Shown: one piece after another, positions 1 through 64,000 of the stretch
Layout of the letters: the number at the start of each line of letters is the position of its first letter
How positions within the stretch are numbered: the first letter of the stretch is position 1
NCBI GenBank assembly: GCA_046595815.1
Contig: JBKJSN010000093.1
Coordinates: 1,343-65,342 of the forward strand
DNA length: 64,000 bases
DNA from: Mycobacteriales bacterium
GTDB lineage: Bacteria; Actinomycetota; Actinomycetes; Mycobacteriales; SCTD01
Reading direction: 5' to 3'
Notes under the pieces: generated by a model
Seen by the model: only the letters and a program-made list of their open reading frames with translations
Databases searched by the model: none
What the model was told of the DNA's origin: nothing
Made by a program: the position numbers and the translations under genes

Positions 1-694
1 CGAGCAGCCCGGCCTGGACGAGCGTGAACACCACGCGGCCGGCCTCGAACAGCGTGAAGCCGCACTCCCTGGCCAGGTCGGTCAGGCTGCGGATGCCGTC
101 GACGCGCGACAGCAGCGACCACGCGTCGGCGTCGACCTCGAGCTCGCTGTCGGAGGTGCCGGCGGCGGACAGGACGGGGACGGCGTCGGGGCCGTGAACG
201 GTCTGTGCGATCTGCGCCCAGGTGGAGGCGCGAGCCTCGAGCGAGGCCAGCAGGTCCTCGACCGTGACGGGCGGGGCGACGTCCTCGCGCGTGCGCTCGT
301 TCACGCGGAACTTCCAGCTGCCGGCCCGCCAGGGCAGCAGGGCCGACATCGACTCGCGGAGCTGCTCGTCGACGAACGCCTCGACGACCGTCTGGTCGAC
401 GTAGCCCAGGTGGACCAGCAGCTCGCCGAGGCGCCAGCCCTGCAGCTCCGTGCGCTGAGCCTCCATCGCCTCGGCGAGGGCCTCCGGTGCCAGGTCTCCC
501 GACGACACGAGCCGGGCGCCGAGCCGGGGGCGGTTGCCCGGGACGAGCGCGGCGTACACCCGGCCGGCGCGCAGGTAGGCCTTCGCGGTCTGGCCCGCGG
601 GGTCCACGATGTGCAGGCAGCCGGTGGCATCGCCACCGGCGAGCTCGCGCAGGACGTCCGCGGGACTCCTCGAGGTCAGGTCGCCCTTGAGCAC
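1..694 (-). CDS. DUF4388 (PatA_N-like) domain protein, 3' end outside window
   Basis: Own translation from GTG at 694: MLKGDLTSRSPADVLRELAGGDATGCLHI...RLGARLVSSG...RLGELLVHLGYV...; GGAAGG RBS upstream; frame open to window edge. Confidence 0.8.
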   Translation of the reverse strand, partial: MLKGDLTSRSPADVLRELAGGDATGCLHIVDPAGQTAKAYLRAGRVYAALVPGNRPRLGARLVSSGDLAPEALAEAMEAQRTELQGWRLGELLVHLGYVDQTVVEAFVDEQLRESMSALLPWRAGSWKFRVNERTREDVAPPVTVEDLLASLEARASTWAQIAQTVHGPDAVPVLSAAGTSDSELEVDADAWSLLSRVDGIRSLTDLARECGFTLFEAGRVVFTLVQAGLL

Positions 695-743
695 GTACGA
701 CCGCCTTCCCGGATCCCTGGACGGCGCTCGCCGTGCCCGACGT

Positions 744-772
744 GCATCGGCAGGAGGGGCTCCGACGTTGAG
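744..772 (-). promoter_or_regulatory. putative sigma28/WhiG-type promoter of the DUF4388 gene
   Basis: Minus strand reads CTCAA-N16-GCCGATGC, about 50 nt before the start codon. Confidence 0.6.
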
Positions 773-857
773 CCGTACGGGTCAGCCGTGTGCGAACCGT
801 CCCGGCCGCCGCAGCTGTCTGCCACGATGGGTGCCTACCGACCACGAGGGAGCCGGC

Positions 858-1442
858 GTGAGCGTCGACAGCACCACGCCGCAGGGCAACCGCCGGATCG
901 ACCGCGTGCTGGCCGAGGACTTCCTCGACGGCCTGCGCGAGGTGCCGCTCAGCGAGCTGCGCGAGCTGCGTGGCGAGGCCGAGCAGGAGGAGGTGGACCT
1001 GTCCTACCTGCGCCGGATGGTCCAGGGCCGGCTCGACGTGCTGCGCGCCGAGCTCAACCGCCGCGACGGCACCAGCAGTGCCACCCTGGTCGACGGCCTG
1101 GCCGAGATCCTGGCCGACGAGCCCCGCAGCCCGGCCCGCGGCTCGGGCCGGCACACCACCGTCGAGCCGTCGCGCGCCGACAGCCACCGGCGCTACCTCG
1201 AGGCGCTCGTCGCCGACGTGGGGCTGTCCGACGTCGGGGCCCGCTCCACCGACGAGCTCGCGCACGCGATGCGCACGCTGTCGCAGGAGGAGGCCGGCCT
1301 GTCGGGCAAGCGGCGCGCGGTCCAGAGCGTCATGGACGCGTGCAGCGCCGAGGTCACCCGCCGCTACCGCGACGGCGAGGCCGACGCCGCGACGCTGCTC
1401 GCGGAGCAGCCCACGGGTGACCAGCCGACCCGAGAGCAGTGA
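858..1442 (+). CDS. rsiG: anti-sigma factor RsiG (AmfC family), twin c-di-GMP motif
   Basis: GNRRIDRVL N-terminus; two exact E-X3-S-X2-R-X3-Q-X3-D motifs (EVDLSYLRRMVQGRLD, EAGLSGKRRAVQSVMD); RRYRDGEA C-terminus. Confidence 0.9.
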   Translation: MSVDSTTPQGNRRIDRVLAEDFLDGLREVPLSELRELRGEAEQEEVDLSYLRRMVQGRLDVLRAELNRRDGTSSATLVDGLAEILADEPRSPARGSGRHTTVEPSRADSHRRYLEALVADVGLSDVGARSTDELAHAMRTLSQEEAGLSGKRRAVQSVMDACSAEVTRRYRDGEADAATLLAEQPTGDQPTREQ

Positions 1443-2389
1443 GCGCCCCGGTCCTGGTCGAGCTGGTCCGTTCGGGGGTCGTCGAGAGCGTCCACCGCGC
1501 CTCGGTCGTCGCGCTGCGCGCTGACGGGTCCGTCGCGCTGGAGCTCGGTGTCGTCGACGCGCCGGTCTTCCCCCGCTCCTCCAACAAGCCGCTGCAGGCG
1601 GTCGGCCTGCTCGACGCCGGCTGGAGCCCCGCCGACGACGAGGTGCTGGCGCTGGCGACGGCGTCGCACTCGGGGGAGCCGCGGCACCTGGAGGTCGTAC
1701 GCCGCACGCTGGTGGCCGCCGGCCTGGACGAGGGCGCGCTGCAGTGCCCCGCGCTGCTCCCGCTCGGGGAGGCGCCGGCCCACGCGCTGCTGGCGTCCGG
1801 GGGCGTGGCCAGCAGCCTGACCATGAACTGCTCCGGCAAGCACGCCGCGATGCTGGCGACCTGCGTGGCGAACGGCTGGCCGACCGGGGCCTACCTGCGC
1901 CCGGACCATCCGGTGCAGCAGGCGATGACCGCGACGATCGAGCGCCTGGCCGGCGAGCCCGTACGGCACGTCGCGGTCGACGGCTGCGGCGCCCCGCAGC
2001 ATGCGCTGACGCTGACGGGGCTGGCCCGCGCCTTCGCCGCGCTCGCGACCGGCAACGGCACCAGCGCTGCGGTGGCCGGTGCCATGCGGGCCCACCCCGG
2101 GCTGGTCGGCGGCACGGGCCGTGACGTCACCGACCTGATCGCCGGCGTACCCGGCCTGGTCTGCAAGGACGGCGCCGAGGGCGTGTACGCCGCAGCGCTG
2201 CCGGGGGGCGCGGCCGTCGCGGTCAAGGTCGACGACGGGGCCACCCGCGCCGCCGTCCTGGTCCTGGTCGGTGGTCTGCGGGCGCTGGGCGTGCAGGCCG
2301 AGGTGCTCGACCGGCTCGCCAGCGCGCCTGTGCTGGGCGGCGGCGTGCCCGTCGGAGAGCTCCGGTTGGCCGGACCGCTCGCCCCCTGA
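1439..2389 (+). CDS. L-asparaginase II family protein
   Basis: RSGVVESVH, FPRSSNKPLQA, SHSGE, NCSGKHA, VDGCGAP, KDGAEG motifs; GTGA overlap with rsiG. Confidence 0.9.
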   Translation: MSAPVLVELVRSGVVESVHRASVVALRADGSVALELGVVDAPVFPRSSNKPLQAVGLLDAGWSPADDEVLALATASHSGEPRHLEVVRRTLVAAGLDEGALQCPALLPLGEAPAHALLASGGVASSLTMNCSGKHAAMLATCVANGWPTGAYLRPDHPVQQAMTATIERLAGEPVRHVAVDGCGAPQHALTLTGLARAFAALATGNGTSAAVAGAMRAHPGLVGGTGRDVTDLIAGVPGLVCKDGAEGVYAAALPGGAAVAVKVDDGATRAAVLVLVGGLRALGVQAEVLDRLASAPVLGGGVPVGELRLAGPLAP

Positions 2390-2415
2390 ACCGCCGCAGC
2401 CCTGGCACCGGTCGC

Positions 2416-5301
<2,886 letters not shown>

Positions 5302-5646
5302 GCTCTGTCCTCTGCTCGTCGGTCCAGGACGCGGACCGGTCAGGCACGGTCAGCCACAGGCTGCTGGTGTCACACGATAAGCGGCTCCCGGGGCCCGGCC
5401 CGCCGAGATCACCAGAGCGTGTGAGGACGTCGACGCCGTGGCGTCCCGCCCGCATCCACGACGCCGAGATCGCCCTAGCAGCAGGCATGTACACGTCCGG
5501 AGAGGGCGCCGGGCGTCCAGGGCACCGGTCGTGGGCACGCCCGCGAGACGCTCGGCTGCACCCCGGGCCGAGGTGGCGGGCTGCGGGGCGCAGGGCGACG
5601 CGAGGGTCGGTCTCCGGCCGGTCCTGTGAGCAGCCTCACCGCGCTG

Positions 5647-5690
5647 CGCTAGCAGAAGTGCTTGCAACTGCTAGCACCCGGGGCTAACGT
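5647..5690 (+). promoter_or_regulatory. sigmaA-type promoter overlapped by a putative XRE operator
   Basis: TTGCAA(5662-5667)-N17-TAACGT(5685-5690); inverted repeat GCTAGCAG(5648-5655)/CTGCTAGC(5668-5675); three TGCTAGCA-like units. Confidence 0.65.
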
Positions 5691-5731
5691 CCTCGTCAGC
5701 AAGCCCCACCATCGACGGACAGGAGCCCAGG

Positions 5732-6211
5732 ATGCCGACCATCGACGTTCGCCACCTGGGGGACTACATCCGCGAGCAGCGCGGTGCCAGCGACATCTCG
5801 CTGCGCCAGCTGGCCAAGCTCGCGGGGGTCAGCAACCCCTACCTCAGCCAGATCGAGCGGGGGCTTCGCAAGCCCAGCGCCGAGATCCTGCAGCAGATCG
5901 CCAAGGCCCTGCGCATCTCCGCGGAGGCGCTGTACGTGCAGGCCGGCATCCTCGAGCAGCGGCACGGCAGCGGCCTGGTGGCCGACGCCGTGCTCGCCGA
6001 CGAGGCGCTGAACGAGCGGCAGAAGCAGGTGCTGCTCGAGATCTACGAGAGCTTCCGCAAGGAGAACGCCGCTGCGTCAGCGGCGCCGGCGGCTGCGGCA
6101 GCCAAGCCCGCACCGCGCCCCCGCCGTCGCAGCAGCGCGGCGCCCACGGCGCCTCCCACGGCGGCAACGCCGCCGCAGGACCCGGCCGCCACGGCCACCA
6201 CGACTGCCTGA
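5732..6211 (+). CDS. XRE-family HTH regulator (Rv0474-like)
   Basis: LGDYIREQR...SLRQLAKLAGVSNPYLSQIERGLRKPSAEILQQIAKALRISAE; AGGAG RBS; synteny with hbhA-like and DUF2516 genes. Confidence 0.9.
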   Translation: MPTIDVRHLGDYIREQRGASDISLRQLAKLAGVSNPYLSQIERGLRKPSAEILQQIAKALRISAEALYVQAGILEQRHGSGLVADAVLADEALNERQKQVLLEIYESFRKENAAASAAPAAAAAKPAPRPRRRSSAAPTAPPTAATPPQDPAATATTTA

Positions 6212-6266
6212 TCCCGCACGACCACCCCCGAACCTTCCCGCACGACCGATGCCCAGGAGGCACCAC

Positions 6267-6767
6267 ATGACCACCGCCACCGCCCCGAAGTCCGCCCCCA
6301 AGGTCAAGGTCGACGTCGACAAGACCGGTGACAAGGTCACCGGACGCTTCACGGTCAAGAACCTCCCGACCTTCGACGTCACCGAGGCCACCAAGCCGCT
6401 GTTCGCCGTCGTCGGCGTCGCGGACCTCGCGATCGCGCAGGTCAAGGAGGTCCCGAGCCTGTACGTCGCCGAGGCCAAGAAGGTCAGCACCCGCATCAGC
6501 GAGGTCCCGTCCGCCGTCAAGACCCTCCCGACCTCGATCAGGACCTCCCTCGACGAGGCGACCGAGAAGGCGACCGACCTCTACGCGAAGCTGGCTGTCC
6601 GCGGCGAGCGCCTCGTCACCCAGATCCGTCGCCAGCCCTCCACCCAGGCCGCCATCGCCGAGGGCAAGGAGGCCGTGAAGAAGGCCGAGGCCGCAGCGGT
6701 CGCCGCCAAGAAGTCCGTCAAGGCCGGCGAGCGGGCCGTCGAGGGCGCTGCCTCCAAGCTCGGCTAG
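6267..6767 (+). CDS. HbhA/TadA-like (heparin-binding haemagglutinin / lipid-droplet) protein
   Basis: KPLFAVVGVADLA and YAKLAVRGERLV segments; AGGAGG RBS; XRE-hbhA-DUF2516 gene order. Confidence 0.65.
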   Translation: MTTATAPKSAPKVKVDVDKTGDKVTGRFTVKNLPTFDVTEATKPLFAVVGVADLAIAQVKEVPSLYVAEAKKVSTRISEVPSAVKTLPTSIRTSLDEATEKATDLYAKLAVRGERLVTQIRRQPSTQAAIAEGKEAVKKAEAAAVAAKKSVKAGERAVEGAASKLG

Positions 6768-6805
6768 ACCTGTCCCACCCGCACGACCCGTACGACGCAG
6801 CGCGT

Positions 6806-6841
6806 CGCGACCCCCGGTGCCCTCGTGGCCCGGGGGTCGCG
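6806..6841 (+). terminator. GC-rich hairpin after hbhA-like gene
   Basis: CGCGACCCCCGG / CCGGGGGTCGCG perfect 12-bp stem; no U-tract. Confidence 0.55.
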
Positions 6842-6881
6842 CGCGTCGGCGGGGGTCCGCCCCAGGGGGCACAATGAGCGG

Positions 6882-7178
6882 GTGGCGGACCCCTCGAACC
6901 TGCTGTTGCTCGTGCTCGGCGTGGCCGCCTTCGGCCTGAAGCTGTACGCCCTCGTCGACGCCTGCGTCCGGCCGACGGCCGCGTTCCCGGCAGCCGGCAA
7001 GCTGAGCAAGATCGCGTGGGTGGCGATCCTCGCGGCTGCGGTCCTGCTGGGCGGGTTCAGGCTGCTCGACCTGTTCGGGCTGGTCGGGATCGTCGCGGCC
7101 ATCGTCTACCTCGTCGACGTGCGCCCGGCGGTCAGGGAGCTGCGCGGCGGAGGCGGCAGCCCGGGGCAGTGGCGCTGA
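6882..7178 (+). CDS. DUF2516 family membrane protein
   Basis: ALVDACVRP..AFPAAGKLSK..W; YLVDVRPAVRE; CACAAT -10 just upstream (likely leaderless). Confidence 0.85.
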   Translation: MADPSNLLLLVLGVAAFGLKLYALVDACVRPTAAFPAAGKLSKIAWVAILAAAVLLGGFRLLDLFGLVGIVAAIVYLVDVRPAVRELRGGGGSPGQWR

Positions 7179-7190
7179 CCTGACCGGTGG

Positions 7191-7424
7191 TCACCCGCGT
7201 GGCTGCAGGACCGGGTCGTCCCCGGCGGGCTCCTGCCCGACGTGGATCAGCACCAGCGCGAGCTCGTCGTTGCCGGGGAGCTCGGCGGTCTCGCCGTTGG
7301 CCTCGTAGACGTCGACCAGCCCGGGTGCGTCACTGGTCGCGAGCAGCCGCCGGACCCCGTCCTGCACGCGCGTCGACTCCCCGTCGCGACTCCCGCCCCG
7401 CAAGACCACCAGCTCCTCGGACAT
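7191..7424 (-). CDS. small acidic hypothetical protein (77 aa)
   Basis: ATG start, GC3-rich codons, fills the gap between DUF2516 and the ssgA-family gene; VVLRGGSRDG motif. Confidence 0.6.
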   Translation of the reverse strand: MSEELVVLRGGSRDGESTRVQDGVRRLLATSDAPGLVDVYEANGETAELPGNDELALVLIHVGQEPAGDDPVLQPRG

Positions 7425-7529
7425 GCACGGGGGGTTCCCCTGCGGCGGGAACGTCGAAACGGCTCAGGCGGATCCGTCCGGGGCTGTCCTGTTCTGTGCC
7501 TCGGTTCAGCGGGTGAGTGCCCGGCACGC

Positions 7530-7557
7530 CGTACCGAACGGTCCCGGCCGTCGTTTC
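7530..7557 (+). promoter_or_regulatory. putative sigma-BldN-type promoter of the ssgA-family gene
   Basis: CGTACC-N16-CGTTTC, 37 nt before ATG. Confidence 0.45.
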
Positions 7558-7594
7558 AGCAGGTGTCGCGCCCGCACCCGTCGAAGGATCCGAC

Positions 7595-8023
7595 ATGAGC
7601 AGCATCGCCACCGTCCACGCCGAGCTCGAGCTCCGGCTGGTCGTGCCCGGCGGTCCGTCGCTGCCCGTCCTGGCGGACCTGCGCTACCTGGCGGCCGATC
7701 CGTGGGCGGTGCGCGTGGCCTTCCAGGTCGGCACCGGGCAGGACGACGACGGCGTCGTGGAGTGGATGTTCGCCCGCCAGCTGCTGACCGAGGGCATCGC
7801 CGGCACCGTCGGCGAGGGGGACGTCCACGTCTGGCCGTCGACCACCCACGGCGACCACGTCGTCAACCTGGCGATGGCCTCCCCGTCCGGCTCCGCGCTG
7901 TTCGAGATCGACCGCGATGCGCTCGTGGAGTTCCTGCAGCAGACCTACCTCGTCGTACCGACCGGCGCCGAGGAGACCGTCGTGGACCTCGACGCCGAGC
8001 TGGCCCTGCTCCTCGGGGCCTGA
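7595..8023 (+). CDS. SsgA family sporulation/cell division protein (SsgB-like)
   Basis: LRLVVP...LRY..ADPWAV..F...VEWMFARQLL.EG...GEGDV.VWP...SPSG.ALFE...FL..TY..VP.G.E. Confidence 0.9.
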   Translation: MSSIATVHAELELRLVVPGGPSLPVLADLRYLAADPWAVRVAFQVGTGQDDDGVVEWMFARQLLTEGIAGTVGEGDVHVWPSTTHGDHVVNLAMASPSGSALFEIDRDALVEFLQQTYLVVPTGAEETVVDLDAELALLLGA

Positions 8024-8054
8024 CGGCCGGCGCGACCCAGGCCCCGTCCTGCGC

Positions 8055-8870
8055 TCAGCGGGCGGCGGTACCCGTGGCCGGTGAGACCGACGCCCAGGGC
8101 ACGGTGAGCTCGCCGAGCCGGTGGCGCACCGGCCCGGCCTGCGGCCAGGCCAGGGACGCGCAGGCCGCCACCCACCGCTGCCGCGGGCCGAAGCTCGCGT
8201 ACGCCGCGGAGCGGTCCCACGCCCCGTCGAGCGCGGCAAGCAGCGCGTGCACCGGCTCGCCCTCGACGTTGTGGTGGATCAGCGCCTTGGGCAGCCGCTC
8301 GGCCAGGTCGGACGGTCGCAGCAGCGTCGGCAGGTGCGCGGCGAGCGTCAGCGTCTGCGGGCCGGTCGCGTCCAGGGTGATCCAGGCAGCGCGCCGCCCG
8401 ATCTCGTCGCAGGTGCCCTCGACCAGCAGCCCGCCGGGGGCGAGCCCGGCCTGCAACCCGCGCCACGCCTCGAGCGCGGGCCCCTCGTCGTACTGCCGCA
8501 GGACGTTCAGCGCGCGGACCACCAGCGGTCGCAGGCCCGCCAGCTCGAAGCCGCCCCGCCGGAAGGCCAGGCCCGGGACCGCGGCGGTCTGCGCAGCCTC
8601 GACCCGCTCCGGGTCGATCTCCAGGCCGACGACCTGGGCGTCAGCCCGTACGCCGCGCACCCGGGCGAACAGCTCGACGGTGGTGACCGGGGAGGCGCCG
8701 TAGCCCAGGTCGACGACCAGCGGTGGCTGCTCGGCGGACCGCAGCAGCCCGCCGTGCACCCCGGTCAGCCAGCGGTCGACCCGCCGCAGCCGCTGGGGGG
8801 CGGTGGTGCCGCGGGTCGCGAGGCCCAGCGCCCGGGCGCGGCCCGCGGCGTACCGCTTGGGCGTGGCCAC
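8055..8870 (-). CDS. class I SAM-dependent methyltransferase-like protein
   Basis: TRGTT..RLRRVDRW, VDLGYGASP, GLEIDP, NVLRQYDE, EGTCDEIGR, LPKALIH; start uncertain. Confidence 0.75.
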   Translation of the reverse strand: MATPKRYAAGRARALGLATRGTTAPQRLRRVDRWLTGVHGGLLRSAEQPPLVVDLGYGASPVTTVELFARVRGVRADAQVVGLEIDPERVEAAQTAAVPGLAFRRGGFELAGLRPLVVRALNVLRQYDEGPALEAWRGLQAGLAPGGLLVEGTCDEIGRRAAWITLDATGPQTLTLAAHLPTLLRPSDLAERLPKALIHHNVEGEPVHALLAALDGAWDRSAAYASFGPRQRWVAACASLAWPQAGPVRHRLGELTVPWASVSPATGTAAR

Positions 8871-8909
8871 CCGCTGGAGTCTGCCTGCTCACCGCCCCGT
8901 CCACGTGAG

Positions 8910-9647
8910 TCAGGGGCGGCGGACGACCTTGTGCGCGCCGGCCTGCTGCTGGGGGGTGAGCTGCACGATGTCGATGTTCACGTGGGCCGGGCGGGTGGCG
9001 ACCCAGACGATGGCGTCGGCGACGTCCTCGGCGGTCAGCGCGTCGACCCCGGCGTACACCGCGGCGGCCCGCTCGGCGTCGCCGGCGAAGCGGACCGTCC
9101 CGAACTCCTCGGTCGCCACCATGCCGGGCGCGACCTCCGACACCCGCACACCGCTCTCGACCAGCTCCAGGCGCAGGGTGTCTCGCAGGGCGGCGATGGC
9201 GTGCTTGGCCGCGACGTAGCCGCCGCCGCCCTCGTACACCCAGCGCCCGGCGGTCGAGCCGGTCAGCACGACCTGGCCGCGGGCGACCTGCAGCGCCGGG
9301 AGCAGCGCCTGCACCGTGCGCACCGTCCCGAGGACGTTGACGTCGTACGTCCGCGCCCAGGTGTCGACGTCGGCGTCGGCCAGCGGGGCGAGGTCGAAGG
9401 CGCCGCCGGCGTTCGCGACCAGCAGGTCCACGACCGGAGCGGCGTCGGCGAGCGCGGCGACCGAGCGCGGGTCGGTGACATCCAGCGCGCACGGGCGGAT
9501 CGACGGGTGCTCGGCCGCCAGCTCGTCGAGGCGGTCCAGGCGGCGGGCGGCGGCGACGACGGCCCAGCCCTCGGCCGCCAGGCGGCGGGCGGTGGCCGCC
9601 CCGATCCCGCTGGAGGCCCCGGTCACGACGGCGGTGCGTTGGCTCAT
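8910..9647 (-). CDS. SDR family oxidoreductase
   Basis: [13 protein letters not shown] catalytic motif. Confidence 0.9.
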
Positions 9648-9738
9648 GGGACCCAGTCAACCCCCGGGAAGCGCGGGCCACCGGGCGGGGTTGGGTCCGG
9701 TCAGGGCAGACTCCTGCCGGAAGAGGAGGGTGCGATCC

Positions 9739-11010
9739 ATGAGCTCGAACGCATCGGTCACCAGCGTCCACCCGCGGCGGGTGGCGGTCCTGTCGGTCCA
9801 CACCTCGCCGCTGGAGCAGCCCGGCACCGGTGACGCCGGCGGCATGAACGTCTACGTCGTCGAGACCTCCAAGCGCCTGGCCGCCCTCGGGGTCGAGGTC
9901 GAGATCTTCACGCGGGCGACCTCCAGCGAGCTGCCGCCGGTCGTCGAGCTCGCTGCCGGCGTCACCGTCCGGCACCTGACGGCGGGGCCGTTCGAGGGGC
10001 TGAGCAAGGAGGACCTGCCGGCCCAGCTCTGCGCGCTGACCTCCGGGGTGCTGCGGGCCGAGGCCGCGCACGACCCGGGCTGGTACGACGTCGTGCACTC
10101 CCACTACTGGCTCTCGGGCCAGGTCGGCTGGCTGGCCACGGAGCGCTGGGACGTGCCGCTGGTCCACTCCGCCCACACTCTTGCGAAGGTCAAGAACCTC
10201 GCGCTGGCCGAGGGCGACACCCCCGAGCCGCTGCGTCGGGTGGTGGGTGAGCAGCAGGTGGTGGATGCGGCCGACCGGCTGGTGGCCAACACCGCGCAGG
10301 AGGCCCGCGACCTGGTGCAGCTCTACGGCGCGCAGGCCGAGCGGGTCGTCACGGTCGCGCCAGGCGTGGACCTCGAGCACTTCCGTCCCGGCGAGGCCTC
10401 CGGTGCCCGCACCCGCCTGGGCGTCCCGCCTGATGCTGTCCTGTTGCTGTTCGTCGGGCGCCTGCAGCCGCTGAAGGCGCCCGACGTCCTGCTCCGCGCC
10501 GCCCAGCGGCTCATCGAGCAGGACCCCTCCCTCCGCGATCGCGTGGTCGTTGCCGTCGTCGGGGGGCCCAGTGGCTCCGGGTGCGCCCACCCCGAGTACC
10601 TCACGGACCTCGCTGCCTCGCTGGATGTGGCCGTCCGCTTCGAGCCGCCGGCAGCGCCGGACCGGCTCCGCGACTGGTATGTCGCCGCCGACCTCGTCGC
10701 CGTCCCCTCGCACAACGAGTCCTTCGGCCTGGTCGCGCTGGAGGCGCAGGCGTGTGGCACCCCCGTGGTCGCGACCCGGGTCGGGGGCCTCACCACCACC
10801 GTCCGGGACGGCGTGAGCGGGCTGCTCGTGCACGGCCACGGCACCGACGCGTGGGCCGCAGCGCTCCGGCGCGGTCTGCAGGAGCGGTCGCTGCTCGCGA
10901 TCGAGGCTCCGGCGCACGCGGCCGGCTTCTCCTGGGACCGCACCGCGGCCGGGCTGCTCACGGCGTACCGCGAGGCCCTTGCCCCTGCTCGCGTGGCCAT
11001 CGGGACATGA
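9739..11010 (+). CDS. mshA: D-inositol-3-phosphate glycosyltransferase
   Basis: [47 protein letters not shown]; followed by ybjN and gpmA. Confidence 0.95.
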
Positions 11011-11492
11011 GTGCTGCCGGCGAGGTCATCCGGTCCGTGCTCGAGGAGTCCGAGCTGGACTTCGCCGAGCCGCACCCGGAGCAGTTCTTCGTCAAGCTGC
11101 CCGGCACGAACAAGCTCTTCACCAACTGCTGGCTCGTCGTCGGGCAGCACGGGCTGCTCGTCGAGGCCTTCGTGTGCCGCAAGCCGGATGAGAACCACGA
11201 CGAGTTCCACTCCTGGCTGCTGCGCCGCAACAGCAAGACCTTCGCCGTCTCCTTCGCGATCGACTCCTCCGGCGACGTCTACCTCGTCGGTCGGCTGCCG
11301 CTGTCCTGCGTCACCGTCGAGGACGTCGACCGGCTGCTCGGGGCGGTGCTGGAGTACTCCGATGAGTCCTTCAACACGCTCTTGGAGATCGGCTTCGCGA
11401 CGTCGATCAAGAAGGAATGGGCCTGGCGCCTCAAGCGAGGCGAGTCGACGGCGAACCTCCAGGCGTTCGCCCGGTTCGCCTCTGCTGATTAG
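11007..11492 (+). CDS. YbjN domain protein
   Basis: [44 protein letters not shown] overlap with mshA. Confidence 0.85.
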
Positions 11493-11502
11493 ATCTCCTT
11501 CC

Positions 11503-12246
11503 ATGGCAACCCTTGTGCTGCTCCGTCACGGCGAGAGCGCGTGGAACTCCAAGAACCTGTTCACCGGCTGGGTCGACGTCGACCTCACGCCGCTGGGCGA
11601 GGACCAGGCGCGCTCGGGCGGTCGGCTGCTGCGTGAGACGGGGCTGTTGCCCACGGTCGTGCACACCTCGCTGCTGACCCGCGCGATCCGCACCTCGACG
11701 CTCGCTCTCGAGGAGTGCCGGCGCTCGTGGATCCCGGTGCGTCGCCACTGGCGCCTCAACGAGCGGCACTACGGCGCCCTCCAGGGCAAGGACAAGAAGC
11801 AGACCCTGGAGACCTACGGCGAGGAGCAGTTCAAGCTCTGGCGCCGGTCGTACGACGTTCCGCCCCCGCCGATCGAGGCCGGCTCGGAGTGGGACAACTC
11901 CTCCGACGTCCGCTATGCCCGGCTCGCTCCGGGTCTCGTCCCGCTGACGGAGTGCCTGTCCGACGTGGTCGACCGCATGCTGCCCTACTGGTACGACGCG
12001 ATCGTCCCCGACCTTCGGGCCGACGAGACCGTGCTGGTGGCGGCACACGGCAACTCGCTGCGCGCCCTCGTCATGCACCTCGACGGCCTGTCCCGCGAGC
12101 AGGTCGTCGACCTGAACATCCCGACGGGTCAACCGCTGCGCTACGACCTCGACGCCCAGTTGCGCCCCGTCGTACCCGGTGGGGAGTACCTCGACCCGGA
12201 GGCTGCTGCTGCCGCCGCTGCCGCCGTGGCGAACCAGGGTCGCTGA
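11503..12246 (+). CDS. gpmA: 2,3-bisphosphoglycerate-dependent phosphoglycerate mutase
   Basis: [46 protein letters not shown]. Confidence 0.95.
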
Positions 12247-12269
12247 CCGTCGCCCGTAGCCTGGACGAC

Positions 12270-13502
12270 ATGGATCACGCCAGCCTGCGCGCGGCCTTCG
12301 CGCGCCGCCTCTCGCACCTGTACGCCGAAGAGGTGCCGGCCTACGCCACGCTGGTCGAGGTCAGCCGAGCCGTCAACGCCGACGTCGCGGCCGCCCTCGG
12401 GTCCGATGCCGAGCGCCTGGGCTCGATCGAGCGGGTGACCGAGGAGCGGCACGGGGCGATCCGGGTCGGCTCGCTCGCCGAGCTCCGTCAGGTGGCGCAG
12501 GTCTTCGCCGGGTTCGGGATGGAGCCGGTCGGCTTCTACGACCTGCGCGACGCGCGTGGCGCGATCCCGGTCATCAGCACCGGCTTCCGGGCGACGAGCC
12601 CGGAAGAGCTGGAGCGGTCGCCGTTCCGGATGTTCTGCTCGCTGCTCGAGCCGGCCGACCGGCGCTTCTTCGACGCCGACCTGGCCGCCGAGGTCGAGGC
12701 CTTCGTCGCCCGCCGCAGCCTGTTCCCGGACGAGCTGCTCTCCCTCGGCGCTCGCTCCGAGGCATCCGGAGGGCTGGAGGGCGCGGACGCTGAACGGTTC
12801 CTGGACCTGGCCACAGCCGCCTTCGCGCTGTCGCCGGAGCCGGTCGACCGGGCTTGGTACCAGCGGCTGGAGGCGGTGTCCTCGGTCGCGGCGGACATCG
12901 CCGGTGTGACCTCGACCCACCTGAACCACCTCACGCCCCGGGTGCTCGACATCGACGAGCTCTACCGCCGCATGACCGCGCGGGGGGTCGAGATGACCCC
13001 CTCCATCCAGGGCCCGCCGCGCTGGGACGGGCCCGACGTGCTGCTGCGGCAGACCTCCTTCCGTGCCCTCGCCGAGCCGCGGTCCTTCCGTGAGGCTGAC
13101 GGGTCCGTCGTACCCGGGGATCTGAAGGTGCGCTTCGGCGAGGTGGAGTGCCGCGGCATCGCCCTCACCCCGGCAGGGATGGAGCTCTACCAGGACCTCG
13201 TCGGCAAGGACGCGGCGGACTGGGCGCTGAAGGTGCCGGGCACCGAGCAGGGGCTGCGCGAGGAGGGCCTGGCGTGGTTCCGGACCGACGGCACGCCGAT
13301 CGTCTACGAGGACTTCCTGCCGCGGTCGGCCGCCGGCATCTTCCGCTCGAACCTCACCGCTTCCGGCAGCCGCGACGACCAGGCCACGGGGGTCGCGCGC
13401 GATCAGGCCTGGATGGCCGAGCAGCTGGGCAGGGTCGTGCACGACCCGCAGGACCTGTACGCCGAGCAGGCTGGCCTGCCGACCGAGGGACGCGGGCGAT
13501 GA
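12270..13502 (+). CDS. DUF1338 / YdcJ-type 2-oxoadipate dioxygenase-decarboxylase
   Basis: ERHGAIR, PVGFYDL, HLNHLTPRVLDID, LLRQTSF.AL.E, RFGEVE, YEDFLP.SAAGIF. Confidence 0.85.
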   Translation: MDHASLRAAFARRLSHLYAEEVPAYATLVEVSRAVNADVAAALGSDAERLGSIERVTEERHGAIRVGSLAELRQVAQVFAGFGMEPVGFYDLRDARGAIPVISTGFRATSPEELERSPFRMFCSLLEPADRRFFDADLAAEVEAFVARRSLFPDELLSLGARSEASGGLEGADAERFLDLATAAFALSPEPVDRAWYQRLEAVSSVAADIAGVTSTHLNHLTPRVLDIDELYRRMTARGVEMTPSIQGPPRWDGPDVLLRQTSFRALAEPRSFREADGSVVPGDLKVRFGEVECRGIALTPAGMELYQDLVGKDAADWALKVPGTEQGLREEGLAWFRTDGTPIVYEDFLPRSAAGIFRSNLTASGSRDDQATGVARDQAWMAEQLGRVVHDPQDLYAEQAGLPTEGRGR

Positions 13503-14152
13503 GGCGGGTCCTCGCCAGCGCCGTCCTGGGGGTCGGCCTGGTGCTGGCGGGCAGCGCCGTCGCCGCACAGCAGCCGGTGGTCGTCGCGAACTTCTCCTTC
13601 GACGACGCCTCGCCCGGCGACGACACGGTCGTGGTCAACGTCGGCGACCAGATCAAGTTCGTCTTCCCCGAGGCGATCCAGCACTCTGCGACGGTGGATG
13701 GCCTGTTCGACTCGGAGCCACAAAGCGGGGGCGAGACCTGGACGACCAAGACCCTCACCAAGCCCGGCACCTACACGCTCTACTGCACGGTCCACAAGGC
13801 CTCCCGCCACTCCGCGACCCTGCTGGTCCGCGGCTCGACCACGAGCCCCCCTCCGAAGCCCTCGCCGACGAAGACGGCCACCGCGACAAGTGGGCCCACG
13901 GCCGCAGCCACGGCGTCGCCGTCGGCCTCGACTGCACCCACCGCTTCGACGACGGCCGCAGCCAGCGGGTCGCCGACGGCGAGCCCCTCGGGCGACGTGA
14001 CGCCCAGTGCGGACGCCTCCGCCGGAGCGCAGGACGTTGCCACCACGCCCGCGGGCGGGTCCGGAGGCTCGAGCAGGCTCCCGCTGGTCCTGCTGTCGGT
14101 AGTCCTGGCCGCTGCGGCGGTCTACACCGTCATCCGAGCGCGACGCGGCTAG
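13499..14152 (+). CDS. exported cupredoxin-domain protein with Pro/Thr/Ser linker and C-terminal membrane anchor
   Basis: Signal peptide; [26 protein letters not shown]; hydrophobic tail followed by RARRG. Confidence 0.8.
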
Positions 14153-14925
14153 CGGGACGCCTCGACGGTCGCCGGGTGCAGCGGCAGGCCTGAGCGCTCG
14201 GCGCACAGCCTCAGCAACTCGTCGTACGCCGGTTCGCCGATGAGCGCCACGATCTCGGGGGCGTAGGAGACCACGACCGGGTCTGCCCCGACGTGCGCCT
14301 CCGGCGAGGACGTGCACCACCAGTGCAGGTCGGCGCCGCCCTCGCCCCAACCCACGCGGTCGAACTCGCCCAGGGTCGACACGGTCACCACGGTGTCGTC
14401 GGGCCGGGTCACGACCTCCTGGGTACGACGGATCGGCAGCTGCCAGCACACATCAGGCTTGGTCTCCAGCGGGTGCAGGCCTTCGCGCAGCGCCAGGCCG
14501 TGCAGGGCGCACCCCTCGCCGCCCGCGAAACCGGTGCGGTTGAGGAAGATGCAGGCGCCCTCGACGACGCGCGTCTTGCGCGCGACCTCTCCGTCGAGCT
14601 CGTCCACGACCGACCAGCCCTGCTCGGCGCCCAGGGCGGCAAGCTGCCAGTGCTCGGGGGTCAGCTGGGCCACGAAACCGGCGACCCGCTGCTCGTCCTC
14701 GTCGTCGCTGTAGTACGCGCCATGGGTGCAGCAGCCGTCCTCAGCGCGTCCCTCGACGACCCCGTGGCAGCCCGCGCCGTAGATGCACGTCCACGACGAC
14801 AGCAGCCAGGTGAGGTCGGCGCGCACCACCTGCTCGGCGTCGGCCGGGTCGGTGAACTCCACGAAGTCGCGGGCGAAGCCGGGCTCGACCTCCCGGACGC
14901 GAGGTAGTCCCAGGTCGACGGTCAC
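14149..14925 (-). CDS. conserved Cys-rich actinobacterial protein (Rv0495c-like)
   Basis: [44 protein letters not shown]. Confidence 0.75.
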
Positions 14926-14960
14926 TCGGTCCAGCGTAGTCGCGTCGTACGCTCGCCCGG

Positions 14961-15794
14961 ATGACCAACGACCTGAGCACCGGCGGCCCCGTCCGGGTGC
15001 CTGAGGCGCGTGTCGCGCTGGCCACGGCCAGCGTCTACCCCGAGCCGACTGCGGCTGCGTTCGAGCTCGCCGCTCGGCTGGGGTACGACGGGGTCGAGGT
15101 GATGGTCTGGACCGACCCGGTGAGCCAGGACGTCGAGGCGCTGCAGCGGCTCTCGGACTACCACGAGGTGCCGATCCTGGCGATCCATGCGCCCTGCCTG
15201 GTGATCACCCAGCGGGTCTGGGGCACCGACCCGTGGGTCAAGCTCGTCAAGGCGAAGGAGGCGGCCGAACGGCTGGGCGCCGAGACCGTGGTGGTGCACC
15301 CGCCGTTCCGCTGGCAGCTGGACTACGTGCGGCAGTTCGTCGGCGGGATCCAGCAGATGGCGTCGGAGACGGCCGTGAAGTTCGCGGTGGAGAACATGTT
15401 CCCGCTGCGGGCCCGGGGGCGTGAGGTCTCGCCGTACGGGCTGGACTGGGACCCGACGGCGGAGGACTTCCGGCACTTCACCCTCGACCTGTCGCACACC
15501 TCGGTCTCGCAGTCCGACGGCCTGGCGCTGCGGGAGGACATGGGCGACCGGCTCGCGCACGTGCACATCGCCGACGGGATCGGGACGGCCCGCGATGAGC
15601 ACCTCGTGCCCGGCCGCGGGAACCAGCCCTGCGCCGAACTGCTCGAGGGGCTGGCGGGCGACGGCTTCGACGGGCTGGTGGTGGTGGAGGTCAACACGCG
15701 CAAGTGCCTGGACCGGCAGGAGCGCGAGGCCGACCTCGCCGAGGCGCTGGCCTTCACCCGGCTGAACCTCGCGGCGCCGGCGTGGCCGCAGTGA
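14961..15794 (+). CDS. sugar phosphate isomerase/epimerase (TIM barrel, Rv0498-like)
   Basis: [47 protein letters not shown]. Confidence 0.85.
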
Positions 15795-16519
15795 CCTTCC
15801 CCGGCTCCCCGACGGCGTTCGAGGAGCTGGTCGAGGACTACGACGCGGCCCGGCCGCGCTACCCCCAGGCGTTGTACGACGGGCTGCCCCTGCCGTCGGC
15901 CGACGTGCTGGAGCTCGGAGCCGGCACGGGGATCGCGTCGGCGGAGCTCGCGACCCGGGCGGGTTCGCTGGTGGTGTCCGACCTCGGGCCACGGATGCTG
16001 GCCCGGGGACTGACCAAGCACTCCTGGCCGGCAGTGGTGGCGAAGGCCGAGGCGCTGCCCTTCGCGGCTGAGTCCTTCGACCTGGTCTGCGGTGCGCAGA
16101 TGTGGCACTGGACCTCCGACCCCGCCCCCGCCGAGGTCGCTCGCGTGCTGCGACCCGGTGGTCGGTTGGCGCTGTGGTGGAACGAAGTGCGCGGCGACGG
16201 GTTGTGGTGGTTCGACGCCCAGCAGGACCGGCTCGAGGCGGGCAACCCGGCGTACCGCCGGGGGTATCGCGAGGTGGACTACCGCGAGCGGGTGGGGCCG
16301 TTGTTCGCGGGGCCGCCGCCGACCGAGATCATCTGGGAACGAAGGCTTTCTCTCGACCTGTATGACCGCTGGCTGCGCTCGAAGTCCTACGTCCAGGCGC
16401 TGCCCGACGTTGAGGGCTTCGTCTCGGCGTCGCGCGCGGACCTGTTGGCTGCCTTTCCCGACGGCGTCGTCGTCGAGCCCTTCGTGACCCGACTGTTCCT
16501 GATGGAGAAGCTCCCGTGA
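15791..16519 (+). CDS. class I SAM-dependent methyltransferase
   Basis: [33 protein letters not shown] overlaps. Confidence 0.85.
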
Positions 16520-17415
16520 ACGTGCTGCGCACCCCCGACTCGTGCTTCGGTGACCTACCCGACTTCCCTTGGGAGCCGAAGTACGCCGAGACCGCCGACG
16601 GGCTGCGGATGGCCTACCTCGACGAGGGCAGCGGCCCCGTCGTACTCCTGCTGCACGGCGAGCCGTCGTGGTCGTTCCTGTGGCGCAAGGTGATCCCGGT
16701 CCTGCTGGACGCCGGGTGCCGGGTCGTCGCGCCGGACCTGATCGGGTTCGGGCGGTCCGACAAGCCGGGCGCGATCGAGGACTACACCTATGCCGGGCAC
16801 GTGGAGTGGCTGCGGTCGGTGCTGCTCGACACCCTGGCGTTACAGGACATCACGCTCGTCGGACAGGACTGGGGCGGGCTGCTCGGGCTGCGGCTCATGA
16901 CGGAGAACCCCGCGCGCTTCGGCCGCGTGGTGTGCGCGAACACCGGGCTGCCGGACGGGCTGCACCGGCTGCCTGAGGAATGGTGGGCCTTCCGCGACTT
17001 CGTGGCCCGCACCCCCGACCTGCCGATCGGGTTCCTGGTGAGCGCCGCGGTGACCGAGCCGATGCCGCCGGAGGTCGTCGCGGCCTACGACGCGCCGTTC
17101 CCCTCGGCTGAGTACAAGATGGGCGCGCGGGCGTTTCCCGACCTCATCCCGCAGACGCCCGAGGACCCGGCCACGCCGGCGAACCAGCACGCGTGGGAGA
17201 TCCTCACGATGTGGGCCAAGCCGTTCCTGTGCGCCTACTCCGACTCCGACCCCATCACGCGCGGCGCCGACAAGCCCTTCCTCGAGCGCGTTCCGGGGAC
17301 CATCGGGCAGCCGCACACCGTCATCGAGGGCGGCGGCCACTTCCTGCAGGAGGACCGCGGCCCCGAGCTCGCTGCCGTGATCGCCGGCTGGCTGCGGCGC
17401 CTGGAAGTCCTGTAG
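16516..17415 (+). CDS. haloalkane dehalogenase (HLD-I type)
   Basis: LRTPD, LHGEPSWSFLWR, PDLIGFGRSDKP, GQDWGG nucleophile, GHFLQED. Confidence 0.9.
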   Translation: MNVLRTPDSCFGDLPDFPWEPKYAETADGLRMAYLDEGSGPVVLLLHGEPSWSFLWRKVIPVLLDAGCRVVAPDLIGFGRSDKPGAIEDYTYAGHVEWLRSVLLDTLALQDITLVGQDWGGLLGLRLMTENPARFGRVVCANTGLPDGLHRLPEEWWAFRDFVARTPDLPIGFLVSAAVTEPMPPEVVAAYDAPFPSAEYKMGARAFPDLIPQTPEDPATPANQHAWEILTMWAKPFLCAYSDSDPITRGADKPFLERVPGTIGQPHTVIEGGGHFLQEDRGPELAAVIAGWLRRLEVL

Positions 17416-17416
17416 G

Positions 17417-17872
17417 TCAGGACTGGTAGGCGAACACGACCTCACCGGTCGTCGGCGCGGACACCACCGGCGATCCCGTCGCAGGGGTGCAGACGCCCAC
17501 CAGCGGCGTCACCCGGATCTCGGTGACGCCACGAAGCCGCAGCCCGTGCTTGCTGGCGTCGCAGGTGACGGTGACCAGGAATGAGCCCTTGTGGAACGCC
17601 TCGATCCTGGCGGCGACGGGCGCACCCGAACCGTCCTTCACGCTGATGCGCACGCCCTTCTCTCCCTTGCGGGGCAGCGACCGGACCTGCCCGACGTTGT
17701 CCGCGGCTGGGCGCTCAGCGCTGGTGGCATAGGCCGTGAGGGCGCCTGCGCTGACCCCACCGCCGGCGAGGTAGACCTGCTTGTCGATGCGCGGCGCCGC
17801 AGCGGAGGCCGGGAGCGACAGGCAGGCCGTGGCGACGGCAACTGCGACCAAGGCAAGGGTGCGGTGCGTCAT
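17417..17872 (-). CDS. secreted hypothetical protein
   Basis: AGGAG RBS, Sec-type signal (MTHRTLALVAVAV...ASA), beta-rich, two Cys in the mature part. Confidence 0.65.
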   Translation of the reverse strand: MTHRTLALVAVAVATACLSLPASAAAPRIDKQVYLAGGGVSAGALTAYATSAERPAADNVGQVRSLPRKGEKGVRISVKDGSGAPVAARIEAFHKGSFLVTVTCDASKHGLRLRGVTEIRVTPLVGVCTPATGSPVVSAPTTGEVVFAYQS

Positions 17873-18008
17873 GACTCTCCTGAGGCTGGGTGGGGCGTCC
17901 TCGCCGCGTCGGGCGCACGACCAGCTGACAGGTTTCCATACTTTCGCCCGATTCGGGTGGGCAGGACGGGCCATTGACCCTCTGCGCCGCTGGGCGTTGC
18001 GTCGGCAC

Positions 18009-19052
18009 ATGACCCGACTTCTCGCCCGTTTCCTGATCGGTCTGCTCGCAGCGTCGGTCCTCGTCACTCCGGGTACGGCGAACGGCCAGCCTCGGACCGG
18101 CCATCAGCTCACCGTGATGTCACGCAACCTCTACCTCGGGTCAGACCTTGCGCCGGCGCTCACGGCAACCACGCCCATCGACCTGCTCATCGGCGTCGCC
18201 ACGATCTACGGCCGGGTGCAGTTCACCGACTTCCCCGCTCGCGCCGGGGCGCTGGCGCAGGAGATCGCCACGGAACGCCCCGACCTGGTGGGGCTGCAGG
18301 AGGTCTCGAAATGGACGGTGACCGGCCCGACGCCCGTGCCGAGCCTGGACTTCCTCGCGATCTTGCAGAGTGAGCTGAGCTCCCGTGGGCTGCACTACGC
18401 CGTGGCGGCGGTGTCGGACAACGCCGACATCGGCCCGTTGCCGCTGGTCGCGCCCTGCGCCGGGGCGATCGGCGCGTGCCTGTTGCGCTTCCAGGACCGC
18501 GACGTCGTGCTGGTCAACACCGACACAGCCGGACTCGTGGTCGGCAATCCTCGGGCGGGGAACTACTCGGCGCAGGTCGTACTCTCGAGCCCGGTCGGGC
18601 CCCTGTCGTTCGCTCGGGGCTGGGCGAGCGTCGACGGGACGTACGGCGGGCAGCGCTTCCGCTTCGCCGTGACGCACCTAGAGACCGAGGACTTCCCGGC
18701 AGTCCAGGAGGCGCAGGGGCGGGAGTTCCTGGCCGCGGTGAAGACCCGGGGCGCCGTCATCGCGGTCGGCGACTTCAACAGCGCCCACGACGGCAGCACG
18801 ACCGCGACGTATGCCGCCATCACCGCCGACTACTTCCGCGACGCCTGGAAGGGGTCGTCGGTCGCGACCTGCTGCCAGCCGGGGTTGCTCGTGGACCCCG
18901 TGTCCAGGCTGGGGACGCGCATCGACCTCGTGCTCGCGCACGCGGTGCACCCGCTGTCCTCGCACGTCGTGGGTGCCACGCCCTTCCAGGCTTCGCCGCC
19001 CTTCTGGGCCTCGGACCATGCCGGCGTCGTCACCACCCTCCGCCTGCACTGA
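18009..19052 (+). CDS. secreted endonuclease/exonuclease/phosphatase (EEP) family protein
   Basis: VMSRNLYLG, PDLVGLQEV, THLE, GDFNS, RIDLVL, SDHAGV; signal peptide. Confidence 0.9.
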   Translation: MTRLLARFLIGLLAASVLVTPGTANGQPRTGHQLTVMSRNLYLGSDLAPALTATTPIDLLIGVATIYGRVQFTDFPARAGALAQEIATERPDLVGLQEVSKWTVTGPTPVPSLDFLAILQSELSSRGLHYAVAAVSDNADIGPLPLVAPCAGAIGACLLRFQDRDVVLVNTDTAGLVVGNPRAGNYSAQVVLSSPVGPLSFARGWASVDGTYGGQRFRFAVTHLETEDFPAVQEAQGREFLAAVKTRGAVIAVGDFNSAHDGSTTATYAAITADYFRDAWKGSSVATCCQPGLLVDPVSRLGTRIDLVLAHAVHPLSSHVVGATPFQASPPFWASDHAGVVTTLRLH

Positions 19053-19130
19053 CCGGCTGCCGAGTTCCGGCGGGTCAGGGAAATGGCGGAAGCGGCACCG
19101 CGTCCCCTGCTCCGTGCGACAGTCACTGAC

Positions 19131-19397
19131 ATGACCGCTTCACGGCGACATCGTTGGGTGGCCCCGGTTCTGGGCCTACTCCAGCTCGCAGCCTTCATGC
19201 CCTATTTGATGGCGGGTCTCATCGCTCCCGAGGGGCAACTCGCGCTGGTCCGTGCGCTTTGGGTCGTGTTCGCCGTCGTGGCTGTGGTGGTCTACCGACG
19301 CAACCGTTTGCTGTCCCTGGCCGTTCCAGGAGCCACGCTGCTGATGGGAATTGCGCTGATGGTTGTGGGTGGGGCCTTCTTGGGATGGCAGGGGTAA
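19131..19397 (+). CDS. small 3-TM membrane protein
   Basis: Three hydrophobic stretches in 88 aa; codon usage less GC-biased than neighbours. Confidence 0.55.
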   Translation: MTASRRHRWVAPVLGLLQLAAFMPYLMAGLIAPEGQLALVRALWVVFAVVAVVVYRRNRLLSLAVPGATLLMGIALMVVGGAFLGWQG

Positions 19398-19426
19398 CCC
19401 GGGTCCTCTGTCCCGACCGACTCCAA

Positions 19427-20176
19427 TCAGGCGGAGCTGACGGCCACGACCTGGCCGGGTCGCGTGGGCACGACGCCCGCCGACTCGAGGCTGAGGCCGA
19501 AGCCAGCCGTCCTGTCGTAGGGGAGCACCAGCTGGTGTGCCTCTCCGACGGTCCCTGGTTGGGTGGCGCGGAGCGAGCCGACCAGGGTCATCTCTCCCTC
19601 ACGCGGGAGCTGCCACAGCACGTAGACCTTGTTGGCCGACGGCGGTCGCAACGTGGTCGACAGCAACTGCACCTTTCCGTCCCGCACCAGCAGCGTGGCC
19701 TTGTCCTGCAGGTTCACCACGTGGCAGCCAGGCGAGGAGGTGCACGCCGACAGCGCCAGCTGCTGCGGGGTCTGCGCTGGTCCCGACTGGGCGGCGAGGT
19801 AGGCCGCTCCGGCACCAAGCACGAGTACGGCGGCCGCGGCGGCGCTGACCAGGCGAGGCGCCCGCCGGCGGGCACGCACCTCGTCCAGCGAGGTGACCGG
19901 AGCAGGGGTCATGCCGGCGCCGCCGTCCTCCGCGCCCCTCGCCGCTGACGTCGGCGGCAAGATCCCGGCGCGGATGCGCTCCCAGCTCGGCGCTTGGTCC
20001 TCGGGGTTCACGAGGGTGCCGAGCCGGGCGGCGACGAGAGCGTGGTCCGCCAGCACGTCCGGGCAGCGCTCGCAGGTGGCCAGGTGGGCGAGGAACGCCG
20101 CCTCGTCCTCCGGCTCAAGGGCGCTCAGGGCGTGGCCAGCGGCAAGCTCCTCCCAGTGCTCGTGCACCTCAGTCAT
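19427..20176 (-). CDS. anti-sigma factor RskA-type with ZAS motif (copy 1)
   Basis: H...ALEP.D...F..HL..C..C; TM helix; YVLW, FGLSLE..G..PT.P. Confidence 0.85.
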   Translation of the reverse strand: MTEVHEHWEELAAGHALSALEPEDEAAFLAHLATCERCPDVLADHALVAARLGTLVNPEDQAPSWERIRAGILPPTSAARGAEDGGAGMTPAPVTSLDEVRARRRAPRLVSAAAAAVLVLGAGAAYLAAQSGPAQTPQQLALSACTSSPGCHVVNLQDKATLLVRDGKVQLLSTTLRPPSANKVYVLWQLPREGEMTLVGSLRATQPGTVGEAHQLVLPYDRTAGFGLSLESAGVVPTRPGQVVAVSSA

Positions 20177-20753
20177 GCAGCTCGCCCCCGCCCTCTCCCA
20201 AGTCCGGCCCCAGCTCCTCGCGCAGCTTGCGCAGGGCAGCCAGCGTCCGGCTCTTCACCGTGCCGAGCGGCATCCCTGTCATCTCGGCGATCTCCCGTTG
20301 CGTGTAGCCGCCGTAATAGGCGATCAGAAGGACCTCGCGCTGCTCAGGGGGCAGGATGCTCAGCGCCTCCCGGGTCCGCTCGGCGCGAAGGGTCGCCCAC
20401 GCCTCGTCGTCGGGCCCCGGGCTGGCCGAGACGAGATCGAGCATCACCTGGTCTTCGCTGAGGCGCCGACGACGGGTGCTCTCGCGACGAACCGCGTCGA
20501 CGGCCTTGTGGTGGGTGACCGAGAGCAGCCACGTGCTGACAGCGCCTCGCGCCGGGTCGTAGCCGGTCCCCTGCCACAGCGCGAGGAAGACCTGCTGCAC
20601 AACGTCCTCCGCCAGCTGCGGGTCGTTGAGGATGCGCCGGGCGAGTGCGTAGCAGGGCCGTCCGTAGCGCCCGTAGATGATCTCCAGCGCGCCCTCGTCA
20701 CCGGAGGCAAGGCGACGGATGAGCTCGCCATCCTCCAACGCGGTCGCGGACAT
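20169..20753 (-). CDS. ECF sigma factor, SigK-like
   Basis: AEDVVQQVFLALW, YDPARG.V.TWLL...HHKAVD.VR, AYYGGYTQREIA...PLGTVKSR; an in-frame upstream start at 20807/20810 is also possible. Confidence 0.9.
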   Translation of the reverse strand: MSATALEDGELIRRLASGDEGALEIIYGRYGRPCYALARRILNDPQLAEDVVQQVFLALWQGTGYDPARGAVSTWLLSVTHHKAVDAVRRESTRRRRLSEDQVMLDLVSASPGPDDEAWATLRAERTREALSILPPEQREVLLIAYYGGYTQREIAEMTGMPLGTVKSRTLAALRKLREELGPDLGEGGGELHD

Positions 20754-20806
20754 GGGCCCACTGTGCCAGACGTCCTGAGCGGTCACGACCGGCGGGAGCG
20801 TGGTCA

Positions 20807-21583
20807 TCACGTCTCCCCGGCCAGGAGGGGTGTCTGGATGGTGCGTACCGGCACGGCGCGCCCCTTCTCTCTCGTGACCATGAAGGCCTTGGCGGTGTCA
20901 GCGGATGCGAGCTCGAGATCGTTGATGACGCTCACGCGCGCTGACGTGACGTCGAAGGCGCCGACCGCGTGGACGTCCCCGAAGGTCGTCTTCACCCACA
21001 GCACGTAGACGCTGGTGCGCGCGTCGTTCGGGGTCACCCCGGACATGACAAGCGAGAGGGTGCGCCCGTTGACGATGACCGCGCCGCGGCCGCCGTCACC
21101 CTGGAGGTCGATCTTCCGCGTACCCGGGACGAGGAGTGATGCGACGGTCGAGCCGAGCCGGTCGGCGGCCAGCTGAGCCTGCTGCTCCCGGGGGCTCGGT
21201 CCCCGGCCGACCGACAGCACGAGCGCCAGTACGACGACCGCGGCGGCCGCGCTGACGAGGGAGGTCATGAGCCGCACGGAGCGGCGTTGGGGCCTGGTGG
21301 CCCGAAGGCCGGGACGCAGAGGCGCCGGCGGTTCGAGCTGTCGGCGCGAGGAGACCGCGCCGGAGCGGATCCCGTGAAGGAGGGAGGCAGGAGGGGCTTC
21401 GGTCGTCACGGCCCACGCGAGGTGGGCCAGGGTGTCGCGGTGGCCGGCAACGGCGCGCTCGCAGACCGGACACGTCGACAGGTGGTCCAGGAACAGCAGC
21501 TCGTCGTCAGGCTCCAGCGCGGACAGGGCCCACCCGGCTGCGAGCACGTCGTAGTCCGCGTGCCTGCGCTCGCGGTCGCTCAT
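20807..21583 (-). CDS. anti-sigma factor RskA-type with ZAS motif (copy 2)
   Basis: H..YDVLAAGWALSALEPDDE..FLDHLSTCPVC; TM helix; YVLW, FMVTRE. Confidence 0.85.
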   Translation of the reverse strand: MSDRERRHADYDVLAAGWALSALEPDDELLFLDHLSTCPVCERAVAGHRDTLAHLAWAVTTEAPPASLLHGIRSGAVSSRRQLEPPAPLRPGLRATRPQRRSVRLMTSLVSAAAAVVVLALVLSVGRGPSPREQQAQLAADRLGSTVASLLVPGTRKIDLQGDGGRGAVIVNGRTLSLVMSGVTPNDARTSVYVLWVKTTFGDVHAVGAFDVTSARVSVINDLELASADTAKAFMVTREKGRAVPVRTIQTPLLAGET

Positions 21584-21627
21584 CACGCCGCCTCGGGCGG
21601 CCGGCTGACCGCGCTCGCTGTCCTCAC
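21583..21627 (-). other. leaderless 14-codon mini-ORF (MRTASAVSRPPEAA) coupled to anti-sigma copy 2
   Basis: GTG exactly 8 nt after the CGAA -10, as in the two sister promoters; TGA overlaps the anti-sigma start (GTGATG). Confidence 0.4.
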
Positions 21628-21635
21628 GCAGTGCA

Positions 21636-21662
21636 TTCGCGCGCCGAGCGTCTCCGGATCGG
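21636..21662 (-). promoter_or_regulatory. SigK-type promoter 1
   Basis: CCGATCC-N16-CGAA. Confidence 0.6.
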
Positions 21663-21673
21663 TGCCGGGAGCC

Positions 21674-22309
21674 TCAGTGGGAGGCATGAGGTGCTCCGTC
21701 GTGCTCGTGCTGGAGCCGGCAGCTGAAGTAGGCCGTGACGCCACGGTCGACCCCGCGAGAGTCGATGTCACCGGTCAGGATCGGCGCCGACGGGCACGGC
21801 GCCACCGAGGAGCCGTGCTCATGGGACGGGCTGGCGAGGGCCGTGCCGCTCACCGAGCCGCAGAGCAGCAGCACGGCCGCGAAGCCGAGAGCCCTGCCCC
21901 GTCCCAGCGGCGCGGACAGGGCGCGGGGGCGGCGAGAGAGCAGCAGCGCACCGAGGGCAACAGGCACCTCGAGGGCACAGCACAGCAGGTCCCTCGTCCC
22001 CACGGGCTCCGCGGTGAAGGCCGCCGGTCCGAGGGGCAGACCGGTCGTCCTGCTCACCAGGTACGTCCCGATGAACACCAGTGAGACCAAGCCTCCCAGG
22101 CGTAGGGCCACTCGCGAGTCCCGTGTCGCGACGAGGACGGCCCACAGCACCTGGAAGACACCGGCAGCGGCGAAGGCGACGCCCAGCGGCCGCCACTGCT
22201 GGTAGTGCTCGCCGACGAAGGACAGGTGAACGGCTCCAGCACCTAGTGAGGCCGCAGCGAGGACGATTCGAGCTGCCGTGCGCTGCGGCAGGCCGGAGAG
22301 AGTCTTCAT
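21674..22309 (-). CDS. multi-TM membrane protein with His motifs
   Basis: GAVHL....EHY..W, SRTTGLPLGP; C-terminal HEH..C...C..HEHDGAPHASH. Confidence 0.75.
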   Translation of the reverse strand: MKTLSGLPQRTAARIVLAAASLGAGAVHLSFVGEHYQQWRPLGVAFAAAGVFQVLWAVLVATRDSRVALRLGGLVSLVFIGTYLVSRTTGLPLGPAAFTAEPVGTRDLLCCALEVPVALGALLLSRRPRALSAPLGRGRALGFAAVLLLCGSVSGTALASPSHEHGSSVAPCPSAPILTGDIDSRGVDRGVTAYFSCRLQHEHDGAPHASH

Positions 22310-22317
22310 GCCAGGCG

Positions 22318-22344
22318 TTCGCGCCGGTGAGCTTCTCGGACTTC
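22318..22344 (-). promoter_or_regulatory. SigK-type promoter 2 (leaderless)
   Basis: GAAGTCC-N16-CGAA-N8-ATG(22309). Confidence 0.55.
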
Positions 22345-22356
22345 CCTGGCGCTGTG

Positions 22357-22383
22357 CCGAACCGAATGGCCGGGCGGCGCGAA
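22357..22383 (+). promoter_or_regulatory. SigK-type promoter 3 (leaderless)
   Basis: CCGAACC-N16-CGAA-N8-ATG(22392). Confidence 0.6.
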
Positions 22384-22391
22384 AGCAAGGC

Positions 22392-22817
22392 ATGACCCGA
22401 CACCGAGCCACTACCTCCAGCCGCGTGTACTCAGCAGCGCTCGTCACGGCGGGCCTCCTGGCTCTGACGGCCTGCAGCTCGAGCAGTGGCGAGGCGGACA
22501 GCACCGACGGCGGCACGAGCGCCGACGGCGTCAGCGTGGACACCGGGCTGCTCGCCTTCGACCCCAAGTCCGTCACCGTCACCAAGGGCCAGACGGTGAC
22601 CTGGGTCGGCGGGGACAACATCAGCCACATCCTCGTGCAGGGCTCCTACGAGGTGGGTGCGGATGGCCTCCGCACGAAGGAGAGCGACGACAAGGCCTTC
22701 AACCTCACGCTCAACCGCAAGGGCCAGCGCGTGACCCACACCTACAGCACGTCCGGGACGTTCACCTACTTCTGCACGATCCACAAGGGGATGAACGGCA
22801 CCGTCGTCGTCTCCTGA
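22392..22817 (+). CDS. cupredoxin (plastocyanin/azurin-like) lipoprotein
   Basis: Lipobox LTAC; AFDP..VTV..G.TVTW, SHIL, YFCTIHKGMNG type-1 copper ligands. Confidence 0.9.
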   Translation: MTRHRATTSSRVYSAALVTAGLLALTACSSSSGEADSTDGGTSADGVSVDTGLLAFDPKSVTVTKGQTVTWVGGDNISHILVQGSYEVGADGLRTKESDDKAFNLTLNRKGQRVTHTYSTSGTFTYFCTIHKGMNGTVVVS

Positions 22818-22896
22818 TCGACCCCCTCACCCCACAAGCCAGGCCGCTCGTCCGAGCGCGCCCTGACCCTGCCCACTCCCACGAAAGAAGCTCACC

Positions 22897-24135
22897 ATGC
22901 AACGCACACCGGTCAGGATCGCGGCCGTCGCACTGGGTATCGCTCTCTCAGCGACCGCCTGCGGCTCCAGCAACGACACCAAGAGCGCGTCAGCCGGCTC
23001 CCCGTCGGCGTCCGCCACCACGGGCACGGTCGGTCTGGAGGCCACGACGACCAAGGCCGTGACACTGCGTGCCGGTCTGACGTACCTCCTCGAGGAGCAC
23101 GTCCAGCTCGCCGGCATCGCGACGGGCACTGCCCTGGCGAAGAAGGGCAACCTCAAGGACCCGGCCGTGAAGGCCGCCGTCGCGGCTCTCGACGCCAACT
23201 CCGTCGCGCTGAGCAAGGCTGTGGGCTCGGCCTACCCGCAGGCGGAGGCGCCGTTCCTCGCCTCCTGGCGCCAGCACATCGGGTTCTTCGTCGACTACAC
23301 GCTCGGCAAGGCCACGAAGGACAAGGCGATGACCGCGAAGGCCATCAAGGCCCTGGACGGCTACCGCACCAGCTTCGGCCAGCTCATCAACTCCGTCGTG
23401 CCCGAGCTGCCTGCCGACGCTGTCGCCAACGAGCTCAAGCCGCACGTCGCAAGCCTCTTCGCCGCCATCGACGCCCAGGTCGCGGGGAGCCCCAAGCAGT
23501 TCGCCCTGCTCCAGGAGGCGGCCGGCCACATGCCCGGCACCGCGGCGATCCTCGCCAGCGGCATCGCGACGAACCTCAAGCTCGGGAAGACCGACACGGG
23601 CGCCGGCGACCTCCGCGCGGGGCTGACCGCCCTGCTCACCCAGCACGTCTACACGGCCGGCATCGCGATCAACACGGCCGTCGCCAAGGGCGGGAACCTG
23701 AAGGACCCGATGGTGGTCGCCGCCGTCAACGCCCTCGACGCCAACTCCGTCGCGCTGAGCAAGGCTGTCGGCGCGGCGTACCCGCAGGCGGAGGCGCCGT
23801 TCCTTGCGTCCTGGCGCCAGCACATCGGCTTCTTCGTCGACTACACGCTCGGCAAGGCGACGATGAGCGACGCGAAGGTCACGAAGGCGAAGGCCGACCT
23901 GGACGGCTACCGGACCAGCTTCGGTCAGCTCATCAACTCGGTCGTGCCCGAGCTGCCTGCTGACGCCGTCGCCAACGAGCTCACGCCGCACGTCGCGAGC
24001 CTGTTCACCGCGATCGACGCCGTCGTAGCCGGTGACCCCAGTGTCTTCACCAAGCTGCAGGCAGCCGCTGGTCACATGCCCGGTACAGCCGCGACGCTGG
24101 CCGGCGGGATCTCGCAGAACCTCAAGCTCAGCTAG
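22897..24135 (+). CDS. lipoprotein with two tandem helical His-bearing domains (family often labelled 'copper amine oxidase-like')
   Basis: Lipobox ATAC; 182-aa repeat, each copy with LL..HV, WRQHIGFFVDY, PHV, AGHM. Confidence 0.75.
   Translation: MQRTPVRIAAVALGIALSATACGSSNDTKSASAGSPSASATTGTVGLEATTTKAVTLRAGLTYLLEEHVQLAGIATGTALAKKGNLKDPAVKAAVAALDANSVALSKAVGSAYPQAEAPFLASWRQHIGFFVDYTLGKATKDKAMTAKAIKALDGYRTSFGQLINSVVPELPADAVANELKPHVASLFAAIDAQVAGSPKQFALLQEAAGHMPGTAAILASGIATNLKLGKTDTGAGDLRAGLTALLTQHVYTAGIAINTAVAKGGNLKDPMVVAAVNALDANSVALSKAVGAAYPQAEAPFLASWRQHIGFFVDYTLGKATMSDAKVTKAKADLDGYRTSFGQLINSVVPELPADAVANELTPHVASLFTAIDAVVAGDPSVFTKLQAAAGHMPGTAATLAGGISQNLKLS
23065..24129 (+). repeat. intragenic tandem duplication, period 546 nt
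   Basis: GACGCCAACTCCGTCGCGCTGAGCAAGGCTGT at 23191 and 23737, with many other near-identical blocks. Confidence 0.9.
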
Positions 24136-24152
24136 CCTTAGCACCAGCTAAG

Positions 24153-24188
24153 AGGTGGGGAGGGTCACGACCGTGACCCTCCCCACCT
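24153..24188. terminator. long perfect hairpin (terminator or mRNA stabiliser)
   Basis: AGGTGGGGAGGGTCACG-ac-CGTGACCCTCCCCACCT. Confidence 0.7.
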
Positions 24189-24213
24189 GTCTGAGTACCC
24201 CAAGGGGGGCACC

Positions 24214-24789
24214 GTGAGGGCTCACGGCGAAGGCTCGCGGACGCAGCCTGCAAGTTGGGCGAGGGTCACGGCGGCCTTGGTACTCGGGGCAGGGATCGCC
24301 GTCGCTCTCGGGGGAGTAGGACGGGCCCTGACTCCGGAGTACAGGTTGCTACCGGGTTTCGGCTTCACCGACAACCTCACCTTCAAGGCCTGGCTCGCCA
24401 GCGGCGTCCTGCTCCTCGCCGGTGGCCAGCTCCTCACGGCGCTCTGGATGTTCGGCCGCCTCCCGCTCGTCCACCGGCGGCCTGCGTGGTTGGCGCGCAC
24501 GCACCGGTCACTCGGCGCCACCGCCTTCCTGCTCAGCCTCCCCGTTGCCGCTTGCTGCCTGCTCGCCTACGGCTTCGCTCCCGCACCCCTCTCCGGCCGA
24601 ACCCTCGCGCACTCGGTGCTGGGGTGTTTGTTCTACGGGACCTTCGCCGTCAAGGTCCTGGCTGTCCGCTCAACCCGGGTCTCGCCCTGGGTTCTGCCCG
24701 TCGTGGGCGGGAGCCTGTTCACGCTCGTCGTTCTCCTCTGGATGACAAGCGCCCTGTGGTTCTTCCAGGTCACCGGAATCCACCTGTGA
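24214..24789 (+). CDS. DUF6529-like membrane protein (possible di-His haem b binding)
   Basis: KAWLAS...QLLTALWM.GRL, HRSLG, PVA..CL..YGF, HSVLGCLFYG.FAVKVL, WVLPVVGG.LF. Confidence 0.75.
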   Translation: MRAHGEGSRTQPASWARVTAALVLGAGIAVALGGVGRALTPEYRLLPGFGFTDNLTFKAWLASGVLLLAGGQLLTALWMFGRLPLVHRRPAWLARTHRSLGATAFLLSLPVAACCLLAYGFAPAPLSGRTLAHSVLGCLFYGTFAVKVLAVRSTRVSPWVLPVVGGSLFTLVVLLWMTSALWFFQVTGIHL

Positions 24790-24817
24790 CAGCCGGCCCC
24801 TGGCCGGGCCTAGCTGC

Positions 24818-25870
24818 TCAGAGACCGAGCACGCCTGACCGCGGCCGGCGTGGGCCCCCGCGGCCGAGCCACGGACCCAGGACCGGGCTTCGGAAAGCCT
24901 TGCGGAGTAGGGCATCGCGGACCGCCGTACCGTGCGAGGCCTGCAGCACCGCCCCGACGAGCAGCGACAGCCGCGTCATCTCCCGCACGTGCGGAGCCCG
25001 CAGAGCCGGGTAGTCAGCCACGCGTCCGGCGGGTAGCAGGGCACCGAGGGCCCAGGCGTCCCTGATCCCGGCGCCAAGGCCCTGCCCGGCGAAAGGCGGC
25101 ATGGTGTGGGCCGCGTCCCCCGCCAGGAGCACCCGCCCCTGGTGCCACGAGGCGGCCCGCCGGGCGCCGTACCTGTAGTCGGTCGCCCGCACGACCGGCA
25201 GCGGCACCTCGGGAGGCGCCTGCCCGTCGCGCAGCAGGAACTCCCACCGGTGCCCGCCCGGCATCGGCATGTCGACCGTCGGCATCGCTCGGTCGCAGGA
25301 GTACGTGAACCCGTCCCGGTAGCTCCCCGTCCCGTCCACGACGCGCCACCTGTGTGGCAGATCCCTTCCCTGCCAGGCGATTCCGGCCAAGGTTCGCACC
25401 GTGGAGGAGGCCCCGTCGCACCCCACGAGCCACCCGGCTCGCACCTGGCCCTCCGTCGTCCGCACGGTGACGCCGTCCGGAGACTGGGTCAGCCCCGTGA
25501 CCGCAACGCCCCGGCGTACCTCGCAGGTCAGCACTGACGCCAGCCCCGCTTCGAGCGTGGGCTGGTGGAAGAACGACAGCCCGCTGAAGCCGGCCGCCGA
25601 GCGAGGGAAGCGGATGGTCCCGAGCGGGCGGCCACCGGAGACGAACCGCACCGGCTGGTCGTGCAGCATCCCCGCGACCAGCGATGGGTCGCACGCGGCC
25701 AGGATCTGCTGGACCTCGTCGTCCGCCGCGATCGCCCGCGGCAGGGGGTAGGCCTCCGAGGCGCGCTCCACGACGAGCACAGCCATGCCCTCCCGGGACA
25801 GGCGCAGCGCGAGCACCGCGCCCACCGGGCCCAGCCCGGCGATCACCACGTCGTAGTCGTGCACTCGCAT
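24818..25870 (-). CDS. FAD-dependent monooxygenase (MhpA-like, compact)
   Basis: GLGPVG, PRAI, HQPTLE, GCDGASS, LAGDAAHTMPPFAGQG. Confidence 0.85.
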   Translation of the reverse strand: MRVHDYDVVIAGLGPVGAVLALRLSREGMAVLVVERASEAYPLPRAIAADDEVQQILAACDPSLVAGMLHDQPVRFVSGGRPLGTIRFPRSAAGFSGLSFFHQPTLEAGLASVLTCEVRRGVAVTGLTQSPDGVTVRTTEGQVRAGWLVGCDGASSTVRTLAGIAWQGRDLPHRWRVVDGTGSYRDGFTYSCDRAMPTVDMPMPGGHRWEFLLRDGQAPPEVPLPVVRATDYRYGARRAASWHQGRVLLAGDAAHTMPPFAGQGLGAGIRDAWALGALLPAGRVADYPALRAPHVREMTRLSLLVGAVLQASHGTAVRDALLRKAFRSPVLGPWLGRGGPRRPRSGVLGL

Positions 25871-25882
25871 ACCCTTCCCCAC

Positions 25883-26803
25883 ATGCTTCGCCAGGTCATC
25901 CTTGCCGCCTCCAGGAGCCGCGCGATGCGCCGCGTGGTCGAGAACGCGCCGGTCAGCAAGCAGGTGGTGCACCGCTTCGTCCCCGGTGCTTCGCTCGACG
26001 ACGCGGTCCGCGCGACGGCCGAGCTCATCACCAGTGGCCGAGCGGTGAGCATCGACTATCTCGGCGAGGACACCCTGGACGCCGCGCAGGCCAGGGCCAC
26101 GGCCGACGCCTACGTCGCCCTCCTGGCACGCCTCGGCGACGCCGGGCTGACCCGTGACGGGCGCACCGAGGTCAGCGTCAAGCTCTCCGCCGTCGGCCAG
26201 GCCTTCGACGAGACCATGGCGCTCGACCAGGCCGCCCGCATCTGTCAGGCGGCCCGCCAGGCGGGTACGACGGTGACCCTCGACATGGAGGACCACACCA
26301 CGACGGACTCGACCCTGGGCATCTTGGGCAAGCTCCGCCAGGACTTCCCCGACACCGGGGCTGTGCTGCAGGCCTACCTGCGCCGCACCGAGGCGGACTG
26401 CGCCGACCTCGCCACGCAGGGCAGCCGGGTGCGGCTGTGCAAGGGCGCGTACAAGGAGCCGGCGTCGGTCGCCTTCCAGGGAAAGCGTGACGTCGACCGC
26501 TCCTACGTCCGCTGCCTGAAGGTCCTCATGGCAGGGTCCGGCTACCCGATGCTCGCCACCCACGACCCGCGCCTGATCAAGATTGCCGGTGAGCTGGGCA
26601 AGACCCGCGCCAAGGGCAGCTACGAGTACCAGATGCTCTACGGGATCCGGCCCGGCGAGCAGGAGCGACTGGCGGCGGCGGGAGAGACAGTGCGGGTCTA
26701 TCTGCCCTATGGCGATGAGTGGTACGGCTACTTCATGCGCCGTCTCGCCGAACGCCCCGCCAACGTGACCTTCTTCCTGCGCTCGCTTGCGACGCGAGGA
26801 TGA
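25883..26803 (+). CDS. proline dehydrogenase (monofunctional)
   Basis: RFVPG, SVKLS, DMED, VLQAYLRRT, RLCKGAY, ATHD, YQMLYG, YFMRRLAERP. Confidence 0.95.
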   Translation: MLRQVILAASRSRAMRRVVENAPVSKQVVHRFVPGASLDDAVRATAELITSGRAVSIDYLGEDTLDAAQARATADAYVALLARLGDAGLTRDGRTEVSVKLSAVGQAFDETMALDQAARICQAARQAGTTVTLDMEDHTTTDSTLGILGKLRQDFPDTGAVLQAYLRRTEADCADLATQGSRVRLCKGAYKEPASVAFQGKRDVDRSYVRCLKVLMAGSGYPMLATHDPRLIKIAGELGKTRAKGSYEYQMLYGIRPGEQERLAAAGETVRVYLPYGDEWYGYFMRRLAERPANVTFFLRSLATRG

Positions 26804-27600
26804 CGACCTTCGCGCTCGTCGGGGTCGGCAAGCTCGGCGAGGCCCTGCTCTCGGGCCTGCTGCGCTCGGGCACGCCCAAGGAGGACGTGATCGGCGCTGA
26901 GCGGTACGAAGGTCGGTCGCGGGAGATCGAGGCGACGTACGGCGTGCGCACCGCCCACCCGGCCGACGCCGTCGCCCAAGCCGACGTGGTGCTGCTGGCG
27001 GTGAAGCCGCAGGACATGCGGGAGGCGCTGAAGGAGATCGCCGGCTCGGTCAAGCCGGAGACGCTGATCGTGAGCATGGCCGCGGGAATCACCACCGCGC
27101 TGCTCGAGGAGGAGCTCCCCGCGGGCACCCACGTTGTCCGCGTCATGACCAACACTCCCGTCTTCGTTGACGAGGCGATGTCGGCGATCTCCCCTGGAAG
27201 CCATGCGCAGGAGGAGCACCTCGTTCTCGTCGAGGACTTCCTGCGGCACGTCGGCCGCGTCATCCGCGTCCCCGAGCACCAGCAGGACGCCGTGACCGCC
27301 CTGAGCGGGAGCGGTCCGGCGTACTTCTTCTACCTCGTCGAGGCGATGATCGACGCCGGCATCCTGCTCGGCCTTCCGCGTGCGGTGGCGGCCGAGCTCA
27401 TCGTGCAGACCGCTGTCGGTAGCGCCCGGATGCTTCAGGAGTCCAACGAGCACCCCGTCGTGCTGCGCGAGGCCGTCATGTCGCCCGCCGGTACGACGAT
27501 CAGCGCGATCCGCGTGATGGAGGACCACGGCGTGCGGGCAGCGATGCTCGCGGCGCTGGAGGCTGCGCGCGACCGCAGCCGGGAGCTCGCCGGCGGCTGA
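26800..27600 (+). CDS. proC: pyrroline-5-carboxylate reductase
   Basis: GVGKLG, LAVKPQ, RVMTNTP, TALSGSGPAY, SPAGTT. Confidence 0.95.
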   Translation: MTTFALVGVGKLGEALLSGLLRSGTPKEDVIGAERYEGRSREIEATYGVRTAHPADAVAQADVVLLAVKPQDMREALKEIAGSVKPETLIVSMAAGITTALLEEELPAGTHVVRVMTNTPVFVDEAMSAISPGSHAQEEHLVLVEDFLRHVGRVIRVPEHQQDAVTALSGSGPAYFFYLVEAMIDAGILLGLPRAVAAELIVQTAVGSARMLQESNEHPVVLREAVMSPAGTTISAIRVMEDHGVRAAMLAALEAARDRSRELAGG

Positions 27601-27650
27601 GCGCACCGCCGATGCCGTCCGGCGGAACCCCTGAGTGGCACGCTCTGGGC

Positions 27651-28850
27651 ATGAGCGCGTCCACCCTCGTCGTCTGGGACGACGTCTTCGGGGAGTACGA
27701 CTTCGGGCCCACGCACCCGCTGCGTCCGCTGCGCCTGGAGCTCACGATGTCGCTGGCCCGCCAGCTCGGGGTGCTCGACGGTGTCGACGTGCGCGCCCCA
27801 CACGCTGCCGGTGACGACCTGCTGGAGCTCGTGCACGACCCGCTCTACATCGCCTCGGTACGGCGAGCGCCCGACGATCTGATGGGCCGGCTCTCCCTGC
27901 GCTGGGGACTGGGCACCGGGGACAACCCCGTCTTCCCCCGCATGCACGAGGCCGCGTCGCTGGTCACAGGCGCGAGCGTCGACGCGGCGCGCGCGGTCTG
28001 GGAGGGCACGCACGAGCACGCGGTGAACCTCTCCGGCGGCCTGCACCATGCGATGCGCGACCGCGCGTCCGGCTTCTGCGTGTACGACGACCCGGCCGTC
28101 GCGATCGCCTGGCTGCTCGCGGCGGGCGCCCAGCGGGTGGCTTACGTCGATGTCGACGTGCACCACGGCGACGGGGTGCAGGCGGCCTTCTACGACGACC
28201 CGCGGGTGCTCACGATCTCCTTGCACGAGAGCGGCCTGACGCTGTTCCCCGGCACCGGCTTCGCCGACGAGACGGGCATGGGGGAGGGCCAGGGCACGAG
28301 TGTCAACGTGGCCCTGCCCGCTGGCACCGGCGACGCCGGATGGCTGCGGGCCTTCCACGCGGTCGTGCCGCCGCTGCTCAGGGCCTTCGGTCCGCAGGTG
28401 CTCCTCACCCAGCACGGTTGCGACACGCACTCCCTGGACCCGCTCGCCCACCTGATGATGAGCGTCGACGGGCAGCGGATCGCCTACCGCGCGCTGCACG
28501 AGTTGGCTCACGAGGTCTGCCAGGGTCGCTGGGTCGCCCTCGGCGGGGGTGGCTACGAGCCCGTGCAGGTCGTCCCGCGCGCCTGGACCCACCTGCTCGC
28601 CGAGGCGGCGGGCACCTCCGTTGCGGGCGCGACTCCCGACGCCTGGCGGGAACAGGCCCAGGAGCGTGGCCACGAGCTCGCCCCGACCGACCTGCTGGAC
28701 GGCGCCACTGGCGCCTGGATCGCTTGGGAGCCGGCCGATCCGCTCGCGGTGGAGGGGGATCGGCTCGCCCGCGCGGTCGACGCTGCGATCAGCGCTACCC
28801 GGGAGGCTGTGTTTCCGGCGTACGGGCTGGATCCGCTGCGGGCGCTATAG
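27651..28850 (+). CDS. acuC: acetoin utilization protein / HDAC-family deacetylase
   Basis: HPLRPLR, GGLHHA, SGFCVY, DVDVHHGDG, GCD.H..DPL, GGGGY. Confidence 0.9.
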   Translation: MSASTLVVWDDVFGEYDFGPTHPLRPLRLELTMSLARQLGVLDGVDVRAPHAAGDDLLELVHDPLYIASVRRAPDDLMGRLSLRWGLGTGDNPVFPRMHEAASLVTGASVDAARAVWEGTHEHAVNLSGGLHHAMRDRASGFCVYDDPAVAIAWLLAAGAQRVAYVDVDVHHGDGVQAAFYDDPRVLTISLHESGLTLFPGTGFADETGMGEGQGTSVNVALPAGTGDAGWLRAFHAVVPPLLRAFGPQVLLTQHGCDTHSLDPLAHLMMSVDGQRIAYRALHELAHEVCQGRWVALGGGGYEPVQVVPRAWTHLLAEAAGTSVAGATPDAWREQAQERGHELAPTDLLDGATGAWIAWEPADPLAVEGDRLARAVDAAISATREAVFPAYGLDPLRAL

Positions 28851-28978
28851 CACGGTTGGGCCAAATGGGCGACTACCTGAGTCCCACGTGTCTCGATACC
28901 CTCAGGGAGCACAGGCGTGTCTGCGTCCGAGGGTGGGGAAGCCCCCGGCCATGCGTGTGCCGACGGGTGCGTGCCGCC

Positions 28979-29176
28979 ATGACTTCCAGCAACTTGAGCG
29001 AGATCCGGTTTCTCACGGTGGCCGAAGTGGCCGCGCTCATGCGCGTCTCCCGCATGACCGTCTACCGCCTGGTGCACTCCGGCGAGCTCGCCAGCGTGCG
29101 GGTGGGGCGGTCCTTCCGCGTCCCCGAACGGGCCGTGCACGTCTACCTGAGCGGTGCCTTCACCGAAGCCGGATAG
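28979..29176 (+). CDS. excisionase-like HTH DNA-binding protein (BdtA / Rv0500A-like)
   Basis: FLTVAEVAALMRVSRMTVYRLVHSGEL..VRVGRSFRVP; upstream of bS22. Confidence 0.9.
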   Translation: MTSSNLSEIRFLTVAEVAALMRVSRMTVYRLVHSGELASVRVGRSFRVPERAVHVYLSGAFTEAG

Positions 29177-29241
29177 GCCCGGTGCGCGCGACCGCTAGAC
29201 TCGCCATCTTCCGTACCGATATCTGTGAGCAGGGGTTCGAC

Positions 29242-29340
29242 GTGGGTTCCGTCATCAAGAAGCGCCGCAAGCGGATGGCCAAGAAGAAGCACCGCAAGCT
29301 GCTGAAGAAGACCCGCATCCAGCGTCGCAACAAGAAGTAG
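29242..29340 (+). CDS. 30S ribosomal protein bS22
   Basis: MGSVIKKRRKRMAKKKHRKLLKKTRIQRRNKK. Confidence 0.95.
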   Translation: MGSVIKKRRKRMAKKKHRKLLKKTRIQRRNKK

Positions 29341-29425
29341 CGCCGAGGGCAGCGGGGCGCGTCACGTACGCGTAACCGCCCCTGGGTACTCTTCGGGCTT
29401 CGACACCCACACCGGGAGGAGCCCC

Positions 29426-30484
29426 GTGAAGCCGCGCGTTGTCCTCGTCACGGGAGTGAGCCGGTACCTCGGCACCCGCCTGGCGAGCACGCTCGCGGCG
29501 GACCCGACCATCGAGCGTGTCATCGGCGTGGACACCGTTCCTCCGCGGGCGGAGACGCTGCCGCAGCTCGGGCGCACGGAGTTCGTGCGGGCTGACATCC
29601 GCAACCCCCTCATCGCCAAGGTGATCGCCCAGGCCGAGGTGGACACCGTCGTGCACATGAACGTCATCGCGACGCCCCTGGGCGCCGGTGGCCGCACGGC
29701 GATGAAGGAGATCAACGTCATCGGCACGATGCAGCTGCTCGCTGCGTGCCAGAAGTCGCCGTCGATGCGCAAGCTCGTGGTCAAGAGCACGACCGCGGTC
29801 TACGGCTCCAGCCCGCGTGACCCGGCTCTGTTCACCGAGGACGCCGAGCCGCGCGCGTTGCCCAAGTCGGGGTACGCCAAGGACGCCGTCGAGGTCGAGG
29901 GGTATGTCCGTGGCTTCGGCCGCCGCCGTCCCGACGTGACGCTGTCGCTGCTGCGCTTCACGAACTTCGTCGGGCCGGTCATCGACACTCCGCTCACCCG
30001 GTACCTGTCGCTGCCTGTCGTGCCTACCGTGTTCGGCTTCGACCCGCGCATCCAGCTGTGCCACGAGGACGACGGCATCGAGGTGCTGCGCCGCTGCACG
30101 GTCGAGGACCACCCGGGGATCTTCAACGTCGGCGGCGACGGCGTGCTGCTGCTGTCCCAGGCGGTACGCCGGGTGGGCCGGCTCTCCCTGCCGGTGCCGT
30201 CTCCGGCGGTGAACCTGGTGGCCGGGCTGTTCCGCCGCGCAGGGCTCGTGGACTTCTCCCCTGAGCAGATGCGCTACCTGGAGCACGGTCGGGTCGCCGA
30301 CACCAGCCGGCTGCGCGCCGAGCTGGGTTGGGCTCCGCGAAGCACCTCGGAGGCCATGCAGGCCTTCGTGGAGCGCGCGCCTCGGGTGTTCAACGCCGAG
30401 ACCGTCGCCGCCGCCGAGCAGCGCCTGCTCGCTCTGATGGCCGGCCGCCGTACCGCTTCTCCGAAGGAGACCGCACGTGCCTGA
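29426..30484 (+). CDS. NAD-dependent epimerase/dehydratase family (Rv0501-like)
   Basis: VLVTGVSRYLG, VRADIRNP, KEINVIGTMQL, KS...VYG. Confidence 0.9.
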   Translation: MKPRVVLVTGVSRYLGTRLASTLAADPTIERVIGVDTVPPRAETLPQLGRTEFVRADIRNPLIAKVIAQAEVDTVVHMNVIATPLGAGGRTAMKEINVIGTMQLLAACQKSPSMRKLVVKSTTAVYGSSPRDPALFTEDAEPRALPKSGYAKDAVEVEGYVRGFGRRRPDVTLSLLRFTNFVGPVIDTPLTRYLSLPVVPTVFGFDPRIQLCHEDDGIEVLRRCTVEDHPGIFNVGGDGVLLLSQAVRRVGRLSLPVPSPAVNLVAGLFRRAGLVDFSPEQMRYLEHGRVADTSRLRAELGWAPRSTSEAMQAFVERAPRVFNAETVAAAEQRLLALMAGRRTASPKETARA

Positions 30485-31427
30485 GGCTCGGGTCATCCCG
30501 CTGCGCGCCGTGGACGAGCCGCCCCGCAAGCGGGCCGTCAAGCCGCGCACAGAGGCGCCCCCGCCGCCCCCGCCCGTGGCCCCAGCGGGAGACTGGGAGC
30601 GCAAGCTCGCGGGTGGGCTGGCCTTCCTGCGTCGCCGCCTCACCGGCGATTACGAGGTGGACGAGTTCGGCTTCGACTCCGACCTCACCCACCACGTGCT
30701 CATGCCGCCGCTGCGGCCGATCTACGACAAGTGGTTCCGGGTCGAGACCCGTGGGCTGGAGAACGTGCCGGACGTCGGTGGCGCCCTCATCGTGGCCAAC
30801 CACTCAGGCACCATCCCGGTCGACGCCGTGATGGCCTCGCTGGCCGTGCACGACCACCACCCGGCCCGGCGGCACCTGCGCCTGCTCGGGGCTGACCTGG
30901 TCTTCACGATGCCCGTGGTGGCCCCCCTGGCCCGCAAGAGCGGGCAGACGCTGGCGTGCAACGCCGACGCTGAGCGCCTGCTCGCGTCCGGCGAGCTCGT
31001 CGGGGTCTTCCCCGAAGGCTTCAAGGGCGTCGGCAAGCCGTTCTCCGAGCGGTACAAGCTCCAACGCTTCGGTCGCGGTGGCTTCGTCTCCGCAGCCCTG
31101 CGCACGGGTACGCCCATCATCCCGGTGTCCATCGTGGGAGCCGAGGAGATCTACCCCCTCATCGGGAACTCCAAGACGCTGTCCCGGCTGCTCGGGCTGC
31201 CCTACGTGCCGATCACGCCGTTCTTCCCGTGGCTCGGGCCACTCGGCGCCATCCCGCTGCCGTCGAAGTGGATCATCGAGTTCGGCGAGCCGATCGAGAC
31301 CGCCCACCTGGGTGCCGCGGCCGCGGAGGACCCGATGCTGGTCTTCAACCTGACCGACCAGGTCCGCGAGACGATCCAGTCGACGCTCTACACGCTGCTC
31401 ATGCAGCGCCGCAGCGTCTTCTTCTAA
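30477..31427 (+). CDS. lysophospholipid acyltransferase family (Rv0502-like)
   Basis: [28 protein letters not shown]. Confidence 0.9.
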
Positions 31428-32308
31428 CGCTTCAGCGACCGGCGCATCGCCGCGCCGGCCAGCACGCCGCCCACCACCAGGCCGACGCCACCCGCGGCCG
31501 GGATGCCGACCTTGGCGGCCTTGCGGCCGGTGCGGAAGTCCTTGATCTCCCAGCCCTGCTCCTTGGCCTCGGCCCGCAGCGCGGTGTCCGGGTTGATGGC
31601 CACCGCCGTACCGACCGTGGAGAGCATCGGGATGTCGTTCGCCGAATCGGAGTACGCCGTGCAGCGGGCCAGGTCGAGCCCTTGGCGCTGGGCGAGTGCC
31701 TTGACCGCCTCGGCCTTGGACGGGCCGTGCAGCGGCTCGCCGACGAGGCGGCCGGTGTACAGGCCGTTCTCGACCTCGGCGACCGTGCCGAGGGCACCGG
31801 TCAGACCGAGTCGCTTGGCGATGATGCGGGCCAACTCCACCGGCGTCGCGGTGACGAGCCAGACCCGCTGGCCTGCGTCAAGGTGCGTCTGGGCCAGAGC
31901 CCGGGTCCCGGACCAGATCCGCTCGGCCATCAGCTCGTCGTAGATCTGCTCGCCGTACTCGACGATCTCCTTCACCGACTTGCCGGCGACCAGGGACAGC
32001 GCCTTCTCGCGAGCCTCCGCGACGGCGGCGAGGTCTTCCTTGCCGGCGACCCGGAACTTCAGCTGCTGGTAGCCAAAGCGCAGCAGGTCCTTGGTCGTGA
32101 TCAGGCCCCGCCCGGCCATGCCCTTGCCGAAGAAGTAGATCGAGGCGCCGCGGATCATCGTGTTGTCCACGTCGAAGAACGCGGCCGCCGTGGGGTCGGC
32201 GGGCACCTCGAGGGACGCCTCGACCTCGGCCGCAGCTGCTGAGGCCGCACCCGCCAGCACAGCGGACACCCCGTCGCCGCTCGCCGACCTGTTGCGAAGC
32301 CTCACCAC
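31424..32308 (-). CDS. HAD-IB family hydrolase (SerB1-like)
   Basis: [25 protein letters not shown]; start uncertain (32305-32359). Confidence 0.9.
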
Positions 32309-32360
32309 CGGATCTCCCACCTTCGACCGCGTCAGGGATGTCAGGTTCACCCTAGCCAAG

Positions 32361-32398
32361 CGAAGAGCCCCGCTCCTTGGCAGGAGCGGGGCTCTTCG
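32361..32398. terminator. hairpin terminator downstream of the surface-protein gene
   Basis: CGAAGAGCCCCGCTCCT-tggc-AGGAGCGGGGCTCTTCG, perfect 17-bp stem. Confidence 0.75.
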
Positions 32399-32431
32399 AT
32401 CAAGCAGTGGTGCTGTGTCAAGCAGAAGTGC

Positions 32432-33949
32432 TTAGCCCTGGTGCGCCAGGCGGCGACGGCGGGCGACGAGCGCGAGGCCCATGAGGCTGATCGCGATCGG
32501 GCCGGTCAGGGCGAAGTTCGCACCCGTGCGGGCCATCACCGGCTGGGCCGTGGTCGTCGCCGGGCGCGTGGTGCGCTGCGGCGGGACCGAGGAGTTGGCC
32601 TTGACGACGTCGGCCGCGGCCGGGACGAACTGGATGTCCAGCAGCGGCTTGGTGCCGAAGACCGCGCCGACACCCGGCAGCGTCGGGTTCACGACGAGGC
32701 GAGCGGCGGAGACGGAGCTGGCGGCGTGGTCGGGCGTCTCGATCTGCTCGCCGACCGCGGTCTGGGTCAGCGTTGCACCCAGGACGCTGTTGAGCAGGGT
32801 CGTGATCTGCGCCAGGGCGCCGTTCACCGCGGTGACGACGGCTGCCGGCAGAACCGGGCTGCCGAGGGCAGCCTGCAGGCCATTGGTGACCTCGAGGCTG
32901 AGCAGGTCCTTCACGTTGACCTTGAGCAGCGCGTTCTGGCCCTTGTCGGCGGTCGCCTTGCTGATGCCGTTGCCCAGCTTGGCCGACGCCTGCGAGGTGA
33001 GGCCGTCGACGGTCACCAGACCGCCCAGCGCGCTGACGCCGATGAGCTTGTTGCTAGAGGTGGACGTGACGACGCCCGCAGCGCGCTTGACCGTCTGCTC
33101 CGACTCGATGAGGCCGACCTTGAGCAGCGAGGTGTCCGCAGCAGCCGACTTGATCTTGCCGGAGAGCAGGCCCGGGAGGGCGTCGAGCTGGTCGATGACG
33201 TCGGCGATGGCTGCCTGGACCTCGTCGGTGGTCGGTCCGGTCGCGCCGGCGCTGGCCTCGTCGAGGGCATCGGTGACCTGGCCGAGCAGACCGGTGACGG
33301 TGTTGCCGACCGTGGTGGTGACGCCGCCGATCGCCTCGGTCTGCGAGGCGCTCTGCGTGCCGAGAGCCGTGGACAGCACGGCAGCGATCTGCACGTTGAG
33401 CAGCTCGAGGATCTTGTCCAGGACGCCCGTGCCGTCGACCGTGAGGTTCGCGACCGTGCTCAGGCTGTGCGACACCTCGCCGTCAACGGTCGGGTTGTTG
33501 GCGACCGAGTTGAGCTCGAGGGCCTTCGCGTGGATGCCGAAGCCGGCCAGGCCGTCCTTCAGCTGTTGCGGCAGCACCGTGAACGGCGCCGGCGCCGGCT
33601 TGCCGTACTCCGCCGTCACGCTCTTGTTGAGCAGACCTGACAGCGCGACGACGTTGCCGTTGGCGCCGAGCGTCGAGGTCGCGATCGCCTTGACGTCGTT
33701 GGTGCGGATGGTGCCGCCCGTGAGGACCAGGTCCTGGGTGAGCGTCTGGGGCAGGCCGGCCGTCTTGAGGACGTCCGCGAGCTGCGCAGGCATGTTGATG
33801 GTCAGGCGGATGACGGAGCCGCCACCTGACGCAGTGAAGTCGGTCTTCTGAGTGTTGACGGCACCCGCCGTACCCGCACCGGCAGCGACGAGCGTGCCGG
33901 TAGCCAGGGCAAGAGCGGTCAGCCGCGCGACCCGTCCAGTGCTGGTCAT
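32432..33949 (-). CDS. secreted A/T/L/V-rich surface protein with LAXTG-like sorting signal
   Basis: Signal peptide; C-terminal MARTG + hydrophobic helix + RRRR; AAGGGG RBS; strongly biased codon usage. Confidence 0.8.
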   Translation of the reverse strand: MTSTGRVARLTALALATGTLVAAGAGTAGAVNTQKTDFTASGGGSVIRLTINMPAQLADVLKTAGLPQTLTQDLVLTGGTIRTNDVKAIATSTLGANGNVVALSGLLNKSVTAEYGKPAPAPFTVLPQQLKDGLAGFGIHAKALELNSVANNPTVDGEVSHSLSTVANLTVDGTGVLDKILELLNVQIAAVLSTALGTQSASQTEAIGGVTTTVGNTVTGLLGQVTDALDEASAGATGPTTDEVQAAIADVIDQLDALPGLLSGKIKSAAADTSLLKVGLIESEQTVKRAAGVVTSTSSNKLIGVSALGGLVTVDGLTSQASAKLGNGISKATADKGQNALLKVNVKDLLSLEVTNGLQAALGSPVLPAAVVTAVNGALAQITTLLNSVLGATLTQTAVGEQIETPDHAASSVSAARLVVNPTLPGVGAVFGTKPLLDIQFVPAAADVVKANSSVPPQRTTRPATTTAQPVMARTGANFALTGPIAISLMGLALVARRRRLAHQG

Positions 33950-33990
33950 GTGATCCCCTTGTAGCGGTTCTGTCACCGAAGTTGGTGACG

Positions 33991-34019
33991 ATCTCGGCAT
34001 TCCGGACGTTCCGCTTGAA
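33991..34019 (-). promoter_or_regulatory. putative sigma28/WhiG-type promoter of the surface-protein gene
   Basis: TTCAA-N16-GCCGAGAT. Confidence 0.55.
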
Positions 34020-34060
34020 CCGGACCCTTGCGGATCCGGGTGGCGTGCCGTCTTGCCCCC

Positions 34061-34088
34061 TCAACGAGCGTTCCCAGCCTAGGTGACG
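34061..34088 (-). promoter_or_regulatory. putative sigma-BldN-type promoter of the surface-protein gene
   Basis: CGTCAC-N16-CGTTGA. Confidence 0.7.
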
Positions 34089-34205
34089 GGGGGCACACGA
34101 GGAATTTTAGGAGTCTTGTGATTTTTGGGGTAATTCGGGCACAAGGCTCGTTTCACACCATCACGCAGCGTACTGCCCCGGTCACGCAGCCGCCAACGCC
34201 GCGCC

Positions 34206-34238
34206 GAGCGGGCACTGAGCGGGCACTGAGCGGGCACC
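34206..34238. repeat. 11-bp tandem repeat x3
   Basis: GAGCGGGCACT GAGCGGGCACT GAGCGGGCACC. Confidence 0.85.
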
Positions 34239-34258
34239 GGGCAGTGAACCGACTCGGG

Positions 34259-35482
34259 CTAGGGCTTGACGGCGGGCAGGGACTGCGGCGCGGGCTGCAG
34301 CGTCGGCAGGCCCGTGGGCTGCGGCAGCAGCGTCGGCAAGATCGTGGGCAGGATCGTCGGCCACACGCCGGGGGACGGAGAGGTCGTCGGCGTCGGGGTC
34401 GGCGTCGGCTCGCTGGTGGGTTCGGTCGTCCGTTCCGGGGTGGGCTCGTCGGTGGGGGACGTCGTCGGACCAGGCGTGGGCTGCGGGGTCGGGCCCGGCT
34501 CGCCGCAGGTGCACGGCGGGACACCGTTGTCGTCGGGCTGCTCGGGGCTGGCGCTCGCACCCGGCGTGGGACCGGGCTCCACAGGAAGGGTCGGGCCGCC
34601 GGTGGCCGGGTCGCATGACTGGCCGCAGGTGCCCAGGTTGAGCAGCTCGACGGCGGTGCTGCCGACCTCCTCCACCAGGTCCAGCGACTGCTGGGCCGCG
34701 AGGGCCGTGCCCGCGGGCAGCTGCGGGATGAGCGTGGCGAGGCGGGCTTGCTGCTCGAGCGAGAACGAGCTCAGGACGCGCAGCGGAGCCGTGCGGCCGG
34801 TGTTCCGGTAGACGCTCTCGAGCAGCGCGCGGCCCTTGCGGGTCTCGGTGTCGAAGTCGGCCAGGGTGTCGTTGATGCGATCCTGCCGCGAACCGGAGGC
34901 CAGGCTGCCAGCAGCCAGCGTGCCCGTGCCGGCGCCGCTCAGGGCGAGCTCGCCGTCCCCCTGCGCCAGCGCTCGCACCTCGCGCAGTCGGGTGGCGGCG
35001 AACTCCAGGTGCTTGCCGCCGCGGGCGGTGTCGTTGTCGGCGAGCTGCAGCTGCAGGCCCTCGCTGACGCGCTTGAGGCTGTAGAAGGGCTGACCGGGCA
35101 GGGAGCGTGAGGAGGCCACGCCCATGCCGGTGATCGCGACGACGCCGGCCATCGCACCGGAGGCGAGCGCCATGCGCCGTTGCGCCGTCCAGCTCTGCGA
35201 CCACGCGCGCACACGCTCGAGTGACCCAGCACTCGCGGGCACGGCGGCAGCCGCGGGAGCGGCCTGGGCTCCGTGGACCTCCGCCACGGCGAGGAGCCGC
35301 TGACGCAGCGCGATCCGGAACTCCGGGCGAAGGGAGGCCTTGTCGTCCAGAGCGGGAGAGATGACCCGGAGCCGGGTGGCGAGCGTCGCGAGCCCAGCCG
35401 TCCTGGTCGTCGGACCGGCGACAGCCCCCTCAAGCAGACGCGCGAGCTCTTCGGCTCGGGCGCGGTTGCCCAGGGGGTTCAT
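34259..35482 (-). CDS. rsbN: DUF5667 anti-sigma factor RsbN-like
   Basis: RAEELARLL, PEFR..LRQRL, TM, SLPGQPFYSLKR..E, L.FA.TRL.E; Pro/Thr tail; directly downstream of bldN. Confidence 0.8.
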   Translation of the reverse strand: MNPLGNRARAEELARLLEGAVAGPTTRTAGLATLATRLRVISPALDDKASLRPEFRIALRQRLLAVAEVHGAQAAPAAAAVPASAGSLERVRAWSQSWTAQRRMALASGAMAGVVAITGMGVASSRSLPGQPFYSLKRVSEGLQLQLADNDTARGGKHLEFAATRLREVRALAQGDGELALSGAGTGTLAAGSLASGSRQDRINDTLADFDTETRKGRALLESVYRNTGRTAPLRVLSSFSLEQQARLATLIPQLPAGTALAAQQSLDLVEEVGSTAVELLNLGTCGQSCDPATGGPTLPVEPGPTPGASASPEQPDDNGVPPCTCGEPGPTPQPTPGPTTSPTDEPTPERTTEPTSEPTPTPTPTTSPSPGVWPTILPTILPTLLPQPTGLPTLQPAPQSLPAVKP

Positions 35483-35555
35483 GACCGGGATCCTCTCGCG
35501 GAACGTGCGGGGTGGTGCGCTGACGCGGAGCGGACGGCAAGGGCCGTCAGGACTC

Positions 35556-35584
35556 CCAACGAGCGGAGGGCCACTGGGGTGACG
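35556..35584 (-). promoter_or_regulatory. putative sigma-BldN-type promoter of rsbN
   Basis: CGTCAC-N17-CGTTGG. Confidence 0.6.
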
Positions 35585-35627
35585 GCGGCTCGTCCGGTAT
35601 GTCCGGATCGTACTGCCGTTGAGCCCC

Positions 35628-36272
35628 TCACAGCTCCACTCCCTCGGGCAGGAGCCGCCCCAGGGTGCGGATGGCGCGGTATTGCAGCGCCTTGATCGCT
35701 CCATCGTTCTTGCCCATGATCTGCGCCGTCTCGGCGACCGACAGGCCCTGGAGGAAGCGCAGCACGATGCACTCCTGCTGCTCGGTGTTGAGCTGCTTGA
35801 CCGCCTGGAGCAGGACCTTGTTGGTCATCCCCTCCAGGACCGCACGCTCCGGGCCCTCGATGACGGGGGCCGAGCCGGAGTCGGTGACGTCGTCGGTGGT
35901 CAGCTCGAGCCGGTAGCGGCCGCTCTTGTAGTGGTCGGCCACGAGGTTGCGGGCGATCGTGGTGAACCACGCCCCGACGTCACGGCCCTGCCAGGTGAAG
36001 GTGCTGATCCGGCGCAGCGCCCGCAGGAACGTCTCGGAGGTCAGGTCCTCGGCGACGGCCGAGCTGGCGACGCGGTAGGCGATGTAGCGGTAGACCTGAT
36101 CGACGTACCGGTCGTAGAGCAAGCCAAAGGCATCGGCGTCCCCGGCCTGCGCGCGCTCGACCAGGGCAAAGGTGACAGCGCTCTCGCCCTCCGGGGCGGC
36201 GGTTTCGACCCGGTCGTGGTCGGGTACGGCGGGGGTTGGGACAGCGGCATCGCTGGTCACTGCCCTGGTCAC
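35628..36272 (-). CDS. bldN: ECF sigma factor BldN family
   Basis: LVERAQAGDADAFGLLYDRY, AEDLTSETFLRALRRISTFTWQGRD.GAW..TIARNLVADH.KS, QQEC..LRFLQGLSVAETA..MGKN.GAIK.LQYRA; frame open further upstream so start uncertain. Confidence 0.9.
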   Translation of the reverse strand: MTRAVTSDAAVPTPAVPDHDRVETAAPEGESAVTFALVERAQAGDADAFGLLYDRYVDQVYRYIAYRVASSAVAEDLTSETFLRALRRISTFTWQGRDVGAWFTTIARNLVADHYKSGRYRLELTTDDVTDSGSAPVIEGPERAVLEGMTNKVLLQAVKQLNTEQQECIVLRFLQGLSVAETAQIMGKNDGAIKALQYRAIRTLGRLLPEGVEL

Positions 36273-36421
36273 CTGGCGTCCCTGGGCACGGCCGCTCCCG
36301 CAGGGTGCGCGGGCAGGCGGGCGTGCATGGGACTCCGTTCGGGCTCCGGGGGAAGTCGTACGAGCCGGTGCACGCATCGTACGGGCGCGCCCCGGCTCGC
36401 GAAGGCGTTCTGACACGTTGT

Positions 36422-36450
36422 GTCTCGGCACGTACGGCGGGCTGCCTGAG
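36422..36450 (-). promoter_or_regulatory. putative sigma28/WhiG-type promoter of bldN
   Basis: CTCAG-N16-GCCGAGAC. Confidence 0.55.
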
Positions 36451-36511
36451 CCGTTCGGGGCTCTCGTGCGCTTCGTCACAGCCGACGGTTGTGGCCACGT
36501 ACTCTGCCTCC

Positions 36512-38809
36512 ATGGTCGCGCCGGGTCCAGCCTCGTCACGTGCGCGGGCCGTGGGCCAAGGCCGCCCTCGGCGCCGGCCGCACCGGCGTGCCCGCCTCGT
36601 CGCGCGCTCGCTGCTGGTCCTCGTGCTGGCGACCACCGTCGGGACGGCGACCTTCGTGGCCGGCCTGCTCGCGGCGCCCATCGACCTCGCGGTCGCGCCC
36701 CCGCCCAGCTCGGTGCTCCTGCTTGCCGCCGACGGGCGCCAGTTCGCGACGCTGCAGCCCACGGAGCGGCACGAGAACGTCGCGGCCGAGGACATCCCTC
36801 AGGCGATGCGCGATGCGATCATGGCCGCCGAGGATGCGAAATTCCTCACCCACAGTGGGGTCGACGTCCTCGCCACGCTCCGAGCGGCGTTCCGCGATCT
36901 CACCGGCGGCTCCGTGCAGCAGGGTGGCTCGACGCTGACCCAGCAGTACGTGAAGAACGCCTATGTCGGGAACGAGCGCACGGCGCTCCGCAAGATCCGC
37001 GAGGCGGCGCTCGCGGTGCGGCTGGAGCGCAAGCTGTCCAAGCAGCAGATCCTCACCGACTACCTCAACGCGCTCTACCTCGGCAACGGCCTGTACGGCG
37101 TGCAGGCCGGCTCGCGCTACTACTTCGGCGTCCCCGTGAAGGACCTCGAGCTCAACACCCGCACGAACAAGCGCGATCCGCTCCTCGGGCTGGCCCGCGC
37201 CTCGATGCTGGCGGGGATCGCGCCCGCGCCGTCCTACTGGAACCCGGTCAAGGACTTCGCCACGGCGCGCGGTCGGCAGCAGTACACGCTCAACCGGATG
37301 GTGGTGGCTGGCTTCGCCTCGCCCCAGCAGGCGAGTGACGCCTACCAGTACGACGTCCGCCCGCTCCGGGTCAGGGCGCAGGAGCAGCCGACCATCGCGC
37401 CCGAGTTCGCCGACTACGTCAAGGCGCGGGTCAAGGCCAGCGAGTCCTACGAGGAGGACACCTTCTTCCGCGGACGGCTGCGGGTGCGCACCACGCTCGA
37501 TCTGGACCTGCAGCAGGCCTTCAACGAGGCGCTGCGTGACGTCCTGCCCGACGCCAAGGACCCGCAGGCCGCGATCGTGGCCGTCGATTACACCAACGGT
37601 GACGTGAAGGCGATGGCGACCTTGCGACGGGTGCCTGCCTTGAAGTACCCCGACGGGCGGCTCTACCGCCCGGCCACCACGCAGTACGAGCAGCGACTGG
37701 GCTTCAACCTCGCCACAGCGGCTGAGCGGTCGTCGGGGTCGACCATCAAGCCGTTCACGCTGGCGGTCGCGCTGCAGCAGGGGCAGTCGCTGAACACCAC
37801 ACGCTATGCGCCCAACCGCGACTCGATCCCGAACCCCGGTGGTTTTCCTAACCCCTACGTCTACTCCAACGCCGACGTGAGCGAGTCCGGGCGCTTCAGC
37901 CTGCGCCGAGCGATGGCCGACTCGGTCAACACGGTGTACCTGCCGCTGGCCAAGGAGGTCGGCCGCGGGAAGGTCGCGGCCCTGGCCGAGGCGGCCGGGC
38001 TGCAGGGGCGGCTGCGTCCGGGGAACCTGTCGTTCGGCATCGGAGCCGGCGCCGAGGTGACACCGATCTCGGAAGCCATCGCCTACGGCACCTTTGCCAA
38101 CGACGGCGTGCGGATGCCTACCCGCTCCTTCACCGAGATCCGCCAGGGCGCCACCGTGTCGGACCCGGGTGAGGTGGTGCAGTCGGTGGGAGTCGACAAG
38201 GGAAAGCGGGTGATGAGCAAGGGCGTGGCGCGCGACGTCGTGACGGCCTTGACCGACGTGGTCGAGCGCGGCACCGGCAGCCGGGCGCGCCAGCCCTTCC
38301 CGGTCTTCGGCAAGACGGGTACGACGAATGACTCCACCGACGCGTGGTTCACCGCGTGCATCCCGGACCAGAAGATCTGCGTGGCGACGTGGATGGGTTA
38401 TGAGTTCTCCTCGTGCGACCCGCGCGGGCCCAAGCCGGAGCGGGCGCGGCTGACCGTCGTCGGTCCCTGCGGGGGGATGAAGAAGCTCCACGGCTTCAAG
38501 CAGGTCTTCGGCGGGACGCTGCCCGCGGAGATCTTCGCGAAGGCGCAGGAGAACCTGCGCCGCATCAAGGCCGAGCGGGCTGCCCGTGCGGCGGGCTTGC
38601 CGGTGCCCACCCTGACGCCGACGGCGACGAAGAAGCCCAGGGTTGTGCGCACCAGCGCTCCCCGCCCCACCGTCACGGCCACGGTGTCCGCGACCCCCAC
38701 ACCTGCTCCGGTCCCGACCACGCCGTCTCCGGAGCCGACCACGACGGGCATCCTGCCGCCGCCGCCCACCTCGCCACCTCCCAGTCCACCGGCGCCCAGT
38801 CCGCCCTAG
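36512..38809 (+). CDS. class A penicillin-binding protein (transglycosylase/transpeptidase)
   Basis: AAED..F..H.GVD, QGGSTLTQQYVKN, RKIRE, YLN; SGSTIKP, SVN, KTGT; Pro/Thr tail; TACTCT -10 leaderless. Confidence 0.95.
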   Translation: MVAPGPASSRARAVGQGRPRRRPHRRARLVARSLLVLVLATTVGTATFVAGLLAAPIDLAVAPPPSSVLLLAADGRQFATLQPTERHENVAAEDIPQAMRDAIMAAEDAKFLTHSGVDVLATLRAAFRDLTGGSVQQGGSTLTQQYVKNAYVGNERTALRKIREAALAVRLERKLSKQQILTDYLNALYLGNGLYGVQAGSRYYFGVPVKDLELNTRTNKRDPLLGLARASMLAGIAPAPSYWNPVKDFATARGRQQYTLNRMVVAGFASPQQASDAYQYDVRPLRVRAQEQPTIAPEFADYVKARVKASESYEEDTFFRGRLRVRTTLDLDLQQAFNEALRDVLPDAKDPQAAIVAVDYTNGDVKAMATLRRVPALKYPDGRLYRPATTQYEQRLGFNLATAAERSSGSTIKPFTLAVALQQGQSLNTTRYAPNRDSIPNPGGFPNPYVYSNADVSESGRFSLRRAMADSVNTVYLPLAKEVGRGKVAALAEAAGLQGRLRPGNLSFGIGAGAEVTPISEAIAYGTFANDGVRMPTRSFTEIRQGATVSDPGEVVQSVGVDKGKRVMSKGVARDVVTALTDVVERGTGSRARQPFPVFGKTGTTNDSTDAWFTACIPDQKICVATWMGYEFSSCDPRGPKPERARLTVVGPCGGMKKLHGFKQVFGGTLPAEIFAKAQENLRRIKAERAARAAGLPVPTLTPTATKKPRVVRTSAPRPTVTATVSATPTPAPVPTTPSPEPTTTGILPPPPTSPPPSPPAPSPP

Positions 38810-38838
38810 GAGGCGGCCGCTGTGGAATGCTCGCCCGC

Positions 38839-40338
38839 GTGACGGTCAACCTCGCCGAGCTCGTGCGCACCGCCGCCGTTTCCCACCCCGACAAGCCGGC
38901 GCTGGTCTTCCACGGCGCAGTCACGACCTGGGGCGAGCTCGATGCCCGCGTCGATGCGGTCGCCCGAGGGTTGAGGGGCCTCGGCCTGGAGCGTGGGGAT
39001 CGCGTCGCGTTGCACCTGGGGAACACCCCCGACTTCCCCGCGGCCTACTTCGGGGTGCTCCGTGCCGGGCTGGTCGCGCTCCCCGTCAACCCGGGCTGCA
39101 CCGTGCCGGAGCTGACGCACGTGCTCGGGGACAGCGGGGCGCGCGCGATGGTCACCTCGAAGGAGGGGGCAGGCACGGTGGCCGCCCTCGAGGTGGCACC
39201 GCCCCACATCCTGGTCACAGGCGAGGGCAGCTGGGGCGACCTGGGCGCCGGTTCCCCGCCGTACGCCGCAGTGGGTGGAGACGAGGACCTCGCGGTGCTG
39301 CTCTACACCAGCGGCACCAGCGGGCGGCCCAAGGGCGCCATGCTCACCCATCGCGCGCTGCTGGCCAACCTCGAGCAGGCCTCCGCGATCGACCCGCACG
39401 TCGTGGCGACCGACGACGTCGTGCTGCTGGTGCTGCCGCTGTTCCACGTGTACGGCCTCAACGGGGCGTTGGGCATGGTCGCCAGGCACGCGGCGACGGG
39501 GGTGCTTGTCGAGCGGTTCGACCCTGTCGGGACGCTGGAGGAGATCCACCGCAGCGAGGTCACCAACGTCGTCGGGGCGCCGCCAATGTGGGTCGCGTGG
39601 TCGCTGCTGCCCGACGTGGGCGACGCCTTCTCCAGCGTACGGCTGTGCCTGTCCGGTGCAGCGCCGCTGCCGGCCGACGTGCTGCACCGGGTGCTCGACG
39701 TCACGGGGCACCACGTGTTCGAGGGCTACGGCCTCACCGAGACCGCCCCCGTGCTGACCTCCACGCTGATGAGCGAGGTCCCCAAGGCCGCCTCCATCGG
39801 GCGACCCGTGCCCGGGGTGGAGCTGCGGCTGCTCGACCTCGAGGGCCATCCCGTCGAGGACGGCGACCCCGGCGAGATCGTGGTGCGCGGAGCCAACCTG
39901 TTCTCGGGCTACTGGCCCGACGGCGCGGACGGGCCGGACGCCGAAGGATGGTTCGCCACGGGCGACGTGGCCGTGATCGATGACGACGGGGACCTGCGCC
40001 TGGTCGACCGGCGGCGCGAGCTGGTGCTGGTCAGCGGCTTCAACGTCTACCCACGTGAGGTGGAGGACGTGATCGCCGCCCACCCCGAGGTCGCCGAGGT
40101 CGCGGTGATCGGGATCCCGCACCCCTACACCGGTCAGGCCGTCAAGGCGCTCGTCGTCCGGGCACCGGACTCGACCCTCACGGCCGAGGGCGTGATCGCA
40201 CACGCGGCCCTGTCGCTGGCGCGGTTCAAGTGCCCGACGGTCGTGGAGATGGTCGACGCGTTGCCCCACACCGCGACCGGCAAGGTCTCCAAGGGTCAGC
40301 TGCGCGAGCTCGGCCAGGACGGCGCCGGCGCGGTGTGA
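38839..40338 (+). CDS. long-chain acyl-CoA ligase (AMP-binding)
   Basis: YTSGTSGRPKG, LPLFHVYG, EGYGLTE, TGD, TGKV; alternative ATG at 38827. Confidence 0.9.
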   Translation: MTVNLAELVRTAAVSHPDKPALVFHGAVTTWGELDARVDAVARGLRGLGLERGDRVALHLGNTPDFPAAYFGVLRAGLVALPVNPGCTVPELTHVLGDSGARAMVTSKEGAGTVAALEVAPPHILVTGEGSWGDLGAGSPPYAAVGGDEDLAVLLYTSGTSGRPKGAMLTHRALLANLEQASAIDPHVVATDDVVLLVLPLFHVYGLNGALGMVARHAATGVLVERFDPVGTLEEIHRSEVTNVVGAPPMWVAWSLLPDVGDAFSSVRLCLSGAAPLPADVLHRVLDVTGHHVFEGYGLTETAPVLTSTLMSEVPKAASIGRPVPGVELRLLDLEGHPVEDGDPGEIVVRGANLFSGYWPDGADGPDAEGWFATGDVAVIDDDGDLRLVDRRRELVLVSGFNVYPREVEDVIAAHPEVAEVAVIGIPHPYTGQAVKALVVRAPDSTLTAEGVIAHAALSLARFKCPTVVEMVDALPHTATGKVSKGQLRELGQDGAGAV

Positions 40339-40598
40339 GGCTCGGCCGTCGGCCGCGCGTCGGCACGCTCACCTTCGTCACCCGCACCGGTTGCACGCTG
40401 TGCGCCGAGGCGCAGCCGGTCGTGGAGCGGCTCGTCGCACGTGCTGCGGTGACGCTGGTTGTCGCTGACGTGGACGCCGACCCGGCGCTGGCGGGGTGGA
40501 GCGACCACGTCCCGGTTGTGCTGCTCGACGGTGTCGAGCACAGCCGGTGGTGGGTCGAGGAGGCCGCGCTCGCGAAGGCCCTCGGGGTGCGGGTGTGA
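40335..40598 (+). CDS. glutaredoxin-like protein (DUF836)
   Basis: GCTLC, DVD.DP, VPVVLLDG; conserved position upstream of rex. Confidence 0.8.
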   Translation: MRLGRRPRVGTLTFVTRTGCTLCAEAQPVVERLVARAAVTLVVADVDADPALAGWSDHVPVVLLDGVEHSRWWVEEAALAKALGVRV

Positions 40599-40613
40599 CG
40601 GGGCTCACCGATT

Positions 40614-40631
40614 TTGTGAACGCGTTCACAA
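40614..40631. promoter_or_regulatory. Rex operator (ROP)
   Basis: Perfect palindrome TTGTGAACGCGTTCACAA immediately upstream of the TAGCCT -10 and rex ATG. Confidence 0.9.
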
Positions 40632-40649
40632 GCGCGTAGCCTCCGCGGC

Positions 40650-41315
40650 ATGACCGCGCCCAGCCTGCCCGAGGAGCGTCGCCGTACGGCGATCCCCGAG
40701 GCCACGATCGCGCGGCTGCCGGTCTACCTTCGGGCCCTCCACGGCCTCGCGGAAGACGGCTCCGTGACCGTGAGCTCGGAGGAGCTGGCGGAGGCGGCGG
40801 GGGTCAACAGCGCCAAGCTGCGCAAGGACCTGTCGCACCTGGGCTCCTACGGCACGCGCGGCGTCGGGTACGACGTGGAGCACCTCGTCGAGCAGATCTC
40901 CAGCGAGCTCGGGCTGCAGCGGCCGTGCTCGGTCGTGCTCGTCGGGGTCGGCAACCTCGGACGGGCGCTGGCCGGGTACGGCGGGTTCGCCTCCCGAGGC
41001 CTTGCCATCGACGCCCTGCTGGACGTGGACCCCGCGACGATCGGCACCCAGATCGCCGGGCTGACCGTGCGCCACCTCGACGAGTTGGGGGAGGTCGTCT
41101 CGGGGGCGTCCATCGGAGTCATCGCGACACCGGCGGCTGCAGCGCAGGCGGTGTGCGACCAGCTCGTCGCAGCCGGTGTGACGAGCATCTTGAACTTCGC
41201 GCCGACGGTGCTGTCCGTCCCGTCGCACGTGGACCTGCGCAAGGTGGACCTGTCGATCGAGCTGCAGATCCTGTCCTTTCACGAGCACCGCAAGGCGATG
41301 GGGGCCTCGTCATGA
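40650..41315 (+). CDS. rex: redox-sensing transcriptional repressor Rex
   Basis: IPEATIARLP.YLR, LRKDLS.LGSYG.RGVGY, VGVGNLG.AL, ILNFAP. Confidence 0.95.
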   Translation: MTAPSLPEERRRTAIPEATIARLPVYLRALHGLAEDGSVTVSSEELAEAAGVNSAKLRKDLSHLGSYGTRGVGYDVEHLVEQISSELGLQRPCSVVLVGVGNLGRALAGYGGFASRGLAIDALLDVDPATIGTQIAGLTVRHLDELGEVVSGASIGVIATPAAAAQAVCDQLVAAGVTSILNFAPTVLSVPSHVDLRKVDLSIELQILSFHEHRKAMGASS

Positions 41316-42616
41316 GCGTCCTGGTGGTCGGCCTGTCGCATCGCAGCGCCCCGCTGTCGCTGCTCGAGGACGTCAGCCGCGGGCTCGGCGAGATCAGTGA
41401 AGTCCTCGTTGAGCTGCTCGCCGGTGTCGTGGGCGAGGCCGTCGTGCTGTCCACCTGCAACCGCGTCGAGGTCTACGCCGACAGCGACGGCTTCCACCCC
41501 GGGGTCGAGGCGGTCACCGACCTGCTCACCCGGCGCACTGGCGTGCCGCTGGAGGAGCTGTCCAAGCACCTGTACGTCCACTGGGAGGCCCAGGCCGTGC
41601 ACCACCTGTTCCAGGTGGCCGGTGGGCTGGACTCGATGGTCGTGGGGGAGTCGCAGATCCTCGGGCAGCTCCGCCGCGCGTACGGCGCCTCCAGCCACAC
41701 CGCGGGGCGCGTGCTGCACGAGCTGTTCCAGACCGCGCTTCGCGTGGGCAAGAGGGTGCACGCCGAGACGGGGATCGACGCGGCCGGCCAGTCGTTGGTC
41801 AGCGTCGGGGTGCAGCAGGCGGAGCAGGCTGTCGGCTCGCTCGCCGGTCGTCCGGTGCTCGTGGTCGGAGCGGGGTCGATGGGCGCGCTCGCCGGGGCCA
41901 CGCTCCGTCGGGCGGGCGTCGGGTCCGTGGTCGTGGCCAACCGGACGCCGGAGAACGCCGCCCGGCTCGCCACCTCGCTCGAGGGTCGGGGCGTCGGGCT
42001 GGACGCGCTGCGGGAGGAGCTCATCGCGGCCGATGTCGTCGTGACCTCCACCGGCGCGATCGGGCACGTCGTGTCGCGCGAGGTGGTGGCGGAGGCGATG
42101 GCCGCGCGCGGTGGGCGGCCGCTGGCGGTCGTGGACCTCGCGCTGCCGCGTGACGTCGACCCGCTGGTGCGCACCGTGCCCGGGGTATCCCTTGTCGATC
42201 TCGAGTCGTTGCAGGAGAGCCTGGCCGGGACCGAGGCGCACGCCGGGGTCGAGGCCGCCCGCGCGATCGTTGCGGACGAAGTCACCGGCTTCCTCACCTG
42301 GCAGCAGGCCTCCCGTGTGGCCCCGACCGTGGTCGCCCTGCGCAGTCGGGCCGACGAGGTCGTCGAGGCCGAGCTCGTGCGGCTCACGGCCCGCCTGCCG
42401 GAGCTTGACCCCGCCGTACGCGCCGAGGTGGAGCAGTCGGTACGCCGGGTCGTGCAGACGCTGCTGCACACCCCCACCGTCCGGGTGAAGGAGCTCGGCG
42501 ACGCACCCGCGGCGCTGTCCTACGCCGAGGCGCTACGCGAGCTGTTCGGCCTGGACCGCACGGCGCCGACCGCCGTGGCACTGCCGCTGTCGCTCGATGA
42601 CGAGGACCTGACGTGA
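41312..42616 (+). CDS. hemA: glutamyl-tRNA reductase
   Basis: [44 protein letters not shown]. Confidence 0.95.
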
Positions 42617-43518
42617 GCGCGCTGCGGCTCGGGACTCGGGCGTCGGCGCTGGCGCTGACCCAGTCGGGGCACGTCGCCGACGCGCTGCGTGCGCTCGGGC
42701 ACGAGGTCGAGCTGGTCCGCATCACCACCCAGGGCGACACCTCGACCGCCGCGATCACGCAGCTCGGCGCCACCGGCGTGTTCGTCAACGCGCTGCGAGA
42801 TGCCTTGCTGGCTAAGGAGATCGACCTCGCGGTTCACTCCTACAAGGACCTCCCGACGGCCCCTGCTGAGGGGTTGGTCATCGCCGCGGTGCCGCCGCGC
42901 CAGGACCCCCGTGACGCCCTGGTGGCCCGGGACGGGCTGACCCTCGGCGAGCTGCCGGCCGGCTCGCGGATCGGGACCGGCTCACCCCGGCGTACCGCCC
43001 AGCTGCGGGCGCTGGGCATGGACCTGGACGTCGTGCCCGTGCGCGGCAACGTCGACACCCGCCTCGGCTTCGTCGCCGACGGCTCGCTGGACGCCGTGGT
43101 CCTCGCGCGCGCCGGCCTGCTGCGTCTGGACCGCGCCGACCTGATCACCGAGACGCTGGACCCGCTGCAGGTGCTGCCCGCACCGGCGCAGGGGGCCCTG
43201 GCGGTCGAGTGCCGTGACGGCGACCTCGCCTCCGTGCTCGCCGCGCTGGACGACCCCGACACGCGTACGGCGATCACCGCCGAGCGCGCTCTGTTGGCCG
43301 CCCTCGAAGCCGGCTGCTCGGCCCCGGTCGGTGCCCTCGCCGAGGTCACCGAGGACGACGACGGTGCCTTGGAGGTCTTCCTCCGAGGCGTGGTCGCGGC
43401 CCTCGACGGCAGCGATGCCGTCCGGCTCTCGGCTACCGGACCTGCTCGAAAAGCGCAGGAGGTGGGGCAGCGGCTCGCCGCGGAACTGCTCGACCTCGGC
43501 GCAGCAACGCTTCTCTGA
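42613..43518 (+). CDS. hemC: hydroxymethylbilane synthase
   Basis: [46 protein letters not shown]. Confidence 0.95.
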
Positions 43519-43577
43519 AACCTCAATCACCAGCGCGAACCCCAGCCCGAACCCCCCAGCCCGACAGGAGCACGACG

Positions 43578-45122
43578 ATGAGCCCGACCCGCACCCGCCG
43601 GCCAGCCGGCCAGGTCGCCCTTGTAGGCGCTGGCACTGGCGACCCCGGGCTGCTCGCCCAGCGCGCCGCTGAGCTGCTCCGCCAGGCAGAGCTCGTCGTC
43701 GCCGACGAGCGGATCGCCGACGCCGTGCTCGCCTTAGCAGGCCCGGACGCCGAGGTCCTGCGCGTCGCCTCCGGTGAGACCCACGCTCCCGTCCTGGTGG
43801 CTGCGGGCAAGGACGGAAAGCGCGTGGTGCGCCTGTTCCCCGGCGACCCGTTCCTCGCCGACGACGGCGCCAAGGAGGCCGAGGCGGTCGTCAAGGCCAA
43901 GCTGCGCCTGGAGGTCGTGCCCGGCCTGCCCGCGCCCGTCGCCGTACCAGCCTTCGCAGGGGTCCCCGTCGGGATGCCCCGCACCGTGGCGAGGGTCGAC
44001 GACCGGCTGGACTGGGCCGGTGTCGCCGGTGCCCCGGGCACCCTGGTCCTGACCTGCGACGCCGGTGAGGTCGCCAAGGCTGCCGCGGCGCTGATCGAGC
44101 ACGGCCGCAAGCCTGGCACGGACGTGAGCGTCACCGTCGCCGGCACGACGCCGTCGCAGCAGACCGTTGTCGCAACCCTTGAGACCGTCGAGGCAGCCAT
44201 CCGCGAGCTCTCGGGCGAGGCGGTCGTGGTCGTCGGCGACGCGGTGAAGAAGGTCGACCGCCTGGGCTGGTTCGAGCAGCGGGCGCTCTACGGCTGGAAG
44301 GTGCTGGTGCCTCGCACCCGCGACCAGGCAGGCACCCTGTCGGAGGCGCTCCGGGCCTACGGCGCGATCCCGGTCGAGGTGCCGACCATCGCGGTCGAGC
44401 CGCCGCGCACCCCGGCACCCATGGAGCGTGCGATCAAGGGCCTGGTGACCGGCCGCTACCTCTGGATCGCCTTCACCTCCGTCAATGCCGTCAAGGCAGT
44501 GCTGGAGAAGCTGCAGGAGTTCGGCCTCGACGCCCGCGCCTTCGCCGGCGTGAAGATCGCCGCCGTCGGTGACGCAACCGCCGCAGCTGTCCGTGCCTAC
44601 GGCATCGAGCCCGAGCTCGTGCCGACCGGTGAGCAGAGCTCGGAGGGGCTGCTGCGCGAGTGGCTGGCCTACGACGACGTCTTCGACCCGATCGACCGGG
44701 TGCTACTGCCGCGGGCCGACATCGCCACCGACGCGCTGGTGGCAGGACTGAAGGACCTCGGCTGGCAGGTAGACGACGTTACGGCGTACCGGACCGTGCG
44801 TGCGGCGCCGCCAGCGGCGCAGACCCGCGAGGCCCTCAAGGGCGGCGGCTTCGACGCGGTGCTGTTCACCTCGTCCTCGACGGTGCGCAACCTGGTCGGT
44901 ATCGCGGGCAAGCCGCACGACTCGACCGTCCTGGTGGCGATCGGCCCGGCGACGAAGGCGACCGCAGAGGAGCTCGGCCTGCGGGTCGACGTGCTGGCGG
45001 CCAAGCCCGATGTGCTGTCGCTGGTGGAGGGGCTGGCCGAGTTCGCGCTCGAGCTGCGCGCCGCCGGTGAGCTGCCGCCGTCGGCGCGGCGTCGGAAGGG
45101 CGCGAAGAAGGTCAAGAGATGA
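43578..45122 (+). CDS. hemD: uroporphyrinogen-III C-methyltransferase/synthase fusion
   Basis: VGAGTGDPGLL, GDPF; VLVPRT..QA, FTSVNAV, AYRTV, FTSSSTV. Confidence 0.9.
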   Translation: MSPTRTRRPAGQVALVGAGTGDPGLLAQRAAELLRQAELVVADERIADAVLALAGPDAEVLRVASGETHAPVLVAAGKDGKRVVRLFPGDPFLADDGAKEAEAVVKAKLRLEVVPGLPAPVAVPAFAGVPVGMPRTVARVDDRLDWAGVAGAPGTLVLTCDAGEVAKAAAALIEHGRKPGTDVSVTVAGTTPSQQTVVATLETVEAAIRELSGEAVVVVGDAVKKVDRLGWFEQRALYGWKVLVPRTRDQAGTLSEALRAYGAIPVEVPTIAVEPPRTPAPMERAIKGLVTGRYLWIAFTSVNAVKAVLEKLQEFGLDARAFAGVKIAAVGDATAAAVRAYGIEPELVPTGEQSSEGLLREWLAYDDVFDPIDRVLLPRADIATDALVAGLKDLGWQVDDVTAYRTVRAAPPAAQTREALKGGGFDAVLFTSSSTVRNLVGIAGKPHDSTVLVAIGPATKATAEELGLRVDVLAAKPDVLSLVEGLAEFALELRAAGELPPSARRRKGAKKVKR

Positions 45123-45178
45123 GCGCACCAGTCCAGCTGAGGAACCGAACGAGCAGCGCGATCGGGGGTGCGGCGTGA
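45119..45178 (+). other. 19-codon intercistronic mini-ORF (MIRU-like)
   Basis: ATG overlaps the hemD stop (ATGA); TGA overlaps the hemB GTG (GTGA); [19 protein letters not shown]. Confidence 0.45.
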
Positions 45179-46158
45179 CGTTCCCCGCCGCCCGGCCCCG
45201 CCGCCTGCGCCGCACGCCCGCGATGCGTCGGCTGGTGGCCGACGTACGCGTCTCCCCCTCGGACCTGGTGCTGCCCGTCTTCGTCAAGGAAGGCCTCTCC
45301 GAGCCGGCGCCGATCGCGTCGATGCCCGGTGTGGTGCAGCACACCCGTGAGTCGCTGAAGAAGGCTGTCAGCGAGGCAGCCGCTGCTGGTGTCGGGGCCG
45401 TGATCTTGTTCGGGATCCCGTCGATGAAGGACGCACGCGGCTCGGGGGCCGACGACCCCTCGGGGATCGTGCAGCTCGCCCTCGCCGACGTGGTCGCCGA
45501 AGTCGGCGACGAGCTCGTGGTGATGAGCGACCTGTGCCTGGATGAGTACACCGACCACGGCCACTGCGGGCTCCTCACCGCAACCGGCGAGGTCGACAAC
45601 GACGCCACTCTGGAGCGTTACGCCTCGGCTGCCGTCGCGCAAGCCCGGGCCGGAACGCACGTCGTGGCGCCGAGCGGGATGATGGACGGGCAGGTCGGAG
45701 CCATCCGCAAAGCCCTTGATTCGCAGGGGTTCTCGCAGCTGCCGATCCTGTCCTACTCCACGAAGTACGCCTCCGCCTTCTATGGACCCTTCCGGGACGC
45801 GGCCGAGTGTGCCCCCTCTTTCGGCGACCGCTCGGCGTACCAGCAGGACCCGTCACGGGCGGCGGACGAGGGTGTCCGCGAGGCGCTGCTCGACGTCGCT
45901 GAGGGCGCGGACGCCGTCATGGTGAAGCCGGCCTTGGCCTATCTCGACGTGGTCCGGGCGGTGGCGCAGGCCGTCGACGTACCGGTCGCGGCCTACCAGG
46001 TGAGTGGCGAGTACGCGATGGTCGAGGCGGCGGCGGCCCAGGGCTGGATCGACCGCGAGCGCATCGTGCTCGAGCAGCTCACCGGCATCCGTCGTGCGGG
46101 TGCCTCGATGATCCTCACCTACTGGGCGACCGAAGCGGCAGGTTGGCTGAGCTCATGA
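45175..46158 (+). CDS. hemB: porphobilinogen synthase
   Basis: [53 protein letters not shown]. Confidence 0.95.
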
Positions 46159-47456
46159 GTTATCCGTATGACGCGCCTGCCTCGCAGGCCCTTTTCGACC
46201 GTGCGCTGGCGGTCACGCCGGGCGGCGTGAACTCCCCCGTGCGGGCCTTCCGCGCTGTGGGGGGCACGCCCCGCTTCATGGTGAGCGGCAAGGGGCCGTA
46301 CCTCACCGATGCCGACGGACGTGAGTACGTCGACCTGGTCTGCTCCTGGGGGCCGATGGTCCTCGGCCACGCGCACCCGGCCGTCGTCGAGGCGCTGCAA
46401 TCCGCAGCGGCCCGCGGCACGTCGTACGGCACGCCCTCGCCGGGCGAGGTCGAGCTGGCCGAACTGATCTGCGCGCGGGTGTCGCCGGTGGAGCAGGTGC
46501 GCCTGGTCAGCAGCGGCACCGAGGCGACGATGAGCGCGGTGCGGCTGGCCCGCGGCTTCACCGGCCGCAGCAAGGTCGTGAAGTTCGAGGGCTGCTACCA
46601 CGGGCACGTCGACGCGCTGCTCGCGAGCGCCGGCTCGGGCGTGCTGACCTTCGGGCTCCCCGACACCCCCGGCGTCACCGGGGCCAGCGCGGCCGACACG
46701 ATCGTGCTGCCCTACAACGACCTCGCCGCCGTCGAAGAGGCATTTGCCCTGTACGGCGGGGACATCGCCTGCGTGATCACTGAGGCGGTCGCGGCCAACA
46801 TGGGCGTGGTGCCACCGATGCCTGGGTTCAACGCCGGGCTGCGGGCGATCACAGCCAAGCACGGCGCGCTGCTGATCCTCGACGAGGTGATGACCGGGTT
46901 CCGGCTCAGCCGCGCTGGCTGGTGGGGGCTGGAGGGCGTGACCCCCGACCTGTTCACCTTCGGCAAGGTCATGGGCGGCGGTCTGCCAGCCGCTGCCTTC
47001 GGCGGTCGGGCAGACGTGATGGCCCACCTGGCACCGGCGGGGCCGGTCTACCAGGCCGGGACGTTGTCCGGGAACCCGCTCGCGGTGGCGGCCGGTCTCA
47101 CGACCCTTCAGCACTGCACGCCGGAGGTGTACGCCCACGTGGACGTCGCTGCCGCGACGGTCGCCAAGCTGGCCAGCACTGCGCTGTGCGAGGCCGGGGT
47201 GCCGCACCAGCTCAACAACGCTGGCAACCTGTTCAGCGTGTTCTTCACCGACGATCCCGTGACCGATTACGCGTCGGCGACGCGCCAGCAGACCGCGCGC
47301 TACACCGCGTTCTTCCACTCGATGCTGGCGCAGGGCGTCTACCTGCCGCCCTCGGCGTACGAAGCGTGGTTCGTCTCAGCCGCCCACGACGACGCGGCGC
47401 TGGAACGGGTCGCCGCTGCCCTGCCTGCTGCTGCCGCTGCGGCGGGTGCGGCATGA
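46155..47456 (+). CDS. hemL: glutamate-1-semialdehyde 2,1-aminomutase
   Basis: [49 protein letters not shown]. Confidence 0.95.
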
Positions 47457-48094
47457 GGACTGGCACGAGGACAACGGTGCACCTGCTCCGCCACGGTGAG
47501 GTGCACAACCCCGACGGGATCCTCTACGGGCGGCTGCCAGGCTTCCGGCTGTCCGAGGACGGCCAGCAGATGGCGCGCGACGCGGCTGAGGCCGTGCGGC
47601 ACCTGGACGTGACCGAGGTTGTCGCCTCCCCGCTGCTGCGGGCGCAGGAGACGGCCGAACCGATCGCGAAGGTCTTCGGGCTCGAGATCACCACCGATGA
47701 CCGGCTCATCGAGAGCGAGAACCACTTCGAGGGCACGAAGTTCGGGGTGGGCGACGGCGCGCTGAAGAACCCCGCGAACTGGCCCTACCTGCGCAACCCG
47801 TTCCGGCCGTCCTGGGGCGAGCACTACGACGTGGTGGCCAAGCGGATGCTCGCTGCTGCGCAGGACGCCCGTGACCGCAACCTCGGCCACGAGGTCGTGT
47901 GCGTCAGCCACCAGCTGCCGATCTGGACCCTGCGCCGGCACGTCGAGGGACGGCGTCTTTGGCACCGCCCGGATCGCCGTCAGTGCGGACTGGCGTCCTT
48001 GACCTCCCTGACGTGGGCGGACGACCGCCTCGTCGCGGTGACCTACAGCGAACCGGCGGGCGAGGCCTCTCGTCGCCCCGGCCACGGTGCCTGA
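47453..48094 (+). CDS. histidine phosphatase family protein
   Basis: [36 protein letters not shown]. Confidence 0.9.
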
Positions 48095-48148
48095 CCTTGC
48101 GTCATCACCCCTGCGCCAGGTGGTGGAGGCAGAAGTGATGACGTTAGG
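48095..48148. repeat. REP-like palindromic element, copy 1
   Basis: CCTTGCGTCATCAC...GTGATGACGTTAGG; 46/54 identical to 55421-55474 by manual alignment. Confidence 0.85.
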
Positions 48149-48205
48149 GGGCGGGGTGACGAGGGCCACCCGTCGGGAGCCGGGATCGTGACCGACACTG
48201 GAACG

Positions 48206-48781
<576 letters not shown>

Positions 48782-48791
48782 TGGGCCTCTG

Positions 48792-49544
48792 ATGGGTGTC
48801 GCGGAGTCCTTCGTCGAGGTCGTCACGGACGGACCCGTCCTCGTCGCGCTCCCGGTGGCCGCGGCGGCGGGGCTCGTGAGCTTCCTGTCCCCCTGCGTGC
48901 TGCCCCTCGTACCGGGCTACCTGTCCTACGTCACGGGGCTCGCGGGCGTCGACCTGGAGAACCACCGCCGGGGCCGGGTGCTCGCCGGCGCCTCACTGTT
49001 CGTGCTCGGCTTCAGCGCGGTGTTCGTCTCGGCGGGCGCGCTGTTCGGCGGGATCGGCTCGCAGCTCGCCCTGCACCAGCGCACCGTCGACGTCGTGCTC
49101 GGCTCGCTGACCGTGCTCTTGGGGCTTGCCTTCATGGGGATGTTCGCCCCGATGCAGCGGGAGTGGCGCTTTCACCGGCTGCCGCAGGCCGGACTCCTCG
49201 GGGCGCCGCTGCTGGGCGTGATGTTCGGCGTCGGCTGGACCCCGTGCCTGGGCCCGACCCTCGGTGCGGTCCAGTCCCTGGCCTTCACGCAGGCCAGCGC
49301 GGGCCGCGGGGCCTTCCTCACCTTCGGCTACTGCCTCGGACTGGGTGTGCCGTTCCTGCTGACGGCGGTCGGATTCCGCCGCGCACTGGGCATCTTCGCA
49401 GTGATCAAGCGGCATTACGCCCTCGTGGTCCGCCTCGGCGGCGCCATGCTCGTCGTGATCGGCCTGCTGCTCGTCAGCGGTCTTTGGCAGCAGCTCATGA
49501 TCGACCTGCGAGTCACCGTCAACGGCTTCACCCCGGCCGTATGA
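48792..49544 (+). CDS. ccdA: cytochrome c biogenesis protein CcdA
   Basis: [28 protein letters not shown]. Confidence 0.95.
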
Positions 49545-51061
49545 CGGCCCCCGAAGTCCTGCAGGAGGACGAGGCGACCCGCCTGTCCACCCAACCGCTG
49601 CCCCCCGTGCAACGGAGCGACCTGTTCGGGCCGCTCCGCTTCGGCTGGCGTCGACTCACCTCGATGCGTACGGCGCTGCTGCTGCTGTTCCTGCTCGCGC
49701 TCGCGAGCGTCCCTGGCGGTTTCCTCCCGCAGCGCGGCATCAACCCGCTGCGGGTGCAGAGCTACCTCGACGAGCACCGCACCGTCGGCCCGCTCATGGA
49801 CCGGCTCCAGCTGTTCGACGTGTTCAGCAGTGCGTGGTTCGCAGCCATCTACCTGCTGCTGTTCATCAGCCTCGTCGGCTGCCTGCTGCCCAGGACCCGA
49901 CTGCACCTGCGGGCCCTGCGGGCCAAGCCACCCGCCGTACCCAAGGTGCTCTCGCGGCTGCCGGCCTCCGAGAGCTGGGAGAGCGGCGAGGACGTGCTCA
50001 CCCGCGCGGCGAAGGCACTGCGAGGTTGGCGGGTCGTGCGCCGGGAGGGCGAGCTGTCGGCCGAGCGGGGCTACCTGCGTGAGACGGGGAACCTGGTGTT
50101 CCACCTGTCGCTGGTGCTGCTCCTCGTGGGGATCGCGGTCGGAGCCTTCCAAGGCTTCAAGGGCACCGTCCTGGTCGTGGAAGGCACCGGCTTCTCCAAC
50201 ACTGTCGCGTCCTACGACGACATCACCCCGGGCCGGCGGTTCAACGCGTCGTCGCTAGTGCCTTTCAGCCTGCAATTGCAGGAGTTTCGGGCCACCTACA
50301 CACCGGATGGCAAGGCGCTGACCTTCGACGCGGACGTCCGGTGGGGGCGGTCGGGGGCCACCACGCCGTACAACATCCGGGTCAACCACCCCCTCGCTGT
50401 GGGCGCGGCGAAGACCTACCTCATCGGGCACGGGTACGCCCCGCACGTCGTCGTCCGCGACCGGGCCGGACAGGTCGTGCTCGACCAGGCGGTGCCCTGC
50501 CTGCCGCAGACTCCGCAGTTCCTGTCCACGTGCGTCATCAAGGCGCCCGACGCTGGGCCGCAGCAGCTCGGCTTCCGTGGGGCGTTCACCCCGACCACGA
50601 TCACTCAGGACGGCCGGGTCGGCTCGTCATTCCCGGCGCTGAACCGCCCGGTGCTCACCCTTGCCGGCTTCTCCGGTGACCTCGGCCTCGACGGCGGGAC
50701 GCCCCAGTCGGTCTACACGCTCGACACCAGGTCGATGAAGCCCTTCGATAAGGGGCAGGCCAAGGCTCTGGTGCCTGGGCAGACTTGGGAGCTCCCGGGC
50801 GGCGGCTCGCTGACCTACGTGGACACCCGGGAGTGGGCGACCTTCCAGGTGACGCAGGATCCCGGCAAGCTCGTGGCCCTGGTTGCCTCGATCGGCATCG
50901 TCGGCGGGTTGATGCTGTCGCTGTTCGTCAGGCGCCGCCGGATCTGGGTGCGTGTGCGCCCAGGGTCGCCGTCTACCGTGGAGGTTGGCGGGCTCGCCCG
51001 CACCGACCCCGAGCGTTTTCAGGCGGAGTTCGCCGAGATCGTCCGGAAGATGAGGGAGTAA
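49541..51061 (+). CDS. resB: cytochrome c biogenesis protein ResB
   Basis: [36 protein letters not shown]. Confidence 0.9.
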
Positions 51062-51063
51062 GC

Positions 51064-52032
51064 GTGCCGAACGAGGGACTCGGGCAACTCGGCGACGGCC
51101 TGCTCTTCAGCGCCGTCGTGGTCTACGCGCTCGCCATGCTGGGCTTCGCGGGCGAGCAGGCCAGCCGTAAGGCCCGCCAGTCGATCACCGCCGTACGCGC
51201 CTCCGCGAAGGTCCTCGTCGGATCCGGTCCCGCCGTGGCGCTGCCGGCCGAGACCGTGACGACCATCGCCCCGTCACGCGTCGGGCGTTTCGCCCTCGCC
51301 CTGACCGGCCTTGGCTGGTTGGTGCACCTGGCCTCGATCGTCGCCCGCGGCTTCGCGGCGCACCGCGTGCCCTGGGGCAACATGTACGAGTTCTCCTCGT
51401 GCGTGGCGTTCGTGGCGGTGACCGCCTTCCTGCTGCTGGTGATCCGCGGCTCCGTCGAGCGTTCCCTCGGCGCGTTCGTGATGCTCCCGGTGGTGCTCTA
51501 CCTGGGTCTGGCGTCAACCGTGCTCTACACCGCAGCCGGCCCGCTCGTGCCCGCCCTCAACTCCTACTGGATCAAGATCCACGTCGCCGCGGCCATCACG
51601 GCGTCCGGGGCCTTCCTGCTCGCGGGCATCGTGGCCCTGCTCTACCTGATCCGCGCGCGCTTCGACGAGGCCGCTGCCGCGGGACGGCAGTCCCGCTTCC
51701 CGGTCAGCCTCGGGGCCCAGCTGCCGTCGGCGCCGAGCCTGGACCGGGTGTCCTACGTCGTGATCGCCTTCGCCTTCCCGATCTGGACCTTCGCCGTCAT
51801 CGCCGGCGCGATCTGGGCAGAAGCAGCCTGGGGTCGGTACTGGGGCTGGGACCCCAAGGAGACCTGGTCGTTCATCACGTGGGTGCTCTACGCCGGGTAC
51901 CTCCACGCCCGCGCGACCGCCGGGTGGAAGGGCCGTAAGGCCGCCTGGGTCGCCGTCGCTGCGGCGGTGGCGCTGATCGTCGACTACTACGTCGTCAACA
52001 TCTTCGTGGTGGGCCTGCACTCCTACGCCTGA
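51064..52032 (+). CDS. ccsB: c-type cytochrome biogenesis protein CcsB/ResC
   Basis: PWGNMYEF, SYWIKIHV, WGRYWGWDPKETW, GLHSYA. Confidence 0.95.
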   Translation: MPNEGLGQLGDGLLFSAVVVYALAMLGFAGEQASRKARQSITAVRASAKVLVGSGPAVALPAETVTTIAPSRVGRFALALTGLGWLVHLASIVARGFAAHRVPWGNMYEFSSCVAFVAVTAFLLLVIRGSVERSLGAFVMLPVVLYLGLASTVLYTAAGPLVPALNSYWIKIHVAAAITASGAFLLAGIVALLYLIRARFDEAAAAGRQSRFPVSLGAQLPSAPSLDRVSYVVIAFAFPIWTFAVIAGAIWAEAAWGRYWGWDPKETWSFITWVLYAGYLHARATAGWKGRKAAWVAVAAAVALIVDYYVVNIFVVGLHSYA

Positions 52033-52056
52033 CCCGATGGTGAGTGCTGGGCCCGG

Positions 52057-52440
52057 TCAGGCGGGGGGAGGCTGCTCCTCGTCGCGGATGCGCCGGGCTT
52101 CCTCTGCGGCCTTGCGACGCTGCTCCTCGGTACGCCGCTTGAGCCCGTCCAGGAAGGCGGCGTCGTCATCGGGGTTGGCCGACACCGCCCGCCCCGGCCG
52201 GTCGTACTCCGCTGGGATCCCGGTGTTGCCCTTGTACGGCGTGGATCGCGCCGGTCCCCGAGGCCGGCCGGCGACGAGCCAGAGCACCGAGCCGATGTCG
52301 ACGAACAGCAGCACGATCACGACCCAGGCGACCTTGGGCAGGTTCCGGACCCGAGCCGGGTCGGCCCTGATCGCGTCGAACAGGCAGTAGAGCCACAGCA
52401 GCACCAGCACCAGCACCGGGATGCCCCTGGTCAGCAGCAA
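52057..52440 (-). CDS. PLD nuclease N-terminal domain small membrane protein
   Basis: WLYCLFD.I...VRNLPK..W, G..LW...GRP, PDDD..FL; AAGGAGG RBS before TTG. Confidence 0.85.
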   Translation of the reverse strand: MLLTRGIPVLVLVLLWLYCLFDAIRADPARVRNLPKVAWVVIVLLFVDIGSVLWLVAGRPRGPARSTPYKGNTGIPAEYDRPGRAVSANPDDDAAFLDGLKRRTEEQRRKAAEEARRIRDEEQPPPA

Positions 52441-52485
52441 CGCCGTACCTCCTTGTCGTGATAGCCCGGACGCTACCTTCGCTGC

Positions 52486-53931
52486 GTGCCTTATGCCGAC
52501 CTGCGCGACTTCCTCCGCGACCTTGAGAAGGAGGGTGACCTCCGGCGCATTGCCGCGCCCGTCGACCCGCACCTGGAGGTGACCGAGATCGTCGAGCGCG
52601 TCGTGCGTGCCGGCGGGCCTGCCTTGATCTTCCAGAACCCGTCGTACGGCGAGATGCCGCTGGCCATCAACGTCTTCGGGACCGACCGCCGGATGGCCAA
52701 GGCCCTCGGAGTGGAGAGCTTCGATGAGATCGGGGAGAAGATCCGCGACCTGGTCAAGCCGGAGCTGCCCCACGGCCTGAGCGGCCTGCGGGATGCGATG
52801 TCGAAGATCGGCACCCTGCGGACGGTCCCCCCGAAGAAGGTCAAGCGCGGCGCCTGCCAGGAGGTCGTCCTGAAGGGCGCCGACGTAGACCTCGAGCGGT
52901 TGCCCGGCCTGAAGACCTGGCCGCAGGACGGTGGCGTCTTCCTCAACCTCGGGCTCACCCACACCAAGCACCCGGAGACCGGGGCGCGCAACCTGGGGAT
53001 GTACCGCCTGCAGCGGCACAGCCGCAACCAGGTCGGCATGCACTGGCAGATCCACAAGGACAGCAACGCCCACCACGCGGTTGCCGAGCGGCGCGGCGAG
53101 CGCCTGCCGGTCGCGATCGCGTTCAGCTGCCCGCCGACCGTCACCTACGCCGCGAGCGCGCCGCTGCCGGCCGACATCGACGAGTACCTGTTCGCGGGGT
53201 TCCTCGCCGGTCACCGGGTGGAGATGGTCGACTGCCTCACCGTCCCGCTGCAGGTGCCGGCGAACGCGCACATCGTCCTCGAGGGCTGGTTGGAGCCGGG
53301 GGAGCGGATGCCGGAAGGGCCGTTCGGTGACCACACCGGCTTCTACACGCCGATCGAGGACTTCCCGGTGCTGACCGTCGACGTGATGACGATGCAGAAA
53401 GACCCCGTCTACCAGTCGATCATCGTCGGCCGGCCGCCCCAGGAGGACGGGCCGATCGGCAAGGCGACCGAGCGCATCTTCCTGCCGCTCATCCAGCTCA
53501 CCAACCCCGACATCGTCGACTACGACCTCCCCGTCGAGGGGGTCTTTCACAACTGCTGCATCGTCAGCATCGACAAGCGCTTCCCCAAGCACGCGCAGAA
53601 GGTGATGAGCGCGATCTGGGGTGCGGGGCTGCTGTCGCTGAGCAAGCTCATCGTCGTCGTGGACGCCGACTGCGACGTGCACGACTACTCCGAGGTCGCG
53701 TGGCGTGCCTTCGGCAACGTCGACTACGCCCACGACCTGCTGCTCACCTCGGGCCCGGTCGACCACCTCGACCACAGCGCCTACTCGCAGTTCTGGGGCG
53801 GCAAGCTCGGCATCGACGCGACGCGCAAGCTCCCCACTGAGGGGTACACGCGGGAGTGGCCGGAGATGCTCGTTCAGGACCCCGCCGTGGTCGAGCGGGT
53901 CACCGCGCGCTGGAAGGAGTTCGGCCTGTGA
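52486..53931 (+). CDS. mqnL: menaquinone biosynthesis decarboxylase (UbiD family, futalosine route)
   Basis: RNLGMYRLQ, MHWQIHKD, EGPFGDHTGFY, GRPPQED, GKLGIDAT. Confidence 0.9.
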   Translation: MPYADLRDFLRDLEKEGDLRRIAAPVDPHLEVTEIVERVVRAGGPALIFQNPSYGEMPLAINVFGTDRRMAKALGVESFDEIGEKIRDLVKPELPHGLSGLRDAMSKIGTLRTVPPKKVKRGACQEVVLKGADVDLERLPGLKTWPQDGGVFLNLGLTHTKHPETGARNLGMYRLQRHSRNQVGMHWQIHKDSNAHHAVAERRGERLPVAIAFSCPPTVTYAASAPLPADIDEYLFAGFLAGHRVEMVDCLTVPLQVPANAHIVLEGWLEPGERMPEGPFGDHTGFYTPIEDFPVLTVDVMTMQKDPVYQSIIVGRPPQEDGPIGKATERIFLPLIQLTNPDIVDYDLPVEGVFHNCCIVSIDKRFPKHAQKVMSAIWGAGLLSLSKLIVVVDADCDVHDYSEVAWRAFGNVDYAHDLLLTSGPVDHLDHSAYSQFWGGKLGIDATRKLPTEGYTREWPEMLVQDPAVVERVTARWKEFGL

Positions 53932-54431
53932 CGCTGGGCCCGGGCCTCGAGCCGCTGCACCAGCTCGGAGACCGCGACATGCTGCTCGCCTTCCTCGCCC
54001 GCCAGCGCGAGCTGGTCTTCTTCAAGTGCGACGGCCTTTCCGACGACGCCGCCCGTGCGGTGGGAAGCTCGACCGGCCTGACGATCCACGGGGTCGTCCG
54101 GCACCTGGAGAACGTCGAGCGGTCCTGGCTGCGTGACCGGTTCGCCGGCCAGGAGGGGCTGGTCTTCGACTGGACCGACGCCGATCCGGACGGCGACTTC
54201 CACGTGCCTGCCGACCTCACGCTCGCCGACCTGATCGCGGCCTACCGCACCGAGACCGCCCACTGCGACGAGGTGATCGCCGCCCACGGCCTGGACGACA
54301 ACGGCGCTCGCGTCGACCACTCACTGCGCTGGATCCTGCAGCACCTCGTCGAGGAGACCTCCCGCCACCTCGGCCACCTGGACCTGCTGCGCGAGCTCGC
54401 GGACGGCGTCGTGGGAGAGGAGCCCGCATGA
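53928..54431 (+). CDS. DinB/DUF664 family protein (mycothiol transferase-like)
   Basis: L..QR....KCDGL, G.VRHL..VE..W, SLRWIL.HL.EE..RH.GH.D.LRE..DG. Confidence 0.85.
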   Translation: MTLGPGLEPLHQLGDRDMLLAFLARQRELVFFKCDGLSDDAARAVGSSTGLTIHGVVRHLENVERSWLRDRFAGQEGLVFDWTDADPDGDFHVPADLTLADLIAAYRTETAHCDEVIAAHGLDDNGARVDHSLRWILQHLVEETSRHLGHLDLLRELADGVVGEEPA

Positions 54432-55414
54432 CGACGGCCGAAAAGCCCAACCCCATCAAGGCATTCCTGCGCTTGGTGATGATCGAGCACTCGGTCTTCG
54501 CCCTGCCCTTCGCCTTCCTCGCCGCCCTCACGGCCATGCGCCTGCACACCTCGTGCGGGCTCGACACCTACGGCTGGGGCGATCACAACCCCGCCTGGTT
54601 CTCCTACGGCCCCGACGGACCGGTCGGCCCGGACGTCAGCAACGGCTGCACAACTGGCGAGTGGTTCGCCGGTACGCGGCTGCTGCTCATCACGCTCGCC
54701 ATGGTGGCGGCGCGTACCTTCGCCATGGCGGCGAACCGGCTCATCGACCGCGAGGTCGACGCCCGCAACCCGCGTACGGCGAACCGCGAGCTCGTCGTCG
54801 GCACGGTCTCCCTGACCACCGCCCGGGTCGGTGCGGCCGTGGCCCTGGTCGCCTTCCTCGCCGTGGCTGCTGCCCTGGGGCCCCTGCCCTTGCTCCTGGC
54901 CCCGCTGGCCGTCGTACCTCTGGTGGTCTATCCCTACGCCAAGCGCTTCACGGACTACCCGCACGCAATCCTCGCCCTCGCGCAGGCCGTCGCACCCGTC
55001 GGTGCGTGGATCGCGGTCACCGGCGAGTGGTCCTGGAGTGCGGTGATCCTCGGCGTCGGCGTGGGGCTGTGGATCGGGGGCTTCGACTTGGTCTACGCCT
55101 GCCAGGACACCGAGTCCGACCGTGCGCAGGGCGTCCGCTCGTTCCCCGCACGTTGGGGCAACGCTGCGGCCCTTCGCACTGCGCAAGCCGTGCACACGCT
55201 GGTCTTCGGCCTGTTCCTCTGGTTCGGCATCCGTGAGGGCTTCGGTCCGATCTGGTACGCCGGGCTGGCCCTCACTGCGGTCGCTTTTGGCTATCAGCAC
55301 CGCATCGTGGGCCCCACGGACCTGAGCCGCGTGAACCGGAGCTTCTTCATCAGCAACGGTTTCGTGGGTCTGGCGCTAGGTGCCGCCGGCATCGTCGACC
55401 TGGTCCTGCGATGA
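54428..55414 (+). CDS. mqnP: menaquinone biosynthesis prenyltransferase (UbiA family)
   Basis: IEHSVFALPFA, ARTFAMAANRLIDR.VD.RNPRT..R, YPYAKRFT, FDLVYACQD. Confidence 0.9.
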   Translation: MTTAEKPNPIKAFLRLVMIEHSVFALPFAFLAALTAMRLHTSCGLDTYGWGDHNPAWFSYGPDGPVGPDVSNGCTTGEWFAGTRLLLITLAMVAARTFAMAANRLIDREVDARNPRTANRELVVGTVSLTTARVGAAVALVAFLAVAAALGPLPLLLAPLAVVPLVVYPYAKRFTDYPHAILALAQAVAPVGAWIAVTGEWSWSAVILGVGVGLWIGGFDLVYACQDTESDRAQGVRSFPARWGNAAALRTAQAVHTLVFGLFLWFGIREGFGPIWYAGLALTAVAFGYQHRIVGPTDLSRVNRSFFISNGFVGLALGAAGIVDLVLR

Positions 55415-55420
55415 CCCCCT

Positions 55421-55474
55421 CCTTGCGTCCTCACCCCTGCGCCAGGCGTCGGGGGCACAAGTGATGACGCAAGG
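55421..55474. repeat. REP-like palindromic element, copy 2 (contains the ubiX start)
   Basis: CCTTGCGTCCTCAC...GTGATGACGCAAGG inverted arms; homologous to 48095-48148. Confidence 0.85.
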
Positions 55475-56081
55475 GAGGGCGCCGTGGGTCGTCGGGGTCA
55501 GCGGTGCCAGCGGTACGCCGTACGCCAAGGCCGTGCTCGGCGCGCTGCTCAAGGCGGGGCACGCGATCGACCTCGTCGTCAGCCGGGCTGCCCGGCTCAC
55601 CCTGCTCGACGAGACCGGGATCGCCTGGCACGACGACACTTCGAGCTTCGCTCAGTGGGTGGGTGCAGAGGGCGACGTGCGCTTCTGGGGCCCCGCCGAC
55701 CTGGCCGCCGGGCCCTCGAGTGGCAGCTATCAGACGCGCGGGATGGTCGTGGTCCCGGCGAGCACCTCAGCGGTCGCGGGGATCGCGCTGGGGCTGAGCA
55801 AGGACCTGCTCCAGCGGGCGGCGAGCGTCACGCTCAAGGAGCGGCGGCCGCTGGTCGTGGTCCCACGTGAGACGCCGCTGGACCGGCCCACCTTGCAGCA
55901 CCTGCTGGCGCTGCATGACGCAGGCTCCGTGGTGCTCCCGGCGAGCCCTGGGTTCTACGGCGGCGCGGACTCGGTCCAGCGGCTCGTCGACTTCGTGGCG
56001 GGCAAGGTGCTGGATGTGCTGGGGGTGGAGCACGACCTGTTGACCCGTTGGAAGGGCGAGCTAGGAGCAGGTCAGGCCTGA
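55464..56081 (+). CDS. ubiX: UbiX family flavin prenyltransferase
   Basis: WVVGVSGASG, PSSGS, LLQRAA.VTLKERR, PRETP, PASPGFY. Confidence 0.95.
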   Translation: MTQGRAPWVVGVSGASGTPYAKAVLGALLKAGHAIDLVVSRAARLTLLDETGIAWHDDTSSFAQWVGAEGDVRFWGPADLAAGPSSGSYQTRGMVVVPASTSAVAGIALGLSKDLLQRAASVTLKERRPLVVVPRETPLDRPTLQHLLALHDAGSVVLPASPGFYGGADSVQRLVDFVAGKVLDVLGVEHDLLTRWKGELGAGQA

Positions 56082-56287
56082 CGCGCAGGCGGGTCCCCGC
56101 GGAGCAGGGCCCGGACCTCGGACTCGCGGAAGCGGCGGTGGCCGCCTGGCGTGCGGATGCTGTTGATCCGCCCGGCCGAAGCCCAGCGCGTCACCGTCTT
56201 CGGGTCGACGCGGAACAGCGCGGCCACCTCGCCAGGCGTCAGCAGCCGGTCTCGCTGCGGCGGTCGCGCGTGCGTCTCGTCAGCCAT
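56072..56287 (-). CDS. BldC-family transcriptional regulator (possibly a paralog rather than the BldC ortholog)
   Basis: LLTPGEVAALFRVDPKTVTRWA.AG...IRTPGGHRRFRE.EVRALL; GGAGG RBS. Confidence 0.9.
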   Translation of the reverse strand: MADETHARPPQRDRLLTPGEVAALFRVDPKTVTRWASAGRINSIRTPGGHRRFRESEVRALLRGDPPARQA

Positions 56288-56333
56288 GTCCTTGTCCTCC
56301 CCCTAGCGTCGGGTTGCACCGGCGCTGGCCCGG

Positions 56334-56361
56334 TCAACGACGCGTTGGGTTGATGGTGACG
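56334..56361 (-). promoter_or_regulatory. putative sigma-BldN-type promoter of the bldC-family gene
   Basis: CGTCAC-N16-CGTTGA, same boxes and spacing as 34061-34088. Confidence 0.7.
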
Positions 56362-56444
56362 CGGTGTCGGGTTTCTCGCAGGCCAATGGATCGCTTTGTC
56401 CGGTTTCGCCCGTCCCAGGTGATCAGGAGGTGGTCAGGAGGTGA

Positions 56445-56579
56445 TCAGCGGGAGAGGCGGCGCACCAGTTCGCGAAGCGGGTGGGGGGCTGCGAGCCTGG
56501 CCTGGGAGTCGCGCCGGGCCTGTGCGCGGAGCTCGGCCGCATGGTAGCCACCGGCGAGGGTCTGGTCGAGAGCGAACAT
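56445..56579 (-). CDS. 44-aa small protein
   Basis: AGGAG RBS; MFALDQTLAGGYHAAELRAQARRDSQARLAAPHPLRELVRRLSR; divergent from the Lrp gene. Confidence 0.55.
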   Translation of the reverse strand: MFALDQTLAGGYHAAELRAQARRDSQARLAAPHPLRELVRRLSR

Positions 56580-56680
56580 GGTGCTCATCTCCTGATGATT
56601 CGTAGTCTGAGTCCATCTCTGATCTACGATTCCTAGGCTACGCTTGTCTACTGCCTTAGGTAACCCTCGGAGGACGTGAC

Positions 56681-57133
56681 ATGGACGACACCGACCGCCA
56701 GCTGATCGCCCTGCTCCTCGGCGACGCCCGCACGTCCTACGCCGACCTGGCACGGCAAGTGGGGCTCTCCGCCCCGAGCGTGCACGAGCGCATCCGCCGA
56801 CTCGAGCGGGACGGGGTGGTGCAGGGGAGCAGCCTGCGGGTCGATATGCGTGCACTCGGTCTCGGCGTGTCGGCCCTCGTCAGCCTGCAGCAGCGGGAGG
56901 GCGTGGACGCGGACGACATCGTGGCAAGCCTGCGAGAGGTGCCCGAGATCGAGGACTGCTGGCTCGTGGCGGGCGATGAGGCGTTCATCGCGAAGGTCCG
57001 GGTGGTCGACCTGGAGGACCTGGACCGGACGTTGCGGGTGCTGCGCCACGTGCCAGGGATCGCCCGTACGCGCACCACTGTGGTGCTCTCGACCCTGTTC
57101 GAAGGACGTCGTCGGGTGCCGGCCGACGCCTGA
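56681..57133 (+). CDS. Lrp/AsnC family transcriptional regulator
   Basis: MDDTDRQLI..L..DAR.SYADLARQVGLS.PSVHERIRRLE..GV; VAGD, TRTTVVLS. Confidence 0.95.
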   Translation: MDDTDRQLIALLLGDARTSYADLARQVGLSAPSVHERIRRLERDGVVQGSSLRVDMRALGLGVSALVSLQQREGVDADDIVASLREVPEIEDCWLVAGDEAFIAKVRVVDLEDLDRTLRVLRHVPGIARTRTTVVLSTLFEGRRRVPADA

Positions 57134-57276
57134 CCGGAGCCGCGGGTGTGACGGCATTCGGCGGGAATGCCCAAGCAGTTGGACTAGTGGCATATGGCCC
57201 GCATGTGCCATGGAGCACTGGCGCCCTGGTCTGGACACTCCTGAGCAACCTGACCTAGTTGCACCTGGAGCACTTC

Positions 57277-59022
57277 GTGATCCGTCGCCCCCTCCTCGCC
57301 ACGACCGCCGCCGCAGCTGTCCTTGCGCTGATCGCCGCATCTGGCTCAGCCTCTGCCGCCTCGACCACCTCTGCCGCCGGACGTGCCACCACGAGCGTGA
57401 CCGTGCTGGACCTTTCCGTCGCGGGGCACGAGCTGAGCCTCGTCGACCTTGCACTGAGCAGCGACACGATCGCCTCTCCGCGGGTGTCGTCGATCGCCCT
57501 GACCCCGGTCACGGTGGACGGCACGGGCTACGGCCGCCAGACGGTCAACCAGTCGACGTCGCCGAAGACCGTCGGCGCCTTGAGCACGCCCTCGGCGGTG
57601 GGCCCGTTCGCGGCCCTCACCAGCCCAGCAGTCGAGCTGACTGCGACGAGTACGCCGTCCAACCGGGCGGGCGCCGAATCGCTCGGCACGGTCAAGGTGC
57701 TGGGTCTGCCAGTGAAGCTGGTGGGTGAGCTGACGACCTCCACCTCCGTCACCGCGACTGCAGGGGCCGCTGGCGTCACGACGATCCGCATCGACGACCT
57801 GGCCCTGCCCAGCATCGCCGACCTTCTCGGTGCGCTCGGTCTGGACCTTTCCGCCCTTCCGCTCGACACCCTCGATGAGCTGATCAACTCCCTGGAGCTC
57901 ATCACCTCGGCGCTGGTGGCCGCTGAGAATGCCGTAGACGACGCGCAGGCCGCGGTCGATGCCGCCACGACAGACCTGGCGACCAAGACCGCTGACCTTG
58001 CCGCGGCGGAGGGGGCCCTCACGGCCGCTGAGGCCGCGTTCGCGACCGCCACGACCACGGTGGACGCCCTGCTGGCCACAGCCGGGATCGCCGACGTTGC
58101 GACGTACGAGGCGCTGTCCCAGCTGCTCAAGGATGCTGCCGAGCTCCTGGCTCCCGGCTTGGCCGCAGCAGTCACCGACTACCTCGCCGCGGAGGCGGCG
58201 GTCGCTGCGGCGACGGGGGTTGTCGCCACCGCCCAACTGGCCTTGGACACCGCCCAAGCGCTGCTCGCCAGCCTGACCTCCACGCTGACCTCGGCGATCG
58301 CGACCCTGCGCACGCTGTTGACGGCTCGCCTGGATGCGACACCGCTCGTGAGCCTTGACAGCCTTGAGGTCAGCACGAAGGCCTCCGCCACGAGCGCGAG
58401 CAAGGGCGGCCAGCACGCGACGGTCGTCGGCGGGACGGTGAAGGGCCTGGAGGTCCTGGGCGTCGACGTGCTCGCGGAGGTGACAGGCAGCCGGACCCTG
58501 GACCTGGCCGGGGTCGCCTCCTCGACCATCGCCGCGGTGAACAGCCTGATGGCCGAGGTCACCGGCACCTTGTCCGACGTGCTCTCGAACGTGCCCGGCT
58601 TCCCGGTGCTCGACGTACCCGCTCCCAAGGTGGGCCTGCTCACGAAGTCGACCTCGACCTCTATCAGCGGCGGCTTCGGCCGGGCGTCCGCGTCGATCAG
58701 CGGGCTGACGATCACGATCCCGGGCATCACCCTGCCGACCTCGCTGGCCCTGCCCGGCGCTGCTGGCCTCCCCGCGATGACCAGCGTCACGCAGGTGGCT
58801 GGGCAACTGACCAGCGCACCGATCACTGCACGCGTACTGACCCTGCGCGACCAGGCTGCGTTCCGACCAGGGGTCATCGGCAGCGGAACCTCGGCGGGCG
58901 GGCCGTCCGGTAGCACCGGTGGCATCCCGAACACGGGCCTCCCGGTCGGCGTCGCTGCCCTGTCGCTCCTGCTCTTGGGGGGCGCCCTGGCCGTGCGTCG
59001 CCAGCTGGCCATGGTCGGCTGA
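57277..59022 (+). CDS. secreted A/T/L/S-rich surface protein with coiled-coil and LPXTG-like anchor
   Basis: Signal peptide; Ala-rich heptad region; IPNTG + hydrophobic helix + RR. Confidence 0.8.
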   Translation: MIRRPLLATTAAAAVLALIAASGSASAASTTSAAGRATTSVTVLDLSVAGHELSLVDLALSSDTIASPRVSSIALTPVTVDGTGYGRQTVNQSTSPKTVGALSTPSAVGPFAALTSPAVELTATSTPSNRAGAESLGTVKVLGLPVKLVGELTTSTSVTATAGAAGVTTIRIDDLALPSIADLLGALGLDLSALPLDTLDELINSLELITSALVAAENAVDDAQAAVDAATTDLATKTADLAAAEGALTAAEAAFATATTTVDALLATAGIADVATYEALSQLLKDAAELLAPGLAAAVTDYLAAEAAVAAATGVVATAQLALDTAQALLASLTSTLTSAIATLRTLLTARLDATPLVSLDSLEVSTKASATSASKGGQHATVVGGTVKGLEVLGVDVLAEVTGSRTLDLAGVASSTIAAVNSLMAEVTGTLSDVLSNVPGFPVLDVPAPKVGLLTKSTSTSISGGFGRASASISGLTITIPGITLPTSLALPGAAGLPAMTSVTQVAGQLTSAPITARVLTLRDQAAFRPGVIGSGTSAGGPSGSTGGIPNTGLPVGVAALSLLLLGGALAVRRQLAMVG

Positions 59023-59040
59023 CGCACCTGGGCACGGTGG

Positions 59041-59074
59041 GCGCCGGTCCTCCCCGAGGGGGGAGGGCCGGCGC
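59041..59074 (+). terminator. hairpin after surface-protein gene
   Basis: GCGCCGGTCCTCCCC-gagg-GGGGAGGGCCGGCGC (one G-U pair). Confidence 0.6.
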
Positions 59075-59091
59075 TCTCCTACGCTGGGGGC

Positions 59092-60258
59092 ATGGATGCA
59101 GGGCGCAAGAGAGAGCTTGAGGACAAGGTCCTCGCCGGAGAACGGCTGACCTACGACGACGGGGTCGCCCTCTACGACAGCGACGACCTCGCCTGGCTCG
59201 GTGAGCTCGCGCACCACGTGCGCACGGTCAAGAACGGCGACCGGGTGCTCTTCAACGTCAACCGGCACCTCAACCTCACCAACGTCTGTACGGCGAGCTG
59301 CGCCTACTGCTCCTTCCAGCGCAAGCCGGGGGAGAAGGACGCGTACACCATGCGCGTCGAGGAGGCCGTTCGTCTGGCCAAGACCATGGAGCCGGCCGGC
59401 ATCACCGAGCTGCACATCGTCAACGGCCTGCACCCGACGCTGCCGTGGAAGTACTACCCCCGCGTGCTGCGCGAGCTCAAGGCCGCGCTGCCGAACGTCA
59501 ACCTCAAGGCCTTCACCGCCACCGAGATCCATTTCTTCGAGGAGATCAGCGGGCTGCCTGCGGAGGAGGTCCTCGACGAGCTCATCGACGCCGGCCTGGA
59601 GTCGCTTACCGGTGGTGGCGCGGAGATCTTCGACTGGGAGGTCCGCCAGCACATCGTGGATCACAAGACGCACTGGGAGGACTGGTCGCGCATCCACCGG
59701 ATCGCGCACAGCAAGGGCCTGAAGACCCCGTGCACCATGCTCTACGGCCACATCGAGGAGCCCCGCCACCGGGTCGACCACGTGCTGCGGCTGCGCGAGC
59801 TGCAGGACGAGACCGGCGGCTTCGCGGTCTTCATCCCCTTGCGCTACCAGCACGACGGAGCGGGCGACAACACGCGCAACCGCTTGATGGACCGCACCAC
59901 GATGGCCAGCGGTGCTGAGGCGCTGCGCACCTTCGCGGTCAGCCGACTGCTGTTCGACAACGTCGACCACGTCAAGAACTTCTGGGTCATGCACGGGCTG
60001 TCCACCGCCCAGCTCAGCCTGAGCTTCGGTGCCGACGACCTCGACGGCTCCGTGGTCGAGTACAAGATCACCCACGATGCCGATCACTACGGCACGCCGT
60101 CCACGATGTCGCGCGAGGACCTGCTCGAGCTCATCCGCGACGCCGGGTTCACACCCGCTGAGCGCAACACCAAGTACGAGATCGTCAACGAGTACGCCGG
60201 ACCGGTGAGCCTCGCGGACCGGCGGGCCGAGCCGCAGCCCATGAAGGCGTGGGCGTGA
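59092..60258 (+). CDS. mqnE: aminofutalosine synthase (radical SAM)
   Basis: NRHLNLTNVCTASCAYCSF, ELHIVNGLHP, GGGAEIF, TMLYGHIE, FGADDLDGSVVEYKI. Confidence 0.95.
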   Translation: MDAGRKRELEDKVLAGERLTYDDGVALYDSDDLAWLGELAHHVRTVKNGDRVLFNVNRHLNLTNVCTASCAYCSFQRKPGEKDAYTMRVEEAVRLAKTMEPAGITELHIVNGLHPTLPWKYYPRVLRELKAALPNVNLKAFTATEIHFFEEISGLPAEEVLDELIDAGLESLTGGGAEIFDWEVRQHIVDHKTHWEDWSRIHRIAHSKGLKTPCTMLYGHIEEPRHRVDHVLRLRELQDETGGFAVFIPLRYQHDGAGDNTRNRLMDRTTMASGAEALRTFAVSRLLFDNVDHVKNFWVMHGLSTAQLSLSFGADDLDGSVVEYKITHDADHYGTPSTMSREDLLELIRDAGFTPAERNTKYEIVNEYAGPVSLADRRAEPQPMKAWA

Positions 60259-60524
60259 TGCGCCGCGCTGCGCTGCTCTACACCCTGGGGCGCTTCGGGT
60301 TGTTCCTGCTCGTGGCCCTGATCCTGTGGAGCGGCGCCGGGCTCCTGGGCAAGGACCTCAACGGACTGCCGCTGTTGCTCGCCGCAGCCTTGCTGTCTTC
60401 CGCGCTGGGCTACGTGCTGTTCGCCCGACAGAGGCAGGCTCTCGCCGAGGCCCTCGACGGGCAGCGCAAGGTCAAGGCCGAGCAGGACGCCGCACGCCGG
60501 GCGCGCCTCGAGAACGAGTCCTAG
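60258..60524 (+). CDS. DUF4229 domain membrane protein
   Basis: YTLGR..LF, two TM helices, charged tail; TGATG coupling to mqnE. Confidence 0.8.
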   Translation: MRRAALLYTLGRFGLFLLVALILWSGAGLLGKDLNGLPLLLAAALLSSALGYVLFARQRQALAEALDGQRKVKAEQDAARRARLENES

Positions 60525-60580
60525 CAGTCGAGCGCGTCGTCGTCTGGGCCTGCCGGCCGGGCCCGGACCGGCCTGCGCGG

Positions 60581-61987
60581 GTGTGGGACTGCGCCGCCGT
60601 GCACAAGGTGCTGCACGGTGGTCAGCGGGGCGACCCCTTCGCCGTCTGGGCGGCGGCGCATGACCTGCCCAGCCCGCCACGCCCACGCGAGGACCTCAGC
60701 CTGCTCGACACGGCGCTGGAACCGGTCGAGGGGTACGCCGGACCGCTGCGACCCGACGGTTCGCTGCACCCGGAGGCTCCCCGCCTTGCACCGCCTGAGG
60801 TCTGGTCCGAGCTGGCGCGCGAGGTCGCGGCGCTCCAGGAGACGAGCCTGCGTCGCCTGCCTGACCCGCGTCCGGAACCCGTCGGCCCACCGCTGGCCGT
60901 GGTCACGGCCTGGGCGGAGTCCGCGGCGGCGCAGCTGTGCGTCGAGCTGGCGCAGGACGGGCTGCCCTTCGACCGGACCGTGGCCGAGCACATCCTGCGC
61001 GGCGTCGTCGGGGATGGTGACCGCGCCACCCGCGATGCGCCCGTGCTCGCGCTGGTGCCCGATGACCGGCTCGATTTGCGCAACCCCGCAGACGTCAAGG
61101 AGCTGCTCGCCCGCAACGGCCTGGACGTTCCCGACACCCGCTCGTGGCGGCTGGAGCCGCACCGGGCGCACCCTCTCGTCGATGCGCTGCTGACCTGGCG
61201 CAAGGCCGAGCGGCTGGCCACGACGTACGGCTTCTCCTGGATGGACGAGCACCTCGGGCCCGACGGTCGGCTGCGCGGCCAGTGGTCGGCCGCCGACGGC
61301 GGCGCCGGTCGGATGACTGCGAGCTCGGGCCTGCACAACCTGCCCGCCGAGCTGCGCCCCGCAGTCGCCGCCGAGCCCGGGCACGTGTTCGTGCGTGCGG
61401 ACCTCGGCCAGGTGGAGCCACGCGTTCTGGCCGCTGTCTCCGGCGACCGCGCTCTGGCGACGGCAGCCACCGCCGACGACATGTACACGCCCGTCGCACA
61501 GCAGCTCGGGTGCGACCGGCCCACGGCCAAGATCGCCGTACTGGCTGCGATGTACGGGCAGACGACGGGTACGGCGGGAAGGGCCCTCGCGCAGATGGAC
61601 CGCGCCTACCCGGCCGCCCTGGCCTACTTGCGGTCTGCGGAGGAGGCGGGGCGGGTCGGCCGAGACGTGCGCACGCACGGGGGGCGGTTGGTGCGCAGCG
61701 GCAGCGGCGGCGTCGGCCGCTACGTGCGCAATGCGGTGGTCCAGGGTGCGGCTGCCGAGTTGTTCAAGGCGTGGGCCGCGGCGGTGCGCAACGGCCTGTC
61801 GGGTGGGCGCATCGTGCTGTGCCTGCACGACGAGTTGCTGGTGCACGTCCCCGAGGCCGAGGCGCCTGACGCGGTGCAGCTGCTCCATGAAGCACTGACC
61901 TCGGTGGCCTCGCACTGGGCCGCGGGGTCCGGCGTGCGCTTCGTCGCGGAGGTGTCCGTCGTCAGTCGGTGGTCGCAGGCGAAGTGA
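60581..61987 (+). CDS. compact family-A DNA polymerase (second, Klenow-like actinobacterial PolA)
   Basis: Motif A VRADLGQVEPRVLA, motif B RPTAK...AMYG, RN.VVQG.AAE, motif C LHDELLV; start uncertain. Confidence 0.85.
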   Translation: MWDCAAVHKVLHGGQRGDPFAVWAAAHDLPSPPRPREDLSLLDTALEPVEGYAGPLRPDGSLHPEAPRLAPPEVWSELAREVAALQETSLRRLPDPRPEPVGPPLAVVTAWAESAAAQLCVELAQDGLPFDRTVAEHILRGVVGDGDRATRDAPVLALVPDDRLDLRNPADVKELLARNGLDVPDTRSWRLEPHRAHPLVDALLTWRKAERLATTYGFSWMDEHLGPDGRLRGQWSAADGGAGRMTASSGLHNLPAELRPAVAAEPGHVFVRADLGQVEPRVLAAVSGDRALATAATADDMYTPVAQQLGCDRPTAKIAVLAAMYGQTTGTAGRALAQMDRAYPAALAYLRSAEEAGRVGRDVRTHGGRLVRSGSGGVGRYVRNAVVQGAAAELFKAWAAAVRNGLSGGRIVLCLHDELLVHVPEAEAPDAVQLLHEALTSVASHWAAGSGVRFVAEVSVVSRWSQAK

Positions 61988-62011
61988 CCAGTGTTGCCCT
62001 AGGTTGAGGAA

Positions 62012-62443
62012 GTGGCCGACTGGGTGTTCTGGGTGGTGGTGGCCGGCGGCCTGATGGTCGCCGAGCTGTTCACGCTGACGTTTGTGCTCGGGCTGTTCTC
62101 GGTCGCAGCGGTGCTGGCTGGCCTGGCCGCCTTCGTGGGTGTTCCCGTCGTCGGTGAGCTGGCCGTCTTCGCAGCCTCCAGTGGCGTCCTGTGGTGGATG
62201 GTGAAGCCCCTGGAGCGGACCCACCGTCGTCAACCGGCGCTGCCCACGGGTACGGCGGCGCTCACCGGCCGGGCCGCGTTGGTCACCGAGGAGGTGAGCG
62301 CCCACACCGGCCGCGTCACCCTGGGCGGTGAGTCCTGGGCCGCCCGACCGCTCAACCCGGGGCTGACGATCGCGCCCGGCTCGCACGTCTCCGTCGCGCA
62401 GGTCGACGGAGCCACCCTGGTCGTGTTCCCCGAGGAGATCTGA
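62012..62443 (+). CDS. NfeD family protein
   Basis: W......AEL, LTGR.A.V, GRV..GGE.W.AR, VDGATL.V; paired with SPFH. Confidence 0.9.
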   Translation: MADWVFWVVVAGGLMVAELFTLTFVLGLFSVAAVLAGLAAFVGVPVVGELAVFAASSGVLWWMVKPLERTHRRQPALPTGTAALTGRAALVTEEVSAHTGRVTLGGESWAARPLNPGLTIAPGSHVSVAQVDGATLVVFPEEI

Positions 62444-62444
62444 G

Positions 62445-63314
62445 ATGGAAGCGCTCGTCTTCGTGTTGGTCGTCATCGCGGTCGTGCTCGTCGTTGTCTC
62501 CCGCGGGGTGCGCGTCGTGCCGCAGGCGACCGCCCGGGTGTGCGAACGGTTCGGCCGGTTCCAGCGGGTGCTCGAGCCCGGGCTGAACCTCATCGTGCCC
62601 TTCGTGGACCAGCTCCGCCCGAGCCTCGACCTACGCGAGCAGGTGGTCACCTTCCCCCCGCAGCAGGTCATCACCAAGGACAACCTCGTCGTCGGCATCG
62701 ACACGGTCATCTACTTCCAGGTCACCGACCCGAAGGCGGCGACGTACGAGATCCAGAACTACCTGCAGGCCATCGAGCAGCTCGCGGTGACGACGCTGCG
62801 CAACGCGGTCGGCAACCTGCAGCTCGAGGAGTCGTTGACCAGCCGCGAGACCGTGAACAGCCAGCTCGGCGCGGTGCTCGACGCGACCACCGGCAAGTGG
62901 GGCATCAAGGTCAACCGCGTGGAGATCAAGGCGATCGAGCCGCCGCTGTCCATCAAGGACTCGATGGAGAAGTCCATGCGGGCCGACCGCGAGAAGCGCG
63001 CCACCATCCTCACCGCCGAGGGTGAGAAGGCGGCACGCATCCTCGAGGCCGAGGGGCACGCGCAGGCCGCGGTCACCGCAGCGAAGGGCGAGGCCGAGTC
63101 GGCCAAGCTCCGGGCCGAGGGCGAGGCGTCCGCCATCCGCACCGTGAACATGGCCCTGCACGACGTGCAGCTCGACGACAAGCTGCTGGCCTACAAGTAC
63201 CTCGACCGCCTGCCCGTCATCGCGAACGGGCAGGCCACCAAGGTGTGGTTCGTGCCGACCGACCTCACCTCGATCGCGACCAGCCTTGCCAAGGGCCTCA
63301 CCGCCAGCAGCTGA
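62445..63314 (+). CDS. SPFH/stomatin (band 7) protein
   Basis: ERFGR...L.PGL...VPFVD, ITKDN, TLRN..G, WGIKVNRVE, M.ADREKRA. Confidence 0.95.
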   Translation: MEALVFVLVVIAVVLVVVSRGVRVVPQATARVCERFGRFQRVLEPGLNLIVPFVDQLRPSLDLREQVVTFPPQQVITKDNLVVGIDTVIYFQVTDPKAATYEIQNYLQAIEQLAVTTLRNAVGNLQLEESLTSRETVNSQLGAVLDATTGKWGIKVNRVEIKAIEPPLSIKDSMEKSMRADREKRATILTAEGEKAARILEAEGHAQAAVTAAKGEAESAKLRAEGEASAIRTVNMALHDVQLDDKLLAYKYLDRLPVIANGQATKVWFVPTDLTSIATSLAKGLTASS

Positions 63315-63350
63315 GCGGAGCGCCGGAAGCTTCCCGCCGCTGCATGGGCC

Positions 63351-63659
63351 TCATCGGACTCGCTCGAGCAACGCGCGCAACGCTTTGACTTCTTCCCGAA
63401 AGGCTTTGCGCCCGGCCCTGCTGGCGCGGACTGTCGTCCTCGGGCGGCTTCCGGCGAGACGGCGTTCCATCGTCACCAAGCCGGCGTCGGCGAGAACCTG
63501 GAGGTGACGACCGAGGTTGCCGTCTGTGAGCCCGAGCTCGGCCTTGAGGGAGGTGACGTCGGCCTCGCTCACCTCGCACAGGATGGCGAGGATCCCCAGG
63601 CGCGCTCGTTGGTGAACGGTGTCGTTGAGCGCGGTTGCCGGGTGAAGTGCGTCGGTCAT
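63351..63659 (-). CDS. winged-helix transcriptional regulator
   Basis: VHQRARLGIL, LGLTDGNL.RHL..L..AGLV, RPRT, GRKAF. Confidence 0.85.
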   Translation of the reverse strand: MTDALHPATALNDTVHQRARLGILAILCEVSEADVTSLKAELGLTDGNLGRHLQVLADAGLVTMERRLAGSRPRTTVRASRAGRKAFREEVKALRALLERVR

Positions 63660-64000
63660 GGTGCGTCGAGGTGAGGCGGGACGAACTCGGCGACGGTACG
63701 ACGTCGAGCGCGCCTAAGAAGTACGGCGGTAGCGATCAGCAGTAGGCCAACACCCGCGACTTCGACACTCGGCGCCAACAGCGCTTGGCCGATGTTGCCC
63801 AGCAAGGAGTCCGGGAGCCCGCTGGTGTAGTGACCGAGGGCGGCGACGGCGACGGCCATGAGGGCGACAGCGCCGCCCGCACCGAGCAGCACCGTGTCCC
63901 GTTCCACCTTTCCCAGCGCGACCAGTCCCATCGCCAACGCCAAGAGCGGCGTGAGTAGTGGTCGGGCTGAATGCGAGATCAGGTCGTCCAGCGGGGGCAA
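63656..64000 (-). CDS. membrane protein, 5' end outside window
   Basis: Three hydrophobic segments, basic tail, ATGA overlap with the regulator. Confidence 0.6.
   Translation of the reverse strand: MPPLDDLISHSARPLLTPLLALAMGLVALGKVERDTVLLGAGGAVALMAVAVAALGHYTSGLPDSLLGNIGQALLAPSVEVAGVGLLLIATAVLLRRARRRTVAEFVPPHLDAP

Follow-up and report, generated by a model that had tools for sequence, protein, structure and literature searches.

What does a SigK-type sigma factor control in a soil actinobacterium, and to what end? In the discussion of PMC7509140, both the signal that SigK-type regulons answer and the purpose they serve are described as open. The locus considered here occupies positions 19427-24789 of the window, by which we mean the whole 64,000-nucleotide stretch of DNA analysed. 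The seven genes and three promoters of one architecture announced by the original prediction were all found there by gene calls, profile searches and a pattern scan. Contigs of other runs span the junction of sigma and anti-sigma genes (X2, X3) and the stretch from leader to promoter (X1), which rules out a mis-assembly for this layout; the source sample may, however, be included in X1 and X2. Our best reading is that the locus represents the redox arm, at the cell envelope, of an ECF19/SigK-type regulon, and it ties this promoter class to redox-looking cargo in harmless soil bacteria.

Sigma factor, anti-sigmas and promoters

The sigma gene (20169-20810, minus strand) encodes regions 2 and 4 only (Sigma70_r2 and r4), as in other ECF sigmas. 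The product is 71-72% identical to the sigmas of genomes G413 and G407, versus 53-59% to the usual sigK of the genus. It has a single cysteine (Cys53) and lacks the SigK pair Cys133/Cys183. That pair occurs in 56% of ECF19 members (PMC7509140) and is not a defining feature of the group (PMC7826278 supplement). The downstream anti-sigma (19427-20176, minus strand) is RskA-like and at +1, with an RskA_C domain (Pfam, E 1e-10), an HxxxCxxC motif and one transmembrane segment (109-127). This agrees with the ECF19 definition, which allows an RskA-like anti-sigma whether or not it has a zinc finger (PMC7826278 supplement). In our tree it falls in the type II clade and clusters with the G413 and G407 anti-sigmas (support 99/95); it is the cognate partner of the sigma. 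Sigma, anti-sigma and promoter show features of the ECF19/SigK-RskA type, but the cysteine pair is lacking, and on the NCBIfam SigK model the sigma scores 140 bits, below the cut-off of 226.

The second anti-sigma (20807-21583, minus strand; RskA_C E 5e-8) has another history. It is nested in the type I clade (support 100/99), and neither the locus nor the genome hits in the assembly include a type I sigma. The two anti-sigmas come from different clades, which speaks against a designed two-anti-sigma circuit; they form a mosaic of an orphan, whose sigma was likely deleted, and an intact sigma/anti-sigma pair. A 14-codon leader ORF (21583-21627, minus strand), whose stop overlaps the start of the orphan gene, provides a further clue. 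Its opening 11 nt agree with the 5' end of the type I sigK genes of the genus, it starts at the same +8, and its start, frame and overlap with the anti-sigma are kept in runs X4, X5, X7 and X9. As judged from these matches, the leader is probably what is left of a deleted type I sigK, and so a clear example of a regulator gene cut down to a putative translational-coupling stub. Position 21627, named earlier as a start codon, opens this short ORF only and no protein gene.

The three promoter sites read (CCGATCC / GAAGTCC / CCGAACC)-N16-CGAA-N8-start in the pattern scan. One (21636-21662, at 21662 on the minus strand) precedes the leader-anti-sigma-sigma-anti-sigma operon; another (22318-22344, at 22344, minus strand), with a divergent -35 and matching sites in loci L001-L004, precedes the gene of a His-rich membrane protein; the third (22357-22383, at 22357, plus strand) precedes the cupredoxin-lipoprotein operon. 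GCG does stand before CGAA in each of them, as had been noted, but in 0 of 39 sites in other genomes, and we rejected it as part of the motif. When a start codon at +8 is required, the full pattern matches 10 times in the 3.13-Mb genome, 3 of them at the locus (0.012 expected), a chance figure to be read knowing that the pattern was picked after the sites were seen. Taken by itself, the core motif shows no local significance (5 observed, 1.3 expected), and a genome-wide scan found no enrichment over other spacer lengths (11 genes vs 3-11); single sites were therefore accepted only if conserved.

Conservation in other genomes is the real support for these promoter motifs. ATCC-N16-CGAA lies upstream of the cupredoxin gene in 39/59 loci, versus 35 of 5,495 control tiles (0.6%), and in the genus it also precedes the sigma gene, whose start is again at +8. 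The predicted SigK-type control is thereby borne out at the level of sequence conservation, which also points to the ECF19 promoter features: ATC at -35, CG at -10 and autoregulation. The description of the module as self-contained, however, does not survive: in 33 of the 39 loci with the motif, neither a sigma nor an anti-sigma lies within 4 kb, and the same motif stands upstream of a ufa-like (furan-lipid) operon on another contig of this genome.

The cupredoxin and its six-helix partner

As predicted, the cargo is other than that of mycobacteria. The first gene of the plus-strand operon (22392-22817) encodes an amicyanin-like type 1 copper lipoprotein (PF00127, E 4e-14) with a lipobox at Cys28. 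Its putative ligands H79, C128, H131 and M134, the type 1 set (His ... Cys-x-His-x-Met), do not vary among the 77 aligned sequences that have residues at these positions. The nearest solved sequences are amicyanin (E 5e-19) and the cupredoxin domains of NirK, and 67/76 cupredoxins have a short C-x2-H-x2-M loop.

The second gene (22897-24135, plus strand) encodes a 412-aa lipoprotein of two six-helix repeats, identical at 140 of 179 residues, with no Pfam, NCBIfam or PDB match. Histidines 68, 127, 183 and 211 of the first repeat correspond to 250, 309, 365 and 393 of the second. Over 269 domains H68 is conserved in 92%, H127 in 87%, H183 in 88%, H211 in 68% and M212 in 74%; W124 (99%), N101 (91%) and Y134 (91%) are near-invariant. 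The offsets of the top covarying pairs (T76-T135, V69-L187, T76-Q194, Y134-D192 and E179-T215) fit the histidine spacings and put three histidines and the fourth, H211-M212, at one level. Helices 1, 3 and 5 of each repeat are thus predicted to align three histidines, with H211-M212 beside H183; this geometry rests on covariation. Each repeat is predicted to carry a His3(+His-Met) metal site, and covariation of H68 with N101 suggests a second-shell hydrogen bond.

AF2 models of the lipoprotein are all-helical (pLDDT 88 and 93). Neither the whole protein nor a single repeat gave a Foldseek match at E <= 0.001, and superoxide reductase and copper nitrite reductase are absent from the fold-search results. 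The best VIA-align score (Z 8.5) is to designed helical bundles, with an rmsd of 9.3 across 172 residues and of 4.1 across 165; it lies within the range of common arrangements and does not show the fold to be novel. Profile comparison gives weak internal three-fold symmetry (probability 4-25%). At least 1,519 sequence clusters belong to the family, which spans Actinomycetota, Chloroflexota and Bacillota. Automatic labels suggesting an EfeO/imelysin-like protein have no backing from Pfam or fold searches, and the Atlas gave nothing beyond unnamed clusters and a single automatic label, 'glycosyltransferase'. Bacillota records named 'copper amine oxidase' are true relatives (34-35% identity on two Planococcus plasmids). 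We rejected that identity: neither the window protein nor 38 relatives have the catalytic domain (Pfam), and the model is all-helical. The label likely stems from the Cu_amine_oxidN1 domain fused to some relatives, an N-terminal accessory domain found in 2 of the 38. Among the papers listed by literature searches, which did not extend to subscription journals or bioRxiv supplements, none describes the lipoprotein family, the gene pair or DUF6529. A large unnamed and mislabelled family thus gains a predicted metal site, partner and regulator.

The pairing is well conserved. Cupredoxin and lipoprotein genes are neighbours in 75/80 genome loci and adjacent in all 50 metagenome loci with enough flank; the pair also occurs on a Planococcus plasmid, and 4 of 38 long relatives are cupredoxin-lipoprotein fusions. 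A neighbouring cupredoxin is absent from a circularly permuted branch and two other loci (12/17 loci of the class sample). Sequence neighbourhoods thus indicate a conserved core of cupredoxin and six-helix lipoprotein, smaller than claimed earlier: all four cargo families, expected to be co-conserved, occur together in 2/97 loci. The genes might instead be separate cargo gathered by a shared sigma, the lipoprotein being a ligand-binding or structural surface protein. SigK-type regulons do gather varied cargo (PMC7826278 supplement), the permuted branch has no cupredoxin neighbour and some multi-repeat relatives (P0194) have lost the histidines; however, cupredoxin is fused at either end of the lipoprotein, and adjacency survives changed gene orders and phylum boundaries. 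We regard this explanation as quite improbable.

A copper buffer or chaperone deserves more weight. Here the lipoprotein would bind surface Cu(I) stoichiometrically and the cupredoxin would oxidise or receive it, which would curb radical chemistry driven by copper or provide copper enzymes with the metal. The His/Met ligand set is in keeping with this, and relatives have 1-4 repeats per chain, with Met/His-rich linkers in 17 of 150, versus 2 of 44 genome lipoproteins; the repeat numbers and linkers are equally compatible with metal storage and count against a redox pair. On the other hand, one site per 180 residues makes for poor storage, and the near-invariance of Trp, Tyr and Asn points to a tuned site. 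A scan of called genes (the gene caller misses some) found a copA or csoR motif in 0/97 loci, though the same patterns do find copA/csoR genes elsewhere in genome G000, where they are not among the 12 genes with the promoter motif. We consider a buffering role possible but unlikely, with one further point in its favour from the membrane proteins below.

Possible membrane partners and the wider regulon

The divergent gene (21674-22309, minus strand) encodes a His-rich protein with five predicted transmembrane segments and no Pfam family, with conserved H..H..E and Y..R motifs and a His-rich tail. Its family occurs in 49/201 phylum genomes, often adjoining copper or redox genes. Among its neighbours are heavy-metal ATPases, a multicopper oxidase and DUF305, which speak for the copper buffer and are counted against the redox pair.

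Downstream of the lipoprotein gene, a 16-bp G+C-rich hairpin (24153-24188, plus strand; -51 kcal/mol for the intergenic stretch), likely marks the operon end; L001, L002 and L003 have hairpins of about -50 in the corresponding position. The hairpin sets apart the DUF6529 gene (24214-24789, plus strand; PF20139, E 4e-56), which has no promoter motif of its own. The alignment shows invariant K55, Q69, H97, C115, H133 and K147. The two histidines are predicted to lie on opposite membrane faces, where a di-haem cytochrome b (b561 or ferric reductase type) would have its His pairs on one face, and the earlier idea of haem binding finds no support, though the invariant Lys and Cys could be partners of the histidines; no PDB sequence matches. 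Weak tests for longer or fused forms gave four unannotated matches for the His-rich protein and none for DUF6529. The latter is present in 5/97 loci only, is lacking in a roughly 90%-identical relative and is an optional accessory; a membrane partner of any kind occurs in only 31/97 loci. Nevertheless, among 14 DUF6529 loci sampled without regard to the lipoprotein, 8 place the gene beside cupredoxin, cytochrome c, Rieske or ETF-QO-type genes, which makes the predicted chain from membrane protein to cupredoxin to metalloprotein plausible.

The cytochrome c and Rieske neighbours, together with the amicyanin kinship and short loop of the cupredoxin, also fit a flow in the opposite direction. The lipoprotein would oxidise an external substrate (a reduced metal, a thiol or a small reductant) and the cupredoxin would carry electrons to the respiratory chain. 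However, no conserved oxidase or dehydrogenase genes lie nearby, a stress sigma is in control, and a blue-copper centre is too oxidising for menaquinone reduction. This alternative seems to us a long shot.

A three-His site with a cupredoxin donor also follows the logic of NirK, and 5 Acidimicrobiia loci have a NirK-like gene no more than 5 kb away. Served by a type 1 carrier, a His3 type 2 copper site could work in the manner of copper nitrite reductase or as a sink for NO. Nonetheless, these five genes, all from one class, have no promoter motif, no other nitrogen genes lie nearby, and the lipoprotein fold appears unrelated to NirK; we rejected the nirK link and hold such chemistry to be very improbable.

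Beyond the locus, the motif precedes ufaD-like genes in 10/12 loci, and in 6/97 such genes are found 5 kb or less from the cupredoxin-lipoprotein pair. Co-occurrence of lipoprotein and ufaD in the genus is not beyond chance (both in 3/18 genomes, singly in 9 and 7). In G000 a photolyase gene lies directly upstream of the ufa-like genes but has no motif itself. As a regulon member msrB was rejected, with a site in 1 of 26 loci.

A proposed surface redox pair and its known counterparts

Returning to the envelope redox reading, we propose, with a probability of roughly 45%, that cupredoxin and lipoprotein form an extracytoplasmic one-electron redox pair that removes an oxidant during envelope oxidative stress. 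Stress would free the sigma from its membrane anti-sigma, and the conserved motifs suggest that the sigma would transcribe its own operon, the pair, the His-rich membrane gene and, elsewhere, the ufa-like operon. An interchangeable membrane protein would pass on electrons from the quinol pool; at this locus it would be DUF6529, elsewhere perhaps the His-rich family. The cupredoxin, with its complete type 1 ligand set, would feed the lipoprotein site, where the putative metal is copper and the putative substrate an oxygen-derived oxidant (superoxide or peroxide). The permuted branch, the scarce membrane partners, the lack of lipoprotein-ufaD co-occurrence and the msrB failure count against the proposal. 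A bolder version, which we think improbable though worth stating, makes the six-helix repeat a new metalloenzyme fold with a natural His3 core on three helices plus a fourth His and a Met, reduced by its own blue-copper carrier fed from menaquinol via DUF6529 and destroying superoxide or peroxide outside the cell. If true, the repeat would parallel superoxide reductase, though in helical form and fed by a copper carrier, and would supply the surface arm that the SigK-type photo-oxidative response is missing.

The regulatory half of the locus has close relatives. Mycobacterial SigK-RskA (ECF19) and the related ECF18/ECF19 systems, LitS among them, share with it the ECF sigma with a one-transmembrane RskA-type anti-sigma at +1, ATC at -35, CG at -10 and autoregulation. 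FAD oxidoreductase, DUF1365 and cyclopropane-synthase-type genes in the regulon are a further shared feature, and in light the ECF18/19 members LitS govern genes for photolyase, cyclopropane lipids and carotenoids (PMC7826278 supplement, part 8). In contrast to mycobacterial SigK-RskA, the sigma lacks Cys133/Cys183, the anti-sigmas are of zinc-finger type, a second anti-sigma, an orphan, comes with a leader ORF, and cupredoxin and six-helix lipoprotein take the place of the MPT70/MPT83 antigens. A second relative is the photo-oxidative RpoE-ChrR regulon of Rhodobacter (ECF11; ufaM/ufaD/ufaO), akin through the closeness of ECF11, ECF19 and ECF18: furan fatty acid genes are under a related ECF clade, and in the ChrR regulon Ufa enzymes make furan fatty acids (PMC7380195). 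The photolyase linked to ufa-like genes in G000 is a further likeness, whereas the anti-sigma is a membrane RskA here and the soluble ChrR there, and passages on the Rhodobacter genes mention no cupredoxin/six-helix pair (PMC7380195).

For the cargo, the amicyanin/plastocyanin carriers share the His-Cys-His-Met set and short loop. Unlike amicyanin, the cupredoxin of this locus is lipid-anchored, and its partner is a helical protein instead of methylamine dehydrogenase. Superoxide reductase has a His4-Cys iron site fed by rubredoxin, and the type 2 site of copper nitrite reductase is His3. Several histidines, a sulfur ligand, a nearby Glu and a small one-electron carrier are common to these enzymes and the predicted site, but the lipoprotein is all-helical and extracytoplasmic, with Met in place of Cys.

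Conservation and predicted fold of the cupredoxin-lipoprotein pair

All seven genes of the original prediction were recovered at their places in the window, among them a cupredoxin lipoprotein (22392-22817, +) and a lipoprotein of six-helix repeats (22897-24135, +). A literature search, with subscription journals and bioRxiv supplements outside its coverage, returned no description of this pair. The source assembly is actinobacterial (3.13 Mb, 89% complete); the best-matching runs for the stretch are soil metagenomes, and the nearest relatives of the six-helix lipoprotein come from Mycobacteriales/Frankiales metagenome bins.

This lipoprotein has no match in Pfam, NCBIfam or PDB sequences. One search yielded 1,821 relatives, and a separate count gave 1,519 clusters at 50% identity. 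Within the genus 9 of 18 genomes have the family, and within the class 30 of 401, one unpublished genome and two marginal matches being counted in the latter figure. A cupredoxin is present at 75 of the 80 best genome loci (three of the other five have less than 300 nt of upstream DNA) and at all 50 metagenome loci whose upstream DNA reaches 700 nt or more, 30 shorter ones being excluded. A divergent gene of the plastocyanin family stands at one of two Planococcus plasmid loci, and fusion to a cupredoxin is seen in 4 of 38 longer relatives. The absence of a nearby cupredoxin from 12 of 17 class-sample loci, mostly of a circularly permuted branch, counts against an obligate pair. This permuted form, which starts with helix 6 (protein P0123; loci L092-L100 and L102 in genomes G038, G065, G109, G128, G146, G163, G209, G265 and G383), has up to several paralogues per genome and no cupredoxin neighbour; some copies have the promoter motif discussed below.

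The AlphaFold model predicts two six-helix repeats (pLDDT 88, pTM 0.87; pLDDT 93 for a single repeat), and fold searches with it gave no clear solved relative. Across 269 domains, 267 of them taken from 150 listed representatives and two from the window, conservation is highest at W124 (99%), followed by H68 (92%), N101 and Y134 (91% each), H183 (88%), H127 (87%), M212 (74%), E67 (73%) and H211 (68%). The proposed four-His character therefore survives for H68, H127 and H183, while the lower conservation of H211 and M212 makes a core of three His, often joined by a His-Met, the better description. Covariation indicates parallel helices 1, 3 and 5, with offsets of 59, 118 and 58 against His spacings of 59, 115 and 56, and an antiparallel helix 6 with H211 facing H183. 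From the near agreement of offsets and spacings, one buried metal site per repeat is predicted. Bacillota relatives carry the label "copper amine oxidase", which probably stems from a fused accessory domain.

The window cupredoxin resembles amicyanin, and its ligands H79, C128, H131 and M134 are kept throughout the alignment. A second cupredoxin-like protein (13499-14152, +; E 1e-10 against the local cupredoxin profile), a long ORF lacking a Pfam match, has a signal peptide and a Pro/Ser/Thr stalk, with a membrane anchor at its C terminus; its loop, C-x2-H-x4-H, has His in the usual place of Met.

Membrane partners and possible electron transfer

Neighbours within 5 kb were counted at 97 distinct loci (the 80 plus 17 from the class-wide sample, three duplicates removed): anti-sigmas at 20, His-membrane families at 28, DUF6529 at 5 and genes of furan-fatty-acid (ufa) type at 6. 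The expected co-conservation of the four cargo families did not emerge, all four occurring together in 2 of 97 loci.

The His-membrane protein (21674-22309, -) belongs to a family conserving H..H..E and Y..R, distantly related (hhalign 80%) to another small family found alongside the pair as well. At 28 loci from across the phylum, for which 60 of 97 called genes were scanned, its neighbours include cupredoxins, cytochrome bd and NrfD-type genes (two loci each), as well as a heavy-metal ATPase with thioredoxin, a multicopper oxidase, DUF305 and DsbD/thioredoxin. A paralogue in the source genome (L261; G000:C167:5380-8480), behind a two-component system and without a SigK-type motif, lies directly 5' of a ferric-reductase/NAD-binding protein and two FMN-binding proteins, a kind of cluster reported to serve in extracytosolic electron transfer (PMC8238504).

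The DUF6529 protein (24214-24789, +) has invariant K55, Q69, H97, C115, H133 and K147. A strong hairpin precedes its gene, which has no motif of its own and is missing from a roughly 90%-identical relative. In a sample chosen by family alone (18 loci, of which the window's own, two unpublished and one fragment were excluded; 18 neighbours scanned), DUF6529 is flanked by cupredoxins in 4 of the 14 loci, by cytochrome c in 1, by a Rieske protein in 1 and by ETF-QO-type genes in 2. These carriers favour an electron-transfer role, a di-haem cytochrome b being a candidate identity only. In at least three genomes (L299, L300, L308, L309) DUF6529 stands between a single cupredoxin and a two- or three-cupredoxin protein, possibly a separate copper wire.

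We tentatively read the locus, with a probability of roughly 0.45, as the envelope redox arm of a SigK-type oxidative-stress regulon: a membrane donor would reduce the blue-copper carrier, which would pass electrons to the His-ligated metal site of the lipoprotein and from there to an oxidant as sink. Copper buffering, the main rival reading, seems rather unlikely, weakened as it is by the lack of copA and csoR motifs in the 97 loci.

Sigma factor, anti-sigmas and leader ORF

The regulator type is already known. SigK-type control, as proposed, fits the ECF19-like pattern of the promoter motif. The sigma (20169-20810, -) reaches 140 bits with the SigK model, whose cut-off is 226, and lacks the cysteine pair, reported for 56% of ECF19 (PMC7509140). 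Relatives at E <= 1e-30 occur in 18 of 22 genus genomes. Trees distinguish two clades: the sigma (support 98, from a quick tree) and the anti-sigma at 19427-20176 (-; 99/97) fall in type II, and the orphan anti-sigma at 20807-21583 (-) in type I (100/99), rows below 200 or 160 residues being excluded. In most of the genus, a type I sigma gene neighbours ssgA, with the same motif upstream, a +8 start and a V-R-T-A-V N-terminus. The window keeps this promoter and the first 11 nt, then 14 codons only (21583-21627, -), ending in a stop that overlaps the orphan anti-sigma's start. Judging from these sequences, the type I sigma was most likely lost, its leader and anti-sigma being kept ahead of the type II pair. 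Four further runs, drawn from three studies, show ATG in place of GTG at the start of the leader, with no indels and the overlap kept; this retention of start, frame and overlap suggests translational coupling of leader and anti-sigma. Convergent on the 19427 anti-sigma, outside the module, is a 104-aa three-TM gene (19083-19397, +), which the relative in run X4 lacks.

The promoter motif beyond the locus

The three promoter-like sites read as originally predicted, save that the GCG extension recurs in 0 of 39 sites of other genomes. The local counts are post hoc: 3 of the 10 matches in the source genome with a start codon at +8 fall in this locus, but the core motif by itself occurs here only five times against 1.3 expected, which is not significant; genome-wide the motif is not enriched. 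Other genomes provide independent support. Of the 80 loci, 59 have a cupredoxin upstream on the same strand together with sufficient flanking DNA, and in 39 of these 59 A[AT]CC-N16-CGAA is found no more than 200 nt ahead of the cupredoxin, compared with 35 of 5,495 control tiles; 22 of the 39 have the +8 start. The module is not self-contained as had been supposed, since at 33 of these 39 loci neither a sigma nor an anti-sigma occurs within 4 kb.

Other genes near the pair were also noted. A divergent aldo-keto reductase has its own motif copy in Propionibacteriaceae-type and unclassified actinobacterial loci (L023, L024, L029, L032, L035, L038, L039, L043, L050, L064). An adjoining unannotated gene of ~270 aa without Pfam match (L059, L087, L089) has the motif in 3 of 4 loci. 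A cupredoxin-fused NirK-like gene near the pair in Acidimicrobiia lacks the motif (L052, L057, L061, L062, L076). A small membrane protein encoded on another contig of the source genome (L104:4568-4957; G000:C181:20567-20956) shows the same motif with a +8 start and conserves D..H..L..YD, YRY and MY.P.W..K; its family accompanies the pair in 12 of 97 loci.

In the source genome the motif also precedes an FAD oxidoreductase-DUF1365-methyltransferase operon, where it is kept in 10 of 12 loci. By domain content these genes appear to be counterparts of UfaD, UfaO and UfaM, which act in the synthesis of furan fatty acids (PMC7380195). The adjoining photolyase has no motif site of its own in this genome, and ufaD and the lipoprotein occur together in only 3 of 18 genus genomes. 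msrB was rejected as a regulon member, its site being conserved in 1 of 26 loci. ECF18/19 LitS proteins are reported to control light-induced photolyase, lipid and carotenoid genes, and the promoter pattern described for ECF19, ATC at -35 and CG at -10 (PMC7826278), is matched by the consensus of the motif-bearing loci upstream of cupredoxins, ACC[CA]ATCC-N16-CGAA.

Follow-up and report, generated by a model that had tools for sequence, protein, structure and literature searches.

In Streptomyces, the long chaplins ChpA–C are BldN targets anchored by class E sortases. Chaplins are described as carrying two cysteines and three GN motifs 12–13 residues apart, and the same account presents CwpA and CwpB of Actinoplanes missouriensis as hydrophobic, non-chaplin substrates of SrtE (PMC13251363). 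The Streptomyces BldN consensus is given as CGTAAC-N16-CGTTGA (PMC2375139); BldN is held by RsbN until release (PMC6101532), and the rsbN promoter of S. venezuelae depends on BldN (PMC4255298). BldC recognises head-to-tail repeats of 9 bp and binds the promoters of whiI, where a site has been footprinted, and smeA (PMC5859096), and such sites cannot be predicted bioinformatically according to the authors of a further study (PMC6428758).

Here, we describe P1, an exported protein with a sortase-type tail encoded next to bldN and rsbN in a window of 64,000 nucleotides (the whole stretch of DNA analysed) from a Mycobacteriales bacterium (GCA_046595815.1 JBKJSN010000093.1:1343-65342; 3.13-Mb assembly, 70% GC, 89% complete). 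The literature searched on choice-of-anchor P proteins, sortases and BldN regulons contained no description of the P1 family or module. On our best reading, which is by analogy, P1 would do the work of the long chaplins or of Actinoplanes CwpA/B while belonging to neither group.

The P1 locus, its product and its family

31424..32359, minus strand: HAD-IB hydrolase gene, downstream neighbour of P1
32361..32398, minus strand: 17-bp GC-rich hairpin 3' of the P1 stop, structure conserved; putative terminator or 3' stabiliser
32432..33949, minus strand: P1 ORF, 505 aa, exported, sortase-type tail; start ATG at 33949
32435..32536, minus strand: sorting signal, comprising MARTG (residues 472–476), a hydrophobic helix and an RRRR tail; family consensus LPRTG
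33860..33949, minus strand: signal peptide, residues 1–30, with predicted cleavage site
34259..35482, minus strand: rsbN-like anti-sigma gene (DUF5667), directly upstream of P1
35628..36260, minus strand: bldN-family ECF sigma factor gene (TIGR02952), predicted start codon
56072..56287, minus strand: second BldC-family gene (bldC2), with its own BldN-type promoter at 56361–56336

The 505-aa ORF proposed by the sequence-only reading is real, and its product has the claimed composition, dominated by Ala (15.0%), Leu (12.9%), Thr (11.9%), Gly (10.3%), Val (10.3%) and Ser (6.7%), with zero Cys and zero Trp counted. Codon bias is high, as suggested (GC3 0.92), but not extreme, ranking 155 of 2662 by iterative CAI over crudely called ORFs of the genome. 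The hairpin read as a strong terminator is stable (z −5.67), and a long GC hairpin lies 3' of the stop in the homologous loci listed. P1 displays the layout of a sortase substrate, with signal peptide, pentapeptide, hydrophobic helix and basic tail, and a T/P-rich linker precedes MARTG. The claimed MARTG–TM–RRRR signal is present in P1 itself, but the family signal is LPRTG (73 of 119 sequences, against FAPTG in 16, LARTG in 8 and MARTG in 4); FAPTG, FARTG and MARTG are marks of the clade around the query. Alanine at the second position, as in the class E motif LAXTG, is thus found in the query and replaced by proline in most of the family, and SrtE1 is described as accepting either residue in its motif (PMC5148588). 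G476 and R499 are invariant across the 119 sequences. Mature P1 is hydrophobic (GRAVY 0.285; 0.18–0.54 in 117 homologues), compared with 81 secreted ORFs, chosen crudely, whose median is −0.18. A second wall protein at 57259–59022 was considered as a relative and discarded, as it gave no alignment with P1.

The neighborhood of P1 is strongly conserved. The bldN product scores 209 bits against TIGR02952 (cut-off 206.45). Among 45 distinct core P1 loci, the claimed linkage is kept, with rsbN or bldN upstream of P1 in 36 of the 37 that have enough upstream flank, and the HAD gene lies downstream in 41 of 41; in the single exception, rsbN lies beyond a 4-kb insertion and P1 has kept its promoter. 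Of 36 genomes belonging to the query's family, 24 carry a P1 family member, as does 1 of 24 from other families of the order; bldN is present in 31 of 36 and 17 of 24, respectively; many genomes in these presence/absence tallies are incomplete, which inflates co-absence, and kin are not independent. A further P1 copy was found in the rsbN–HAD slot itself in G025, whereas the match in G035 is a non-syntenic paralogue. The one case from another family, G051, carries its P1 homologue directly after bldN with two CGTAAC-N16-CGTT sites; save for this genome, no P1-like gene was present in the rsbN–HAD interval of the other families examined. In G003, G006 and G010 this interval holds what we take to be Ter-like genes. 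Retention of bldN in family genomes without P1 (G006, G010, G036) indicates that a genome can maintain bldN without it.

The family comprises more than 119 full-length homologues from uncultured Mycobacteriales/Frankiales genomes. A word-indexed search returned 123 matches, those listed being nearly all full length at 30–82% identity and coming from genomes labelled Mycobacteriales, Frankiales or Frankiaceae bacterium; a profile built from 119 homologues reached 264 clusters at 50% identity. Conservation is concentrated at the two ends, with values of 0.88 for the signal peptide and 0.74 for the tail against 0.41–0.57 for the mature part, and synonymous changes from codon 8 onward indicate that the signal peptide itself is under selection. 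The family alignment contains no conserved catalytic-type residue set.

The description of P1 as uncharacterised stands in part: Pfam gave nothing at E ≤ 0.1, and Pfam, NCBIfam, PDB profile, Foldseek and VIA-align searches returned no confident enzyme or adhesin family, but P1 partially matches the choice-of-anchor P model NF040603 (residues 263–347; 19.4 bits, E 8e-4, under the cut-off of 27). Among 97 homologues drawn from 256 (two named close ones and 95 mostly full-length distant ones), 25 match this model and 8 exceed the cut-off, always over one segment covering only positions of about 35–120 of 185. When the P1 family was compared by hhalign with the full choice-of-anchor P family encoded in this genome, the alignment covered the tails alone. 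The Atlas points to unnamed Actinomycetota clusters and, as a weaker lead, to choice-of-anchor G/DUF8394 (0.86 for the query, 0.93 for a homologue). Judged by these profile comparisons, P1 and the choice-of-anchor P proteins are probably distant relatives. The likeness extends to the type of protein, these being actinobacterial, exported and beta-rich with varied anchors, whereas P1 differs by its partial, sub-cut-off model match and its helical insertions.

The AlphaFold model of P1 (pLDDT 80, pTM 0.72) predicts many long β-strands, with amphipathic helical insertions at residues 176–269 and 345–390. No convincing solved-structure match emerged from sequence profiles, Foldseek or VIA-align: PDB sequence-profile hits were discarded as helical-bundle noise, Foldseek returned only β-barrels (TM ≤ 0.14), and the best VIA-align hit was a designed helical binder covering the helical part only (Z 8.1, rmsd 2.9, 100 aligned). 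The fold matches listed did not include an Ig-like isopeptide fold. The genome's full choice-of-anchor P domain (G000:C132), folded at pLDDT 89 as a stand-in for the β-core, had no Foldseek match at E ≤ 0.001 and a best VIA Z of 6.0, blanks that do not make the fold new.

These models bear on an alternative that we consider unlikely, in which P1 is a BldN-induced, wall-anchored binding protein, with a curved β-sheet and a helical lid for a lipid or hydrophobic ligand, or an adhesin, and not a coat. The predicted long meandering sheet and apolipophorin-like bundle (1aep; Z 6.7, rmsd 4.2, 117 aligned) would suit such a role, and the best VIA rows for the choice-of-anchor P domain are LptG/LptD β-jellyrolls (Z 5–6, 62–70 aligned); all Z values, however, lie within the tool's 'common arrangement' range. 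A variable mature part with conserved ends, as in P1, is typical of adhesins. Against this, P1 has 6 aromatic residues in 441, no uptake genes lie nearby, and high codon bias together with the strong hairpin fits an abundant structural product.

Promoter, leader and upstream elements

33955..33960, minus strand: Shine–Dalgarno-like AAGGGG
33972..33989, no strand assigned: GTCACC-N6-GGTGAC inverted repeat, more likely a leader hairpin
33990..34025, minus strand: four phased 9-bp units in the predicted leader, two starting GTCCG; likely a BldC-type array, containing the claimed WhiG promoter
34061..34088, minus strand: BldN-type promoter of P1, CGTCAC-N16-CGTTGA, one mismatch from CGTAAC-N16-CGTTGA
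34103..34143, minus strand: AT-rich block with BldC-like element and conserved A-tract; 11 of the element's first 12 bases match the footprinted whiI site
35558..35584, minus strand: BldN-type promoter of rsbN, CGTCAC-N17-CGTT, serving as internal calibration of the motif

The proposed BldN-type promoter of P1 is well supported across homologous loci. CGT[AC]AC-N16/17-CGT[TA] occurs in 41 of 44 core P1 loci, the other three being one base off, and CGTCAC-N16-CGTTG forms the conserved core of the upstream-region alignment. The motif also lies 3' of bldN in 46 of 49 distinct BldN loci. Within this genome it occurs 15 times (nine do not fall in a called ORF, and there are also those preceding rsbN and a sortase); enrichment in this one genome is modest, with 9 matches at spacer 16 against 1–6 at other spacers, while a stricter pattern gave 148 matches against 29 for reversed-pattern controls over 23 genomes of the genus. 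Among the matches listed, those in 10 genomes of the family lie immediately 5' of ssgA-like genes. It was absent from the 700 bp upstream of the LuxR domain of a bldM-like gene, and the 450 bp upstream of bldN held neither a BldN-type nor a BldD-type site. We considered whether this lineage in particular has moved its −35 box to CGTCAC and rejected the idea: the promoters of a second sortase (sortase-2, below) use CGTAAC in those genomes and the sigma-4 region is unchanged, so both −35 forms are likely read. P1 thus likely has a promoter of its own that sigma-BldN reads, as judged from motif conservation.

The sequence-only reading had also placed a WhiG promoter and a BldD box upstream of P1. 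A loop built on these sites would have WhiG and BldN both transcribing the gene and BldD repressing it. The genome does encode BldD and a WhiG/FliA protein above cut-off. The candidate site TCAA-N16-GCCGAGAT, however, has 3 mismatches to the consensus TAAA/GCCGATAA, for which at most 2 are described as allowed (PMC8325347); the strict pattern is found in 0 of 43 loci and a loose one in 11 of 43, and conservation is no lower in the spacer than in the boxes. Across the genome, the loose pattern shows no excess at spacer 16 (8 matches against 0–11 at other spacings). BldD-type sites follow the pattern TnAC-N5-GTnA. Neither this pattern nor AGTGA..TCAC occurs in the upstream region. Dual transcription with BldD repression is accordingly very improbable.

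A set of BldC-type 9-bp repeats is the likelier identity of the sequences claimed as WhiG promoter and BldD box. The AT-rich tract noted earlier is there (60% AT near 34142) and coincides with the upstream BldC-like element. In 37 of 45 loci, the pattern G[TC]CCGNWW occurs in the 75 nt leading up to the −35 box, whereas 2.5% of random windows contain it, a comparison to be read with the pattern having been picked after viewing the alignment, the control being random, mostly coding DNA, and the genomes being related; its positions cluster at −42 to −45 and −52 to −55, one helical turn apart. As at whiI and smeA, the units are 9 bp long and head-to-tail, and the upstream element is similarly distant from the predicted start. 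P1 differs from both in having a second putative array downstream of the predicted start, and in the presence of a second BldC copy with a BldN-type promoter. The genome encodes a canonical BldC (G000:C123) in addition to BldC2, which has exactly the recognition helix seen in the solved protein. The BldN-type promoter of bldC2 is found at 17 of 18 genus loci and at 1 of 12 others, there far upstream. We propose, at only slightly above an even chance, that the 9-bp repeats flanking the P1 promoter are bound by BldC or BldC2 and that this binding sets the timing. Of the earlier feed-forward scheme from WhiG through BldN to P1 and from WhiG to P1, the BldN-type promoter is conserved and the WhiG promoter is unsupported; a feed-forward loop, if any, more likely runs from BldN through the second BldC copy to the gene.

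The GTCACC-N6-GGTGAC repeat is present as claimed, but no more than 3 of 43 loci have it in exact form, and homologues vary in the length of the loop. The BldM homodimer palindrome is described as the 16-bp TCACcCgnncGgGTGA (PMC4125116). In the window, the outer arms and spacing of the repeat fit TCACcCgnncGgGTGA and the inner bases do not; N6 is the commonest spacing of GTCACC/GGTGAC repeats in the genome (6 against 0–3). As this spacing varies in homologues, the repeat is more likely a leader hairpin.

The leader as a whole, which is conserved in sequence, might instead act as a structured RNA, a stabiliser or switch and not a DNA array, with P1 an abundant housekeeping wall protein that lies near rsbN by chance. 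Its fold is somewhat stable (z −2.66), and two alternative pairings are each kept in 20–25 of 25 sequences at most positions. RNAalifold, on the other hand, gave 6 pairs in the leader, none with two-sided change, and Rfam matched nothing over the leader in the upstream region and nine homologous loci; a c-di-GMP riboswitch considered there was dropped for want of an Rfam match. The GTCCG unit also occurs upstream of the promoter, outside the transcript, and the promoter is of ECF type and travels with the gene, all of which makes this explanation improbable.

Sortases and comparison with chaplins and Cwp proteins

A search for class E sortases, proposed together with the anchoring claim, found one above cut-off in the genome. 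Sortase-2 (G000:C132:18897-19589) is a divergent class-E-like enzyme below the class E cut-off, scoring 124 bits as class E-like against 84 as class C, and no class C sortase exceeded its cut-off in the genome. CGTAAC-N16/17-CGTT stands upstream of sortase-2 in 20 of 24 loci with flank, and next after sortase-2 comes a gene for a 431-aa exported product of its own that has no sorting motif. In a tally of 61 genomes, P1 and sortase-2 occur together in 22, P1 alone in 5, the sortase alone in 2 and neither in 32, where kin are not independent, so that Fisher values overstate the association, and where two unpublished genomes, G023 and G042, are counted as rows (as in the 41-genome tally below), with no conclusion depending on these two alone. 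All five P1-only genomes are 76–88% complete; among the 14 family genomes that are at least 90% complete, 12 have both genes, 2 have neither and none is discordant. Outside the family, the two occur together in G051 only, among 24 genomes. G003, which is without P1, has in-frame stops in its bldN and sortase-2. These patterns suggest that P1 is likely attached to the wall by sortase-2, with which it shares promoter motif and distribution, though this pairing is a prediction, as the genome also encodes the canonical class E enzyme and some ten further candidate sortase substrates.

The same shared motif and distribution, along with the unusually conserved signal peptide and tail, could be taken to mean that P1 is the subunit of a covalent pilus-like fibre polymerised by sortase-2. 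We consider this improbable. The class-E-like rather than class C scores of sortase-2 speak against it, no lysine column is conserved above 50% in the P1 family (best 50%), and there was no pilin match by sequence or fold. Nor is sortase-2 adjacent to P1, whose neighbors are rsbN and the HAD gene.

Anchoring of individual P1 molecules would instead resemble that of the long chaplins. P1 shares with ChpA–C a BldN-type promoter, a signal peptide, a sortase tail and a hydrophobic mature part. It differs in the family motif (LPRTG against LAXTG), in adjoining rsbN, in the BldN motif carried by sortase-2 and in having no chaplin or rodlin partners that we found. The claimed lack of a chaplin domain is borne out (no PF03777 match at E ≤ 0.1), and the other chaplin marks are likewise missing: P1 has no Cys pair, and its GN dipeptides at 98, 215 and 326 are not spaced as in chaplins. 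The predicted large globular α/β fold of P1 also contrasts with chaplins and CwpA/B, which are described as having small β clusters within disordered sequence. Like P1, CwpA and CwpB are non-chaplin and hydrophobic; they are sortase-dependent wall proteins tied to development in a flagellated actinomycete, and P1 is a predicted wall protein of this kind. As described, they differ from it in being 337 and 436 aa long, in bearing Cys and large disordered regions, and in using the single class E sortase. In the parts consulted, that account draws no link between CwpA/B and BldN (PMC13251363), and P1 is set beside them by description.

Chaplins and P1 do not coincide in the genomes surveyed. PF03777 was found in 0 of 37 family genomes and in 8 of 24 from other families, none of the 8 with P1; since 16 of those 24 lack chaplins and all but one of the 16 also lack P1, this exclusivity is weak evidence. 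In the flanks examined, none of six chaplin loci from other families had bldN, rsbN or the HAD gene as a neighbor. Rodlin (NF041022) was above cut-off in 0 of 41 genomes, an uninformative absence given that there were none in other families either.

Proposed role and significance

The absence of detected chaplins, hydrophobic export next to bldN–rsbN and a promoter motif shared with sortase-2 point to a likely developmental wall coat. In the mechanism that we propose, BldN freed from RsbN would switch on P1, sortase-2, rsbN, bldC2 and ssgA-like genes; P1 would be exported and then joined to peptidoglycan, where its hydrophobic, amphipathic body may alter the surface in aggregation, emergence into air or spore coating, and BldC-type binding at both flanks of the promoter may set the timing of P1. 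That P1 is a BldN-induced, sortase-anchored hydrophobic wall protein that alters the surface at a developmental stage, as long chaplins do, we hold to be somewhat more probable than its denial, and the coat function taken by itself we place within much the same modest range. A bolder version, in which this widespread uncultured actinobacterial family has remodelled its BldN output so that BldN co-induces a coat subunit of new fold, a private sortase and its own BldC (a loop from BldN through BldC2 to the coat), yielding a covalently anchored, self-associating developmental coat whose evolution was independent of chaplins, is a speculative and rather doubtful possibility.

BldN orthologues are widespread in complex actinomycetes, and the known surface outputs, chaplins and rodlins, come from Streptomyces. 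P1, a sortase regulated along with it and the few other predicted members of the regulon (rsbN, bldC2 and ssgA-like genes) provide a testable BldN output where chaplins were not found. They also hint at a developmental cycle in uncultured Mycobacteriales with small genomes (about 3–4 Mb), which carry BldD, BldC, BldN, WhiG and SsgA-like proteins and, in some cases, flagella. The literature searched attaches no function to the choice-of-anchor P/G families, and P1 offers a handle on these proteins; should the bolder version hold, P1 would provide a first hint at what the choice-of-anchor P/G superfamily does.

Variation and constraint at the P1 locus

The gene for P1, the 505-aa exported protein with a sortase-type tail beside rsbN-bldN, varies in its setting among relatives. 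In G051:C17 (L072), bldN lacks an adjacent rsbN and is followed directly by a P1 homologue, with two BldN-type sites (CGTAAC-N16-CGTT, predicted sigma-BldN promoters) preceding the latter. A frameshift near residue 387 splits the homologue in G020:C17 (L018), placing its sorting signal out of frame. G003 carries stops within both bldN and sortase-2 (L071, L166), the divergent class-E-like sortase co-occurring with P1; P1 itself is missing, and Ter-like genes occupy its slot between rsbN and HAD. These features point to apparent decay of the BldN/P1/sortase-2 module in G003, though an assembly error could also account for them. Among 24 close loci, three signal-peptide codons are near-invariant as DNA, and GGA is kept despite being a rare codon; the three could act in translation as a signal, or serve as one more binding unit.

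window 33929-33949, -, signal-peptide codons 5-7 of P1 (GGA CGG GTC)

Other proteins encoded near sortase-2 and bldC2

A choice-of-anchor P protein and an exported protein are encoded near sortase-2 in the source genome, G000, and another exported protein is encoded near bldC2, the second BldC-family gene.

G000:C132:10552-11859 (L180), choice-of-anchor P (full) and DUF11 protein, FAPTG tail
G000:C132:17605-18900 (L033:176-1471), 431-aa exported protein, directly 3' of sortase-2
window 57259-59022, +, second exported protein, 587 aa, IPNTG tail

The L180 gene, 7 kb from sortase-2, has a BldC-like tandem 30 nt upstream; its product is predicted to fold into a nearly all-beta domain, for which the PDB yielded no match. 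The 431-aa protein ends in a membrane helix and lacks a sorting motif; its homologue follows the sortase at most sortase-2 loci. The IPNTG protein is beta-rich at both ends around a long helical insertion, and its GRAVY of 0.57 was the highest among 81 crudely picked secreted ORFs. At 10 other loci, homologues are likewise encoded close to bldC2. A BldN motif was not seen for the gene, and profile comparison with P1 gave no significant match.

Candidate WhiG/FliA and BldN targets in G000

Flagellin genes are also present in 8 of 22 genus genomes. One in G000 is preceded by a GCCGATA box and, judged by sequence, is a better predicted WhiG/FliA target than P1.

G000:C86, C115, flagellin genes
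G000:C164:1340-2170 (L181), SigH, Firmicute-type (Spo0H-like), NF006148 above cut-off
G000:C13:5136, C35:1128-1853, C130:13626, C124:14855, C190:19800, C207:4702, additional BldN-type motif sites

A CGTAAC-N17-CGTT motif lies upstream of the SigH gene. Genes behind the additional sites encode a priming glycosyltransferase for exopolysaccharide, a protein resembling peptidoglycan hydrolases, a subtilisin-like protease and, for the remainder, unknown proteins, a candidate regulon heavy in cell-envelope functions.

Follow-up and report, generated by a model that had tools for sequence, protein, structure and literature searches.

In Streptomyces, WhiG-WhiI and BldN-BldM are reported to form independent pathways that are joined at the BldM-WhiI heterodimer (PMC4125116), RsbN keeps BldN inactive after translation (PMC6101532), and the BldN targets described are the chaplins, the rodlins, rsbN, and bldM (PMC6101532, PMC4255298, PMC4125116, PMC2375139), with the promoter consensus CGTAAC-N16-CGTTGA (PMC2375139). 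In Rubrobacter radiotolerans, the (RsiG)2-(c-di-GMP)2-WhiG switch governs type IV pili, and a start site is reported at only 12 of 20 consensus matches (PMC8325347). RsiG is described as binding WhiG2 via c-di-GMP (PMC8325347, PMC13595943) and as not binding WhiG1, and both paralogues are reported to be able to read similar promoters (PMC13595943). Lastly, Denis et al. 2026 predicted the WhiG1 and WhiG2 regulons throughout the phylum and present the control of bldM by WhiG outside Streptomyces as rewiring; the only sigma-factor clusters named in the accessible text of that source are 26 (whiG) and 127 (top hit hrdB) (PMC13595943).

The 64,000-nt stretch of Mycobacteriales DNA analysed here (the window) comes from a genus of uncultured actinobacteria and belongs to a genome with the same four regulators, of which whiI and bldM are assigned by similarity and synteny, and, unlike the parallel branches of Streptomyces, the predicted wiring is serial, with WhiG above both bldN and bldM. 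The locus shares with the Streptomyces BldN-RsbN system the neighbouring gene pair, promoters of the form CGT(A/C)AC-N16/17-CGTTG, rsbN as a self-target, and a surface output, and differs from it in the WhiG-type promoter at bldN, in a bldM that has a WhiG-type and no BldN-type promoter, in the absence of detected chaplins, and in predicted BldN targets that comprise an anchored protein, a sortase, bldC, and a SigH-like sigma factor. As reported for Rubrobacter, sigma-28-type promoters precede pil genes, the sigma factor is of the WhiG2 type, and RsiG carries the motif E-x3-S-x2-R-x3-Q-x3-D; unlike the Rubrobacter system as described, RsiG is here a twin-motif protein, the predicted targets number about 35-40, bldN forms a putative second sigma tier accompanied by bldM, and no GGDEF-motif gene has a strong site (PMC8325347). 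The consensus, bldM, and the pilus and chemotaxis targets match the regulons of Denis et al. 2026, in whose accessible text bldN is not named as a WhiG target, clusters of three or fewer having been filtered there (PMC13595943). A WhiG promoter at bldN was not found in the literature searched, as judged mostly by titles and the beginnings of abstracts; the WhiG-to-bldM rewiring is already published (PMC13595943), and the predicted WhiG-to-bldN connection would be the new part.

The sigma-28-type site upstream of bldN

The preliminary description of the window had placed one bipartite motif, in sense orientation, with a 16-nt spacer and a T preceding GCCGA, upstream of three genes, and it was correct in each of these particulars: all three sites lie on the minus strand at the positions given in Table 1. 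The gene labels are likewise confirmed by profile matches (TIGR02952 for bldN, DUF5667 for rsbN, PF22802 twice for rsiG, and DUF4388), with the BldN-family sigma gene adjoining rsbN and 6DXO being the sole PDB match of the bldN product at E<=1e-18. The bldN site combines a -35 T(C/A)A, a 16-nt spacer, and a -10 GCCGA at less than 200 nt from the start codon, in agreement with the published WhiG consensus XT(C/A)AX-N16-GCCGA (PMC13595943), and the start site of bldN is expected near 36415.

Table 1. Features of the window discussed in the text, with strand and supporting details.
Feature	Position	Strand	Details
DUF4388 protein with MshE-related c-di-GMP-binding motif	1..694, past window edge	-	NF053729, 38.4 vs cut-off 38
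Putative sigma-28-type promoter, DUF4388 gene	744..771	-	19.3 bits; contig chimeric here, with a second congener as the probable source; orthologous site on contig C173
rsiG, twin-motif	858..1442	+	PF22802 twice; probably from second congener; copy of the bldN organism on C173
Likely assembly junction inside mshA	10092..10121	.	end of contig C173 matches exactly over 30 nt
Secreted protein, 505 aa, with sorting signal of the sortase type, a membrane segment, and a tail of basic residues	32432..33949	-	no Pfam family
Putative sigma-28-type promoter, surface-protein gene	33991..34018	-	17.9 bits
Putative BldN-type promoter of surface-protein gene	34062..34088	-	CGTCAC-N16-CGTTG; 24/24 family loci
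rsbN, anti-sigma factor gene	34259..35482	-	DUF5667; synteny with bldN
Putative BldN-type promoter of rsbN	35557..35584	-	CGTCAC-N17-CGTTG; 17/17 genus loci, 67/69 titled streptomycete loci
bldN, ECF sigma factor, 214 aa from coupled GTG	35628..36272	-	TIGR02952, 208.9 vs cut-off 206.45
Leader ORF, 19 codons, behind ribosome-binding site	36269..36328	-	stop overlaps bldN start (RTGA)
Second -10 element, housekeeping-type TAnnnT	36376..36381	-	about 40 nt downstream of sigma-28 -10
Putative sigma-28 (WhiG-type) promoter, bldN	36422..36449	-	-35 TCAG 36449-36446, 16-nt spacer, -10 GCCGAGAC 36429-36422; 18.9 bits
bldC	56072..56287	-	NF033787, 106.4 vs cut-off 77
Putative BldN-type promoter of bldC	56335..56361	-	kept in 4/4 congeners examined

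In the window alone, the bare pattern TCAN-N16-GCCGA has no significance (seven matches against a mean of 3.5, with 8 of 100 shuffles reaching seven). Throughout the genome (3.13 Mb, 89% complete, 3.7% contamination, with gene calls made in the present analysis), the same pattern in intergenic and sense position precedes 31 genes, against 6-11 for each other spacer from 12 to 21 nt. A weight matrix was built without iteration from 32 sites on other contigs, leaving out the contig of the window; it finds 24 upstream regions at >=17 bits, training sites counted among them, versus 0.3 in shuffles, and ranks the bldN site 16th of 1793 upstream regions. On the held-out contig, the three sites of the window take the first places among 47 upstream regions (19.3, 18.9, and 17.9 bits), the next best reaching 9.0 bits, and the score of the native bldN site is attained in 0 of 5000 shuffles of its upstream DNA. 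The antisense control of the genome-wide matrix scan gives a high count (11 at >=17 bits), which probably reflects upstream DNA common to divergent genes, so that shuffles and wrong spacers were taken as controls instead. WhiG-type sites with a spacer of 17 nt occur at >=15 bits in eight regions, one of them before a whiB-family gene.

The bldN site is not only enriched above background but also kept in orthologous regions. The congener sample comprises 22 genomes, of which 20 have a bldN match; 18 loci were obtained and two were dropped for too short upstream DNA. The site is present at >=12 bits in 14 of the 16 congeners, or 15 of 17 genus loci with the window's own, whereas the wrong-spacer and antisense controls give 0/17 genus loci at >=14 bits. 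Of the 15 positive loci, 15, 14, 15, and 13 agree at the successive -35 columns and 13-15 at those of TGCCGA, against 6-11 at most spacer columns. The BldN proteins of the congeners are 79-93% identical, and boxes that stay fixed around a free spacer at this level of protein divergence imply selection on the site. Thus, the sigma-28-type promoter put forward in the preliminary description is borne out as a prediction at the sequence level: a sigma28 gene is present, the motif exceeds its background frequency, and it recurs in relatives, so that none of the opposite outcomes named there was encountered. Conversely, the site is missing in congeners G006 (97% complete) and G010, though both have WhiG2 and RsiG. 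Farther away, it is found in 5 of 15 loci of other genera of the family (one further locus was dropped) and in other families of the order in 1/11 (the unpublished G030 counted as negative) and 1/44 loci. Streptomycetes have it in 0/69 titled loci and 0/20 from genus g44, 0/89 in total, and a class-wide sample carries no group signal (6/50 loci at >=12 bits; 3/50 at >=14 bits, equal to the wrong-spacer control). Several such sites, selected post hoc in other uncultured lineages, are located between pbp and bldN.

The bldN upstream region holds further candidate inputs. A housekeeping-type TAnnnT element was found by pattern search in 14 of the 15 site-bearing genus loci (at +40 to +43 in 12 and at +3 in two) and is also visible in both site-less congeners, being at least as well conserved as the sigma-28 site; no -35 partner was found for it, and a generic scan for the full sigma-70 consensus gave nothing. 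This second conserved element, together with the lack of the site in two congeners that have WhiG2 and RsiG, speaks against the sole dependence of bldN on WhiG that had been supposed, and WhiG is predicted to be one input to bldN alongside a housekeeping-type promoter. Between promoter and gene, a pattern search recognised the leader-ORF layout in 14 of 17 genus loci, those of the window and L005 being read by eye; across the genus, the ORF has 14-27 codons and its own ribosome-binding site, and its layout is conserved while its sequence is not, which suggests, as a prediction, translational coupling or control of bldN. The exact box T(C/G)AC-N5-GT(C/G)A, which we take to be that of BldD, is not found in the pattern search upstream of bldN, a gene that BldD-(c-di-GMP) represses in Streptomyces; a bldD gene with the c-di-GMP motif is present in the genome. 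A GACAC palindrome at 36412-36424 has a counterpart only in the nearest congener and was set aside. As for the protein, BldN of the window and of the two nearest relatives (L004-L006) has no N-terminal extension, and most congeners and streptomycetes carry one of 50-90 residues (L007-L021, L096, L152) with a common 'L-x-x-L-R-A-x-V'-like stretch.

Predicted WhiG-type and BldN-type targets

Among the top 41 WhiG-type targets, 29 were annotated, outside the two core genes of the contig, together with the spacer-17 and BldN targets. Among them are a pilin, ATPases of the PilB type that carry MshEN domains, another secretion ATPase, PilM, a roadblock protein, a RodZ-like protein, an MCP, hydrolases of the cell wall, and unknown proteins; the genome has a type IV pilus set, and pilA, pilB, and pilM are preceded by the same sigma-28 motif as bldN. 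The predicted WhiG-type regulon thus consists mostly of pilus and envelope genes. In contrast to published WhiG regulons, a site at >=12 bits precedes 0 of the 26 GGDEF-motif genes.

The operon that ends in bldM carries a WhiG-type site in 18 of 21 family loci, against 5/21 for the wrong-spacer control; two of the negatives have no upstream DNA and one is the unpublished G023. A BldN-type site before bldM is found in 0/21 family loci, and in streptomycetes it is present in 2/2, one of which also scores 14.5 bits at spacer 17, without the GCCGA core. In G000:C71:7217-9871 (L267), bldM closes a run with two unknown ORFs, both of which have a WhiG-type site, and the -35 region of the bldM-operon site is TCACGT in nearly all congeners. 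The PDB search identified neither BldM nor WhiI; bldM is assigned by 60% identity and synteny with streptomycete loci, and the putative whiI-like gene is labelled by similarity and position. The WhiG-type score of the latter is only 9.5 bits.

The BldN-type motif, searched genome-wide in intergenic sense position, gives 13 matches at spacer 16 against 0-5 at other spacers. Its top sites precede rsbN, bldC, the surface protein of 505 aa, a sortase whose best match (class E) is under the cut-off of that profile, a priming transferase for exopolysaccharide, a subtilase, a SigH-like sigma factor, and one unknown gene, in line with the earlier suggestion that BldN may drive a regulon of its own. 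In the congeners examined, the site is kept before the sortase gene in four and before the SigH-like gene in two. The rsbN promoter has a 17-nt spacer through the genus and most of the order, and the other BldN-type sites are one nucleotide shorter. The SigH-like gene (G000:C164:1340-2170, L269) matches the Firmicute SigH-like profile NF006148 (306 vs cut-off 208), has the BldN-type promoter with the highest score, which G011 and G020 also keep, and represents a possible third sigma tier.

The surface-protein gene unites both promoter types. Its BldN-type site is found in all 24 family loci scored (29 fetched), and its WhiG-type site reaches >=12 bits in 8 of the 24, with 0/24 for the wrong-spacer control. 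A sortase-type signal stands at the end of 21 of 22 complete proteins, and an Atlas search returned only hypothetical and choice-of-anchor clusters. The exopolysaccharide priming transferase gene also has both promoter types (spacer 15), and the two genes are predicted to close a coherent feed-forward loop. Chaplins (PF03777) were found in 0/61 family genomes, with 2/2 streptomycetes as control. A BldM-type palindrome at 33972-33989 is present in the window, is not found in 25 other family loci, and was not used; genome-wide, the BldM homodimer-type TCAC-N8-GTGA gives 16 matches at spacer 8 against 3-12 elsewhere, with divergent pairs counted twice, and such palindromes lie upstream of C173 ssgB and C115 flagellin as well as at that place in the window. 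Elsewhere in the window, another large secreted protein, likewise outside any Pfam family, is encoded near bldC (57277-59022, plus strand; conserved at 45-64% in congeners), and 19427-24789 holds an ECF sigma factor between two related anti-sigma-like genes, followed by secreted and membrane genes that are mostly missing at that place in four congeners.

WhiG paralogues, RsiG, and the mixed genome bin

The whiG/fliA gene that the preliminary description had presumed outside the window exists: contig C12 carries a FliA/WhiG match above the cut-off, whose best PDB match is 6PFJ (E 2e-91). The K-x3-G-R c-di-GMP contact is present in this C12 WhiG and in all aligned WhiG2 relatives and is absent from the WhiG1 of C106, the gene of which stands beside csrA and fliW in a genome that also has flagellar genes. 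The RsiG copies of C166 and C173 bear two c-di-GMP motifs of the form E-x3-S-x2-R-x3-Q-x3-D each, and the RsiG family is represented in 22/22 congeners. A separate single-motif RsiG-like protein (G000:C132:34181-34747) has a WhiG-type site of 14.2 bits, which makes negative feedback possible, and most congeners have a third RsiG-family match. The gating of WhiG by c-di-GMP and RsiG is predicted from the WhiG2 and RsiG genes of the genome, but the flagellar WhiG1, which is reported not to be bound by RsiG (PMC13595943), had been left out of account.

Several observations bear on which paralogue reads the bldN site. The flgB, fliS, and flgN promoters have a spacer of 15 nt, as do the flagellar promoters of G031, and the pilus/bldN class has 16 nt. 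Nine of 14 site-positive congeners, themselves 75-92% complete, gave no flagellin match, and five of these keep a WhiG1-like gene; a WhiG1-like gene and csrA in the absence of a flagellin match were recorded in G009, G015, G017, G022, G008, and G004 (L182-L187). G346 and G087 (genomes 90-99% complete) have the bldN site, one FliA/WhiG match, and no flagellin found, and G069 and G094 have a weak second FliA/WhiG match. On these grounds, WhiG2 is the more likely reader of the site. Neither promoter type was found before whiG in 13 loci (best 11.1 and 9.8 bits), so that the regulatory edge would be one-way.

The genome bin is mixed, and this affects part of the window. Contig C173 repeats the gene order of the first 10 kb of the window at 42-86% protein identity; with respect to the nearest congener, G007, the C173 copy of rsiG is 90% identical and the window copy 62%, whereas the window from mshA onward has 79-84% DNA identity to G007 over most of its length. 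Because the C173 genes are nearer to G007 and the end of C173 matches the suspected junction exactly over 30 nt, the first ~10 kb of the window, including the DUF4388 site and rsiG, probably derive from a second congener. The site at 744-771 and the rsiG of the window are thus real but probably not those of the bldN organism, having been joined to it near 10092-10121; since C173 has an equivalent rsiG and site (20.2 bits), the conclusion is unaffected by the chimera. Contigs of three DNA runs, compared over 1-14000, neither bridge nor clearly break the suspected junction. Other duplicated blocks in the bin are C160/C204, C30/C67, and C193/C198. An apparent tandem duplication of whiG (C12, C26) was set aside in favour of one putative split gene, in which C12 may have a foreign 3' half and C26 may be the true copy.

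Proposed wiring and its alternatives

The reading that we favour, and consider probable, is that a conserved sigma-28-type promoter precedes bldN, is likely read by WhiG2, and makes BldN a second tier under a pilus/envelope regulon. As the bldN promoter is of the kind that precedes pilus genes, one signal-gated WhiG likely drives both the pili and the BldN surface programme. Specifically, a fall in c-di-GMP would let RsiG free WhiG2, which would then transcribe pilA, pilB, and pilM along with further MshEN/DUF4388 genes, the operon of bldM, and bldN; upon release by RsbN, BldN would act on rsbN, bldC, and the genes of the sortase, the exopolysaccharide priming transferase, the subtilase, the SigH-like sigma, and the wall-anchored protein, and the dual promoters of the wall-anchored protein and the transferase would form the coherent feed-forward loop. 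The output would likely be a surface state, pili and then an anchored coat, not aerial hyphae. A more far-reaching version is offered tentatively and, taken as a whole, remains doubtful: a non-mycelial wiring of the Streptomyces sporulation regulators, in which c-di-GMP-gated WhiG2 would stand on top of pili, bldM, and bldN, BldN would direct a sortase-anchored coat and exopolysaccharide via the feed-forward loop and pass on to BldC and the SigH-like sigma, and a three-sigma cascade would lead to a surface-colonising state.

The promoter may instead be real but minor, with most bldN transcription starting at the housekeeping-type promoter downstream of it, RsbN as the gate, BldN targets independent of WhiG, and no working cascade. 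The presence of TAnnnT in site-bearing and site-less loci alike, the loss of the sigma-28 site in G006, G010, and 10 of 15 other family loci, and the post-translational inactivation of BldN by RsbN (PMC6101532) all fit this account, yet the conservation confined to the boxes implies selection, the TAnnnT element has no -35 partner, and the WhiG sites that occur in parallel at bldM and the surface-protein gene suggest that the design is coordinated, so that we regard it as unlikely. Distinctly unlikely, in our judgement, is the reading of the bldN site by the flagellar WhiG1, or by both paralogues, with no gating by c-di-GMP and RsiG: the 15-nt spacer of the flagellar promoters here and in G031 and the occurrence of the site in genomes with a single WhiG2-grade match, albeit ones no more than 90-99% complete, argue against it, despite a WhiG1 gene beside csrA and fliW, its retention in at least five site-bearing congeners with no flagellin match, and the overexpression phenotype that whiG of both clades is reported to give in S. 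venezuelae (PMC13595943).

The preliminary description had gone further and proposed an inverted developmental cascade, read here as WhiG and then BldN driving the formation of spores or zoospores, with the Streptomyces order reversed. The genome does contain bldC, bldM, a bldD that has the c-di-GMP motif, a whiI-like gene, one gene of the SsgA family, five of the WhiB family, and flagella, and a spacer-17 WhiG-type site precedes a whiB-family gene. Nevertheless, with a regulon made up mostly of pilus and envelope genes, no chaplins found in the 61 family genomes, and a whiI-like gene of such low score, a developmental role appears very unlikely, and as the Streptomyces branches are reported to be independent (PMC4125116), there is no order to invert: the change would be from parallel to serial. 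Lastly, a motif that arose by chance in high-GC DNA, or that some other DNA-binding protein recognises, could be imagined from the commonness of GCCGA at 70% GC and the lack of significance of the bare pattern within the window, but the spacer-specific enrichment, the held-out ranking, the box-only conservation, and the fit to the published consensus make it extremely improbable.

Under the favoured reading, with WhiG2 above bldN, the locus extends the view of two regulators that have been studied almost only in Streptomyces, as starters of separate sporulation branches. The analysis yields named promoters, two target lists, and genomes with natural loss of the site. The network would have been rewired by promoter gain and loss alone, with WhiG-type sites at bldN and bldM and a BldN-type site at bldC. 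In the more far-reaching version, the similar sites that lie between pbp and bldN in further uncultured lineages would, if true, make the serial wiring a widespread one that may predate the parallel wiring of Streptomyces. A small-genome, piliated lineage in which chaplins were not found and both regulators are predicted to act in series points to possible roles of WhiG and BldN beyond mycelial development.

Follow-up and report, generated by a model that had tools for sequence, protein, structure and literature searches.

Conserved BldN-type promoters in a Mycobacteriales bacterium, with predicted outputs that differ from those of Streptomyces

Results

Genes and promoter-like sites at the locus

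The window, by which we mean the whole 64,000-nucleotide stretch of DNA analysed here, encodes an ECF sigma factor of the BldN family (bldN, 35628–36272, reverse strand), whose start codon is uncertain, with in-frame GTGs at 36272 and 36260. The assignment made in the preliminary description is borne out, as the protein passes the NCBIfam cut-off for the BldN family (TIGR02952, 208.5 bits for a cut-off of 206.45), and its best match in the PDB is S. venezuelae BldN itself (6DXO, E 1.5e-64, the next match being at 9e-17). A class A penicillin-binding protein gene (36236–38809, forward) lies divergent from bldN. Directly after bldN comes a gene (34259–35482, reverse) with a DUF5667 match (PF18915, 39.8 bits), whose product has one hydrophobic stretch and a Pro/Thr-rich tail; a DUF5667 gene downstream of bldN fits rsbN, and an anti-sigma role is predicted for it. 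It is followed by the gene of a secreted protein with a sortase-type C-terminus, composed of MARTG, a hydrophobic stretch and a basic tail (32432–33949, reverse), for which no family scores over cut-off. The two remaining genes of interest are an SsgA-family cell-division gene, likely of SsgB type (7595–8023, forward; PF04686, 103 bits), and a gene for a 71-residue BldC-family regulator, here called bldC2, situated between ubiX and an Lrp/AsnC gene (56072–56287, reverse; NF033787, 106.4 bits for a cut-off of 77).

A further large secreted protein is encoded at 57259–59022 (forward), between lrp and mqnE; it too ends in a sortase-type tail (IPNTG), it matches nothing in Pfam or NCBIfam, and its gene is without a BldN site. 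A SigK-like ECF sigma factor gene with an anti-sigma-type gene on either side occupies 19427–21586 (reverse). In the gene of a predicted lipoprotein (22897–24135, forward), which matches no family, about 520 nt are duplicated internally, the copies being 80% identical.

Four promoter-like sites had been described in this DNA, and all are present letter for letter, intergenic and oriented toward the genes for which they were named. The element CGTCAC-N16-CGTTGA lies before bldC2 (56334–56361, reverse, 46 nt from the start codon) and before the surface-protein gene (34061–34088, reverse, at 60 or 111 nt), and these are its sole exact copies in the window. CGTCAC-N17-CGTTGG precedes rsbN (35556–35584, reverse, 73 nt) and a degenerate CGTACC-N16-CGTTTC precedes ssg (7530–7557, forward, 37 nt). 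When set beside the Streptomyces BldN consensus, CGTAACN16CGTTGA (PMC2375139), the bldC2, rsbN and surface-gene sites are one mismatch (A to C) away from CGTAAC, and the ssg site departs further.

Occurrence of the motif in one genome and conservation across relatives

The exact element CGTCAC-N16-CGTTGA occurs four times in the 3.13-Mb genome, and the two copies in the window compare with 0.028 expected from word counts, for a motif chosen after the sequence had been seen. A search of the whole genome for CGT[AC]AC-N16-CGTTG, along the lines that the preliminary description had put forward as a check, yields 10 matches against 5.6 expected, an excess that wrong spacers equal, reaching 10–11. 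Since the enrichment within this genome is weak and the spacer control is flat, counts from one genome do not show selection, and own-genome counting was dropped as proof of the motif. A scoring matrix built from 72 sites in other genomes gives, at a cut-off of at least 21 bits, five matches in the genome with N16 and one with N17, and 12 for 20 other spacer lengths together; its top four include the three strong window sites, the surface-protein site ranking first. The matrix over-fits the spacer and misses the conserved sigH site described below.

What lifts the sites above chance is their conservation across relatives. The chance of finding a site in a 300-nt upstream stretch is about 0.0005–0.003, and in the genus alignments the two boxes are invariant while the spacers drift, at four different genes. 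Over 23 genomes of the genus there are 182 matches to the N16 pattern and 42 to a reversed control in which codon bias is uncorrected. In addition, strict motifs total two in five genomes without a BldN match, against 23 in nine genomes of other families with BldN.

The rsbN promoter region

The element before rsbN had been proposed as an internal positive control, and it serves as such: it is kept in 19 of 19 genus loci, as in Streptomyces, and is also found in 5/5 sister-genus loci, 10/10 loci of other families (one unpublished genome left out) and five of five genomes of a family outside the order, f35. The 17-nt spacer is that of the S. coelicolor SCO3324 (rsbN) site, CGTAAC-N17-CGTT (PMC2375139, supplement 3). 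No conserved BldN site was seen before bldN itself in 30 loci. In family f35, three of the five genomes have a second BldN paralogue, with no motif downstream of it. Lastly, a TTTCGG(AC) element that resembles a BldC repeat (AATT-N4-C) is conserved 8–15 bp upstream of the rsbN −35 (35590–35615 in the window, and in orthologues), and could reflect feedback of BldC or BldC2 on rsbN.

bldC2 is a paralogue of bldC with its own conserved promoter

The bldC2 product matches the BldC structure 6AMA (E 4e-25) and keeps the equivalents of the BldC DNA-contact residues K26, R30 and H46. The genome has two BldC-family genes, and the other one (contig C123, 59508–59711) is about 88% identical to Streptomyces BldC, while bldC2 is about 69% identical over 64 residues (both counted by hand). 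The C123 gene adjoins an amino-acid dehydrogenase gene and purM/purF-like genes, which we take to be the bldC neighbourhood. Because the C123 gene is the closer of the two and the window gene has a ubiX/lrp neighbourhood, bldC2 is a paralogue and C123 carries the true bldC. The motif is absent before true bldC in all 20 loci of the genus set and in all five of the sister genera. The idea that a BldC-family gene is a target therefore stands with respect to the conserved BldN-type promoter of the paralogue; that bldC is a BldN target does not follow. True bldC and its orthologues have a highly conserved upstream block of their own (C123:59711–59850; GACTAGTCC..AGATGGCCC...GGGCCATA.CGGACAAG...GCATCGGGCA), to judge from its pattern a clear footprint of regulators.

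In the genus, CGT[C/G]AC-N16-CGTTGA occupies the same position in 18 of 19 bldC2 loci, that of the window among them, and the 19th has it with two mismatches; from three further genomes true bldC alone was recovered, and from one neither gene. Averaged over pairs of loci, identity reaches 0.98 for the −35 and 1.0 for the −10, against 0.53 for the spacer. The site is found in all five sister-genus loci. Other families of the order contributed ten loci, not counting one from an unpublished genome; nine lack the site and the tenth has CGTAAC-N17-CGTTGG about 260 nt upstream. Among 80 named bldC2 loci 12 are positive, and these include 8 of 9 from Micromonospora, whose site has CGTAAC or CGTGAC and also lies about 260 nt upstream of bldC2. 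Twenty-nine loci taken from across the class include six of family f35, all six with CGTCAC-N16-CGTT some 95 nt before the gene; of the others, 21 have no match and two have loose, misplaced ones. As said, f35 lies outside the order, and bldN is present in 5/5 of its genomes. No site was found in seven Actinoplanes-type loci, nor in the Streptosporangiales loci. Two genomes of family f42 lack both bldN and the bldC2 site, and three genomes of families f44 and f31 have bldN and lack the site. Judged by conservation, the predicted link between BldN and bldC2 is real, specific to the paralogue and patchy, being present in about three independent lineages, which is the effective number for bldC2 as kin are not independent.

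Just upstream of the bldC2 −35 lies a GACAC (56364–56368, reverse), conserved in the genus alignment, which is a candidate WhiA site, the WhiA motif being GACAC (PMC3781837), or part of a BldC-type repeat of the form AT-rich-N4-C. A structured RNA in the bldC2 leader was considered and rejected (z = −0.02), and the window has no Rfam match at gathering score. A BldD domain is present in the genome; BldD boxes (TNAC-N5-GTNA) are absent from the five promoter regions of the window.

The ssg promoter and a BldM box

In S. griseus, transcription of ssgA may depend on sigma-AdsA (BldN). Here the site before ssg has 1+2 mismatches, a class that counts 338 members genome-wide, and is uninformative when taken alone. 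At the orthologous position, 20 genus ssg loci show 12 exact sites, four with one mismatch and three with two, the remaining locus being cut by a contig end; the two-mismatch sites are those of the window and of two close relatives. Four of five sister genera also have the site, and a more distant, second ssg paralogue has it in none of six genus and none of four sister-genus loci. The proposal that the Ssg gene is a target accordingly finds backing in the conserved BldN-type promoter of the orthologues, with the window's own site among the weakest.

Upstream of the same promoter, the window has the GGGTGA half (7511–7516, forward) of a BldM box, of which most orthologues carry the whole palindrome, TCACCCGnnCGGGTGA; the BldM Group I consensus is TCACcCgnncGgGTGA (PMC4125116). 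Allowing at most two mismatches, the 16-bp palindrome is found upstream of ssg in 14 of 19 genus loci and before a second copy of the window ssg on contig C173, the window itself retaining the half-site only. Where measured, the box stands 14–15 bp before the ssg −35, and random windows give 3 in 1000. In S. venezuelae ssgB is a direct BldM target (PMC4125116), and likewise a Group I palindrome lies upstream of ssg here; unlike in the known BldN-to-BldM cascade, the box lies 14–15 bp before a BldN-type −35. This arrangement suggests that BldM and BldN would act on one ssg promoter instead of in a BldN-to-BldM cascade. The more distant ssg paralogue (the third one, on contig C223) has upstream of it TGGGCCGnnCGGGTGA, which resembles the BldM-WhiI Group II box TGnnCCGnnCGGGTGA (PMC4125116).

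The provenance of this end of the window calls for caution. Positions 1–10 kb have a GC content of 0.72–0.77 against about 0.70, are a tetranucleotide outlier and are duplicated at 70–81% by contig C173; on these grounds the left segment, with ssg, may be foreign, bin contamination, mis-assembled or a chimera. C173, which has its own degenerate site and BldM box, aligns far more continuously to a close relative than does the window segment. Among contigs aligned to window 5500–25400 no piece spans the stretch, and the alignment is uninformative on chimerism of the left 10 kb. The genes of window 1–10121 that are duplicated on C173 comprise an XRE regulator, ssg, a methyltransferase and an SDR, at 65–80% protein identity.

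Sites elsewhere in the genome

The regulon had been called local, a view that has to be given up, as sites are found genome-wide, beyond the window. The surface-protein site recurs in all six other genomes of the genus in which the locus was read, five of which were picked by the motif. Genes recurring downstream of sites, as read for 40 of the 150 genus matches listed, are the surface protein after rsbN, a class E-like sortase, a Spo0H-type SigH, secreted subtilases, other secreted proteins and a polysaccharide priming transferase. Starting from the genes, the sigH site was recovered in 18 of 18 loci (genus and two near relatives) and the sortase site in 15 of 17, and in this genome both genes have an exact CGTAAC. 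In the sister genera the sigH site is seen in 2/5 genomes, one of the misses being cut by a contig end. The Spo0H-type sigH gene (contig C164:1170–2170) scores 306 over a cut-off of 208 for NF006148 and 292.6 for TIGR02859, just under the cut-off of 294.8; in the genus, its BldN-type site is followed by a conserved TG..[C/G]TGCAACACTGG element.

We have also looked before a bldM-like gene, which we take to be bldM from its position before guaB and its likeness to bldM in sequence, the NCBIfam matches of the protein being only to the general NarL type. Within up to 1.5 kb upstream, none of 30 loci has the motif; two of the loci are paralogues of greater distance, three have a short upstream sequence and one comes from an unpublished genome. 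The gene (contig C71:8180–9871) follows a kinase-like gene, and upstream of the pair, an apparent operon, most genus loci have two tandem BldM-like boxes 22 bp apart, an arrangement that suggests autoregulation of the bldM-like gene instead of control by BldN. The chaplin domain PF03777 has no match in the genome, which is 89% complete, nor in any of 14 controls, so that this is a weak test.

Discussion

Which factor reads the sites

The simplest alternative is that the sites are chance matches in high-GC DNA. The flat spacer control within the genome and the very common mismatch class of the window ssg site are what this explanation would predict; conservation across relatives refutes it where bldC2, rsbN and the surface gene are concerned. 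Overall it is left with next to no weight, as the site recurs at a constant position in different genera and orders while its spacer drifts, and is lacking at the paralogues. The sites could also be genuine ECF promoters with another reader, such as a SigD/ShbA-like, a SigR/SigH-like or a Spo0H-type SigH factor, given that there are 24 sigma-70 region-2 matches in the genome, that SigR-type promoters likewise end in GTT (PMC2375139) and that sigma-ShbA and mycobacterial SigD (ECF40) have the same −35, CGTAAC (PMC12019637). The −10 of the latter two is CGAT(GA) (PMC12019637) and not the CGTTG seen here, and it is accounted for by two SigD/ShbA-like ECF sigma factors of this genome (C79:4704 and C213:1809), each with an adjacent CGTAAC-N17-CGATG of its own pointing at the neighbouring gene. 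Moreover, among 16 other families of the order a single one was found to have a Spo0H-type gene, whereas many more have the motif, and the motif lies between bldN and rsbN in every lineage read, one f44 locus excepted. A different reader is in our view very unlikely.

Two further possibilities concern the nature of the boxes. At bldC2 the element might be mainly a housekeeping promoter (TTGACC-N17-nAnnnT) joined to a regulator site (GACAC/CGTCAC), its BldN look being a by-product. Indeed, in 17 of 20 bldC2 loci the −10 overlaps TTGACC with nAnnnT 17–18 nt further on, the six bases after CGTTG are conserved at 0.95 and the eight before the −35 at 0.78, outgroup bldC2 orthologues often have a GTGCT[G/C]TAAT housekeeping promoter, and GACAC is the motif of WhiA (PMC3781837). 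An overlapping housekeeping −35 could explain part of the conservation of the bldC2 site. As the whole explanation it is decidedly unlikely, because both BldN boxes persist without that −10 in the window and its two closest relatives, because the CGTCAC-N16-CGTT retained by sister genera and f35 has endings (CGTTGT, CGTTGG, CGTTCC) that break TTGAC, and because the same two boxes occur at rsbN, sigH and the sortase gene with no TTGACC after them. The preliminary description had, for its part, held that this BldN prefers CGTCAC, that is, that the −35 specificity of the lineage changed from CGTAAC to CGTCAC. This was at first convincing from the rsbN sites, where the −35 is CGTCAC in 19/19 genus loci and four of five sister genera, whereas every other family read has CGTAAC or AGTAAC there; the BldN proteins of the family also form one well-supported clade (100/98), and Ile220 replaces Val in region 4.2. 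We have rejected it, as region 4.2 is nearly unchanged (the helix KN[D/E]GAIKALQYRA is otherwise shared and one outgroup also has Ile220), the −35 boxes are mixed within the genus (the same genomes keep CGTAAC at the sortase gene in 15/17 loci, and sigH sites mix CGTAAC, CGTCAC and CGTTAC) and CGTCAC turns up in outgroups, f35 having CGTAAC at rsbN and CGTCAC at bldC2, and four genomes of other families having CGTCAC at ssg, with CGTAAC, or no CGTCAC, before their rsbN. A shift in specificity is unlikely; the preference holds as a frequency in the family, and BldN proteins of the class are likely to accept both CGTAAC and CGTCAC.

We consider it probable, and hold with good confidence, that the sites are promoters read by the BldN of the window, which would switch on rsbN, bldC2, ssg, the Spo0H-type sigH and cell-surface genes. 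Transcription from the sites, the sigma factor responsible and all timing are here predictions, drawn from observed sequences, positions, conservation and protein families.

Comparison with Streptomyces

Published excerpts report that bldN orthologues occur across morphologically complex actinomycetes (PMC4255298) and name as BldN targets the chaplins, the rodlins, bldM and rsbN (PMC4255298, PMC9205884, PMC2375139, PMC5859096, PMC11960193, PMC7776599, PMC6426705, PMC7826278, PMC12019637, PMC4125116, PMC3278627, PMC3781837, PMC6428758, PMC6101532). The present system shares with the Streptomyces sigma-BldN/RsbN regulon (ECF121; 6DXO) an orthologous sigma factor with an adjacent anti-sigma gene, a similar promoter, here CGT[A/C]AC-N16/17-CGTTG, and outputs linked to the surface and to sortase. 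It differs in that bldM p1 is a target there and the bldM-like gene has no site here, and in that the bldC paralogue, ssg, the sortase gene and the Spo0H-type sigH are predicted targets here that those excerpts do not name. The literature covered yielded nothing on BldN targets outside Streptomyces or on the bldC paralogue; the S. venezuelae regulon paper lies outside that coverage and may list CGTCAC sites or ssg/bldC-like targets. In Streptomyces, BldC (6AMA/6AMK), which belongs to the same family as BldC2, delays development and is repressed by BldD (PMC6428758, PMC4125116), whereas bldC2 would be activated by BldN.

A predicted circuit

In the circuit that we propose, BldN released from RsbN would form a holoenzyme that reads CGT[A/C]AC-N16/17-CGTT(G), and transcription of rsbN would provide negative feedback as in Streptomyces. 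The surface protein, the sortase, the secreted proteases and the polysaccharide priming transferase would remodel the envelope, in place of the chaplins. At ssg, co-activation by BldM, bound 14 bp ahead of the −35, would form an AND gate with BldN, BldM itself being apparently not driven by BldN here. Since BldC2 keeps the DNA-reading residues of BldC, it would bind BldC-type repeats, either on its own or together with BldC in mixed head-to-tail filaments, and, once BldN has fired, would retune the regulon of BldC. For most of the genus, basal expression of bldC2 would come from the overlapping housekeeping-type promoter (TTGACC-N17/18-nAnnnT), and in the clade of the window, where that −10 is lost, bldC2 would depend on BldN alone.

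The conserved set of BldN-type promoters is, on the comparative evidence, real, and its outputs are predicted to differ from those of Streptomyces. The most interesting of the predicted links are those from BldN to the BldC paralogue, from BldN together with BldM to ssg, and from BldN to the Spo0H-type SigH. The fuller proposal is more tentative, and we give it somewhat less than an even chance: a rewired circuit outside Streptomyces, in which BldN would act through a second BldC that counters or retunes the delaying BldC, with ssg gated together with BldM and a SigH cascade, and in which the bldC2 link would have arisen or been kept in at least three lineages, including the culturable Micromonospora.

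For the role of BldN outside Streptomyces, these results offer a concrete list of targets backed by footprinting, and they give a first regulatory handle on a widespread bldC paralogue, for which a direct test is possible in Micromonospora. The relaxed consensus CGT[A/C]AC-N16/17-CGTT widens regulon searches across the class. The case, which is built on sequence conservation, is one of known parts rewired, and the rewired circuit, if true, would point to a developmental stage as yet hidden in a soil family that is widespread and uncultured.
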